Part shown: one piece after another, positions 1 to 64,000 of the stretch
How positions within the stretch are numbered: position 1 is the stretch's first letter
Layout: every line of letters starts with the position of its first letter
DNA from: Azolla caroliniana
Lineage: Eukaryota; Plantae; Polypodiophyta
Direction of reading: 5' to 3'
Assembly: GCA_043228905.1 (NCBI GenBank)
Contig: JBHGNT010000013.1
Span: forward strand, 6,448,001 to 6,512,000
Length of the DNA stretch: 64,000 bases
Translations under genes and position numbers: made by a program
Notes under the pieces: model-generated
Told to the model about the DNA's origin: nothing
Database searches by the model: none
The model's input: only the letters and a program-made list of their open reading frames with translations

Positions 1-1104
1 TACCCAATCCCCTACCACATTCCCCGTAGACACCCATTCAGACCCCTGTCACCATTGGTATCCGAATCTTCTCCATCGATTCCTCCTTACCCTTCTGACC
101 TCGCTTCCCCGTGGATTGTCCCTCGTTGCTGTGGTTTATGTTTTATTAATTGTATCAGTTTTTATTTTTTATTTTTTTATTATTTTTAAAATTTTAAATT
201 TATTCTTATTTATTTATTTATTTATTTATTTTATTTATTTATTTATTTTATTGATTTAATTTATTTGTAATGACTATTATTGTCAGTTTGATTTGTATTT
301 ATTTAATTAATTAATTATTTATTCTTTTCTGTCTTTTTTATTTTTATGATTTTTATTATTTTATTATTTTTTCTATACCGATTATTATTATCTTTATTTT
401 ATTTTATTTTATTTTATTTTATTTATTTATTATTTATTATTTTGTTTTGTTTTGTTTTTTGAGTGGTTTTTTCTTTTTCTTTTTCCTTTTTGCTTTTTTC
501 TTTATTCGTTTTCCTTCTTCTTCTTCTTTTTCTCTCCTTCTTCTTTGCTCTACCTCCCCTCCCTCCTTTTTTAGCTCTCCTCTTTCTGCTTGTCCCCTTC
601 CTTCTCACTACACACACGCTCTGCAGCAGTCTTCCCCTCCTCCACCCCCAATCTCTATTCGTGGATTTCTCCCACCCTCAACGTCCCCACCCCTACTCCA
701 TCAGTTGCCTGCCCCGGTCACCACCTCGTCTCCTCCACACCTTGCTTTCCCACGCCTCAGGTAGGCCCTTCCCCCCCCCTCTCTCGTTTTGCCACACCAC
801 ACTACACTCCCCTCGTGTGTTGTACCTGCCCTTCGTCCCTCTCCGGGGGCCATGGCCGCCACCATGACGTTGTCCTCCTCCTCCTGTCACCGGCACACTA
901 CGGGCCTCCCAACCACGCCGTTTACACGCCCCCATGGCGTCCATAGCCGTTGCCCCGTCGCCGCCGCCCCTCCTCGTGGCGCTGCCCATTCACGCTGCCC
1001 CACCGTCCCGGCGTTTTTCGTTCCCCCCGAGGTGGCCGCGACAGCCGCCTCGTCGTTTCACCCTCCCCACGTCGTTGGCCGTTTACAGACCACTCTGCCT
1101 CGTG

Positions 1105-1497
1105 GTTCGAGGGGTCCAACCCCTCGAACTACCCGTTGTTCGAGGGGTCCAACCCCTCGAATCACACAATGTTCGAGGGGCCCAACCCCTTGAACTACCC
1201 GTTGTTCGAGGGGCCCAACCCCTCGAACTACCCGTTGTTCGAGGGGCCCAACCCCTCGAACTACTCGTTGTTCGAGGAGTCCAACCCACCACACCCAACA
1301 CAGTGTTCGAGGGGCCCAACCCCTCAAACCAAACCCAGCCCAACCCCTCGAACTACATAGTGTTCGAGGGGCCCAACCCCTCGAACTACCCGTTGTTCGA
1401 GGAGTCCACACCCAGCCCAACTCCTCGAACACACGTTGTTCGAGGAGCCCAAACTCCTCGAACCACACGTCGTTCGAGGAGTCCAACTCCTAGACCA
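1105..1497. repeat. Tandem array of about 11-12 copies of a 33-bp palindromic unit (gttcgagggg-cccaa-cccctcgaac plus 8-9 nt linker)
   Basis: Units start at about 1105, 1138, 1171, 1204, 1237, 1270, 1305, 1362, 1396, 1438 and 1472. Intact units form a 10-bp stem with a 5-6 nt loop; some units are partial. Confidence 0.95.
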
Positions 1498-1652
1498 CGT
1501 AACCCTTAGTTGTTATGTTACTACGAAGTTAGGACCCCAAGTAAAATAAAAATAAATAAAAAAAAGCAGGGGAATCTATTTAAACTACCCGTACTTGCTG
1601 ATTCGTGATCACATTTACCTATACTAATATTTTTCCTTGCAGGTTGCCAACG

Positions 1653-4600
1653 ATGACGCCTCCCCAATTCATCAAACTCCTCCACGCATACTACCCCGAC
1701 GGAGGGTGCGGTTCCTTAGTCATTCCAGTGGTGTTCAAGAATACCCGATGTACTTACCGGGTCCCCACAGCCGCCACGCAGCTCAAGTACCTCGAACCCG
1801 ACGTGTTCGCCACTCTCTCACGACTTGGCCTCAAGTTCTTCCTTAGGATCAGGCCGTGGGGCGTCCTACCCGAACTGGTCAACCGTTTCCTCATCGGGTA
1901 CAACCCCGATACGGGCCTCGTCGATATGCAGCCTTTCACAGACTCCCACCCCGTCGCATTCCAGTTCACCGCGGCCGACGTTTGTGCTATGCTACATTTA
2001 CCCCTCGAGGGCGCCCCCTTCCGCACCACGAGGACCCCGGGGTTTATCCCCGACATCATTCCTGTCGCCTACGCCGAATACTCTGGACGCGAAGGGTGGC
2101 GTTACACCGAAATCCCTCTCCATCTCCACGACCATTGTAGCACCATTGCCCAAATCGGTGACACCGCACCTACCGATGCCACCGCTTGTATCACCAGTGA
2201 GTACCTCAAGTGGGCACATGATCCACAACCGGTCTAGTGGGCTCACGAGGTTGTCCGCCGGGTCCGAGAATGGCACACACGACCCAAATCGACTGTCAAT
2301 TTCGCGTGGTTCCTCACCCGCTACTTGTGCGCAAAGTTCAGCATCGGACCCCCCACCCCTCCCTTCGTATGCTGCCATGAACGCTTCCGCAAGATCACTG
2401 TCCCAGGCCAACTTGAACGCCTTCGCCTCCCTGAACGCGACTTTTTACGACAGGTACACCAAGGTGAACAGGCACGGCCATCGGCGCACAAACAACCCCC
2501 CGATCACCCACGTGTCAGCCGAAGCTAACCTCGACACCCCGGAGGATATCACGAATCGTGTCAAGGAATTCCAGACACACGAGTTCACCCCCACCGAAAT
2601 CCAGGCCTTGTCCACCACTTTCCACTATGTGTCACATCAGAACACAACCACGACTCCACGTTCCCGCAGCTGCACCACTGAGTTAATCTTGCGCGACCAA
2701 CGGAAGCCACCAACCCCGCCTCCACCCACCTCGCCAACCCCTCCACCCCACAAATCCTCTCCCCCCGCTCCGGCCACAACTACCCCACCTTTCCCGTCCA
2801 CCACCACCGACGACACCCCGCACCCCCGACCCCATAAACTCGCCCGCCACGCCGCCCCCGACACCGAAACTCCCGACCGGCCCTCAACCGCAACCCCGGC
2901 AGTTCCCCTCCAACCCACCCTCGCCCCCGCCGAAATGGCAACCCCGCTACCGCCACCCCCACTCCCGACCTCCGTGCCCTACTCGACCTCCCTCACTGTA
3001 GTTACTACCCACCCTACCCCCTCCCTCGCCGTTCCCCCCAAACCCTTAACCGACATGGTGGCCGACCTCCTCAAGATGACTGTCGTCGTGAACCGTCGCC
3101 TACTTCAAGTTCAGGCACAGGCCCAACAGACCGCCACCGACCAACACGAGACCTCTACACGGAATGAGATCTTGGTCGCTGAGGTACAGAGCGCCCTCCA
3201 TACCAACACATGCCAAGCGGCCGCCCACGACCTCCTCAAGCAAGAACTCCTAACAAAGCAAACCCGACACCAACAACTCGCTGACGAATTCCAACAAGCT
3301 CGGACTACCTGGCACCACGACCAGGAACGCGCAGCGCAAACACATGCCGAACTTTCGGCCGAGTACGTCTGCCTCACCACCCAACACCAACTGACCGAGG
3401 CCCGCCTCGCAGCCGTGACGGCTGATCTCTCCGAACGGTCTGAGGCCCTGGCCGCCGCCATGGCCACCACTCACCAACTCACGAGTGAGATCACCACCCT
3501 CAAGGCTGAACGAGACGCCATGGTCCACCAAGTCGAAGTCGCCAATGAACGGAATCGATGTCTCCTCATCAAACACCACCGCCAATGCGCCGACCTCGAA
3601 AAGGACATCCTTCAACTCCGCACGTCCAAAGCTGCCCTTGAACACACCCTCACCCCCGGTGTGACGGACCCCTCCACCGTTCAGACCCCTCTCCTTCCCC
3701 CAACTGGCTCTCCGAATATAATCTAGGCACTCTCGGTGTACGTGACCTCAACCTCCCTGCTCTCCGAACTTTTCACTGCACCACGCACACCATGCACCCT
3801 CCTCATCCAAGCAACGTGCGTCCTTCGGTCGTTAGCCACCACGCGTCGCGTATTCTTTGACGACACCACACCCCCAGACCGGTAGACCTTCATCCGAGTA
3901 CTCCCCGAAGACAACCACACCCTCACCCTCTTCATGTTGTACCAAGAAGCCACCGAAGAACCTGCTCCCCCAGCCGGCGACCTCTTCCCCCAACACCTCC
4001 CCATTTTGTTCCTCGAAGGTATGGCCTACCTTCACACCACCCTCACCCCCGACTTAGACATCTCCGACCTGATCTATTTCACCTACCCTTCTAATGTAAC
4101 GATGCAAGTCACCGAAGACCAGCTGGCCCACCTCTTCACAACACTGGTGTGCTTACACCACATCGCCGACACCCTCACCTGCACCTTGTTGGAAAACATG
4201 ACGACCTCCGTACCCCCTTTCGGTTTCCTCCGGCTAATACGCGCTTGGCAAACCGCCTGGGACGTTGGGGTTCGTACTCACATATTCAGCATCGAATACG
4301 CCACGTTCAACTGGCCCACCGACCTCAAGGCTGACGACATACTGGAATTAGCCCTATACTTCGACGTTTCCCGCGAGTATCAACTCATGACGTTCGATGA
4401 AGCTCATGCTCGTGCCCTCCTACCCCCACACCCCCCTTCTCCCCCCCCAGAGATCGACCTGGAGGGGGACCACGACTCACCTGATGAACTTGACACCCAG
4501 CCACCGCCTCGCCCTCACCCTCCCTCCTCCCCGTCTCCAAGTCCCCCCCCACCCCCACCACCTCCCCCACCTACTAGCCCACCTCCCTTCCCCCCTCACC

Positions 4601-5711
4601 ACTCGCCCCCACACCCTCACCTCAATGAACACCACGTCCCCGACCACACACATCCCATGTTCGGTGATAACCCCTTTCGCACACATCCCTCGGCTCACCC
4701 CCTTCCCCCCCCACCACCCGACACTTTCCCCCTCCACACACGGGTCGTCACCCACACGGGTCGTCACCCACCCACCTCACCCGCCTCTACAACTATTACC
4801 CCGAAGTCGCCTCCGAACCCCAAGTCAACGTCTTCCTTTATCCCCATGTTTACCGCGATAAGATGTCTACTTGGGCACCGCAAACCCCACCCCCACTCGA
4901 GGGTGGCACCACCCCGTCGCCGACCCCCTCCTCGAACCTCCCGGCACCCAACGCCCATGGCGTCTCCCTTGGTTCACACACACATCCTTCTGCGAATGGC
5001 TCGCCCTCCACCCCCCCGAGCTACCCACCAACCCCACCTTTTCTCCCCTCCCTCGTCGTTGGCCATGGCCCGATTTTCGCGCCGCCCAGGCACGCCTACC
5101 CACCCTTCAATTCAACTGGCCGTTGTTCCCCCGACCCCCGCGCACATTCCCGACCGAACCTGACATGATCCGGGCCATGCGACGATTCCTACGTACATAC
5201 CTCGACGTCCCGGACCCCGACATTCAAGCCAGCCTTCAGTTCCTACAACTTCTACTCATTCTCCTTGACTCTGGCCCGTACGAAGCCCCCCCCCTTCCAA
5301 CGGCACAACCACCCAGCGTGGGGCCTCGCCTTCAATTTGAACAAAGGTCCCACTCGCCGCCAACTGGTCGGCCTTTGGACCCGCGTCAACATACTCCCCG
5401 CAACCTACAAAAGGGATTTTGAAACCATGATCGACACGCATTTTTTCCCCGCTTACATAAGCTTTAGTCGAAACCCCCCTTCTCCCTTCCCCGGCCACAA
5501 CACCTGCACTTGGCTCACCGGCCCCAAGAAAGATTTCTTCACAACAACCAACCAATTGCAGGAAATCCGACTACCACCACTGAACATCCGTCGTCTTTGC
5601 CATCATCTCCGCCGCCACCCGCCCCCCGACGAACCCCCCTACTCAATTCTATTCGCCCCCGACGCCCGAAGCTCCCCTCCCACAGTGCACTCGGGAGTGT
5701 GCACTCATTAG
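1653..5711 (+). pseudogene. Disrupted giant accessory ORF of the Athila-like element (PMD/plant-transposon-protein-like N-terminus, Pro-rich linker, coiled coil, unknown C-terminal domains)
   Basis: ATG at 1653 follows the acceptor-like ttttccttgcAG (1641-42). ORF pieces 1605-2237, 2325-2528, 1825-3726, 3934-5163, 4871-5422 and 5265-5711 join through TAG stops (2235, 3724, 3883) and frameshifts in C-rich runs. The homolog at 59300-60150 has CAG in place of the 2235 stop and reads through the ~2500 frameshift. Confidence 0.7.
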
Positions 5712-5722
5712 GTTGGGGGGGA

Positions 5723-6290
5723 TGTTAAGCGTTGGGATAACAACACAACCAGTCACGAATAAGAACGCATCAACAAGGACGTAGTACGAAGAGGAAACGG
5801 CAAGAGGAAAGGAAAGCAAAGAGATGGCCAAATGTGAAAGGCACATACCCTAAACGTGAAAGCTATATAAACCACTTAGTAGTGGCTTTGTGGGGGTTCT
5901 CCCATTTGTAAAGATCTCCTATTGATTAGAGCTAGAGCTTCCTCTCCTCTTTCTTGTAATCTTTGAGCTTAAGAGAGATTAGTGAAGTGTTGAGTTAGAG
6001 AACACTAATCTCTCTCCTTGTTGGTGCTAGACCTCTTAGCAAAGAGGGTTAATAATAGACATACTCTTGCTTCTTATTGTCTATATCTATTGATCTATTG
6101 TCTATGAGAGAGAGCTTGAGAGAGTGAGAGAGATATCATGCTTAATCATTCACTAATCGTTGAGTGAGTGTGAGGCTCGGAGGTATCTGACAACCATCTC
6201 CGCCCGATTCGCCATCAAGAGGGTATAGGCCGGTCCGAATCCCGCCACGACATCGAGGAGCTTACTCCATCGATACATAGATCCTTAACA
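5723..6290 (+). repeat. 3' LTR of Athila-like copy 1 (568 bp)
   Basis: Inverted ends TGTTAAG...CTTAACA, TATA ctatataa at 5863-5870, PPT immediately upstream. Confidence 0.9.
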
Positions 6291-8132
6291 CTATCTTGAG
6301 TAATCATGGCGGCTCCCCGAGGCTCAACCATGGTTCAAACATCAATGTAATTTCCTAGTTAGCCTTATATTAATGCCAACTCAGCATATATTGATATGGT
6401 TGAGAAAGTGTATTACGTGCAAAAACAAGTGCACTCGCAAGTAATATTCTAGTCTTGCGAGTAGCAAGCAAATGTTATGAAAAAAAGAGAAAAATAAGTC
6501 ACTACCTATAAGAGTCAAGAAGTGACGAAAACAAGGTTCAAAAACCATGCGTTGACCACTAAACAAAAATACCACAAATAAATGGATGGTGTGGGGTATG
6601 CACATATCCATCCCTATATGGTGGTTGTAATGTGCACAATTGTGACATAAGCCACAAATTGATACAAGTGGTGGTGTTGTTGTGCGCAAAGATGTAGTAC
6701 TCAAATTTATGAGTAAAACATCAATAGGGGAAGTCATGTGGTTTTACTCAAGTTCTAAGGCTCGATAATATGAGTTAAACCTAGATGACCCGTTGGAAAA
6801 AATCGTTCAAAAAATGGCATGATGCCCACTCAATACGAAAAAATAGTCTACACGAAAGCGTTACATCATAGGTAAACGCACGTAAATACTTTAAACATGA
6901 AAAGGAAGGGAAAAAAGAGAGTTAATTGTGGGTGGGTAAATGACAATTACTTGAAAATCATACAAAAGTGAAATGACAATTTGTGTAATTAAAAAATTAT
7001 TAGAATAATAATCAAATAGGTGTACGGAACATTAAGCATGTCTTAATGTAAGAAACCGTAAGGTAATCGACATGCACCTCCTCAAGACCACCACATCCCA
7101 TAGAATCGGCCAAGTGATGGCTCAATAGAGAGTAGAGTGGCATAGGTAGGCGGCGTACACCTCGTTAAGACCATAGCATCCCATAGAATTGACCAAGTGA
7201 TGGCTCAATAAAGGGAAGGGTGCCATACTCAACATCATATGCAACAAGGCCATGAGGTGAGTGTGTGCGATTAGGGAAAACACGCTTGACCCGATGCACA
7301 AGAATAATTATTACCATAAGAGATGGCTCAAGAGAAGGGAGAGTGGGAGATACATCGCAATATGCAAAAGGGCCATGAGTTGAGTGTGTGCGATTAGTGC
7401 AAACACGCTCGACCCGATGCGTAAGTAGATTAACATCGTATCATGGTAGAAAGAAGAAAGAAAAGAAAAGAAAACATAATACCACTTTCATATAACCAAG
7501 AAGAAAGCATTGTAGAAAAGAAAAGAGAGATCGAGAAAGAAGAATATTGGGTTAAGAATGTTGTTTTGATCCTGTGAAGAGCATGACAAGCCTTGTTAGA
7601 TCCCCATCGCTCACACGCAAAAAACATCAAAACAACAAAAAAAAATTGTTAGTAAATGCTCTGATACCACTGTTAAGAGTCTATTACTAATCAATAGACC
7701 AAAATAAAGTAAAAGGAAGGAAAATAGATTGGATAGAAGAACCCGTTCCACCCAACCACCCCCGAGCTATGATCTAGACATAGCAAACCTACCACCGACG
7801 TCCCATACCGCCGGATATTAGGATGACTAGCCTACACGATCGTTGATACAAAAGCCTAGCCTGCACCACCGGTGTCTAAGACAGCAGCCTTCTGATGTAA
7901 TGTGCTTATGAGGGTTGCTAAGCCTCATATTTATACCTTTTCCTTGGCCCCTTGAATAGATGTGCCTTTCTAAAAGGATCTTCATTCATTGGTTGTCCAA
8001 ATCATGATAGTGCATGCACCGAACATTCCTTCTATCCAATCACATTAATCCCCTTTTTAACATTAGTGAACATACCCTTCACTTATGTAAATATTAGTGA
8101 TCTACCCTCACCTACGTTATGTGTACATAACA
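6291..8132 (-). mobile_element. 5' end of an LTR element (element X): LTR 7671-8132, tRNA-iMet PBS, non-coding internal leader, interrupted by Athila-like copy 1
   Basis: Reverse PBS gctctgatacca at 7658-7669 sits next to tgttaag (7671), and the LTR ends cataaca (8132). Copia-A internal sequence begins right after 8132. Confidence 0.7.
7074..7430. repeat. Interleaved direct repeats in the element X leader
   Basis: cacctc...catcccatagaat...ccaagtgatggctcaata occurs twice (about 7075, 7158). atatgcaa...ggccatgag.tgagtgtgtgcgattag..aaacacgct.gacccgatgc occurs twice (about 7237, 7360). Confidence 0.8.
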
Positions 8133-11030
8133 CTCTTGGTCGCTTGGAGGCTCTTGTGGTCCACTCAACCTGGTTGAGATTGGACTTTCCTCTTATGTGG
8201 GCCTCGGTTGATCAGTCTCCTCTACATCTGTGTCAAACTCGGTTTCGATTGTGCCGGATTGGGCTGATTCGACTGTATACCACCAGGATGTTGACTCGTC
8301 CAATACTACATCCCTACTCACTTGTACCTTCTTGGTGGAAGGGTTGAAGCACTTATACCCTTTTCTACTCGAGTGAGTACCCTATGAGTATACATTTCTC
8401 CAAGTTGGGATCGAGCTTCTACCGTTTCTCATCGGGAATATGTACATATGCAATTGAACCGAATATTGTAACGTGGGATAGATCTAGTTTCTTCCCATAA
8501 AACTTTTCGCAGGGATATGTACATATGCAATTGAACCGAATATCCTAACGTGTGATTCATCTGATAAACGGTCGTATTCGCTGCTTCAGCCCAATATGAC
8601 TTTGGTAGATGTTTCTAGTTCATTATTGCCCTTGCCACCTTGAGTATGTGTTGATTCTTGCGTTCGGCGACTCCATTCTGTTGAGGTGTGTGTCGGTAGG
8701 TAAATTCCCGCCGGAATCCTTCTTGTCGAAGGTATATTGTAAAGTCGTCAGAGAAGTACTCTTTCCCGTCGTCTGATCGAAGGCATCTGACATGCCGACC
8801 GGTTGCCTTTTCGACTTCGTTTTTGAACCTTTGGAGGTGTCCTAACACTTCACTCTTCTATCGCATAGGGTAGATCTAGGTATGTCTGGAGAAGTCGTCA
8901 ATGAATGTTACGTAGTATCGACAACCACCGAATGTTGTCATCTGGGCTAGTCCCCATACATCTGATTGTATTACATCCAAGATCCCTTTGCTTACATTCC
9001 TCTCCTTTGGGAACGGTTGATGGTGTTGTTTGCCGAATTGACAAGCTTCACACACGCCTGCTCTCTCCTTTTTGGTAAAAGTCGGAAGCCCAAAGACGGC
9101 TCCTTTTCGACTGCATTCCGTTGAGCTTTTGGAGGTTAATGTGACCAATTCTCTTGTGCCATAGCTCTATGTCGGCGTCAGCTCTCTAGCCCTTGGCATA
9201 CATTGCCGAGTTCATCTCGTGAGAGTCGAGGATGAACATCCAACCTTCTCTCCGATCACGATCAATGAGTCAGCCTTCTTTTTCGATGAAGCATCCTCCA
9301 TAGTTGAAGTAGACTTCCATGCCTTATTTGACTATCTAACCAACTGAGACCAAGTTCTTTGTTATTGTAAGAACATGCAGAAAGTTATTGATGTAAGTTT
9401 GATTGCATTCTTCCCCAAATGGGACATTGTTGATATGCTGAATGGGGTGAATTGTGTCATCCCCAGTTTCCACATAACCGGGTCGTTCAGATTTTCATAG
9501 CTCCTTGAACCAATCCTCGTGGGATGTCATGTGGTTGGATGCACCTGAATCGACAAACCATACATCTTCTGGTTTGGAGGTGTTGGTTGGGTTGGAGGCT
9601 ATCATCGAGTTCACTCTGTGCCTCATCACAAACATTATGCCACGGTTGTCATAGTCGGAGTTGGAGGTGTAGTTTGTGAGTTGTTGGCTTGTGGAGGCCG
9701 ACTCACTCTTCTTTTTCCGACACTCTACCTCATAGTGGCCGAATTTACCACAATATCCACACTGAGTGGGATTGTTTTGTCGACGGGGTCTAGCCTGATT
9801 GCTCCCCCTTCTTCCGGATGCTTCGCCTCGCACATTCGACATGTCTTGTCGGTAATAGAAATTATGTCCTTGGGGTTGCTCTTGGTTGTGTTGGCCTTGA
9901 CCGAATCAGCCTCTTCTTCCCCAACCTTTTCCTCTTCCTCCATCGAAGTTCGCATAGTGCATCTGTCCTTGCCCATTGATTTTTGTTCGAACATGATTCT
10001 CCTCGACTAGCAACATCGACTGGAGATCAAAGGAGGGAGGATTCTCCCTCGTGAGAACTGCCAACCAAATGGCTCCAAACCCAGGTGCTAAGCCTCCGAG
10101 GCAAATCTGCACCATTTCATCGTCGTCAATGCTAACATTGATCGACCCAAGGGCATGACACAACTCCTTGATCTTCAAGGTGTAGTTGCTGATTGACATG
10201 TCCCTTTGTTTTATACCATTCAACTCTTGACGGAGTTGAAGCTTTCTTACAGTCGTGTTAGCCACGAAAATCTTCTTGAATCTCCCCACGCCTCCTTCTC
10301 CATTTTGGCCTCTCGAATGTAGCCGAGCATGTGATCATGGACGCATGATGCAAGGCAGTACAACACACGACTCGCTGCTTGCTCCCAAGCTAGGTAGTCG
10401 GCATGTGTTGGGTTGGGTTGATTCTCTTTTGCCCCTTTGACATAACTCCAATAGCCTTGGCCGACAAGGTATAGGTGCATCTTGTACTCCCAAGATGAAA
10501 AATTGTTTCTATCGAGCTTTTTAGTAGGAAGAGCGCTTCCCATTTGTGTGTTCATGTGAAGCTTCTTCTTCTTCTTCTTTGATGCAAACTGTGCAAATTG
10601 TTGAGCTACAACGATCAGTCGGTTCTTGCCGAATGCGGAATCGGGCATAGCACACGCAGAGGCGATGGGCTTCAATCAGACAAGCAAGTGCTCTGATACC
10701 ATGTAAAGAATTTGATGGATTCTGTGCATCGGAAGAACTGTGTGCGTGTGTGTGTGTGTGTGTGAAAAATTGTATTACAAGGGGAGCAAGAATAATGAAC
10801 CACATTACAAAGAGAAGGAGAAGGTGCCTATGTAGTCACCTTCTCTCTAGATTCTCTCACTAGATTCGCCTCTTGGGAAGAGGTCGAGTCTTAACTACTT
10901 AAAGAATATGTGTCATAGAACATTAACTTCTATGACACACTAGTTACTATACAAGGAGGTGAGGTGTTCACACACTTGAGTATCCTAAAGTGTGTTCCCA
11001 CACCCAGGAAGTTGAGTTTGATTCTCAATA
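8133..11030 (-). mobile_element. Ty1/Copia family A, copy 1 (5' LTR, gag, protease, integrase; cut off before RT by element X)
   Basis: LTR 10702-11030 (tgtaaagaat...ttctcaata), reverse iMet PBS 10690-10701. ORF fragments: MNTQMGSALPTKKLD gag, CGYCGKFGHYEVEC knuckle, WFVDSGASNH protease, VTFIDDFSRHT and PQQNGVAER integrase. Contains stops and frameshifts. Confidence 0.92.
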
Positions 11031-11325
11031 ACATTCTGTGTCTCTGCTCTCTGTTTTCTGGTTTGTCCGTGTACTATAGACTTGTTCTTTGCACCCGAAT
11101 ACGTATATGCGTAACTGGTTGTGGCTGGTCACGATCCTAACAAACTGGTATCAGAGCTATGGAAGGACACTTCGTTGGAATGTCCAAGTTAACCGGCTCC
11201 AACTATTCAATGTGGAAGTCGAAGATGCGGGATATGCTCGTGTGCAAAGACCTATGACTATCACTGCAATATGGCAAACCAAGCCAAACAAGATTGATGC
11301 ATCGACTTGGGAAGTCATGCAACTT
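11031..11325 (+). mobile_element. Remnant of another Copia (element D): 3' end of 5' LTR, PBS and first codons of gag
   Basis: LTR end atcctaaca at 11142, PBS tggtatcagagct 11146-11158, ATG 11159 reading MEGHFVGMSKLTGSNYSMWKSKMRDMLVCKDL, a typical Copia gag N-terminus. Confidence 0.85.
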
Positions 11326-11546
11326 GCCAAATGATATAGAGGAGGGGGTTCAACCACATGAGACCCTCAATGACATGCTCCACTCTCATCATGCATCTTG
11401 CATTCTTTGTGGGACAATTCCTACACCTTTTGCAATACCCATGATGTGCCCCGAATTTGGCAGAGTAGTCATGCAAGGCTAATACACCTTCGAGTGGATT
11501 GCCTCAAATATGACCATAGTTCACGTTGTTTGTTTAAATATGTATT

Positions 11547-12330
11547 AATGATCCTTCCACAAGTTCACCTATGGAAACTTTATTATGACTTCTCTTTTCT
11601 TTAAATCATAAGGCTTAATGAATTTCTTACAATGTTATCAGCAAGGTACTATTAGCACCATTGTGATCCGAAAACTTTGTCAGACCATTCAATCATAGGA
11701 GTGAAGGGTATGGACCTATCCAAAGCATGCAGATGACTCGTGGTTACTAGGAAATCCTCGTTGAATATCAATGCTCTATCCCCATCATGATGAAATTTCA
11801 AAAGATTACCCTTACCTATTAGTCCAACTAGTAAACTTGTTAAATTCATCAATGTGATGTGTGTACGGCCTAGAACATCTAAGAGCATCACAAACTAGTT
11901 TTTGCCTAAAAATTCCATGGCCTAGACAACCATGGTTCCTTTGAGAAGTTGACCACGACACGTTAGCTAGTTGATTCTTTGTTTGTTGAAGGAATTAACT
12001 CGAAAAATCACTCCACCAACTAAGAACATCCATGCACCATCACCCATAGAATTAGGAAGAGCTCTCAATTTCTCAATCCTTACTATGTCTGGACTTGGTA
12101 ATTTTCGTCGTGTTAAGTCAAATTAAGCCATTGGTTGCACCCCTGGTGGTGCTCCTTTGTCAATTCCTTTAAGTTTAGCCTTACAACCATACTCCTCCTA
12201 GAGCTCAAAAACTTTGATTTCTCATAAGGTGTTGGTGAAGTCATCAATATAACATCCACCAATCCCTAGTCGGCATCGTTTATAGTTGAGACTAGGATGT
12301 TATTTGATAGTCTTTGAGTTCCCGACTTTT
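11547..12330 (-). pseudogene. Decayed fragment of 18S rRNA gene (3' half), probably with adjacent ITS1 remnant at about 11330-11546
   Basis: Degenerate reverse complements of conserved 18S tracts: tgatccttccacaagttcacctatggaaac (3' end), ctccaccaactaagaac, gtcaaattaagcc, gtcaattcctttaagttt, aaactttgatttctcataaggt, tcggcatcgtttatagttgagactagga. Many transitions and small deletions. Confidence 0.93.
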
Positions 12331-12747
12331 TCTCTATAGATTCACGTGTTTTCCAATAGGCTGACACCCATCTCTTCCATGTTCATGTGTGTGTCTTATT
12401 AGAGTCATCCTTAATGTCTTGACAATAGTAATAAATGCAACACCAATACATAATAAAAGTACATGGCTCAAGTGGATAGTGTGTTACGCTCGTAATCCTT
12501 AAGACATAATTTGGAGCCTCGTGTGATGACCTTATACTTGAACTCCCTTGAAAACTTTTGGCCAAAGGGCTACCCAATGTGAAAGAGGTCAAACCTCAAT
12601 GTAGAAAGCTATAAAAGTGACTTTGACAGTGACTTTTGTAGCTCTTCTTCCCTCTTGAATCTTTCTTCATTCAATAACCTAAGCTTGAGCTTTGTCCCCC
12701 CATTTCCATATTGATATCATATTGGGGCAATAACCTAAGCTTGAGTG

Positions 12748-14674
12748 TTGTCTCCATATTGATATCATATTCCAAGGGATCGAGGTCTCCATATACCTTA
12801 TTGTTGGTGCATCGGCTTTGGGCATACTCACTAACAAAGTTTTGTCTGACCAAGCACACATCTTTGTATTGACTGAGTTTTGTCTTCATATTGATATCAT
12901 AGCCAAGGGATCGAGGTCTCCATATACCCTATTGTTGACGCATCGGATGAGAGTGGTTGTCAAGCACTCTCAAGCTATCACCATCGCTTATTCTAATCTC
13001 GCGAACTCTTACTTGCCTCTCTTATGAATATATTAAACAAATGTGTTCGAAAGGCTTAAGTGTTGGACACCAATATAAGTAAAGGAGATTACACACAATG
13101 ACACTAACCACACCTCTATTAGAGAAGTCACCACAATCACACAAAAGGAGCAATGATTAGGATTTGGCTAAATAGTACTTAACTCTAAGCACTCACTTGA
13201 CAAATATATGAGAAATAGAAAAGGAGAGAGGACCCTAGGTTAGATTACAAAGGGAGAGAAAACCTACAATTCAAGAAGAGAAATTGTGTATGCTCAGAGT
13301 ACCCCTCCTATTTCCAAACTCTATACCCTTTTTCTCCCACACATTTATAAATAGATATAATACATACACAAATACTTATATATGTACACATATGTGTCGG
13401 CTCTAGGCTTACTCACCAAGCACACATCTTTGTATTGATAGAGTTTTGTCTCCATATTGATATCATATTCCAAGGGATCGAGGTCTCCATATACCTTATT
13501 GTTGGTGCATCGGCTTTGGACATACTCACTAACAAAGTTTTGTCTGACCAAGCACACATCTTTGTATTGACTGAGTTTTGTCTTCATATTGATATCATAG
13601 CCAAGGGATCGAGGTCTCCATATACCCTATTGTTGACGCATCGGATGAGAGTGGTTGTCAAGCACTCTCAAGCTATCACCATCGCTTATTCTAATCTCGC
13701 GAACTCTTACTTGCCTCTCTTATGAATATATTAAACAAATGTGTTCGAAAGGCTTAAGTGTTGGACACCAATATAAGTAAAGGAGATTACACACAATGAC
13801 ACTAACCACACCTCTATTAGAGAAGTCACCACAATCACACAAAAGGAGCAATGATTAGGGTTTGGCTAAATAGTACTTAACTCTAAGCACTCACTTGACA
13901 AATATATGAGAAATAGAAAAGGAGAGAGGACCCTAGGTTAGATTACAAAGGGAGAGAAAACCTACAATTCAAGAAGAGAAATTGTGTATGCTCAGAGTAC
14001 CCCTCCTATTTCCAAACTCTATACCCTTTTTCTCCCACACATTTATAAATAGATATAATACATACACAAATACTTATATATGTACACATATGTGTCGGCT
14101 CTAGGCTTACTCACCAAGCACACATCTTTGTATTGATAGAGTTTTGTCTCCATATTGATATCATATTCCAAGGGATCGAGGTCTCCATATACCTTATTGT
14201 TGGTGCATCGGCTTTGGGCATACTCACTAACAAAGTTTTGTCTGACCAAGCACACATCTTTGTATTGACTGAGTTTTGTCTTCATATTGATATCATAGCC
14301 AAGGGATCGAGGTCTCCATATACCCTATTGTTGACGCATCGGATGAGAGTGGTTGTCAAGCACTCTCAAGCTATCACCATCGCTTATTCTAATCTCGCGA
14401 ACTCTTACTTTCCTCTCTTATGAATATATTAAACAAATGTGTTCGAAAGGCTTAAGTGTTGGACACCAATATAAGTAAAGGAGATTACACACAATGACAC
14501 TAACCACACCTCTATTAGAGAAGTCACCACAATCACACAAAAGGAGCAATGATTAGGGTTTGGCTAAATAATACTTAACTCTAAGCACTCACTTGACAAA
14601 TATATGAGAAATAGAAAAGGAGAGAGGACCCTAGGTTAGATTACAAAGGGAGAGAAAACCTACAATTCAAGAAG
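12748..14674 (-). repeat. Tandem array of about 2.75 near-identical 698-bp units derived from an LTR related to the Athila-like LTRs; each unit has an internal ~131-bp duplication
   Basis: The same motif recurs at about 12752, 13450 and 14148, and duplicated ORFs in the track are 698 apart. The minus strand shares gacaacca...ccgat...agggtata...atccc...atacaaagat with the U5 end of LTR 5723-6290. Confidence 0.9.
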
Positions 14675-16131
14675 TGGCTAAAAACAGCATAAAAGTGACT
14701 TTTGTAGCTCACTTACGAAAAGGTTGTCTCGCTTCACAATGGGGTGTCCATTATGCTTAAAGTTTTAGAACTTATTTGATGTGTTCCCCCTCTCTCTTGG
14801 TCTCTCACTTGATCTTTAGTATTAATGTTGATGTTGATGTTTTCACGGGCTGTGCTATGTATGACATGTACGTACAACACATAACACCGACATCAACATG
14901 CACATTGATACCAAAACACACATATACTAATCTATCAGACACACTTTTACAACAAAACATAAGCTCACACGTATACAAGCTACTACATATATTTACACAT
15001 ATTATACACACATTTCTCAACACACAATCTCACACATTGATTTATACCTATGAGTGCATACAAGCTCAAATTTATGTACACATTCCCACACACTCTCATG
15101 TGCGCATACAACATAATGAGAAAACCCACACACAACAATCTTGTTTGCAAGTGCACACACAACCTTATGAAGAGGAGATCAGAAAATACTTGTTTGACTC
15201 TTGAAAACCTTAATGGGCAATGCCACCAATCCATCTTCCTTGGTTCAAGACCTTGGTGCTCCTACTCAATGTTTCACATGCACACATAGATTTCCATAAC
15301 AGTGCAAGTCCTTTTGCATGGTAAAAACTATCTAGGAGATTGAAATGGTTAATATAGACTTGCATGAAATTCAAGAGACCAAGTTGATTTCAACAACATA
15401 GAATTTGCGGACCAAGAGCCATGAAGGCCATCAAACAAGAACCCATATCATACTTGAATTATATTATAGAACCCGATATCTAAGGTAGTCCAACAATACC
15501 TTATATGATGGAGATGGTAAAGCTTTAACTCATTGGAAAAAAACTCATTGAGAGGGTGATAAAACTTTCCTAGTTATTGAAGCCCGAATTTGTAATAATA
15601 ATAATAATAGCCCAAAGGAGTGTCGCAATTAGGCATGCATGGAAGGAGGAGGATGAGATGCCAATCGAGTCGAGTTCAGAGTCAATTGTACATAATGAAG
15701 AGTTAGACAATCCATCCGCCTCACCAAGTCGCTCTCATTTTTTGAAGAGAGGATTGATTGATTTGATTGTTATGTTGTTGTGTGGATTGATTGATTGATT
15801 GGGAGGGAGGGGTATTCTTCTCGTAATTATTCAATTCATACTGCCTTCTTCATTCTCTGCTCTGCGCTGCAGGGGTATTCTCGTAATTATTTAATCCTTC
15901 CTTCCTTCCTTCCATTCTCTGCTCTGCTGTGAATTGAAGGTTTGCACTGTGCAGCGATGGTGGACACGCTTTAGCTGCTGCAACCCCCCCCCCCCCCTCC
16001 CCTCTCTCTATCCCTCTGTCAGCAGGACAAAGAAATAAGATAGGCAAAATAAGAAGAGGAAAAGAAGAAGAAGAAGAAAGGAAGAAAACAAGAAAGCGGG
16101 AAGAGGGAGAAGAAGACCGCATTACAGAAAA

Positions 16132-19100
16132 ATGAGCGTCTCTTTGACAGTCATGACTTTTAACCTGCATCGAGATTGCAGAGAAGAAGAAGGCGACGGT
16201 GGTGAACCAGCAGCAGCAGCAGGAGGAGGAGGAGGTCACACGTGGGAATCACGCAGAGATCTCTGTATCACCATCGTCTCCAAGTATGCACCCACCATCC
16301 TCTGCACCCAAGAAGGTATTTAAATCATATTTTCTTCACAGATTTGTGAACTTCATCAATAGAAAGAAAGAAAGCAAGCATCGTGATCTATTGCCTTCTG
16401 TTGGAAATAATAACTAGTTGTTTGGATTGATCATTATATTGGCTAGAATAGTTTGTAGGACTTGGGATGGATTGATTGTAATGTAGAGTAGGATTTCCAG
16501 AATGTTAGATTTGAGTTAAATAAATTCGCTTCATTACGTAAATTGTTCATAATAAAGACAAAATCATTCATGTGAGTGGATATAAGCATAAATTGATCAC
16601 CTAGGTTATTTGAGTGGATGGATTGGTCATAATGTTAAAAGAGTAACTAGACTAAATGAGTGGTTGAATGTCTCTGTACTTGCCCCGCAAAGTTCCGAAA
16701 AGAAATTGATTATAATGGCTCATAAAATAACTAGGTTACCTGTTTGGGTGGATTGGTCCTTTTGTAGAAATAGAATAACTAGTGAATGCTTGATTAGGAT
16801 AGCTACGATATGTGAGTGGTCGGATTGGTCATAATCTTGACTAGAATAATTAGGTTATGCAATTGGATGGATTGATCATAGTGTTAAAATAGCTTGACTA
16901 GGTTATGTAAGTGGATGAATTGGTCATAATTCTTGAAAAAGAAATGTTATGTGAGTGGATGGGTAGGTTAAAATGTTATCTAGGATTGAAAGGCTAACAT
17001 GGTCATAGTGGAGCCTACAACACTGAGATTACATGGGTGGGTGGTTTGCTTTTGATGTTATACAAGCATGCACAATCAATAGCGAATGAACAGTACGCAC
17101 AACTGCTGAACTTGCTGTACATTTGGAAAGGAGATCAAATAATGGAATGTAAATTTAGTTCCATCCTGAATCTTGAATGTTTTCATTGTAACCATGGTGA
17201 TGATAAATATTATACCTATACTAATTAAGTTACTTTGGGCAGGAGAGGCCGAACTGTATGTGCGGTGCACAGGATTAAATGTGGAAAGGACTTCAAATCA
17301 TTTGTGCAACGAATTTGTATATTTTGCTTGGTTTCAACGTTTCACTGTTTTTATTCATCATAGCCTTGGTGATAAGTTTTCGTGGAGACTATATGATTGT
17401 ATGAACTACCTCAAAAAGTGATAAATAAAAATAAGGAGAGACTGGGATTTGGAAACTGAAAGGGTTAATGGCATCTTCCCCTTATAATTTATTAAAAATA
17501 GTAAAATGACAAACATAATATGTTGAAACTACTCCTTGGTGGCACAGTTGGCAGATCTGATCTCCATGACTTTGTGCCTCTCAAAGTCTAAGTGAATTGA
17601 AGAGGTCCTGAAATTTTGTCACACAACTGAGTGCATAGAGTTAATATCTCTAAAATGTCGAATTGAGTATACACAAAAACATTAATGACTCCTTATTTCA
17701 TAAAAGAGTATACAATGGTGAACATAATGTTACTTTAAGTCTACTTCTTAGTGATACAGATCACAGATCGTATCCTCTGTGGCTTTGTGTGTCTCAACCC
17801 AGAAGTGATGTGAAGGGGTCCCGGTCTTTCCTATTACATCACTGAGCACATGCAATTAATCCCCACTAAAATGCCAAAATGAGTATGCCCAGAAGGGTTA
17901 GTGACATCTCTCCCATCTTTCATAAAGCAGCAAACATAAATTTACTTTGAATCTAGTACTTGATGGCACAGTTGGCAGATCTGATCATCTGTGGTTTTGT
18001 GTGTCTCAACCTCGACGTGATGCGAAAGAGTCCTAATCTCTCCTATCAAATTACTGAGCACGTGCAAGTAATGTCTCTAAAATACCAAAATGAGTAATAC
18101 TCGGAATTATTAATGACATCTGCCCCTTATTTCATAAAAGATATTATCTTGGTGAACGTAATGCTGCTTGGTCTCTGCTCCTTCACGGTACAGTTGGCAG
18201 ATCCTGATCTTTTCTATTTGTGTGTGTCAATCTAAACCTGATGTGAAGGCATCCTGATCTTTTCTATTACATTGCTGAGTGCTTGGAATTAATGTTTTTA
18301 CGATGCCAAAATGGGTACACCCACCATTTATCATGAGGTTGGAATGGATAGTGTTGTCTCACATGTGAGAACAATTAAGGAAACAAAATGAGATCTTCCA
18401 TTGGCAGGCTTGTGAAAGTACTTGGATGATTGCCTCCAAGCTTGCTACATGTACATATAGTTATGGTGTGTCTAATGGTTTTCAGATCATCTCTCTCAAT
18501 AGAAGCTCAATATTGTGCTTTTTTCTGTGAGTGAGAGCAATCAATATCTCGTTTTCTGCTTCTTCTTTTTATTCCTTGTTGTAGTACGTGGGTATTTTGT
18601 AATATGCTCACAACTGAGTGTATTCTCTTTGATGATGAGATTGATGCTTAGCTGAGTTCAGCTTGCTTATACTAATTGTATTATTGCTATTTTTAATAAC
18701 TAATCTGATTCTTGGGTAACACGAAATATTCTTGTCTTACTGCATACAGGCCTACAATCACAGCTAGAAGATTTGGAACGTGCTTTACCAGGTACGTTTC
18801 TCTTTCCTATGTCATTGTACACTTGGCAAGAAAATCAGAATTATATATGTTAACATCTAGTTTAGGTCTCGCTCACTCTTTGTCTCTTCCACCCCACCAT
18901 CTGTTGTTAAAAATCTTTTGTATGGATGACATATAGTCATGGTTTTCGCAATCAGATTATTCTTAGATCATTCAGTTGTTATCATCAATGCATTTTATAG
19001 AGCTCCTATCAATGATTCCAACCAAGCCCAAAACATTGTCATGAAGCAGCTTGATGGTCCATGTTTTCTTAGCTAAGATAATTTTGCTTGATAGTGGGAA

Positions 19101-22100
19101 TCAGCAACAGTTCGGTTTCAGCTAACCGGTTTGGTGTTGTGCAAACCAAACTGGTTAAGGCTCAACCGGTTTGTCCAAACTGGTTAAAATTAAACCGGTT
19201 TAGCCAAACTGACTAGCCTTAACCGGTTTGAAAACCGGTTTAGCCCAAAATGGTTTGGTTCAGCTTGAGCCATCCATACCCGAGCTCAAACTGGTTAAGG
19301 AAGCTCAACCCCAAGCTGCTTAACCGTTGAAAAACGGTTTAACGGCTCGGTTCAGGCTTGAGCCGAGCCATTGCGGACTCCTACTTGATAGCCTGTTTTC
19401 AAAATTGGGATGTTGTTCTTGACATATTTCTTTCTGGCTCATAACTGATTTTTGGCAATTGACTGACTGCATGCCTGAGTGCCTTTATGGATGAATATCT
19501 CCGAAGGGAAGAAACAATTTGTTATTGTGCCAATATAGGCTCATCTCATCTCTGAATGCAGACAATTTATTATTTTGTCTAAATTTTTGTTTTTCTTAAG
19601 GAAGGAGATATTCATTATTTTGCCAGTGAAACCTTTTATAAAATGGGCACATGAATATCTTGCCTGAAGATTGGCACCACGATTGTGGGATCATATCATT
19701 TAACTTCTTTTTGGGCTATCCTAGCTTCCGTTTACTTCACTAGCAAGAACATAGGATGAAAGTACCAATTTTGCTCCCATTTTGTTTCCTACCTCCAATG
19801 TAAAATAAAATTCAGGTTATGGGCACTTCGGACTTTCCAGAAAGGGGCTTGATGATGCAACAGATGAACATTGTAGTGTCTTTTACAATAAAGAGCAGGT
19901 AATTGGTTATCTCAATTGTGGTTTCTTTTTTCCACCGTGGTTGTACATACATTAGTCGTGCTGGTTTCAGGTCGAGCAATCAGAAGGAGGGACATTTTGG
20001 CTCTCTGAATCACCATCTATACCAGCTAGTATGTCTTGGGGGGCAGCTGCACCATGCATTGCAACATGGGTGATATCCTGTCAATTGCCTTATACATACA
20101 TATTTTATTAATAACCATTAGATCACATTACATATGTGGCAATTTGATTGCATCATGAGAATGTTTTTACTGTGAATGCATTATTTCATCTAACCGTGTC
20201 TAAACTTTAACAATGATATCATAGTTTCCCTTGATAATAAATTACACACATTTCAGTTTAAAGGGGTGGAACCACCTGGCTTTTCATTTCAAATTGTAAA
20301 CACTCATCTAGATAAAACAAGTGCTCGGGCTCGTAGACGTGGAGCTTTATTGACATGGCAGCATATTGCATCACTGCCTCCAAGTCTTCCTGTTCTTTAT
20401 TGTGGAGGATTCAACACAGAAAAGGAGTCTGCTGTCGGACGTTTTTTGCTCGGAAGATCAAGGTACACATGAATTTCAGAATTTGTCTACACGACATTGA
20501 ACTTGAAGGTTTGACATAGGGTTGCTAATGCTGCAGGGAGCATGGAGTAGTTGGCGATATGTTTGATGCATGGGCCAGCGCACGTAGAAGAAAAAGTACA
20601 AAACTTGTTTATACATACCATGGATTTAAAGGTTAGTTAGGTCTTCTGAAATATTAATTTGTGCATAGTAAGTGATCATTTGGCTAGTGTAATGTATCTT
20701 GATTTAGCTTGAGCTCTTTTGCATCTATCAACTGAATGAATTCTTTGGACGTGATAGTTTTCTGTGCATGATATTCATGGCTTGCTTGCGAAATGCTTAT
20801 CAATCAAATTTTACTGTTCATTTCTCTGTTATTGACCAATGGTAGTTGCAATCAAGGGCCCTTAATCTCTTTTTATGTGTTTTGATGCCCCTACTATTCA
20901 GGTTATTTTTTTGACTTTTGATGCCCTTATTATTCAGGTTTTTTTGTGTTTTGATGCCCTTACTATTCAGGTTATTTTTATTTGACTACCTTGTGTTCTT
21001 TAAAATGTCTTTGAGTGAAATACATGCTACTAATGAAAACATAGTCCTTCGTTTGACTTGATCCGGAAACCTTTTACTATCCTTATCAGTACCCTACAGA
21101 AAGCCACTACATTGGTGCGTTAGAAATACATGATGCATGCTTGTATCATTGTACAGTATGGGAGTGTGTTATTTTTCCTACTTGTACGACAAATTTCTAT
21201 CAATGTAATGCATGATATGTGAAATTAGTTAGACATTAGGAAATTTGCACTTTCAATAGTTTTGAGTTGCAACAGAGTGAGGATACCCATGTTTAGTTGG
21301 TAAAAATATCAGAATAAACAGGACCATGTCAATCTCATCTTAACTGTTTTTCTGTAGTGTGTTTGCTTACTGCTGGATATATCTATCAGGAAACAGTTTG
21401 TGGTTAGAGCATAATTGAGAGTGCATTTATTATAAGAGTCATGGTCATTACCACTGGCATACTATGGTGGCACCTTGGATATGTTGCGTTCTGAGGAGAT
21501 GGATAATTATCATTGACACTATTTTATTTAAAATTCTTAGTATTACTCTTTGGTGTGTTTGGAAGAGAGTCGTTCTCACATTGTGGGTGTGGACTAGATT
21601 CCAGCTTGGCGACTGTAGTAAATGTATGATGAGAGCTCATTCACACCTTGAGGAGTCAATGGGATGGTTTGTCCTTAACTTGGATGGGAGAGAGTATCAG
21701 TATTTTATGCTATTAGTGAAGAAAACTTCTTTGTTAATATGTATAGTTCTTGAGATAATAGACTCACATAAGCTTAATTTACAGTTCCAATACGAGATAG
21801 GCAATACAATTTTGTCTCTAGTAACCATCATATACCATGATTGGAATGCTTGTGTTCTATGTTTTCTTCGCAGGAGAAAACCAAGGAACAGCAGCAAAGG
21901 TGAAACTACTATTGAAAGCTCTCTTCCTATGCTGGGACCGAAGGAATCAAGATTTACATGTTGATTGGATCCTATTCCGGGGACGGTCGCTAACACCCAT
22001 ATATGCCGAAGTGGTGGATGATAATACAAGTGGTCACTATCCTTCAGATCACTACCCTTTGTATGTTGAGTTTTCTTTGCCAAGAAGTGTGAGACATCTT

Positions 22101-22118
22101 GATGAGACTACGGTATGA
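16132..22118 (+). CDS. Endonuclease/exonuclease/phosphatase (DNase I-like/EEP) family protein, 321 aa, 7 exons: 16132-16315, 18750-18791, 19816-19898, 19971-20072, 20248-20462, 20537-20631, 21874-22118
   Basis: Motifs LTVMTFNL, LCTQEG, FWLSESP, IVNTHLD, CGGFN, TYHGF, VDWILFR, PSDHYPL. Exon lengths total 966 nt with consistent phases. Five GT-AG introns and one AT-AC intron. Confidence 0.95.
16570..16975. repeat. Degenerate minisatellite in intron 1 (core gtgagtggatggattggtcataat, about 6 copies)
   Basis: Core variants at about 16572, 16611, 16745, 16812, 16864, 16910 and 16951. Confidence 0.7.
17460..18320. repeat. Degenerate tandem repeat of about 212-222 bp, 4 copies, in intron 1
   Basis: Anchor cacagttggcagatctgatc or a variant at about 17543, 17755, 17966 and 18189. 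actgag..c.tg.aattaat and ccaaaatgagta also recur. Confidence 0.8.
19095..19383. mobile_element. hAT-type MITE (289 bp) in intron 2
   Basis: 8-bp TSD cttgatag at 19087-94 and 19384-91. Imperfect TIRs tgggaatcagcaa / ttgcggactccta. Many internal aaccgg/ccggtt motifs typical of hAT subterminal repeats. Confidence 0.88.
20073..20247 (+). other. U12-type (minor spliceosome) AT-AC intron
   Basis: 5' site ATATCCTG, branch site ttcccttgAt (20226-35, A 13 nt from the end), 3' end CAC. Splicing joins CIATWV to TFQFKGVEPPGFSF in frame. Confidence 0.9.
20876..20982. repeat. 3 copies of a ~35-bp minisatellite in intron 6
   Basis: ttttgatgccc.t.ctattcaggtt is repeated three times. Confidence 0.85.
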
Positions 22119-25100
22119 TGTGAACATTATCATCATTTATCTGACTCTTTAAATTTATAAATTTAAAACAAGCATCACTATTATTTTCTTGTGTATTTCA
22201 CCTAGAAAGCATGTGCTTCGTTCGCTCATTTAATGGGAGGTCTTTTTGAATACTTGTAGAGTATATTTATCTAGATTTCTTGCATGATTGGATGCTGTAA
22301 TAGCTTGAGAATAAGTGTTAAGAAACCATCAGTGGACCCTATCTCTCATTGTATGACGAGGATGCTTTTTGCCATTTCTCTGAGTTATGAAGCTACTGAA
22401 AGCATTACTAGATGCCTACATGTGGTCTTGCTATAAAATCAGAATTGACATGATTTGGTTCTGTGGTACGCTTATTATGTAATATTTGTGTAGTTGAACT
22501 TGAGGAATAAGTAGCCAGTACAGAGTTCAAGAGTTTGTACGTATCATAGCTGATGAAATTGGATAACGATCAGGTCAAATTTGTAGTCTGTAGAAGACTA
22601 TCAAACTCAGTAAAAGTTTTCTGATGAATGTGTTGGAAATGTCATTGAAGGGTCATAAGTGTAATTATCTATTGTGAAAGTGGTTTGTATGGTAAAAAGT
22701 ATAACTAGAAATGAAATATGGTAACATAATTTTTATGCTCGAAAATTCCATTTCCAGAGATGCTATCCTTGATTCTATGGGTATGTATAATGCACTGTGT
22801 TGTGATGATGTATTGATTGGGGGTTCACCACTTGACAATTCCAATTAAAAATGTAAGTATAAAATCTCTTGAGACTAATTGTAAGGAGCAATTAGCAACA
22901 GTTTGGTTTGGTTCAAGCGAGAGATCGAGAGTCTTCAACCAAAAATGTTTAAGAAATTGAAACCTAAACCAAACCTAAACCTCAAAACATTTTTATTGAG
23001 TTGTTTAGTCCTGGTAAACCTGAATCGTTTAAAAAATGTGAATCATGTCTGTATTGGATACAAACAGATATGATAGGTTTTAAATTTTTTTTGTCAACTA
23101 ATATTATAACATGATTGTTTTAAGTTGTTAAATTAATAATTGCTTACAGTTTAAGTTGTGATTCTTGTTAGATAGAGCCTAAATAGTTAAAAGGATACAT
23201 TTCAAATTGAACCAAATTGATAATTCTTGAAGCTCAATCAAGTTGTTTTCAAACCGATAAATTGTGACCAAACTGTTACATGTGAAGTCCTTAAAACAGT
23301 GGTTTGAGGGCTAAATTTTGGCTTAAATTAAGTTGTTGATTATTGGTAATTGCAGGAATGTAGGTTTATTGCTGGTCTTTTCCAAATATTGTGCATGCAT
23401 GTCATATTAAGTTATTTCATATTTGTGGTCAATGGATGCAATTTATTTCAGAACTTCACATATCTTGAAAGCCACATGCAACATTCTATTCAAGAAAAAA
23501 CAATAAAGCGAGAGTGGGAAATGCAACTTGTAGAAATTACAATGCTTCTCCCATGGAAATTGGAATGGAGTTAAGCTTGTTATGAGGAAAAACTTAGGTT
23601 CTCTAATTCTATGATTTTGATGATATAATGTAAACTATGAAGCCTTTTTGTGTTGACTCTCAATGTCATAAAAGATATTTGTTCCTATTCCTTTCCTATA
23701 GTATACGATTAGTATATTAAGTGAGCATATAACAATAAATAGATTACAAGATGTAAAAGGATCATTTAGGAACATTTGTAGGCAAGTGAAAGAGAAAGCA
23801 AGCATGTGTTACATAAATAATAAACCTGTAGAGTAAGAAAGAGAGTTTTATCAAAGTATCGTTGGGGAGAGATGTGAAGTGTTTATGCACATTTTCAAGA
23901 GGAAGGGGGTGGGAGGCTATCTTTATTAAGCTTGGGACAAACGTAGAGAATGACAAAGGAGTATTACTTAAAAATGGTTATGAATTGGCATGTTCGAAAT
24001 TATAAAGTGGGTTTTGAAACGGCTTATGCATTTGCTTAGTCTCCTATTGAATTTTTGTGTACCTTCTTCACACATGGGTTCCTAATTAAACAAAGAAATA
24101 TCTTATATCCCAAGTTTTGTTTTGTGAGAAATGTTTGAACAACCATTGTAGAGTATATTTATTTCTACAATATAAAATGTTTACTTTCATTTCCCTCGAC
24201 ATCAAGAGAGCTGAACTTTAACACTTTTTCACAATCGTAAATCCCTTGTGATGCTAAAAGCTAGCAAGAGAATTGTTTTCTTTTGTTTCAGTGGAAAGTA
24301 AAAGAAAAAGGAGATCATTTGGGGAAGACATGTTTTTGAAGTAGATGTTTTGGAAATAGATCTATAAATATTACACCATAGTAACTCATAGATATGAACA
24401 TTAGAGCCTTGGCGAAAGTTTCATCGTTAATCAAGGTTATCATCTACCTTTTCATTTACATTGGAATGTTTAGGTAGGTATAATGTACAAGTTCTTTGGT
24501 TTCTAGTTCCTTCATCAAAGTTTACTGTTCGGGTTAATCTTCATTGTCATTATGATTAATGCCAATGCACATGACCATTGTCTTCATAGATAACTCAATT
24601 TAATAATTGGCTACTTATTTCAACATTAGTTAGTGCGCTTGGAATACTCAATAATATGTTCTTCCCATAGACAATAATTTTGTGATGAGATTTACATCAA
24701 TCTTAATCTAAGATGAGATTACAACCCATTCTCATATATGTCAGTCATCGACCTTTGATTGATGAAGATGGTTTTATGATGAGGTCATGACATCCAGTTA
24801 CATTGTGAGCATCTTGAGTTAGGATGGATAAGTTGCCATACACATAATTAATTTGATCCTCAAGTTGAATCTTTCGTGGTCACTTTCAGATAGTTTGACT
24901 GTGTTTTATGAGTGTTAACACTAAATCTCCAATGTGATGACAAAAAAAGAATTTGGTTTTTAGACCCTCATGGAACTTGAACTTGTCTCAAGCAAAAGAA
25001 GTCATAAATTCTCATTTTCGTCAACTGTTAACAGGCTAAGAGCATTAACAAATTTAATATGTTTTTTTGTATTCTAATTTTGAGTACTAATAATAACTAG

Positions 25101-26239
25101 AGAAGACATTGGCAGGTGCTAAAAATTTCAACATACACATAGTCCAAGGCAATGAGTTTATACATCTACATATCCATTCCGGGGTTGATCCTTCTGATAC
25201 TGGTGTGCATGTGTTGCTACATGCTAGGGAGGCGGACTGCACATTATGGCTCTACGAGTGAGGGGACAACACAACCAACCAATGTCATCCCCACCAACCC
25301 TAATTTCTCTTACCCACGATAACATGCTTTGTAACCATGACAACAAGCTTCATTTGAGCATGATGATAAATCAACTTTAAACAAATGACAACCTTGATTT
25401 TGAGCACAAATATGAACCAATAATTTGGTCATTAATCATTTGAAATGGTTGGAACTTTTAATTTGAAAATCGTAAAATAAATGCAGAGTTAATTATATAT
25501 ATATATATATTGGGGGGGGTGTGTGGGGTTTACAGTTTCTAGTTTTGAGTACAATTTCCAGTTTCTAAATCAATAAAGAGTGTGCACACCTGAAACATTT
25601 GACACTGCTAGAGTAAGGATTAAAACAGTAAAGAGGATTAAAACAGTAAAGAGGATTAACATTAGTAGATCACTACTATTGTAAGAGCTAAAAGAATAAA
25701 TAAAAAGGACACACGAGTGTAACCATCTAGCACCATCAGTAAGTGAGACTGATCTGCTGCTTATCAGATACACAAGAATACCCTTCCGCAATGCACGCAA
25801 AGGATGTGTACATTAGTTATATATATCCCTTTTGTTATAATTTTTCTGGTTATTCACACAACCAGCAACTGTTTCAGGAAATTTGGCACCATAAATCAAC
25901 TTGTAACTGTTCCGTTATAACTGCGTGTATAGTGAATGGAAAATCCATGTTCCTACTATACAAAGCATTTCATTATACTTGTAGAATAGAGCAAATTATG
26001 TGTACACCAACCAACCATCACAGCCCTATCTATGCAAAGCAGTTACTATATATATATATATATATATATATATTCTTGCATCACAGAACCAAATCTTGCA
26101 CAAGGTTACAGCTCCCTCCCTTCCTTTTGTCTAATACCTCTATAGGGAGAGAGAGACTCCCAAACCTTATGCACATCCTACAAGAAAATGATAAATAGCT
26201 AAGAATCTCTCATCGGTCGGTAATGGATCAGTCAAGAAA

Positions 26240-27421
26240 TTAACAAGTTAATGATGTTGATATCACCTGTAAGAAACCAGGCAAAGGTGGTTTTCTCTCT
26301 TCACACACTTTGTGCTTCTTCTCGCACGCCTCTAGACAGCCTTTCATCCTTTGTAGAAGCGCTGGAATGTCTTTCTTCAAAGCAGCTATTTGAGCTTTCA
26401 GCAGTTTGACTTGGGCTATGGCATCATCGTTGCTGGGATAATCTTCCTCTTAAGAAACACATACACAAAATATCAAGTTTGACGCCAAATGTAGATTGAA
26501 AATAAGATATAAGAGGAGCCCAATGTAAGCGTGTGAGCCGTATCACAAGAACAGAGGAAACCCGGGAATCCACACACAAACACATAATTAAAGGCAGCAA
26601 AGGTTCAATGTAAACATGTCAGTCACAAGAAGTAGAGTAAAGATATATCGGCACCAGACTAAAACTTTTATTATTAGTGTCTGACGGATCAAACCAGGTA
26701 TCTAAGCTGCAATGGAGATGCAGGTAAAGTACGATAATGATGCACTTAGCTTGCGGTTCTCAAGAGTCTGGCCAACTACAACTTGAATCTAATGTGCCAT
26801 AGAAAGGCAGTTTGATGCATACTTGGACCGACACAAGATTTGAATCTTTCTCTTTTACTGTCTAACAGAACAGAACAAATGCAGTTTCATGCAAGAATCG
26901 ATGTTTTCTTCAACCGATACAACATTTTTCAAGTCCTTCTCTTTTTTATTGTTCAGAAAATCAAACTGTAGATCATCAACGAAATGATGCAGATGGGTAA
27001 AAGAAAGAGTGCAGCTTCAAATTTACGGGTTTCAACAGTGCAGAATACTAAGAAAAGGCGTAAGATTTGGTGTAGGGTTTCAAAAGTAAGGAAGAAGCAG
27101 GAAAAGACGCAGTCAAACCATACCTCGGCCACCACCATCATCGTGGTCATCATCATCATCGACGGGATCATCTAAAGACAATTCAGGTGGTCTTGTGTGG
27201 TGAAGGTACGTCTGAATGCGAGAGGAGATAAGGGAAGGACCTTGGGAGCTGTAATGCTGAGCTTTGGAGGCCAACCGCTCGATCTCTGCTTGCAACTCTC
27301 TCACCTCTTCGTCGTCGTCATAGTCTTCTCGGAACATTGAGGCCAACATAGCCTCCACAGACACAGGAGACACAGGAGACACCTTCGCCTCTCCCATCTC
27401 CCTCTCCATCGCCATCGCCAT
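26240..27421 (-). CDS. Uncharacterised two-exon coiled-coil protein, 168 aa (exons 27421-27124, 26448-26240)
   Basis: Exon 1 MAMAMERE...EEVRELQAEIERLASKAQHY...RPPELSL ends CGAG|gtatgg. Exon 2 follows tttcttaag| and reads EDYPSNDDAIAQVKLLKAQIAALKKDIPALLQRMKGCLEACEKK...TC*. Phases match (298+209 nt). Confidence 0.78.
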
Positions 27422-27581
27422 CGCTGTCGCTATCGATCTCTCTGTCTCTGTCTCTCTGTCTCAGAGGAGCTTGAGTTCCCGCCTTTTAGTCCAAAGGCAT
27501 GCTTGAGTGGGCATCATCTCTCAATGTCAGCCAAATACATATATATGTACATGTAACATATATGTATGTATTATATATATG

Positions 27582-28305
27582 CATAGATTGACATATTCGC
27601 ATTCGTGGGATTTTCCATTCGAATGCAAACGAATACGCATACATTCGTGTGGTCAAGTATTCGTTTTTAAAAAAAAGGAAAAAAAAGGAGGTGAAGTCCC
27701 TCCTTTTAGTTTCTTAGGAAAAAAAGGGGGACTTGACAATAAAAAGGGGATAATAAAATAGAGAGTTGAGAGAGACTTGACACTAATAAATTTTCATTGG
27801 AGATCTTGATTCTTTACCAAATAAATAAATAAAATAAAATAAATTTTCGCTTTATTTTTAATAAATAAATAAAATAAAAGAAAGGTTCATTAATTCTTCA
27901 CCTTTTCTTTTCCCAAAATTTATGGATATTTTTACGTGACATTAAAATTGAGACTTCACATTAATCATGTTTTCATAGTAAATAAAAAAATATTCGTTTT
28001 TTTAAAATAAAAAAATCAATTATTTAAATAAAATAAAGGTTCATAAACTCTCCTCTTTTTTTTTTTGACACTAGAAAGGAGAGTTTATACTAATCATATT
28101 TTTATAAATTATTAATGAATAATTGTTCTTTTTTTTAGTGAATTAAATTTATTTATTTTTAAATTAATTAATTAATTAATTAATTGTATATTTATTTTAC
28201 AAAACGAATGGTTTTTAAATATTCTTAGGGCCATTTTGTATTCTCGAATATTGAGAATATCACGCATGGAGAATGTGGCGAATATCACGCATGTGTCAAT
28301 CTATG
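27582..28305. mobile_element. Non-autonomous hAT-type element (724 bp, AT-rich) upstream of the coiled-coil gene
   Basis: Perfect 12-bp TIRs catagattgaca (27582-93) / tgtcaatctatg (28294-305), 8-bp TSD tatatatg on both sides, repeated attcg/cgaat subterminal motifs. Confidence 0.82.
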
Positions 28306-28600
28306 TATATATGTATGTATTATATATATGTATGTACATACATATATGTATGATATACATATACATGATGACCATACATATATGTACCGACGTGTCTATT
28401 ACACACCGAACCATAAATAGGGCTGGTGAGGGAATTGCGGCCATGGACGGTGTAGGTAGCTCAGCCGAAGGTGTGTGCGATCTGCACCGTCCGATTTGGA
28501 TTTTTTTTTAAACGCGCCATAAAAAAATTTGTCCTCGTTCGCCCAACTCTGAGTCCTCAGTCACCCAACTCTGTCAGTGGTCGCCCAACTAGGGTTCACC

Positions 28601-29276
28601 ATAGCCAACGCTACTCCTAAGAAACTTGGCAAGGTGAAGTGGTTCAACAACACCAAAGGTTATGGCTTCACCTCCCCGAACTGACGATGGTAGTGAGGAC
28701 CTCGTCGTCCAGTAGACCTCTATTCACAACCAGCCAAGGCTTCCGCTCCCTCGCGGAAGGGGAGGCGGTGGAGTAACGAGTTCATGATGGAGGAAGGAAG
28801 GTCGAGCCAAGGCCGTGGAGGTGAGTGGACCGAACGGAGAGGACAGTTGATGGATGTGGACGTGGACGTGAATGTGGAGCGGGTGGATTCAAAGGTGGTG
28901 GAGGCCTTGGTGCGCGGGGGCCGTGGTAGGGGAAGAGGTTACAGTGGTGATAATGGTGACTCTGGTGGAAGCTATGGTGGAGAGGGTAACCGAGGAGGCT
29001 ATGGTAGGGGAGGAGGGGTATATAGAAGCAAGCGCAGGAGCAGGAGGAGGAAGCTATGGAAGAGGGAGCGTGTTATACATGTGGAGAGACTGACCATCTC
29101 GCCGGAGACTGTGCCTCCTTTGAAGAAGTCAATGGAAGGCATGGTGGATATGGAGTAGTTGGCTATGGAGGATCTCGTGGTGGATATGGTGGAGCTCGCT
29201 AACTATGGCGGCAACGATTGCTTCAAGTGTGGCGAGAACGGTCATTTCACTCATGACTTGCAACATCCAAGCCTGA
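28601..29276 (+). pseudogene. Cold-shock domain protein pseudogene (CSD, Gly-rich region, CCHC knuckles)
   Basis: Start codon mutated to ATA. Fragments GKVKWFNNTKGYGF, DDGSEDL, GFRSLAEGEAVE, KAVEVSGPNG, then Gly-rich repeats and CYTCGE / CFKCGENGHF knuckles. Several stops and frameshifts, no introns. Confidence 0.9.
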
Positions 29277-29567
29277 TCAGGAGAATCTCCATATCTGATA
29301 CCTCCACCTCATTCTCTTCTCTTCAAAATCCCTTCATCTCCTTCATCTTCATTGTCACGAGTTCTGTTTATTTACTTCCATCCAGGTAATTTGTTTATTT
29401 ACTTCCGTCTACAGGTTTTCCATCGTTTGAAGTCTTTGATCATCATCGGCTTCATTCAACTTGTGGAAGATCTTTTGTTCGAAGTGTTGGGGACAAGGCC
29501 GTCAATGCGGAAGTGCAAGCAACATTCGTGATGAAGAAGAACCTGTGTATGCGCATAAGCAAGATAG

Positions 29568-29627
<60 letters not shown>

Positions 29628-29665
29628 GCTCAAAGAAAACGTTATATTCTAATAGCAACAGTTAC

Positions 29666-32600
29666 TGTTGAGAATCAAGCTCAACTTGGTCTAGTGTGTG
29701 AACTCACCTTGAGAGTGAAGAGACATTCCAACGGTCAAGAGTCACCATTATGTCACCACTTTGTATTCTAGCATTTAGTATGAGTCATAGAATCATATTC
29801 TATGACACATAACTTATGAGCTTTCACATTCCCCATGCTCCATGAGTCTTGTAGTTAATGAAGAGAGAGGGTGACTACATAAAGCACCCTCCTCCCACCT
29901 TGTATAACGTTGTGTCTTTCTCCTTTGTTAATATACTTAACCTTGCGTATACTTTGTTGTGTGTGTGTGTGTCTCTCTCTCTATCTCATACACACACACA
30001 CACACACACACAGTTCACACCTATTCCGCTTCACAAGAATCCATCTCTTGATTCTTTACATGGTATTAGAGTGATTTGGTAGCTCGATCTAGCCCATTCG
30101 CCTCATCGTGATCGTGTGTTGTGCTCCACGCCGACGACCAAGAACCGGCTCGTCGCTATCGTAGCTTTGCTACATAGCTCGCATTCGAAGAGAGAAGAAG
30201 AAGAAGAAGAATCGACATAATGAATACTCAAATGGGGAGCGCTCTCCCTACCGAGAAGTTGGATCAAAACAACTTTGCATCTTGGGAGTACAAGATGCAC
30301 CAATACCTTGTCGGACAAGGCTATTGGAGCTACATCAAAGGAGCGCATGAAGACCGACCTGCCGAAGCGGCTCCCGAATACGCGACATGGGAACAAGCCG
30401 CAAGCTGCGTGATGTATTGCTTGGCGACATGTGTTCACGATCACATGCTTGGCTACATTCGCGAAGCCAAGACGCCGGAGGAGGCATGGGAAAATCTACG
30501 AAAGATTTTCGCGGCAAACACGACTGCGAGGAAGCTTCAACTCCGCCAAGAGTTGAACAACATTCAACAAAGGGACATGTCCATTACAACATACACCTCG
30601 AAGATCAAGGAGCTTTGCGATTCGCTCAGCTCAATAAGCGTAAATATCGATGATGATGAGATGGTCCAAATATGCCTCGGCGGCCTCGCACCACGGTTCG
30701 GCGCGATGCGAACCGCCGTTCTAGCACGGGAGAAATCTCCCTCCTTCTTCGAGCTCCAATCAATGCTATTGGTCAAAGAAAACCACGTGCGTACAAGGAG
30801 CAATGAGTTGGAAGGCCACATGCTTTACACGCACTCTAACGGAGAAGAGGATGCGGACAAGCGAGAGGCCGATTCGGCTAAGGACAAGGCGGACGGGGTC
30901 CAACCTACAACAACAACTCCCAATTTCGGCTGCAAAATGGAGGCTAACGAGGAACCTTTGCAAGAAGGGGGAGCTTCCACTCCGGCCCAAGCCGTCAAAA
31001 CGCAACCGAATGCGGATATTGCGGAAAGCTCGGCCACCACGAAGAAGAGTGCCGAAAGAAGATGCGTGAATCGGCTTCCACAAGCCGACAACTCACGAAT
31101 TACGCACACAATTCTGACTACGAAGAGTATAGCGAAATGTATGGGCACAACTCCGACTACAAAGATTGTGGCGGAATGTACGCACACAACTCCGACCGTG
31201 GCGGAATGTTCATGATGAAACATAAAGCAAACTCTATGTCGGCCTCTACCTCAACTAGTGCCTCCAGTCCGGAAGACGTATGGTTCGTCGATTCCAATGC
31301 CTCAAACCATGTGACATCGCATGAAGAATGGTTCTAAGAACTTCGAGAGCTGGACCGACCCGGCTATGTCGAAACCAGAGACGACACGACGCACTCGATT
31401 CGGCACATCGGCAATGTTCCGTTCGGAAAAGAAGGTAAGCAAAATTACATTAAAAATGTCTTGCATGTACCGACCATTACGGAGAATTTGGTCTCCGTGA
31501 GCCAAATTGTAGAGCAAGGGATGCAAGCTCAATTTAATCAAGGCGGTTGCTTCATCGAAAAACAGGGCCGACTCATTGCACGCGGACGAAGAGAGGGCTG
31601 AATGTTCATTCTCGACTCACACAAGATGAAATCGGCCATGTTTGCAAAGGGCATGAAAGCCGACTCCGACATAGAGTTATGGCACAAGCGGATTGGCCAT
31701 ATAAATCTCCAAAAGCTCAAAGGAATGAAATCGAAAGGAGTCGTCATCGGACTCCCGACATTCAAAGAGAAGGAGATTGAAGGTGTATGCGAAGCGTGCC
31801 AATTCGGCAAGCAACACTGACACCCATTCCCGAAAGAGCAGAACGTAAGCAAAGGTCTACTCGATGTAGTCCATTCCGACATATGGGGACCGGCGTAGAC
31901 GACTACATTCGGCGGATGCCGATATTACGTGCTCTTCATCGACGACTTCTCCAGGCACACTTGGATCTACCCGATGCGGCAAAAGAACAAAGTGTTCAGA
32001 CACTTCCAAACTTTCAAGAATGAAGTCGAGAAAGCCATGGGCCGACATGTACGTTGTCTTCGATCAGATGGCGGCAAGGAGTACTTCTCGGACGCCTTCA
32101 CGACGTATCTCCGAAAGGAAGGAATTCGGCGAGAATTCACTTGCCGACACACTCCGCAACAAAACAGGGTAGCCGAGCACAAAAATCGGCACATCCTCGA
32201 AGTAGCGCGGGCCATGATGAACGAGAAGCATATGCCCAAGTCATATTGGGCCAAAGCTGCAAATACGGCCGTCTACCTAATGAACCGATGCACAACATCC
32301 GGCGTGCACGAGGTCACTCCGCACGAAAAATACTTTGGAAAGAAGCGGGACTTATCGCACACCCGGATATTTGGCGCGATAGCGTACGTGCACATCCCCG
32401 ACGAGAAGCGTCAAAAGCTTGATTTGAAGTCGGAGAAATGTATCCTCATAGGATACTCACTGGAGCAAAAGGGGTACAAGTGCTACAACCCCTCAACTCG
32501 AAAATCTCGAGTAAGTCGAGACTTCGTTTTTGACGAGTCCGCATCCTGGTACGCACTAGAGACAACTCCAACTCCGACTCCGCTCAACCCGGAATTCGCC

Positions 32601-35153
32601 GAACAAGAGATCGAGGATGAAGATCGCCTTATGCGCATATTCGAAGAAAGTCCGATCACGACCTGATTGAGCGGACCACTAGAGCCTTTGAGCGATCAAA
32701 GCACATCACGGCTTAGCCCGAAGATGGACAAAGGCAAGGCGAAAATGGTGGAATATGAAGACGATCGCTTTGACGACGATGAATCGACTCACTCACTCGA
32801 CAGTGAGTTCGGCGGCTTCGATGTACCAATCGGAGCTAAGAAAGCCCTCATCTTTGCAAATGAAAAGCTCCGCCGATCCACTCGTGAAAAGAACCCCCTA
32901 AGCCGATTCGGCTACAACGATTATATGGCATACCATTACGCCTTTATGATGAAGGTGACAACAGTACGGGAGCCAGAAACCTTTTCCAAAGCAGCCAAGG
33001 ATCCGCGATGGATCGAAGCCATGAATGAGGAGATGCAGGCACTACGCAAGAACGAGACATGGGATCTCGTTCCCACCTCACCACACAAAAAGGCGATCGA
33101 ATGCAGATGGATTTACAAAGTGAAGTACAACGCCGACGGTTCCGTCAACCGCTACAAAGCGCGACTCATAGCGAAAGGCTACGCCCAAATGCACGGAGTT
33201 GACTATGAGGAGACCTTTGCCCCGGTGGCAAAGATGACAATGGTGCGGACCGTAATTGCACTTGCCGCGGTGAAAGGGTGGCACCTCCATCAAATGGACG
33301 TTAAGAACGCCTTTCTACAAGGCGAATTAGAAGAGGAGGTGTACATGATACAACCACCTGGCTTCAACTCGAGCACCCATCCGAAAGCTGTATGCCGACT
33401 CAAGAAGCCACTCTATGGCCTCAAGCAAGCACCGCGTGCTTGACATTCGAAGATAACGCAATATCTTCATCAAATCGGCTTCCGTATGTCAAAATCGGAC
33501 AACTCCCTCTACATACAAAGCGATTCCACAAGTCCGATCGTCATCATTTTATATGTGGATGACCTAGTCATTGGAGGGGAGCATCTCGTCGAAATCAATA
33601 AAGTCAAATCCCTCCTTTCCGACAAGTTCGAGATGACGGACATGAAGGAGCTCCACTACTTCCTCGGCATCGAGGTAATTCGGACTTCGGCCGGAATCAT
33701 GATCTCTCAACGGCACTACATCCTCAACTTGTTATACAAGTTCGGAATGGCTGAGTGCAAATCCGCGGCAACCCCGCTCGATCGCAATCTCAAACTAGAT
33801 GCGAACTCCGGCACCAAAGCGTGTGAGCCGACTCAGTATCGGCAACTCATCGGGAGTCTCATCTACCTCACGATCACACGACCCGATCTCCGTTATCCGG
33901 TTGGTCTCCTTAGTCAATTCATGCAAACACCGCGTGATACTCACTTGGATTGCACTAAGCGAGTTCTACGCTACGTGAGCGGCACAATGGATTGCAGCAT
34001 CCTCTACAAGACCACGATGCCAATACGACTTGAGGGGTACACAGACGCCGATTGGGCCGGCTACAAAGCCGATAGAAGATCAACCTCCGGATTTGTTTTC
34101 TCCCTCTGCAGTGGAGCAATATCCTAGAGTAGCAAGAAGCAGCCTATCGTCGCTCTTTCGAGTCTGGAGGTGGAATACAAGGGCGTAGTTGTAGCTGCGT
34201 GTGAAGCCGTATGGCTCAAGAGGATTTTGAAGGATCTGGGCGTACCCATCAAGGATTCGACTTCCCTTTAATGCGACAACATGAGCAATATCTATCTGGC
34301 TCGGAACCCGGTGTTCCACGCGCGGACAAAGCACATCGAAGTGCATTATCACTTCATCCGAGAGCGCGTTCTGGCTAGCGATGTCGACCTACAACACGTT
34401 AGCACAAAACTTCAAACGGCCGACATCTTCACTAAAGCCTTAGGAGCCGACAAGATGTGGCACTTCATGACCGATCTCGGATTGACGATCCCTGACCTGC
34501 CAAGCTTGAGGGGGAGTACTGAAGACATTACGCAATAACGCGTGGATTCCGCAAGCCGCGCACACTACGCAACAATGCGTGGATTACGCAACCACGCAAC
34601 GAAGCCGCGAAGAGCCGATCTACCGCGCAAAGCCACGAAGAGCCGATCTACCGCGCAAAGCCGCGAAGAAAGACGCAAGCCGAAGCACAGACTTCGCAAC
34701 TATGCACAACGCAAGCTGGAGCACGGATTCCGCAACTCCGCATAAATGCGAGTCGACGCGGACTTCGGAACGCGAGTTGAAGCGGATTTCGGATACCGTT
34801 TGAAACCGACCCGACTTGAGCTTGAGGGGGCGTGTTGAAAATCAAGCTCAACTTGGTCTAGTGTGAACTCACCTTGAGAGTGAAGAGACACTCCAACGGT
34901 CAAGAGTCACCATTATGTCACCACTTTGTATTCTAGCATTTAGTATGAGTAATAGAATCATATTCTATGACACATAACTTATGAGCTTTCACATTCCCCA
35001 TGCTCCATGAGTCTTGTAGTTAATGAAGAGAGAGGGTGACTACATAAAGCACCCTCCTCCCACCTTGTATAACGTTGTGTCTTTCTCCTTTGTTAATATA
35101 CTTAACCTTGCGTATACTTTGTTGTGTGTGTGTGTGTGTCTCTCTCTCTATCT

Positions 35154-35211
<58 letters not shown>

Positions 35212-35257
35212 TCACACTTATTCCGCTTCACAAGAATCCATCTCTTGATTCTTTACA
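29666..35257 (+). mobile_element. Full-length Ty1/Copia family A, copy 2, inserted in the 3' LTR of element B
   Basis: LTRs 29666-30060 and 34833-35257 (TG...CA), 5-bp TSD gttac (29661-65, 35258-62), PBS tggtattagag at 30061, PPT gaggggg before 34833. Confidence 0.97.
30220..34538 (+). pseudogene. Copia A2 gag-pol (gag, CCHC, protease, integrase, RT, RNase H), disrupted
   Basis: [71 protein letters not shown]. One frameshift in gag and at least 8 in-frame stops. Confidence 0.95.
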
Positions 35258-35616
35258 GTTACAGAGAATGACAACCAACCTTTATTAAAGGTTACAAAGT
35301 CACTTTATATAGTGACTATCCTAGGGCAACTGCCCTTTATGCTATTTACAGAAATAGCCCAAACTTGGGCTGTCCAAAGGGACAATGTGAATACGGCCAT
35401 TATACACTCGTATTCGACACTCCCCCGTAATGGGCGTATACATGGGTTATCTAAAAATTACAGGTATATATACAAGGTTTATCGGATAGATTGGTTTTGT
35501 TAGAGTCGACAAGATCCAAAGACAGAGACCGAACCGGTCGGGTCGGAAGAGCTGAAGTCAATCCTCAAAGAACCAATGTCTGTTGTCCGAAACCGTCCTG
35601 TGTTGTATGTCCGACT

Positions 35617-38600
35617 TTAACCGGACCGATTTTTCATTACGCCCATCTGGTGCCGAAGGAACCGGAAATGATCCGTTGAAAGACACTTGGTCATTCCATC
35701 TGCGACATTATCGATTGTGGATATTTTCTCGAGACCAATTTTCCTTGAAATGATGCAGTCCCGAACGAAGTGATATCGAACGTCAATATGCTTGGAGGCA
35801 TTGTGGTGAACCGGATTCTTTGACAAAGCAACAACACCCTGACTGTCGTTGTAGAAAACCGGAGCCGAGTCGAGGTCGACCTATCGAAACGTGTGCGCCA
35901 TCCGACTGAACCATAAGGCCTCTTTTGCTGCGTTAGACGCAGCTACATATTCCGCTTCGGTCGTTGAGGTGGTTGTGCACTCCTGAAGTTTCGACTTCCA
36001 CGAGATTGCTCCATTGCCAAATTTGAAATAGTATCCAGTTGTTGATTTTTGACTGTCCACGCAGCCGACGAAGTCCGAGTCAGTGTAACCGACTACGCCT
36101 GAGGTTAAGTTCAGGCCAAAAAGAATGTCATGGTCTTTTGTGCCAGCTAGATATCTGAATACATGCTTGACTGTGTTCTAGTGCGATCAGCCTGGGTTGT
36201 GCATGAATCTGTTGACGACTCCTACGGCGTGAGAAATATCAGGCTGTGTCGCGACCATCGTGTACATAAGGGAGCCGACTGCCGGTGCATACGGTACCGA
36301 CTTCATATCTTCCCCCTCCGGACCGGATGTCGGGCAGTCTCGCTGAGATAGCCGAAGGTTAATGGGGAGCGGGGTCGAAGCAGACTTGGCCGAGTGCATG
36401 TTGAAGCATTCCAAGACACGTCTGATGTAGTCGGTTTGAGACAAGAAAAGTTGTCATTTCTCACGATGCCGACTAATCTTCAGACCAAGTATGTGTCTTG
36501 CCGGACTGAGCTCCTTCATGGTAAACTTCAACCGCAGTTTCCGAACGAGTTCAGTGAGCTCTCTGGCATTCCGACCGGAGAGTAGCATGTCGTCCACGTA
36601 GATGATGAGGAAGATGGGAGACCCGTCTTGAGCTGTTTTGGTGAAGAGACAGTGGTCCTCATCGCTCTTTGAGAAGCCGACCGATTGGATGAAGTCGTCA
36701 AACTTCTTGTACCACTGTCGAGGTGCCTGTTTCAGGCCATAGAGACTCTTGTTGAATCGGCAGACTAGATGTTCTTGGCCGGATGCCACAAAGCCTTTCG
36801 GTTGCTCCATATAGATTTCCTCCTGTAGGTCACCATGGAGGAATGCCGTTTTTACATCTAGTTGAATCAACTCCAAGTTGTCGGCGGCCACGACGCCGAA
36901 CATGAAACGAAGGCTTGTCATTTTCATCACTAGTGAAAAGATTTCGTCGAAGTCGACGCCATATTCTTGTCGAAATCCCTTCGCAACTAATCTGTCCTTG
37001 TACTTTGGGTTGGTCGAGTCGGACGTCTCTTTTAGTCGATAGACCCACTTACACGGAAGAGCACGTTGATTCTTCGGTAATTCGACCAAGTCCCAAGTCT
37101 TGTTTGCCCGAATGGAGTGCATTTCCGACTCCATCGCCAGATGCCATGTGGTTGAATCGGCAGATGCCGATGCTTCTTCGTAAAACGTCGATAAAGAAAA
37201 TTCCGGGAGAGTACCTCTCCGGAGGTTGCGACAGTCTCTCGGATCTGCGAGGTATGACTAGACTAGTCGCACCGGGTGTTGATGTCGGATGGTCGGGAGC
37301 CGAGCCATTCAGTTGTGTTGAATCGGTGGATTCGGTGCGAGAGTTGTTGGTTCCCCGTGAAACCGATCTCGTGTTGTGGGTTGGGCCTTCATGAAGTGTT
37401 GGCACTTTGGAGAATATTACCCTTTGGACTTCAATAGGCCTTCCAACCGTTTTATGCATGGCTGACTCGTTGAACACGACGTCCGAACTTCGGACGATTT
37501 GTCTGTGCTCGGGGTCCTAGAGTCGGTATCCGATCTCGCCGTCGGGTCCATATCCAAGGAAAACACATTTCCTTGATCTTGGTTCGAGTTTCCGGCGGTC
37601 GTCTTTTGGTATGAGGGCATCCGCCTCGCAGCCGAAGATCCTCAGCTTGTCATAATTCGGCGTATGCCGGTCCATATTTCCTGAGGTATTTTAAGTCCTA
37701 GAGGTCTACTTGGTGACATATTTATTATGTGTACTGTCATAAGTAGAGCCTGCTCCCAGAAGCCATCCGACAGTCCGGAGTGTTGGAGCATGGATACTAT
37801 GCGTTCTTGAATCGTCTGATTCATGCGTTCTGCAATTCTGTTCTGCTCCGAACTATAAGGTGTCGTATATTCACGTCGAATGCCGCGTTCCCGGCAAAAT
37901 TTGACGAATTCTTCAGACTTGAATTCTCCTCCATTGTTAGTTCGGAGACATTTTAGTTTCCGATCGGTCTGATTTTCGACCATTGCAAGCCATTCGGAGA
38001 ACATCGAGAACACCCGATCTTTGGTTTTGATGGGGTAAGCCCACACCTTCCGAGTCGAGTCGTCAATAAAACTGACGAAGTATGAAGCATCGCTGAGAGA
38101 CTAATTTGGCATCGGGCCACAGACATCCAAGTGGACCAAATCAAGGGGACTTGATTCTCTTGGTGCTGATGTCGAGTGTGATGCGACTACCTGTTTGCCG
38201 TACTGGCAATGCTCGCAGAATTGGTGATCCGAGAAGGAGAGTTTGGGGCTGTAACCGGCTCTGGATAAGTGCGTTATGTTGGCCTTGCTGAGATGTCCAA
38301 GTCGTCCGTGCCATAACGATGACACGGGGATATCAACCAAAAATAAGTCACCCTCTTTGAGTGTGACATATAAAGGATACAAGGAATGTACCTTTGGTCC
38401 TCGAGCAAGCAGGGGGTTCCCTTTGTGGAGTGTCCACCCTCCTAATGAGAAACCGGCACAAATGCCGGCTTCGTCAAGCTGTCTGACTGAGATCAAGGGT
38501 CTTGAGAGCTCAGGAATGTGTCAGACGTTGTGTAGTACGAGTGTAGAGCCGCCCGGAAGGTTGAGCTCTACGGTGGCGATTCCGATTATAGAACAGTACT

Positions 38601-39593
38601 GCGAGTTTCCGACTCGAACTGAGTTGGAGTGACGGTCCGAGTATTGCCAAAACTGAGATCAGTGAGGTGTCACATGATACGATGCGCCCGAGTTCAGGAG
38701 CCATGTGCTCGATTCCTCAATCGTAAGTAGAACTTCTGATTCAACTGGGTTCTCTATGGACAGTATGTTCGGGTTGGTCGTCAAAATTTCGGCTGAAGAG
38801 TCGACGTAGTTGACCTCCTCATGCCAGCTACTCTTTTGATCCGCTCTCTGAGCTTTGTCGGTTTTTTCTTTGAGTGCCCGACAGTCGGCTTTGATGTGTC
38901 CCCATTTCTTGCAATAGTTGCAGATTCGGTTGTCCCGGAACTTGCTTCGGCTTCGTTGATTGTTCAGCGGTCGGTCGAACCTTGTACTACGTAAGCTTCA
39001 TCTGCCGAGTCTTTGGTGAAAGACTTTCTCCGAGTTGCTTCAGTCAGGATTGCGCTCGTGACTTCGGAGTACTTAACGGCAGTTGTTGAAGCATTGCACA
39101 CGGTTGTAACGAAAGTTTCCCGTGAAGAGGGGAGACTACTCATGAGTATCATTGCTTTGAGTTCATCCTCGATTGTTGTCCCTTGAGACGAGATTTGGGA
39201 GCTTATGCTTTCGTACTCGTTGAGGTGTGTCTAAACCGAATCGGATTCTTTCACCTGCAAGTTGTAAAGGCGTCGGATCAGATACATCTTCGTTGCCACG
39301 ACCTTCTTTTCATACGTTTCTAAAAGTGTTTTCCAAAGTTCAAATGTTGTCGAGCATGATTGCACTGTGAAGTACACTGATTCCAACAAGTGCATCCGAA
39401 TCGTGGCACGGACAATTATGTCCAGCTTCTGCCACTCGTTTGCCTTGTATGCTTCTGGGGAATTTTCATTCTCAATCGGGTCTATCTGACCCTTGACTAT
39501 GAGATAGCCCTGCATTTGTTCCTTCCAGAAGTTGAAGTTTGAGCCGTCGAACCTCCTTAGACTCATCTCCGATGAGCCGGATGTTGATGCCAT
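35617..39593 (-). pseudogene. Copia B gag-pol, disrupted
   Basis: MASTSGSSEMSLRRFDGSNFNFWK gag, LWHGRLGH, LVHLDVCGP, QLDVKTAFLHG, IYVDD, KHIDVRYHF. Contains stops and frameshifts. Confidence 0.93.
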
Positions 39594-40467
39594 CTGCTTC
39601 AGTTTCAGTTGGTAAGACTCGGTTCGGAGTTGACTACGAACCTTAGTGGGGTGCAGTCGGTCGGCTCACCCGATATCGTTCTAGTTGGTTTTGAACCCGA
39701 GTCGGTTTGGTTTCGGATAATTGTTGCTGAACTTGCTCGGAGTGACTTCGGTAACTTGAGGGACAGAATCGGCTGGTCTTCCCGAATGTTGCCGAGTCGA
39801 AGTGAGCCCGGTTAGCTTCCGATCGTATGCCGAATATCGATTACACGAAACTGATTGTTTGGGCCGATTCTGCTTCGGATGACTGCAGCGATGAGAGGGA
39901 CATATCCAACTGATCCTCCCGAATGTCGATCAGCCGAGTGAAGCACAAATTTGGTTGTTGCCTGGAGACCAATCTGCAGCGGGTGGTTACAGCAAGTGGG
40001 TGAATAGCGTCTGGTGACCTATTTGGATGTTGTTTAACCGAATGAAGCACGATTGGGTCGGTTGTTGCTCAAGGAGCTCCCCTCAAGTAGTTACAATCAC
40101 AGGAACAGAGTACAACCGACTGGCTTACTCCAATTTGTGATTTAACACAGTGAGATGTGAGCTTTTTGTTTTTTTTCTTCTCCCTTCTGTTTTCTTCAAA
40201 GAAAACGAAAACGGAATGTTGTGTGGTGTACTATGACGGCCGACGGTGGGTTGAAGAACCTCCAACGCTCTGATACCAAATGTTGGGGACAAGGCCGTCA
40301 ATGCGGAAGTGCAAGCAACATTCGTGATGAAGAAGAACCTGTGTATGCGCATAAGCAAGATATACACACAAAGAGAGATAGGCTCAAAGAAAACGTTATA
40401 TTCTAATAGCAACAATTACAAAGGATGACAACAAACCTTTACTAAAGGTTACAAAGCCACTTTACCT

Positions 40468-43400
40468 TGTCGTGAAGAAAACCGGCCATAAGCGGAATCG
40501 GAGAAAAAGGCGCATGAACCGGCTCTTACATGGGTGGACGCGAGAATTGATATTTTGTACATAATTCATAATTAGGTCGGCTGATGTAAATAATAGGTAG
40601 TACACATTTATTAGGGGATTTGTGAGTATCTCTGTTGAAAGGGACAGGGAATAAAGCGATTTGACTAGGGGAGAAGGGTCTCCCCTCGGCGAACTATTTA
40701 AGGAGAGAAGGAAAAAAAAAGGGTATCGCGCGTTGGCGAGGATGAAGTGCTGCTGCAGAACTGAGTGCCGAGCTCTCTCTCCTCCGATCGTCGTTCTTTG
40801 TGGGTGTCGGGAGTTTGCTTCCTCTACTTCGTGGACAACCCGTGTGCTTCCAGCAGAGGCTCTCTCTCTCTCTCCCCTCCCCCCCCCCTTCCCTTTTTGT
40901 TTCTTCAACTCGAGTGGTTGTCGTCTGTGTGCGTGAGTAGGACCCCATGTCAGGTCCATTACCGGTTTGCCGGTTGTAACTGTTCGAGTTGTAAGCTACT
41001 GATTCTAGTAATCGGATTCCTGTTTCTTGCTCTTATTTTCTTTCTGTGTATCTGCAACTCTTTCTCTCTCTCTCTCACTCTCTCCTTGGTCCAAGACCCC
41101 CGTGGTCCCGCCTCTTCCTGCACGCGAGCGCGAAACTTCGCGACAAAATTGGTGAACCCGACGTGAACAAGTGGCAAAGGAGTCGGGCGATGAGGGGATC
41201 GGAGCTAGCAGAGGCAATGGCGGTAGCCGTTGACCGGCTGGTGAGCGCTCGCGAAGGGACGGGTACCCTCGATAGAGCCATTGAATCGACCGTCGGCAGC
41301 ATAGGCCGATTCGGTGGGAAGAATCCCACAAGTTATTTGGAGGCTTACCGGGCCGAAATGATCATGAGGGATATCCCGGTGGACAGGCGGCTATCCGGAT
41401 TCCCTCGGGTGGTGACGCCGAGCATCCATGCAGAGGTGCTCGAGGTGCTGGCCGGATGCCAGACTTGGGAGGAGTTCGAGCTACAGCTCCTCGAGAAGTA
41501 CGAGTTTGATGACACGCTTCGACTATCAAGGCGGGACTTCATGGCGTGGGTGGAAAGCCCTGGAAAAGGGAGAAACACGTCGGCACTCCTCCAGGACCAT
41601 GCTCGAAACGAGTCGAGTACTACTGTTTGTCAAGTCGGTGGACGCGCTCGACAGGGAAAAGATGGGTCCCCTATTGGAGACGCACGAAGGGCTCACGGTA
41701 GACTGGGCCGTGGTAAAATGGGTCTGCAGTCGTTTCGACAAACGGCGCGAGTGGAGCGACAAAAGCTCATCGGAGTCAGGACCGGTCCCGACGAGCAGGC
41801 TCGAGGAGCCGGTATCGGTGCCAGCCGGAAGGAAGGAAGAGACCCGATTTTGGTTGTAGTCGGGGTCGGCATCGAACGACCTGGTCAAAGGCCCATCAGG
41901 AGGAGCTGACATAAATGGTGCGCGACCTGCAGATCGCACAGGCCCGGAGAGACAACGGCGAACAACCTCGCGACCGGAGGCCGCCAGCTGGGCAGCGGTG
42001 CATGTGGTGTGACGCGATCGGTCACATTCGGAAGGATTGCACGGATTTCGCCGATGCACTCAGGACCAACGTGGTGTACCTCTGGAACGGGCGGGTGCAC
42101 GCAAGCAAGACCCGGAGAGCCCTAGAACTGAATACGGGGCGCGACCAAATGAAGAGGTTGATGGAAGAGGTCGCGACACGGCATGTAGAAGCCGTTAGCT
42201 ACTCAGTGTCGGCGGGAATTCGGGTCGGGGGTGATAAGACCTGGAAGGCGAAGGACTCCGTATTCTGGCCGCTAGTGCTAGAAGGCCTCTCCGGAGTTTG
42301 GTTGAAGAAGGAAGAGGCGGACCGCGCGGAACAGCGGGTCCAGGAGGTCACTGGATGGGACGATCCGGTCGAAGAGAAAACGAGCTTCGTAGAAGCCGCT
42401 TGCCAGAACTACGAGGTTCTGGTGGAAGATAAACAGGTAGGAAAGGCTAGAGGGGTTGGTTCCCCGCAGAGGTACGAGACCCGGTTCGGACCGAAACCGA
42501 TCAGTGCCGGTAACCCAGGCGCGCCGGATGGGAAGAAGCAGGCGGGGTTTCGGTTGAGCACCGAAATCGAGAGAGCAACGGACCTACGGAAGGTCCTTGA
42601 AGAGCGGATCCTCGACAATAAAGTGGAGCTGTCGTTGCAGGAGGCTGGGAATCGCCAAGAGGGAGTTCCACGACTCCATCGTAGACTTGGTGAAGCGGAA
42701 GAGGCTCTCGACGGAGCCGGAACTGGAGAAGCCGGTGGAGGTGCGGACTACGCACTTAGAAGACACGGCCCTAGAAGACGAGTTGGCGGAAAGCCACTAC
42801 GCGAAGCCACATTGGGCCAGGGCAACTACGGAAACCCCTCTACGGATCGGCGACGTTCCGGAACCGGTGGTGGCCTTGGTAGACCATGGATCCGAAATCA
42901 GCCTGATGTCCATGGATTTCTACAAGAAGGGTAAATGGCCGATCAACACCAAGCATGGGTGGAAGATACACGCGGCGACGCGTGCTACGGAGGAGTTGCA
43001 TGGTGCGTGCTCAAATGTACGCGTAAAGATCGGTGACGTCGAGATAGATCAACATTTCTTTGTGCAGGAAACATCCTTGCACCCGATGATTCTCGGTGAA
43101 CCGTACATTACGGCAGCACGCATGGAGACGAAGGTGCTGGACAACGGTTCGGCGTACGCGCGCGTCAAGAGCCAAGACGGTCGGCATTCCGTCCAGTTCA
43201 TGACCGTACGTCTGAACCATGTGAGGAATCGCGAGACCGTCGGCAGGACAGTCGAGGGGATTTTTAGAGAGGGCTATCAAGGCGTGGGGTCGCGGTAGTC
43301 CGGACGTACCAGAAGAACCCCACACATGTATAGTAGGTAGGAAGTTTTGGTTCTTCAAAAACAGAGGTTGTACTATAGCCTGCGTCAGCGGCCGGGAGCG

Positions 43401-46400
43401 GAAGCAAGCGGAGGAGCGGCTCAGGGGATGCAAAGTCCTCTCCCCTGACGAAGAAATCAGCGGCGCCGTGGAGGCGGTCTCTTTTGACGACACCTTGGAT
43501 GAGTTGTGAAAGGTGATCAGTGAAGACCTTAGAGAAGACTGGACCATTCCGGTTAGTTCGATGGGAATGTATGAAGTCATCGCGGACTTCGGGGAAAGGA
43601 TTGGGTCGGATCGGATGGCCCGCGTGGATACAGAGTACAAGATTGTGGACTGGAAGGTGAGGCTAGTCGTGGCACCCTTGCCGGAGGTCAGCGAGGAGCG
43701 GATAAAAGGGGTTGCGTTGGACCCAAGTTTACAGAATCCGGCTGGCATAGGGCACCGGTTCACCGATATAACGCTACGGGAGCTCAAGGTCGGTGGGGGT
43801 GGCTTTCTACTACCGGCGAAGGAGGACAGGTTTCGGAGAATGCTCGGAAGGCATGGGAAAGCCTTCGCGTTCTCGCCGGAGGAGATCGGGTGCGTGGACC
43901 CGACGATCGTCGAACCGATGGTGATCTTCACGGTACCGCATGTATCGTGGAAACTCAAACCGATTCCGATGTTGAGAGCTCACATCCCGAAGTTGATGGA
44001 GCTTCTAAAGCAAAAGGTGGAGATGGGCATCCTCGAACCATCGAGTGCCCCATATTCGAATCGGTGGTTTACGGTGCCGAAGAAGAATGACACGTTGCGC
44101 TTTATTCAGGACCTGCAACTGGTCAACAAGGTGACCATCCGTTATGTAGGAATCAGATCGACCATAGACGAGTTTGCGGAGGCCTTCACTGGAATGTCGA
44201 TCTATTTGGTCGGTGACTTATACTCAGGGTACGACTAGTTCCAGCTAGCTGTGGAGAGCAGGGATATCACGACGATGCGAACTCCTCTCGACCTAGTACG
44301 GATGTGTACCTTACCACAAGGCGGGACGAATTCGGTGGCGCATATGGTGAACGCAATGAACAAGGTGCTGAGGGACTGCATCCCGGACATCACCATGCCA
44401 TTCTTGGACGACATCCCGATAAAGGGGTGTCCGGTGGAAGATGCGGACGAGACTGTCGGTCCAGACGGATGTCAGAGGTTCGTTGTGAACCACATCAACA
44501 ACTGCTAGAAGGTGCTGTAGAAGCTCGAGAGCGCACGACTCACCTTCTCCGGAGAAAAATCGGTGTTCGGGCAGTCGGAGATCTTGGTGGTCGGACACCT
44601 GTGCGGCCCTTACGGTAGGAAACCGTCTCCGGCAAATGTAGAGGCCATCTCCGCGATGAGGAACGATTGCGGGCCGGTTACAAAGGTCCGCAGATTCTTG
44701 GGTGCATGCGCATTCTACCACATCTAGATCCCGCACTATGCACATGTCGCGGAACCCCTCTACGGACTATTGAAAAGGGGGCGTAGCTTTGAGTGGAGGA
44801 CGGAGCACACGGAGTCGGTCCGGAGACTAAAGGAGGCGCTTACAGTAGCACCAGCTCTCTGTAAAGCGGCTTACGACAAGGGAGTCCCCATCTACGTGAC
44901 GGTGGACACGAGCCCGACCGGGATCGGGTGGGTGATCAACCAGGAGGACGAGGATGGCGCACAGTTCTCGATCCGGTTCGAGGCGAAGGTATTGAGCAAG
45001 CGGCAGCGAGGATACGCCCAAGTCAAGCGCGAACTATGGGGTATCGTTTTGGCAGTCAAGGGTGACAGGGACTACCTGATCGGGATGGAGGTAATAATCG
45101 AGACGGACTGTCTGCCGATACTCGGCATGGTTTCCGGATGCGCGACGTCGGACCTAGCAATGCTCTGGTGGATAGCGTACATCAAGTCCCTAAACCCGGA
45201 GATACGGCACATCTCCGGAAAGGATAACGCCATGGCCGACATGCTTTCAAGAGCGAGGTTCAACGACGAAGACGGCATGGTTTCGGATGACGAAGAAGTC
45301 GGCGAGGACTTCTTCGGGTCGGCCAACGTGACGACGAGGAAAAGGGACACTCCAGCGCTTAACGAATTCGACGAAAGTAGGTACGACAGAGAGTGGCTCC
45401 AAATCAGGAGGTTCCTACGGGCAATGACGTCGGACGCAGCGTGGACGAGAGAAGAGGCGAGTCAGGTACGGAAGAAGGCGTACCGATTCTTCCTACAGGA
45501 CGGGTGCATATGGAGGCACCCAAAGAAAAGAAACGACATCCCGCTCCGAGTAGTGGCAAAGAAAGAAGAACAGGAGGAACTATTGGCGGCATTTCACGAG
45601 AGTCCTTGGGCCGGGCACCGCGGAACGTGGGCCACATTCGAGAAGCTGAAGGAGAAGTACTGGTGGCCAGGGCTGTACCAGGATGTGCATCGGTTCGTAA
45701 CGACTTGTGAAAGCTGTCAGATGCACTCCGTAGTCTGACATCGGGACGAGCTACACCCGACCTACCCGCCTACGGTCCATTTTAAGTGGATGGTGGACTT
45801 GGTGACGATGCCGATGGGAGTACGACAGATGCGATACCTGGCGCTTGCGCGAGAAGATTTAACGAACCAGGTGGAAGGCCGTGCACTGCAGAACAAGACA
45901 ACCGCGGCGGTATGCCGGTTCCTGATTGAAGAGGTAGTGTGTCGGTACGGGTGCATTGGGAAGATCGTGGCGGACCGGGGAGAGCTGGATGCGCAGGAAG
46001 CTGAGGAGCTGTTCGATCGTCTAGGGGTCAAACTCTCCCTCACTACTGAGTACAATCCGGAGGTGAACGGGAAGGTAGAACATGGGCACAGGCCGATCGT
46101 AAAGGCGTTGGTGTGTGCATGCGGAGGGCAGGTCGGGAATTGGCCGCGGCTCCTTCCTTATGCATTATGGGCGGACCGAACTACGCACAATTCAGTGACA
46201 GGGTTTATGCCGGCAGAGCTGATGTATGGACAGAAGCCGATCATGCCGATGGAACGGACGGTTTCTTCATGGGCGGCGGTAGACTGGAAGGACGAGATGA
46301 GCCGGGAGGAATTGTTGGCGGCGCAGATTCGGCAACTCGAGCGGAGGCCGGAGGACATGAAACGAGCGAAGGAAAAGTTGCAGGCAGCAAGGGAGCGAAA

Positions 46401-47429
46401 CAAGGCCCGGTTCAACCAGACGCACCGGTTGCGACCAAGGAAGGCCGAGGAAGGCGACTGGGTCTTGGTATATGACAACAACCTCGACAATCAGCACAAG
46501 GCAGTGCGAAAGTTCGCGAGGAGATGGTTCGGGAACTACACGGTGATGAGCGTGAACGACAACGGCACGTACCACCTAGCGGAACTCGACGGGACACGGT
46601 TAGCGGTACTGGTGGCCAGGAAGCAGATCAAAGCGTTCAAGAAGCGGTTCAAGGACGAGCCGGACCCGGAGGGCGTGGACGAGAGCAACAACGATGATCA
46701 GTTCAGGCCCGGCGAAGAATCGGAGAGCGACTAGTGAAGCCGGTTTTCTTCGGTATCTACCCATCTCTGGCGCATGCAAGTGGATGCGTGGTTTGGTGGG
46801 GGTGGATGCTGTGAAGAAAACCGGCCATAGGTGGAATCGAAGAAAAAGGCGCATGAACCGGCTCTTACATGGGTGGACGTGAGAATTTATATTTTGTACA
46901 TAATTCATAATTAGGTCGGCTGATGTAAATACTAGGTAGTACACATTTATTAGGGGATTTGTGAGTATCTCTGTTGAAAGGGATAGGGAATAAAGAGATT
47001 TGACTAGGGGAGAAGGGTATCGTGCGTTGGCGAGGACGAAGTGCTGCTGCAGAACCGAGTGCCGCGCTCTCTCTCCTCCAATCGTCGTTCTTTGTGGGTG
47101 TCGGGAGTTCGCTTCCTCTGCTTCGTGGATAGCCCGTGTGCTTCCAACAGAGGCTCTCTCTCTTTCTCTCCCCCCCCTTCCCTTTTTGTTTCTTCGAGTC
47201 GAGTGGCTGTCGTCTGTGTGCGTGAGTAGGACCCGTGTCAGGTCCATTACCGGTTTGCCGGTTGTAACTGTTCGAGTTGTAAGCTACTGATTATAGTAAT
47301 CTGATTCCTATTTCTTGCTCTTATTTTCTTTCTGTGTGTCTGCAACTCTCTCTCTCTCTCACTCTCTCCTTGGTCCAAGACCCCCGTGGTCCCGCCTCTT
47401 CCTGCACGCGAGCGTGAAACTTCGCGACA
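40468..47429 (+). mobile_element. Ty3/Gypsy element with tRNA-Trp PBS and no chromodomain; LTRs 40468-41145 and 46807-47429
   Basis: LTR ends tgtcgtgaag...cttcgcgaca, PBS tggtgaacccgacgtgaa 41150-41167, PPT-like ggtgggggtgga before 46807, domain order gag-AP-RT-RH-INT. Confidence 0.95.
41190..46734 (+). pseudogene. Gypsy gag-pol, disrupted
   Basis: CMWCDAIGHIRKDC knuckle, ALVDHGSEI protease, LRFIQDLQ / LPQGGTNS / PFLDD RT, TVDTSPTGIG and ADMLSR RNase H, HESPWAGHRG...CESC integrase Zn finger, YALWADRTT core. Confidence 0.93.
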
Positions 47430-48152
47430 GCACCTCTTGACTTTCTCGGTCGGTTGTATACTCAAGGCCCATCTCAGATTTATCGTTGTTGCGACTTCGC
47501 GCTTCTTGACTCATCAGTTCCTCCGTGTCAGTGACGACTTCAACTACCTTCTTGTCTGTTTGGCCTTTAGTTTATCCAGCTCCTCTGAATCAAGCACCTC
47601 TTCCGAATGAGGTGAGTCTGATTCGTTCCAGCTCTTGTCCGAATTGGTTGTCTCCAATTTGTCCTTAATCTTCAAGCCCTTTACCACATCGGTGTTAGGA
47701 ACAATACTAAGATAGAGAAGTATTGTTAGGACCAGTACTAAGACAGAGAAGGAATTAGTACTAAAAGATGAGGATTAGTACTAAAAGAGGTGTAGAACTC
47801 TCGAGAGAAGGAAAGAGTGAGATAGAGGGAGATAAAGAGAAATATATCGAGGGAGAGAGAGAGAGAGAGAGAATGATGATAACAAAAGATATATATTATG
47901 TGAAGAGAATATACAATAGTAGCTAGGAGGCTTAAGACTGGCGTTGAACCGATTTGGTTCGAAATAATGCCGTGTGCCTCCTTATATTGTGTTTTCAGGA
48001 GTACTCCTGAAGTTTCTAGAATGTTCTAGAGAAATTTGGAATATACATCAATTTTCTATACTGAAATAATAAATGAAAATGATATACTTTGTATTACAAT
48101 GCATAGTCTAATGGCAAGGGTTCACTCCATGTAACATAAGGTCATGGGTTCG
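47430..48152 (-). mobile_element. Probable remnant of another LTR element (Z): LTR-like segment from 47693 (tgttagga) with a short internal stretch to its left
   Basis: TG start, duplicated 31-bp terminus (47693, 47724) and (GA)n tract like other LTRs here. Right boundary and PBS are not clear. Confidence 0.45.
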
Positions 48153-48155
48153 AAT
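48101..48155 (+). other. tRNA-like / SINE-head remnant with Pol III A and B boxes
   Basis: A-box-like tagtctaatgg (48104-14) and B-box-like ggttcgaat (48147-55) at tRNA-like spacing, truncated by the Athila-like LTR. Confidence 0.5.
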
Positions 48156-48315
48156 TACGCTTGGATCGCACCACAACCGGTAATGAAGGAGAGCGCCTCA
48201 ACAAGGATGTAGTATGGCTAAAGGACCTACGAAGAGGGAATGGCAAGAGGGAAGAGGGCTAAGGGACATCCAAGTGTGAAAGGTCCGCACCCTAAATGTA
48301 AATGCTATATAAACC

Positions 48316-51300
48316 TGTAAAGAATCAAGAGATGTCCACACCCTAAATGTAAATGCTATATAAGCCTATAAAGAATCAAGAGATGGATTCTTGTGAAGCG
48401 GAAGAGATATGAGTTATGTGTGTGTATGAGAGAGAGAGTGTGGGTGAGAGAGACAAGGAATAAGACATTGAGAATACGCAAGGTAAAAGTATATTAACAA
48501 AGGAGAAAGACTCAACACAATACAAGGTGGGAGGAGGGTGGTTTATATAGTCACCCTCTCTCTTCATTAACTACAAGACTCATGGAGCATGGGGAATGTG
48601 AAAGCTCATAAGTTATGTGTCATAAAATATGACTCATACTAAATGCTAGAATACAAAGTGGTGACCCCCTCTCTTCATTAACTACAAGACTCATGGAGCA
48701 TGGGGAATGTGAAAGCTCATAAGTTATGTGTCATAGAATATGACTCATACTAAATGCTAGAATACAAAGTGGTGACATAGTGGTGATTCTTGACCGTTGG
48801 AGTGTCTATTCACTCTCAAGGTGAGTTCACACACTAGACCAAGTTGAGCTTGATTCTCAACATGCCCCCTCAAGCTCAAGTCGGGTCGGTTTCAGACGGT
48901 ATCTGAAATCCGCTTCGACTCGCGTTCCGGAGTTCGTGTCGACTCGCATTTATGCGGAGTTGCGGAATCCGTGCTCCAGCTTGCGTTGTGCATAGTTGCG
49001 AAGTCTGTGCTTCGGCTTGCATCTTTCTTCGCGGTTTTGCACGGTAGATCGGTTCTACGCAGCTTCGTTGCGCGGTTGTGGAATCCACGCGTTATTGCGA
49101 CTTCGTTGCACGGTTGCAGAATCCACGCGTCATTGTGTAGTGTCTTCAGTACTCCCCCTCAAGCTTGGCAGGTCAGGGATCGTCAATCCGAGATCGGTCA
49201 TGAATTTCCAGAGCTTGTCGGATCCTAAGGCTTTAGTGAAGATGTTTGCCGTTTGAAGATTGGTGCTAATGTGTTGTAGGTCAACATCGCCTGCTAGAAC
49301 GCGCTCTCGGATGAAGTGATAGTGCACTTCGATGTGCTTTGTCCGCGCATGGAACACCAGGTTCCGAGCCAAATAGATATTGCTCATGTTGTCGCAGTAA
49401 AGGGAAGTCAGATCCTTGATGGGTACGCCCAGATCCTTGAGTATCCTTTTGAGCCATACGGTTTCACATGCAGCCACTGCCGCGCCCCTGTATTCCGCCT
49501 CTGTGCTCGAAAGAGTGACGGTTGGTTGCTTTTTGCTGCTCCAGGATAATGCTCCACTGCCGAGGGAGAAAGCAAATCTAGAGGTTGATCTTCTATCAGC
49601 TTTGTCGCCGACCCAATTGGCGTCTGTGTACCCCTCGAGTCGTATTGGCATCGTGGTCTTGTATGAAGTTAAAATCGTTGCCGGCCACAACCGGTTGTAC
49701 GTGTGCGGAATAATAGTCAATCTAATGGAAAGGAAAAACAGAATACAGAAATTGAGAATGACACAGATTTTAACGTGGAAACCCGAATTGGGAAAAAACC
49801 ATGTGGAGTCCACAAACTCCGAAACAGAACACTATGAGAGAAAGGAATACAATCAGAGATCTCAGAGGCAACGGCCTCGAGATCCTGCTTCGCCAACAGG
49901 CGGCTATGGAGGTCACACGCTTCCACTCACACTCATTCACGCTCACAGTTACAGAGGCAACAACCTCGTCAACAATAACTTTACAATAACACACACCTCT
50001 AACATGATTGCCCTAAGTACTTATATACTAATGTAACCTTTCGACTATTTACAAGTTTAGCCTTCCGTGTTGGCTATCTCCACGATTTCCGTGTTGGCTA
50101 TCTCCACGAGTTGCTCATCAACACGGTTCTTCTCACTTCCCATCCGGAGGGACCTATTTCCTAACATTGTAGAGGATGCCGCAATCCATTGTGCTGCTCA
50201 CGTATCGTAGAACTCGCTTAGCACAATCCAAGTGAGTATCACGCGGTGTTTGCACGAATTGACTAAGGAGACCGACTGGATAACTGAGATCGGGTCGAGT
50301 GATCGTGAGGTAGATGAGACTCCTGATGAGTTGCCGATACTGAGTCGGCTCACACACTTTGGTGCCGGAGTTCGCATCCAGTTTGAGATTGCCATCGAGC
50401 GGGGTTGCGTAGATTTGCACTTAGCCATCCCGAACTTGTATAACAAGTTGAGGACGTATTGCCGTTGAGAGATCATGATTCCGGCCGGAGTCCTAATTAC
50501 CTCGATGCCGAGGAAGTAGTGGAGCTCCTTCATGTCCGTCATCTCGAACTTGTCAGAAAGGAGGGTTTTGACCTTATTGATTTCGACTAGATGCTCACCT
50601 CCAATGACTAGGTCATCCACATATAAGATGATGATGATCGGACTTGCGAAATTGCTTCGTATGTAGAGAGAGTTGTCTGATTTTGACATGTGGAAGTCGA
50701 TGTGATGAAGATATTGCGTTATCTTCGAATGCCAAGCACGCGGTGCTTGTTTGAGGGCGTAGAGTGGCTTCTTGAGTTGGCATACAACTTTCGGATGGGT
50801 GCTCGAGTTGAAGTTGGGTGGTTGTATCATGTACACCTCTTCTAATTCACCTTGTAGAAAGGCGTTCTTGGCGTCCATTTGATGGAGGTGCCACCCATTC
50901 GCCGTAGCAAGCGCAATTACGGTCCATACCGTCGTCATCTTTGCCACCGGGGCAAAGGTCTCTTCGTAGTCAACTCCATGCGTTTGTGCGTAGCCTTTCG
51001 CTACGAGTCGCGCTTTGTAGCGATTGATGGAACCGTCGACGTTGTACTTCACTTTGTAAATCCATCTGCATCCGATCGCCTTTTTGTGTGGTGAGGTGGG
51101 AACAAGATCCCATGTCTCGTTCTTGCGTAGTGCGCGCATCTCCTCGTTCATTGCTTCGATCCATCGCGGGTCCTTTGCGGCTTCAAAAAAGGTTTCCGGC
51201 TCCCGTACTGTTGCTACCTTCATCATAAATGTGTAATGGTATGCCATATAATCGTTGTAGCTGAATCGGCTTACGGGGTTCTTTTCACACGTGGATCGGC

Positions 51301-53711
51301 GGAGCCTCTCGTTTGCGGATACTACGGCTTTCTTCGCTCCATTTATCCGGATGTCAAGGCCTTCAAACTCACTATCGAGGGAGTGAGACGATTCGTTGCC
51401 GTCGTAGTGATCGTCTTCATACTCCGGCATTTTTGCCTTGCCTTTGTCCATCTTCGGGCTAGGCCGTGATGTGCTTTGATCGCTCAAAGGCTCTTTGGTC
51501 CGCTCAGTCGAGTCGTGATCAGACTTTCTTCGAATATGTGCGTAAGGTGATCTTCATCCTCTATCTCTTGTGCGGTGGATTCCGGGTCGAGCAGAGTCGG
51601 AGTCGGAGTTGTCTCTGGTGCGTACCAAGATGCGAACTCGTCAAAAACGACGTCTCGACTTACTCGAGATTTTCGAGTTGAGGGGTTGTAGCACTTGTAC
51701 CCCTTTTGCTCCAGTGAGTATCCTATGAGGATACATTTCTCCGACTTCGGGTCAAGCTTTTGACGCTTCTCGTCGGGGATGTGCACGTACGCCATCGCGC
51801 CAAATATCCGGGTGTGCGATAAGTCTGGCTTCTTTTCGAAGTATTTTTAGTGTGGAGTGACCTCGTGCAGACCGGATGTTGTGCACCGGTTCATTAGGTA
51901 GACGGCTGTATTTGAAGCTTCGGCCCAATAAGACTTGGGCATATGCTTCCCGTTCATCATGGCCCACGCTACTTCAAGGATGTGCCGATTTTTGTGCTCG
52001 GCTACTCCGTTTTGTTGCAAAGTGTGTCGGCAAGTGAATTCTCGCTTAATTCCTTCCTTTCGGAGATACGCCGTGAAATCGTCCGAGAAGTACTCCTTGC
52101 CGCCATCCGATCGAAGACAACATACATGTCGGCCCGTGGCTTTCTCGACTTCATTCTTGAATATTTGGAAGTGTCTGAACACTTTGCACTTTTGCCGCAT
52201 TGGGTAGATCCAAGTGTGCATGGAGAAGTCGTCGATGAAGAGCACGTAATATCGGCATCTGCCGAATGTAGCCGTCTGCGCCGGTCCCCATATGTCGGAA
52301 TGGACTACATCGAGTAGACCTTTGCTCACGTTCCGCTCTTTCGGGAATGGGTGTCAGTGTTGCTTGCTGAATTGGCACGCTTCGCATCCACCTTCAATCT
52401 CCTTCTCTTTGAATGTCGGGAGTCCAATGACGACTCCTTTCGATTTCATTGCTTTGAGCTTTTGGAGATTTATATGGCCAATCCGCTTGTGCCATAACTC
52501 TATGTCGGAGTCAGCTTTAATGCCCTTTGCAAACATGGCCGATTTCATCTTGTGTGAGTCGAGAATGAACATTCGGCCCTCTCTTCCGACTCATTGCTCC
52601 TTGTACACACGTGGTTTTCTTCGACCAATAGCATTGATTGGAGCTCAAAGAAGAAGGGAGATTTCTCCCTTGCTAGAACGGCGGTTTGCATTGCCCCGAA
52701 CCGTGGTGCGAGGTTGTCGAGGCATATTTGCACCATCTCATCATCATCGATACTTACACTTATTGATCCGAGCGAGTCGCAAAGCTCCTTGATCTTCAAG
52801 GTGTATGTCGTGATGGACATGTCCCTTTCTTGAATGTTGTTCAACTCTTGGCGGAGTTGAAGCTTCCTCGTGGTCGTGTTGGCGGCGAAAATCTTTCATA
52901 GATTTTCCCACGCTTCCTTCAGCGTCTTGGCTTCTCGAATGTAACCGAGCATGTGGTCGTGAACACATGTCGCCAAACAATACATCACACGGCTTGCGGC
53001 TTGCTCCCATGTCGTGTATCCGGGAGCCGTGTCGACGGGTCGGTCTTCGTGCGCTCCTTTGATGTAGCTCCAATAGCCTTGTCCGACAAGGTATTGGTAA
53101 ATCTTGTACTCCCAAGATGCGAAGTTGTTTCGATTCAACTTCTTAGTAGGGCGAGCGCTCCCCATTTGAGTGTTCATTATGTCGATTCTTCTTCTTCTTC
53201 TTCTATCTTCGAATGCGAGCTATGTAACAAAGCTACGATAGCGATGAGCCAGTTCTTGGTCGTCGACGTGGAGCACAACACGATCACGATGAGGCGAATG
53301 GGCTAGATCGAACTACCAAATCGCTCTGATACCATGTAAAGAATCAAGAGATGGATTCTTGTGAAGCGGAAGAGATATGAGTTATGTGTGTGTATGAGAG
53401 AGAGAGAAAGAATAAGACACAGAGAATACGCAAGGTAAAAGTATATTAACAAAGGAGAAAGACTCAACACAATACAAGGTGGGAGGAGGGTGGTTTATAT
53501 AGTCACCCTCTCTCTTCATTAACTACAAGACTCATGGAGCATGGGAAATGTGAAAGCTCATAAATTATGTGTCATAGAATATGATTCTATGACTTATACT
53601 AAATGCTAGAATACAAAGTGGTGACATAGTGGTGACTCTTGACCGTTGGAGTGTCTATTCACTCTCAAGGTGAGTTCACACACTAGAGCAAGTTGAGCTT
53701 GATTCTCAACA
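48316..53711 (-). mobile_element. Ty1/Copia family A, copy 3, inserted in the Athila-like 5' LTR; internally deleted
   Basis: LTRs 48316-48862 and 53335-53711, TSD aaacc (48311-15, 53712-16), reverse iMet PBS 53323-53334. ORFs nearly identical to A2, but the knuckle and protease are missing. Confidence 0.96.
49664..50166. mobile_element. Solo LTR (503 bp) inserted at the RT/RNase H junction of Copia A3
   Basis: TG...CA ends, 5-bp TSD ttgta (49659-63, 50167-71). Removing it restores GILYKTTMPIRLEGY. Confidence 0.92.
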
Positions 53712-54478
53712 AAACCACATGGTGGTGGCTTTGTAAGGGTTCTTCTATTGTAAAGATCTCCCTATTAATTAAGAGCTAGAGCTTCCTCTCCTCCTTCTTG
53801 TAACCTTTAAGCTTAAGAGAGATTAGTGAGGTGTTTAGTTAGAGAACACTAATCTCTCTTCCTTGTTGGTGCTAGACTTCTTAGCACAAAGGGTTAATAA
53901 ACATATTCATTACTCTTATTGTCTACATTCATTACCCTATCGTCTATGAGAGTGAGCTTGAGAGAGTGAGAGAGATATTGTGCTTAATCATCTACTAATC
54001 GTTAAGTGAGTGTGAGGCTCAGAGGTGCCCGACAACCATCTCCGCCCAATTCACCATCAAAAGGGTATACGCCGATCCGAACTCCGCGAACGACATCGAG
54101 GAGTTAATTCCATTGATACATAGATCCTACACATCTATTTGGCGCCACTGCTGGGGATACGACCGACGCTTGAAGCTGACTTCAAGTGATCAAACACTCG
54201 TAGGAAACCCACTTAACAAGGGAAGAAATAGAAAGGAAACCACATTAATTAAAATTTTCACTACTTCACATTGTCATTAAGTTAATTTTCTATTTTTTAG
54301 TTAAAAATTTTCCCCATCAATCGCCCGAACATTAGCAAACTATTCATCCGATTAACGCTAAGCATTTTTAAGATTTAGTCGTTGTAGGGCAAAAGTGATC
54401 ACCGCGATTCTCGATGATTATGATCATCCTATGGGACACGAAACAGCCGTTGGCGCCAAAAAATTCAAATTTCCCGCT

Positions 54479-54737
54479 CAAAGTTCGACGAACCCACATC
54501 TTTCGACGAAAGGTCAAAGTTTGCCAAACCCGCAAAGTTCGACGAACCCACATCTTTCGATGAAAGGTCAAAGTCTGCCAAACCCGCAAAGCTCGATGAA
54601 CCCACATCTTTCGACAAAAGGTCGAAGTTTGCCAAACCCTCAAAGTTCAACGAACCCACATCCTTTGACGAAAGGTCGAAGTTTGCCAAACCCACAAAGT
54701 TCGACGAAAGATCATCTTTCGACGAACCCGCAAAGCT
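54479..54737. repeat. 54-bp tandem repeat, about 4.7 copies, in the Athila-like 5' leader; each unit has three triloop mini-palindromes
   Basis: Unit caaagttcgacgaacccacatctttcgacgaaaggtcaaagtttgccaaacccg, with 18-aa periodicity in ORF 54395-54820. Confidence 0.93.
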
Positions 54738-57700
54738 TGACAAGAGAACATTGTCGGATCCTCATGGACAGAGATGTTCAAAACCTGACCCACACGCCAG
54801 GAGGAGTCCACACAAACTAACCAAACACACGGTGTTGACCCATCTAACCCGACCCGATACCACGGAGGGTGGTTAACCCCGGGGACACTACCAAACATGA
54901 ACCTCCCATCGAGCCCAGCAACTAAAGCACCTCTCAACACACCCCCACTATAGGAGAGCCCAATGGCAGACCTGCTCAACGTAGAGCGACACATACGGAA
55001 TGCCATGCAAGAGCTATGTGTGATAGAACAAGAAATCAATATATGGACAATGCAACTCGCGACAGCCCAAACGAAGCACACACACAACGACACCCGACAT
55101 CACTATGTATGGACACGACCCCTACACCCGACCAAACTACCTCAACACCCCCAAACGCCGAACTCACACTAGCATTACAATCTATCCAAAACCTCGTGGT
55201 ATTGATGGAAAAAGAGCGTGTGCCCACGGACAATTCGAGAAACCCTACAAACAACAGCGGGAAGAGTGCTTCCATTTCTAAACTAGTACCCCGTTTTCTC
55301 AGTTTCAGTGACGCCTATGATCACGTAGAGAGGTTCAAGCAAATATGTCGAGCTTATGAGCCCCTCACAGAGACCACCAAAGTTGCCGCATTCGGACTTA
55401 CACTCGATGACCAAGCCTGAATTTGGTTTAGGACCTTGAATGAGGACATTGTCACAGACTTCGAGTATGTCATCGAAGATTTCCTGATAAACTTTGCTTG
55501 TCGAGGGAATAAATGGAACCTGATCGACCAACTTTTCTCCCTCAAGCAAGAAGCGAACAAGACTGTCAAGGACTACATATGCCGCACGAAAAGCCTGCAC
55601 CATCGTTGTAGCCCGAGCGACAAGATGTCGGATGACAAATTGATGAGTTGCTTCATCAATGGGTTGTTCAACCCGACACTCCAAAATTTCCTGATTGCCA
55701 GGATATGTCGGTCATTCGTTGAAGCTTGCACATTAGTGATTACTTTCGAAGATTCAATGAGTGGGTTATGGATACCCACTCAAGCGCCTATGAACAACTG
55801 TGAGAAGCCCTGGGATCCCACTCCACCCACGCCACTGAGACCACCCCGTATAGAAAGACCCCAAGCATACGCCCAAAGAGAAAATGTAAGGTGTACGGTG
55901 TGCCATGGCCATCACACGGGGCATGAGTGCCCCCTCCTCCACCAACGACAACCGCAATATATGTAAGTGGTGCAAAGCCTTTGTGATGCATTTTCAAGAG
56001 AATTGCTGGCAAGCCCCAAACAGAAGGTATAGCCAAGCACCAATGGTAGAGCACCCACGCTCACCTCCACCACTTAGCCGCCCACAACTACCAGCAATAC
56101 TTCCCCAACAACCCCCACTACCGCGTATCGGCGCTCGCCTCACCGAACTAGAATAAGCCACTGATAACCAAACTTAGGTTGGGGGGGGCACCCCCGAATA
56201 TGAAGACTCATACAGGGAGTATGGTGTTCAGAAGAGGTGCTTTCCCACTTCGTGGACTTCGAAGACGACCAAATACCAGTGTACGTCTTGAGTGGAGAAC
56301 AAAGGGGCCCGTCGATGGGATATCGCAACAATAATGGTCTAAGAAGGACAGAATTGAAATGTTTCAATTGCCAAGGCCTACTCATGGTTAGCGAGTGCCC
56401 AACCAAACATGAGTACTACAATCGGATGACACAACGACCACGACGCCCCCCCACTCGAAACACCCCCACAACCACCGGTACAAAGTCTCACCTAACAGTC
56501 ACACGCCCTTATCGAGTGGTTCCAAAGAGAAGCATCATGCCCAGGGTGTGGTAAAGAACACTTAGTATGTGATTGCCTAGAAAAAAAGAAACGGATTGGC
56601 GCAAATCAGTTATCCATCGTACCATCAATGGTTGGCGCCAACGTCATCACATGAGCTCAAAGAGTAGCTCATAACTTAAAGTATCACGACCACGGCCTCC
56701 CCACGACTATGCGTAAGAGACAAAAATCCAAAAAAATGCAGCCACGCAGACCTCAAAGCAAGAGCAAGAACCGGAGGGAGACGTAGAAACAATACTCGTC
56801 AACTCTAACCAAGAGCTGCAAGCACACCTAGCAGCATACCCAAACCCAGTGGCTAAAAAACAAAAGGTCGAAGAGTATATCAAACTCATACGACACGGAC
56901 AGTTCGAAGGATCGCTTAGCCTCTTGAGTCTAAACTTCGACCAACTCGAAGAATGGGTAAATCCTCCACCCCAACACACTGGCACACCCTCCCGCGTCGT
57001 AACACCAACCGACACCCCGATCTCCCAACCTACCCTAATCAAAGAAGTCAACACAACCTTGCTCCAACAAATATTAAATTTAAAATTACGACTCACATTA
57101 CGCGAAGTACAAAGCTACACTGGCACCTTCGTGACCGAGAACCCCCAACTACGACCTATACTCACCAAGGAAATAGAGTTCACACTTGAAGAGCTGCTCA
57201 AACTTGACATCCAACCATGACATGATGTCCTTCGCCGCCTCAATGGAGGCCTATCAGCAAGTTCTGGAGAAAAGATACACACCCACGTCCCTCATACTAC
57301 CACAGTCCCCAAACAACCCGAAGGAACACCAGTAGATATATGTGAAGCTCACCTTGAGAGCAACGATACTAGTTTCACTCTCCCCGTCTGTGTCAACGGC
57401 ACGATGTGTGACGCGATCATTGACACCGGAGCAGGGGTAAATATAGTCAGCTACGAATGTTGGTATAAGTGGGGGAGCCCAAAAATGCTTCCCTCAGACG
57501 TCAAACTCTGAATGGTAGATGGATCCATCCAACGGCCAAAAGGCATTATCCCTACACACCACTTCACTATCCACGGGGTCGAGTTCAATCTCACTTTCGT
57601 CGTCACAAGATCATCCAATCATGTGGCTTACAAGTGTTTACTAGGGAGACCATTCGAAACATGGGGACATCTAGGTTGCCCGGACCTCGAAGTATGCAAC

Positions 57701-60280
57701 GACAACTTCCGTGGCTTCGATGGTCCCACATCACGCTGCCTCAGAACCTTCGTGTGTAACATCAAGACAAAATACAGTGACCACTCAATTCGAGTTCGGG
57801 TCCTCCCACCGAAGTGTTGTACCCGTGCCTCCTCGGTTTGGATTGGTGTCACATAAGCGAATGTCTCCTATCATCAAGCAAGAACATCGTCTCCTTCCAA
57901 ACTGCAAATGGGGTGAGGTCCGAGAAACTCATTGCAACAACACTCGAATCATGTCCCACCGATCTCGACAAACTCCAGAGCGCAAAACCACCCAACCAAA
58001 AAGAATACGCACAACCACCGGCCACCCAAGGCCAGAGAAACACTAACATCGGAACAAGGCCCGAACAAAGGACACCCGTGCCACGCAAATGGGAGAACGT
58101 CCACACGATTTTCGCCAAAGGACCACGCCACGGAGAACGTGCTATTTGGCGAGTTAGAAAAGCACTCACAAACACACAAGGTTGGCACAAAGGTGCCACT
58201 AGCTTTTGGGTCCTGAAAAGAAACCGGCTTCCCACCTGCGACCATACCACGACTGCACAAGACACCCGACAATTGCACACATTGGCCAAATACCCCGCCC
58301 AGGTTAAGGCCATAGACCTCGACTGGACTCAACAACTAGGAGATCGAATGCCCCATAAAACTACCTCACAAGCCCCCCTTTTCCCCTTGGAAAGGATGTC
58401 ACGGGTTTGGGTCCTTAAAAGTATACAAAGACCCTCGGACAACACTCGACCAACACACTAGCCACACCAGCCCCCCTCACTTCCACCCAAAAACCCCTAA
58501 ATTGCCCAAACTCTCACGAAACCCCCGGTGGACTCCCGTCCAACTCTACTGTCCGCATATAAACCTTGGCCCACCCCACACCCTACCTTATGCCACTCCG
58601 CTCATCAACTACTCGGCCCGTCTTCTCCCCTGACCTCTGTTACCATGCCCGGTAGACAATAATCCCCGCCCACAATTTTACATTTTTTCGGTATAAGTAT
58701 TAATATTTACAATCTCAGAGTTACCCTTTAATTTTAGGGGCACCGCGGGCGATTATTTTTTCTCATGGTCGATCTATTTTTGTTTGGCTCGTTCTTTCAT
58801 TTATGATGGTGCATGGTAGTCTCGGGTTCTCTCTCTTTTGCTTTCCTTTCCCCATCTCTCTTTCTCCCTCACGACTCTTTCTTTTTCCCTCCTTTCCCCA
58901 CCCTCTTTCCCCTTAACGATCCTTTCTGTTTTCTTCATCGCTCTTCCTCCTCCCTCTGTGCTTGCGCTCCAGCCTTCACGCTACCTTCGTTTTGCACCCC
59001 ATCGCCCTCCTCCTCGCCTTCTGCGCATCACTTCTCGTCACCTCCTCCTCCTCGGGTAGGCCTAATTATCTGTTTTGTTTGTTTCTTTTTGTTTTGTTTT
59101 TGCCATTTTTGCTCTCTCCTCCTACGCTCTCGGCCCCCACCAACGCCATAACCTTAACCTCCTCCTGTCGTGGCCACGACGACTAACGCATCGTTTCCAC
59201 TGCCCTCTTGTTGCTGGTGGTCGCATCTGGCCGCTTCACGCACGGCCTCGTTGCCTCCCGTCATAGTCCTACCCCCCCGGTTCAAAGAGAAGTCCTCTTC
59301 GAACCCCGACTCTTCACCGAGTATTCCGGACGTGAAGGTTGTCGTTTCACCGAAATCCCCCCTCACCTCCACGATCGTTGTAGCGCCATCGCCTAGATCG
59401 GTGACACCACCTCCACCGATGCCATCGCCCACATCACCGACGAGTTCCTCAAGTGGGCACACGATCCTCAACTAGTCCAGTGGGCCCACGAACTCGTTCG
59501 ACGGGTCAGGGAATGGCAAACACGACCCAATTTAGTAGCCAATTTCGCGTGGTTCCTCACTCGTTACCTATGCGCAAAGTTCAACATCGACCCCCCATCC
59601 CCTCCTTTCATACGTTGCCAAGAACGACACTGCAAGATAACCGTATCAGGTCAACCCAAGCGTCTCCACAACGTGACTTCTTAAGGCAAGTTCACCAAGG
59701 CGAACGTGAATGCCCACCAACGCACAAACAACCCCAAGTCACCCATGTGACAGTCGAGGATACCCTCAATACACCTGAGGATATCATCTATCGCGTCAAA
59801 GAATTCCAGACACGCGAATTCACCCCTGTAGAAATGCAAGAATTTTCTACCACATTCCATTATGTGTCCCATCAGACCATGGCCACGACCCCTCGTACCC
59901 ACAGTTGCACCACCGAATCAATCCTTCGCGACCTACGGAACCCAGTTACCCTACCCCTCCCACCCTCGCCAACCTCTCTCCTTGGTGAATCCCCGCTTGC
60001 CTCCCCTTGCACGACCACCCAACCACCACCTCCCATGCCTACCGACGACACCCCATAACCTCGACCCCGTAAGCTAGCCCGCCACAACCCATCACTCATC
60101 GATGCCCCAGAGGCCGAAACCCCCCTTCCTCCTCCTGAGAACCCCAACCCACCACTGTCTCCAAGCCCGGTTGTTCCCTCTCAACCCAACCCGGATACCA
60201 CCATGACGACCACCCCACCAACACCCCTACCAGCCCATGTTCCCCGCTCTAACCCAACCACTGCCACTATCGCCTGGATA

Positions 60281-61362
60281 CTATAGAAGAAGAGGAGACT
60301 GAGGAGGAAGAAGAGGATGCATCCTAGCAAGTAGGAGGGTGATGAATCAGGTCCAGAGATGGATAGAATGGCAGTCGTCACCGAAGTAGTGGTGGAGTAG
60401 AGGCCGGGTGAAAGTGGACAGATGGTAAGACTAGAAGTGGTAACAATGGTTCAGTTAGAACTGGAACCACACGGACAAGCCTTACCGGGTCATACCGAAC
60501 TGTCAAAGGGTCAAAGGAAACCAACGGGGCGGTGTACCTACTGGGCAGAGAAAACGAAGCGCAAGACGAGCAGGTGTTTCGGTTACTCAGAGAAGCCGGA
60601 GAACATGTAGAAATGCTAGAAGTTGTGCACGCATTCGCAACAATTACCCAATACAGTACCTGCCAACAACTCATCGAATGGCTATGGTAGTAGGTCACTA
60701 AGGTGGCAACATGTATGGTAGAAGAACAAAAGGAATGGTTTAGCGGACCCACCCATAAGAACAAAACGGAAGATTTGACCAGGCAATTGACGGAGGCCAA
60801 CAACCTTATTAAAAAAACTAGAGGAGGAGTTGGAACGTGCCAACGAATTTAGTGGCCATACAGATAGATAGACATAGGCCGAGGAAGTACAACAGCGCCG
60901 GAACTAGAGTGGCAAGTTCCGGAACATGAAATAGTGGTACTGGATGCAGTGCTAGAGGATGCTCGGAGAGGGGAACCCGTTGTAGCCAAGGAACTGGGGA
61001 AAGCAGATTCAACCGGACAGGAGAAGCAATGGGAAAAAGAGATCGGAAACCTGAGAGACGCCATAGCCGCACAAGCAGCGGTTATGGAAAAAGAAAAACA
61101 ACTGTGAAGAGCAACCAAAGATGAAAAGCAACAGATGGAGGAAGGACTCCGTAGAATGCAGGGAAGCATGGAACGACTCAAGGAGGAGAAGAAGTCGACA
61201 CAACAAGAAAAGGAGAGAATCAAACGTATGGCGAAAGTAGAGATCGAAAGATTGAAGGAAGAGCTCCAGCAGTAGAAAAGAGCAGGATTATCGGTTGCGG
61301 GCACAGGCAAACCGATGCTTTAAGGACAAGCAAGAAGATTTCGATAAACTCTATCGTTATCG
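60281..61362 (+). pseudogene. Degenerate purine-rich ORF fragment encoding a Glu/Lys-rich coiled coil, probably an accessory ORF of another retroelement
   Basis: Translatable pieces EEEETEEEEED, EDLTRQLTEANNLIKK, QEKQWEKEIGNLRDAIAAQAAVMEKEKQL, EIERLKEELQ, with stops and frameshifts. Confidence 0.55.
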
Positions 61363-64000
61363 TGTTGGAGAGGAACGATGGAGGCGGACGAGCTGCTGTT
61401 TTACCTGCAGAGAAATGCCGAACAACACACACACACAGAGAAAAATACAAAAAACAACTTTTTGGGGGCACACATAAACCCTCGTTTCTATTACTTTTAT
61501 ACATATGCACTAATAGTAAGAAATTACATTTTTGGCCTTTTCTCACTATCAATCTCCCACTAAAGGCCAAACAAGGGATCAGCAAAGCTGATGGGAATAT
61601 TGAACAAGACCTACACATCCTACCTGATGAGTATGTTACACAATATACAAAAACAATGTGTAACCTCATGACCTAAGTAATTCCCATCAAGTGGCAGCAA
61701 TGCTCTAGTGCTTCATGCGGTAGAGCTTTGGTCAATGCATCTGCGGCATTTTCTTGAGAGACAACTTTCTCAAGACTAATGTAGCCAGCAGCTATGCATT
61801 CTCGAATGAAGTGATATCTCACTCCAATGTGCTTGGGCTTTGCATGGTATACTAGGGTTTTAACCAATGTAATGGCACTCTAACTATCACAAAACAGTAT
61901 GGGTACAAGCTTAGATATGCCCATGTCACAAGCTAATTTGGACAACCATACAACTTCCTTACATGCTTCGCTAGCTGCAACATACTCTGCTTTTGTAGTG
62001 GACAGAGCAATACATTTTTGGAGACGAGATCTCCAAGATATGGCACCTCCCATAAACTGAAAAATGTATCCTAAAGTGGATTTTCTGCTGTCAGAACAAC
62101 CAGCATAATCAGAGTCTGTATATCCAATGATGGATACATTTCCACCACCTAAACATAGACACATATTCTTAGTGCCACGCGGATATCTTAATATCAGTTT
62201 AACTGCCTCCTAATGTTTATTACCAGGATTTGACATAAATCTGCTCACAGCTCCCACTACGAAAGCAATGTCTGGCCTGGTCACTATCATGGCGTACATA
62301 AGACTCCCAACTGCGGATTGATGACGAACCTTGGACATAAATTTATTGTCCTCATCAGATGTGGGGCAATCACATGTGCTCTGTTTTACATATGTAGGCA
62401 AAGGAGTGCTCAACGGGTTTGCATTCTCCATATTAAACCTCTTGAGCACTTTCGATATGTACTCAACTTGAGACAAGTAAATACATCATCGCTTACTCCT
62501 ATCACGAGTGATACGCATACCAAGAATATGTTTTGCATCTCCCAAATCCTTCATGTCAAAATTCTGGCCCAAGTTTTTCTTTAACGAGGATAACTCATCC
62601 TTGTTTTTACCAACAATAAGCATGTCATCAACATATAATATCAATGTGATAAAACTCCCATTTGAACAGTTTTTTGTATAAAGACATGCATCCTCATTGC
62701 TTCTAATATATCCTTGAGTTTTCATAAAAGCATCGAATTTCCGGTACCATAACCTCGGGGACTGCTTAAGCCCATACAAACTCTTCTTGAGTTTACATAC
62801 CAAATGTTCTTTTCCCGATACTTCATGACCTTCTGGTTGTTCCATATAAATATCCTCATCAAGGTCCCCATGTAAGAAGGCAGTCTTCACATTCATTTGG
62901 ACTAATTCCAAATTCTGATTTGCAGCCAATGAAAGTAACATACATAATGTAGTCATCTTAACTACAGGAGAGAAGGTTTCATCAAAATCAAATCCGTGTT
63001 CTTGCTTGAAACCTTTGGCAACCAAGCGTGCTTTGTACTTTGGGGAAACACTATCAGATGTATATTTGTACTTATATACCCACTTGCATGGCAATGCGTT
63101 CTTGTCCTTTGGCAAAGGCACTAAATCCCAAGTCCCATTCTTATGGATACTGTGCAACTCATTTTGCATGGCTTGTTTCCATTTAGCATGGTCATGAACA
63201 GATATGGCTTCATTGTAACATGAAGGCTCACCGACATCTGTTTCGGGTTTAGGGTTTAGGGTTTAGGATTACATAATCAACAAACTTACTAGGTGCCTTG
63301 GAGACACGCGTAGATCTCCTCAATGATTCTTGAACCTGAATACCATCAGGTTGTGCATGAGAAACATCATTCTGAGCATAATCATTCTGAGCATATTCTT
63401 GCTAAAAAACATAATTTTGCACATCATTGTGCTGAGCATCATCATTTTGGGCATCTTTATCCTGACCAATAACAATTTTTTGTGACTGCCCACATGTAGA
63501 AGCATCTACATCAGTAAGATTTTTCTGTTTTACATCAACAAAAGGCGTAATATCTTTAAATGCAACCTTTCTCACTTCTACCTCCTTTATGGATTGTTTA
63601 TGCATTTTGTTCTCATAAAAAACAACATCACTACTTTTGACCATAGTATGTGTGTCAAGATCCCATAAGCGATATCCAAACTGCCCATCAATTCCGTAAC
63701 CAAGGAATATACATTTTCTGCATTTATAATCTAATTTCTTTCTTAAAGTTTTTGGAATGTGTACATATGCTTCGTATCCAAAGACTCTAAGATGAGCATA
63801 ATGAGGTGTCTTGCATGTCCACAACTCTTGTGCCACTTTTAGACCTATGGCTGTGTTTGGTGATAGATTTATCACATGGACTGTTGTTAAAACAACTTCT
63901 GCCCAAAAACCTTGCGAGAGGTTTGCATGGTGTAGCATAGAGACAACTCTGTCCTGGATGGTTCTATTCATCCTCTTAGCCACACCATTTTGGACAGGAG
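61363..64000 (-). mobile_element. Ty1/Copia element C (Tnt1/Tork-like): integrase, RT, RNase H, PPT and short 3' LTR (61363-61551); continues past the window end
   Basis: ORFs FWAEVVLT..INLSP, YKARLVAKGF, LYVDD, GYTDSDYAG, KHIGVRYHF. Reverse PPT atctccc 61552-58. LTR tgttgg...tatca. Confidence 0.92.
63241..63268 (+). repeat. Interstitial plant telomeric repeat, 4 units of TTTAGGG (2 imperfect), inside Copia C pol
   Basis: tttcggg tttaggg tttaggg tttagga. Confidence 0.9.

What the first reader, a model, noticed from the sequence alone, without database searches (positions are those of the whole stretch)
1653..5711. Giant (~1350-codon) accessory ORF filling the 3' region of an Athila-like LTR element
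Seen: six ORF fragments chain into one frame from ATG 1653 to a stop abutting the PPT. The breaks are three TAG stops (likely CAG>TAG) and slips in C-rich runs. The sister copy (59300-60150) has CAG at the first stop and reads RDFLRQVHQG..HKQP straight into THV..TPEDI..RVKEFQT, supporting two of the joins. Knowledge: Athila/Tat elements can carry extra 3' ORFs, and plant mobile domains (MAIN/MAIL1-type) occur in Gypsy elements. Inference: LVNRFLIGYNPDTG...FTAADVCAMLHLPLEG resembles the PMD/plant-transposon-protein motif. After it come a Pro-rich linker, a ~200-aa coiled coil and two further globular-looking regions (about 3730-4430 and 4950-5700) that I do not recognise. It may be an undescribed retroelement cargo protein, for example an anti-silencing or assembly factor.
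Basis: partly seen in the sequence, partly recalled or inferred. Interest (0 to 1): 0.8.

Follow-up and report, generated by a model that had tools for sequence, protein, structure and literature searches.

The report
Giant extra gene in plant retrotransposon
A plant jumping gene carries, just before its end repeat, a broken copy of one 1,429-amino-acid extra gene that is intact and conserved in related copies; its protein likely pairs up and binds chromatin to help the element escape silencing, and more than half of it matched no named family in the databases searched.

Summary
Real, and one gene. Two natural copies from public assemblies (P0017, L001) read through 1,429 codons without a stop and are collinear with window 1653-5711. 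The window copy is dead: three stops, four frame changes, about 96 codons missing. The stop abuts the polypurine tract and LTR in 5 of 5 copies. Purifying selection is strong: dN/dS 0.15 overall, 0.10-0.22 in each region measured. A branch point and splice acceptor 10 nt before the ATG are shared by the window and L001. Layout: N-domain, linker, 200-residue coiled coil (predicted parallel dimer), then about 770 residues with no named relative; no membrane helix. The plant-mobile-domain (PMD) reading of the N-domain is a lead only: ESM Atlas 0.83-0.85 and a post hoc motif, no Pfam hit, folds uninformative. PMD-plus-coiled-coil extra ORFs are known in Tat/Ogre elements, so this is a new variant; size, 3' sense position and the C-terminal half differ. 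Anti-silencing by analogy with VANC/MAIN is my best guess (about 0.45), untested. Athila membership could not be tested because no reverse transcriptase is available.

The parts
430..760 (+). Pyrimidine-rich stretch, candidate 5' leader exon of the extra gene (inferred)
   Evidence: No ATG in 430-760; aligns with sister 58820-59056 with the donors in register, score 253 against 222 +/- 10 for shuffles, a weak margin in low-complexity DNA
761..1642 (+). Candidate intron: GT donor at 761, branch point at 1624-1628, AG acceptor at 1641-1642; holds five upstream ATGs
   Evidence: Donor context shared with the sister (59056); branch point and acceptor 10 nt before the ATG shared with L001. No RNA evidence
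1101..1498 (+). Tandem array of 33-bp units inside the candidate intron
1653..2690 (+). N-terminal domain (residues 1-345 of the intact copy); PMD/DUF1985-like core at about residues 45-232 is a lead; stop at 2235, frame change near 2500
   Evidence: 74% identity to P0017 1-282; dN/dS 0.10; Atlas and motif leads
2691..3050 (+). Pro/Thr-rich linker, variable in length between copies
3051..3660 (+). Coiled coil of about 200 residues (450-652 of the intact copy)
   Evidence: Heptad period 3.52, 0 of 400 shuffles reach it; predicted parallel homodimer; dN/dS 0.20
3715..4416 (+). Helical domain C1 (residues 667-900), no named relative; stops at 3724 and 3883
   Evidence: dN/dS 0.15; 23 database fragments down to about 30% identity; no Pfam hit
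4417..4761 (+). Second Pro-rich linker
4737..4772 (+). 16-bp duplication at the place where about 96 codons of the intact copy (residues 1018-1117) are missing
4773..5711 (+). Trp-rich region C2 (rest) and terminal region C3 (to residue 1429), no named relative; frame changes near 4890 and 5297; stop 5709-5711
   Evidence: dN/dS 0.22 and 0.11; Atlas no usable hit; no Pfam hit under E 1
5710..5722 (+). Polypurine tract overlapping the stop codon
   Evidence: Identical 18 nt before the LTR in 5 of 5 copies
5723..6290 (+). 3' LTR (TG...CA)
   Evidence: 85-90% identical to the LTRs of L001-L004
53712..60270 (+). Sister element: LTR (its first part at about 48155-48315, split off by a nested insertion), primer site at 54140, gag, protease, no reverse transcriptase seen, residues 142-446 of the extra gene

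Best explanation
This is a decayed copy of a single 1,429-codon extra gene of a Ty3/gypsy LTR element, kept by purifying selection in the family, whose protein likely dimerises through its coiled coil and likely acts in trans on chromatin, through a PMD/VANC-like N-domain, to keep family copies from being silenced. Shown: one gene, its place against the purine tract and LTR, selection on every globular region, death of this copy. Predicted: the parallel coiled-coil dimer and a spliced mRNA using the acceptor 10 nt before the ATG, either from an internal leader exon (donor 761) or from the LTR transcript. Inferred: PMD/DUF1985 fold of residues 45-232 (about 0.7); given that fold, a chromatin-binding, silencing-opposing role as for VANC and MAIN/MAIL (about 0.6); the C-terminal regions C1-C3 would then be the effector or host-protein-recruiting arm.
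For: Intact copies P0017 and L001. dN/dS window vs L001 0.15 (95% bootstrap 0.13-0.18, 1,191 codons), N 0.10, coiled coil 0.20, C1 0.15, C2 0.22, C3 0.11; unfiltered check: third positions differ at 36-51%, first and second at 6-17%, LTR control 16/12/9%. Window-only changes 21 non-synonymous to 8 synonymous, against 5 to 10 in its closest relative L002. Splice signals. Atlas neighbours of residues 1-345: unnamed streptophyte clusters 0.86-0.88, DUF1985 0.85, PMD (14% of members) 0.83; the ten best hits with a family share one family or clan. A motif abstracted from MAIL/MAIN sequences matches residues 83-122, 0 of 20,000 shuffles; its positions are more conserved among diverged hits (0.62 vs 0.40). 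Dimer model: score 0.56, best of 3 controls 0.00, pLDDT 89, runs agree in at least 98% of contacts; that mark was reached by 21 of 30 solved homodimers and 0 of 23 single chains (eukaryotes 17 of 29 and 0 of 30). L003 and L004 share one frame change and two stops yet have different 3' flanks, which fits a product that need not be made in cis. Papers (passages): MAIN and VANC share a fold and VANC21 is predicted to dimerise by a coiled coil (PMC13547354); PMD-C proteins sit on DNA motifs and oppose Polycomb (bioRxiv 2024.09.27.615353); VANC targets lie in tandem repeats (PMC5735166). This family has tandem arrays in two non-coding regions.
Against: No Pfam hit to PMD, DUF1985, Transposase_28 or ATHILA ORF-1 for the intact protein, its parts, or any of 52 relatives. 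All Atlas scores are under 0.9, where shuffled proteins often score. The motif was written after seeing the target, and only P0003, P0016 and P0017 match it; the window copy and P0019 do not. The N-domain has no net positive charge (17 K/R, 20 D/E in 45-232) and only weak basic clusters. The two tandem arrays share 5-mers but no 6-mer in 4 or more copies each, and shuffled units share a 6-mer 45% of the time. Host PMD proteins MAIN/MAIL1 were first described as promoting TE silencing (PMC5418596), and no gypsy-encoded PMD function was shown in the passages read. More than half of the protein is unexplained. The dN/dS filter (45% local identity) lowers dN somewhat and dS is near saturation in the N-domain. 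Intact copies come from short-read assemblies and could be collapsed from near-identical copies. The dimer controls were unrelated proteins, not other coiled coils.
Confidence: 0.45

Rival explanations
1. The protein is a structural or transport accessory (particle scaffold, chaperone, or cell-to-cell movement factor), the functional stand-in of the Athila 3' 'env-like' ORF, made from a spliced subgenomic RNA.
For: Same position, sense and splice arrangement as Athila ORF2 (PMC7197481 passage; PMC7264820); long coiled coil; Athila-domain proteins are predicted to oligomerise by coiled coils.
Against: No membrane helix: best 19-residue hydropathy 1.28; no PF03078 hit; the N-domain lead points to a nuclear family.
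Confidence: 0.2
2. The protein tethers the integration complex to chosen chromatin: the N-domain reads DNA or chromatin, the coiled coil spaces, and C1-C3 bind integrase or cDNA ends.
For: Same architecture evidence as the best explanation; nuclear roles are proposed for Grande and Retand extra ORFs and DNA binding is predicted for Transposase_28 (PMC11963269).
Against: No integrase of the family is at hand to test; flanks of L001-L004 and the window show no common target.
Confidence: 0.15
3. The ORF is a polyprotein cut at its two Pro-rich linkers by an element-encoded protease into three or four separate accessory proteins.
For: Globular regions are separated by long variable linkers; the sister shows a second protease-like stretch at 57653-57900, upstream of the leader, by eye; PMC4408406 suggests element proteases may process extra-ORF products.
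Against: The second protease has no Pfam hit and no significant match to the first; no cleavage site was identified.
Confidence: 0.12
4. It is a captured host gene or a neutral passenger with no use to the element.
For: Most copies seen are broken in the stretch they cover (5 of 7: window, sister, L003, L004, L005).
Against: dN/dS 0.12-0.42 over all codons in 16 of 16 pairs that overlap; relatives down to 31% identity are all short unnamed fragments, with no named host protein among them; the stop is fused to the purine tract in 5 of 5 copies.
Confidence: 0.03

Closest known systems
PMD-coiled-coil extra ORFs of Tat lineages IV (Ogre) and V, Ty3/gypsy (PMC4408406 passages; PMC6317226 passages)
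   Same: Extra ORF in a non-chromovirus-type gypsy element; PMD-like domain (lead here) followed by a coiled coil; function unknown
   Different: There 5' sense (IV) or 3' antisense (V); here 3' sense with a splice acceptor, no PF10536 hit, and about 770 further residues after the coiled coil. That paper found no extra ORFs in its moss and lineage I-II Tat elements
Athila ORF2 / 'env-like' 3' sense ORF (PMC7197481, PMC7264820, PMC6317226 Additional file 5)
   Same: 3' sense position, predicted spliced expression, primer site of the tRNA-Asp type (tRNA identity recalled, not tested; 72% of Athila elements use it)
   Different: No membrane helix, no PF03078 hit, no sequence similarity found; much of the protein is a soluble coiled coil and unknown domains
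VANC anti-silencing proteins of VANDAL MULEs (PMC5735166, PMC13547354; PDB 9LNK not matched here)
   Same: TE-encoded, DUF1985/PMD-type fold (lead here), coiled-coil dimer (predicted in both), tandem repeats in non-coding parts of the element
   Different: VANC is in DNA transposons of dicots; this is a retrotransposon; no target motif shown; no sequence or fold match obtained
Retand antisense ORFs with Transposase_28 and SMC-like coiled coils (PMC11963269)
   Same: Long pol-to-LTR region with extra ORF and tandem arrays; weak SMC-like match of the coiled coil (E 0.038)
   Different: Antisense there, sense here; no PF04195 hit
Host PMD proteins MAIN, MAIL1, MAIL2 (PMC5418596; bioRxiv 2024.09.27.615353)
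   Same: Motif likeness over residues 83-122 and, by eye, near 195-234
   Different: Host genes of angiosperms; below Pfam detection here; different C-terminal parts

Membership tests
Plant mobile domain / DUF1985 group (PF10536, PF09331) | Pfam match at or near the curated cut-off | tested here: not met
   No hit at E up to 1 or 10 for P0017, L001 parts, window pieces; 0 of 52 relatives
Plant mobile domain / DUF1985 group (PF10536, PF09331) | Conserved N-terminal core motif of MAIL/MAIN-type PMDs | tested here: inconclusive
   Post hoc pattern matches P0003, P0016, P0017 (0 of 20,000 shuffles) but not the window copy or P0019; Atlas 0.83-0.85
Plant mobile domain / DUF1985 group (PF10536, PF09331) | Fold shared with MAIN and VANC21 | tested here: inconclusive
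   Model pLDDT 46.7, pTM 0.23; too poor for fold searches
PMD-coiled-coil extra ORFs of Tat IV/V | Coiled coil C-terminal to the PMD | tested here: met
PMD-coiled-coil extra ORFs of Tat IV/V | 5' sense (IV) or 3' antisense (V) position | tested here: not met
   3' sense, against the purine tract, same strand as gag in the sister
Tat clade | Additional archaeal-type RNase H in pol | not testable with these tools
   No pol of this family in the window or loci; no genome held
Athila (non-chromovirus, OTA) | RT/RH/INT phylogeny within Athila | not testable with these tools
   No RT available
Athila (non-chromovirus, OTA) | Primer site for tRNA-Asp | tested here: inconclusive
   Site seen 5-6 nt after the LTR in the sister and L004; tRNA identity recalled; TatII also uses tRNA-Asp
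Athila env-like ORF2 | 3' sense ORF behind a splice acceptor | tested here: met
   Sequence signals in window and L001; splicing itself not shown
Athila env-like ORF2 | Transmembrane segment | tested here: not met
   Best 19-residue Kyte-Doolittle mean 1.28
VANC anti-silencing system | Encoded by a MULE DNA transposon | tested here: not met
   LTR, purine tract, gag and protease
VANC anti-silencing system | One short motif repeated in the element's tandem arrays | tested here: inconclusive
   Two arrays share 5-mers, not beyond chance
VANC anti-silencing system | Sequence-specific binding and loss of silencing marks | not testable with these tools
   Needs bench work

The most novel reading that the evidence does not exclude
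A high-copy gypsy family of a probably seed-free plant encodes its own VANC-like, sequence-specific anti-silencing machine in one giant protein: a PMD-fold reader aimed at the element's tandem arrays, a 200-residue dimerising rod, and three new C-terminal domains that carry the effector step which for VANC is still unknown, with a second element protease possibly maturing it.
Probability: 0.2. Interest if true: 0.8.

Novelty: new variant of a known kind. Interest (0 to 1): 0.52.

Why it matters
What the extra ORFs of plant gypsy elements do is a long-standing open question (PMC7264820, PMC4408406). This family gives an unusually large case with an intact natural copy, strong selection on every globular region, predicted splice signals and about 650 residues of conserved sequence (C1-C3) with no named relative. 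If the N-domain is a PMD/VANC-type reader, it would extend transposon-encoded counter-silencing from DNA transposons to LTR elements and, if the host is a fern as other notes suggest, place element-borne PMD-like genes outside seed plants, which bears on whether PMD began in hosts or in elements (left open in PMC5418596).

Tried and rejected
No whole genome is held, so copy number, full element structure and RT phylogeny are open. Pfam, NCBIfam and PDB sequence searches gave nothing useful (one weak coiled-coil-type PDB hit, E 0.09). Word search for 785-2,501-aa relatives: none among 7,979 candidates (the cluster's representative is 754 aa and so out of range). The sensitive search covered residues 1-1200 only; the last 202 residues were searched only by words among 30-214-aa proteins, 9 hits of 48 candidates, 67-89% identical. 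AlphaFold models were poor (pLDDT 46.7 and 41.3), and fold searches gave only generic helical matches (best Z 5.0 and 8.3): no evidence for or against a new fold or a VANC21 match. Internal repeat idea (C1 like C2-C3, prompted by the misaligned A2): rejected, hhalign probability under 1%. No relatives in viral or prokaryote contigs. Testing a single Pfam family on L001 was not possible. No RNA holder listed: no evidence on expression. Shared motif between the tandem arrays: not above chance. Env-like membrane protein: no membrane helix. Second protease: no Pfam or pairwise support. Rows dropped: A3 used 33 sequences chosen because that set aligned correctly; dN/dS used only codons in windows of 45% identity or more, so the first linker has no window-vs-L001 value, and 5 of 21 pairs had no overlap. 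Sources and names were looked up for 10 of the 52 hits only. Literature searches for a prior description found none for this protein; Steinbauerova 2011, Wright and Voytas 2002 and Tanaka 2026 were not read, and Additional files 1, 3 (too large) and 4 (not read) of PMC6317226 list extra ORFs that could include relatives.
Full report
Observation. The window shows stop-free pieces in all three forward frames between ATG 1653 and a stop at 5709-5711 that overlaps a purine tract in front of a TG...CA LTR at 5723-6290. No genome is held, so I looked for natural copies elsewhere. The first 291 codons, read with X at the stop, found P0003, a 754-aa protein 75% identical that runs across the first stop, the first frame change and the second stop. 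Its cluster holds P0017, an uninterrupted 1,429-aa protein collinear with the whole region. A scan of metagenome contigs gave five loci; L001 carries the same ORF intact, followed by the purine tract, an LTR and unrelated flank. P0017 and L001 differ at 8 of 1,429 residues. Shuffled DNA of this composition gives at most 315 open codons (300 shuffles). The window copy has three stops, four frame changes and lacks about 96 codons near 4765.

Selection. Pairwise codon comparisons among seven natural copies gave dN/dS 0.12-0.42 over all codons in 16 of 16 overlapping pairs; window vs L001 0.15 (0.13-0.18), with 0.10-0.22 in each region measured. The lowest constraint is in the linkers and between the closest pairs (0.35-0.42), as expected if recent changes are post-insertion decay. 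Without the identity filter, third positions differ at 36-51% against 6-17% at first and second positions; the LTR control shows no such pattern. Changes private to the window copy are 21 non-synonymous to 8 synonymous, against 5 to 10 in L002: this copy is decaying. A search of 1.84 billion representatives with residues 1-1200 gave 52 hits, 56-644 aa long, 31-93% identical, covering N, coiled coil, C1 and C2; the 10 looked up are unnamed ENA records. The family is thus old and diverse, with no named relative in these searches.

Element context. The sister at 53712-60270 shares the LTR and part of the ORF and has a primer site, gag (PF03732, E 1e-9) and an aspartic protease, but no reverse transcriptase. 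Contigs from four runs cover it continuously but show loose ends where the first protease ends, so the sister probably has a deletion there and autonomy of the family is open. The primer site is of the kind I recall as tRNA-Asp, the main type in Athila (72%) and also in TatII (37%) (PMC6317226 Additional file 5). 'Athila-like' is plausible, untested. Other notes on this genome call the host a probable fern (e1-10598848, e1-10599056); I did not test that.

Expression. Window and L001 both have a branch-point word and a TTGCAG acceptor exactly 10 nt before the ATG although the DNA upstream differs; window and sister share a donor context behind a pyrimidine-rich stretch; five ATGs lie in the candidate intron and none in the candidate leader. 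This predicts a spliced mRNA ending in the 3' LTR, like Athila ORF2 (PMC7197481 passage), or a gene with its own promoter like Grande gene23 (PMC7264820, parts 1-2 of 3 read). There is no RNA evidence either way.

Protein. Residues 1-345 form an N-region, 346-449 a Pro/Thr linker, 450-652 a coiled coil (period 3.52, 0 of 400 shuffles; predicted parallel in-register homodimer, score 0.56 vs best control 0.00, pLDDT 89, contacts agree at least 98%; mark reached by 21 of 30 solved homodimers and 0 of 23 single chains), 667-900 a helical region, 901-1010 a second linker, and 1011-1429 Trp-rich and terminal regions. No membrane helix. Pfam finds nothing relevant. For the N-region the ESM Atlas lists DUF1985 (0.85) and PMD (0.83) clusters behind unnamed plant clusters, all under its 0.9 mark. 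Against MAIL/MAIN sequences read in a supplement (PMC5418596, part 1 of 12 of Data 3), residues 83-122 show the same spacing of conserved residues; a pattern written afterwards matches the intact copies and none of 20,000 shuffles but not the window copy, and its positions are the better conserved among diverged hits. I put the PMD/DUF1985 fold at about 0.7. The C-terminal half had no Atlas hit for 1015-1429; C1 was not sent to the Atlas. Both structure models were too poor to search with (and the fold searches).

Mechanism. Passages in PMC13547354 and bioRxiv 2024.09.27.615353 report that MAIN/MAIL1 PMD and the VANC DUF1985 domain share a fold, that VANC21 is predicted to dimerise by a coiled coil, and that PMD-C proteins sit on DNA motifs and oppose Polycomb silencing; PMC5735166 shows VANC binding motifs in tandem repeats. 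Two earlier notes on other genomes (e1-10590828, e1-10631996) pointed me to this link; I could not confirm a VANC fold here. The most economical reading is a dimeric chromatin factor acting in trans for its family; the shared breaks in L003 and L004 fit action in trans. The element has tandem arrays in two non-coding regions, but a common motif is not above chance, and the N-domain is not basic. Confidence 0.45; rivals are a scaffold or transport role (0.2), integration tethering (0.15) and a protease-cut polyprotein (0.12).

Comparison and novelty. Extra ORFs of 250 codons or more are common in gypsy elements and mostly lack known domains (PMC6317226 passages). PMD followed by a coiled coil is described for Tat IV and V (PMC4408406 passages), and Retand has antisense Transposase_28/SMC ORFs (PMC11963269 passages). 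This gene works, at best guess, like those and like VANC, but meets none of their membership tests fully: 3' sense, no Pfam match, no membrane helix, and about 770 residues beyond the coiled coil. [quoted passage not shown] Eight literature searches found no description of this protein; unread supplements and non-open papers may. Verdict: real, selected, new variant of a known kind; interest 0.52, up to 0.8 if the anti-silencing machine reading holds (0.2).

Noticed in passing
window 57653-58461: After its first protease the sister jumps into a stretch that looks by eye like the second half of another aspartic protease, followed by about 200 more codons. Contigs of other copies show loose ends at 57653-57655 in 4 of 4 runs, so other copies have further DNA here and the sister probably lost it (likely pol). 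No Pfam or pairwise support; no paper found for 'two protease domains'.
   Followed up: partly
L003 and L004, residues 1173-1233 of the extra gene: Both share one frame change and two stops but have different 3' flanks: a defective sub-lineage that spread, or a split C-terminal ORF; several cluster members start at the same downstream Met.
   Followed up: partly
window 5723-6290 vs L001: LTRs differ by about 12% while third codon positions of the adjacent ORF differ by 36-51%: strong constraint on the LTR or exchange of LTRs between subfamilies.
   Followed up: no
L004 3739-4831: The ORF, purine tract and LTR are followed directly by a primer site and 5' leader: a tandem element sharing one LTR, or an assembly collapse.
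   Followed up: no
window 1101-1498 and 54479-54735: Two tandem arrays (33 bp in the candidate intron; 18/54 bp in the 5' leader) both rich in TCGAA words; sharing not above chance.
   Followed up: yes
P0003/P0014 and P0016, near residue 720: Two near-identical database copies are broken at the same C-rich spot in different frames: assembly error or a slippage hot spot.
   Followed up: no
window 48316-53711: A copia element is nested in the sister's 5' LTR and has an inverted relative at about 29700-35160.
   Followed up: no
window 40462-47283: An unrelated, fairly intact gypsy element with RNase H and integrase hits.
   Followed up: no
window 55200-58200: Summed contig depth of about 700-2,700 in run X1 over gag to the second protease-like stretch points to a high-copy family, though the tool warns it is no copy number.
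   Followed up: no
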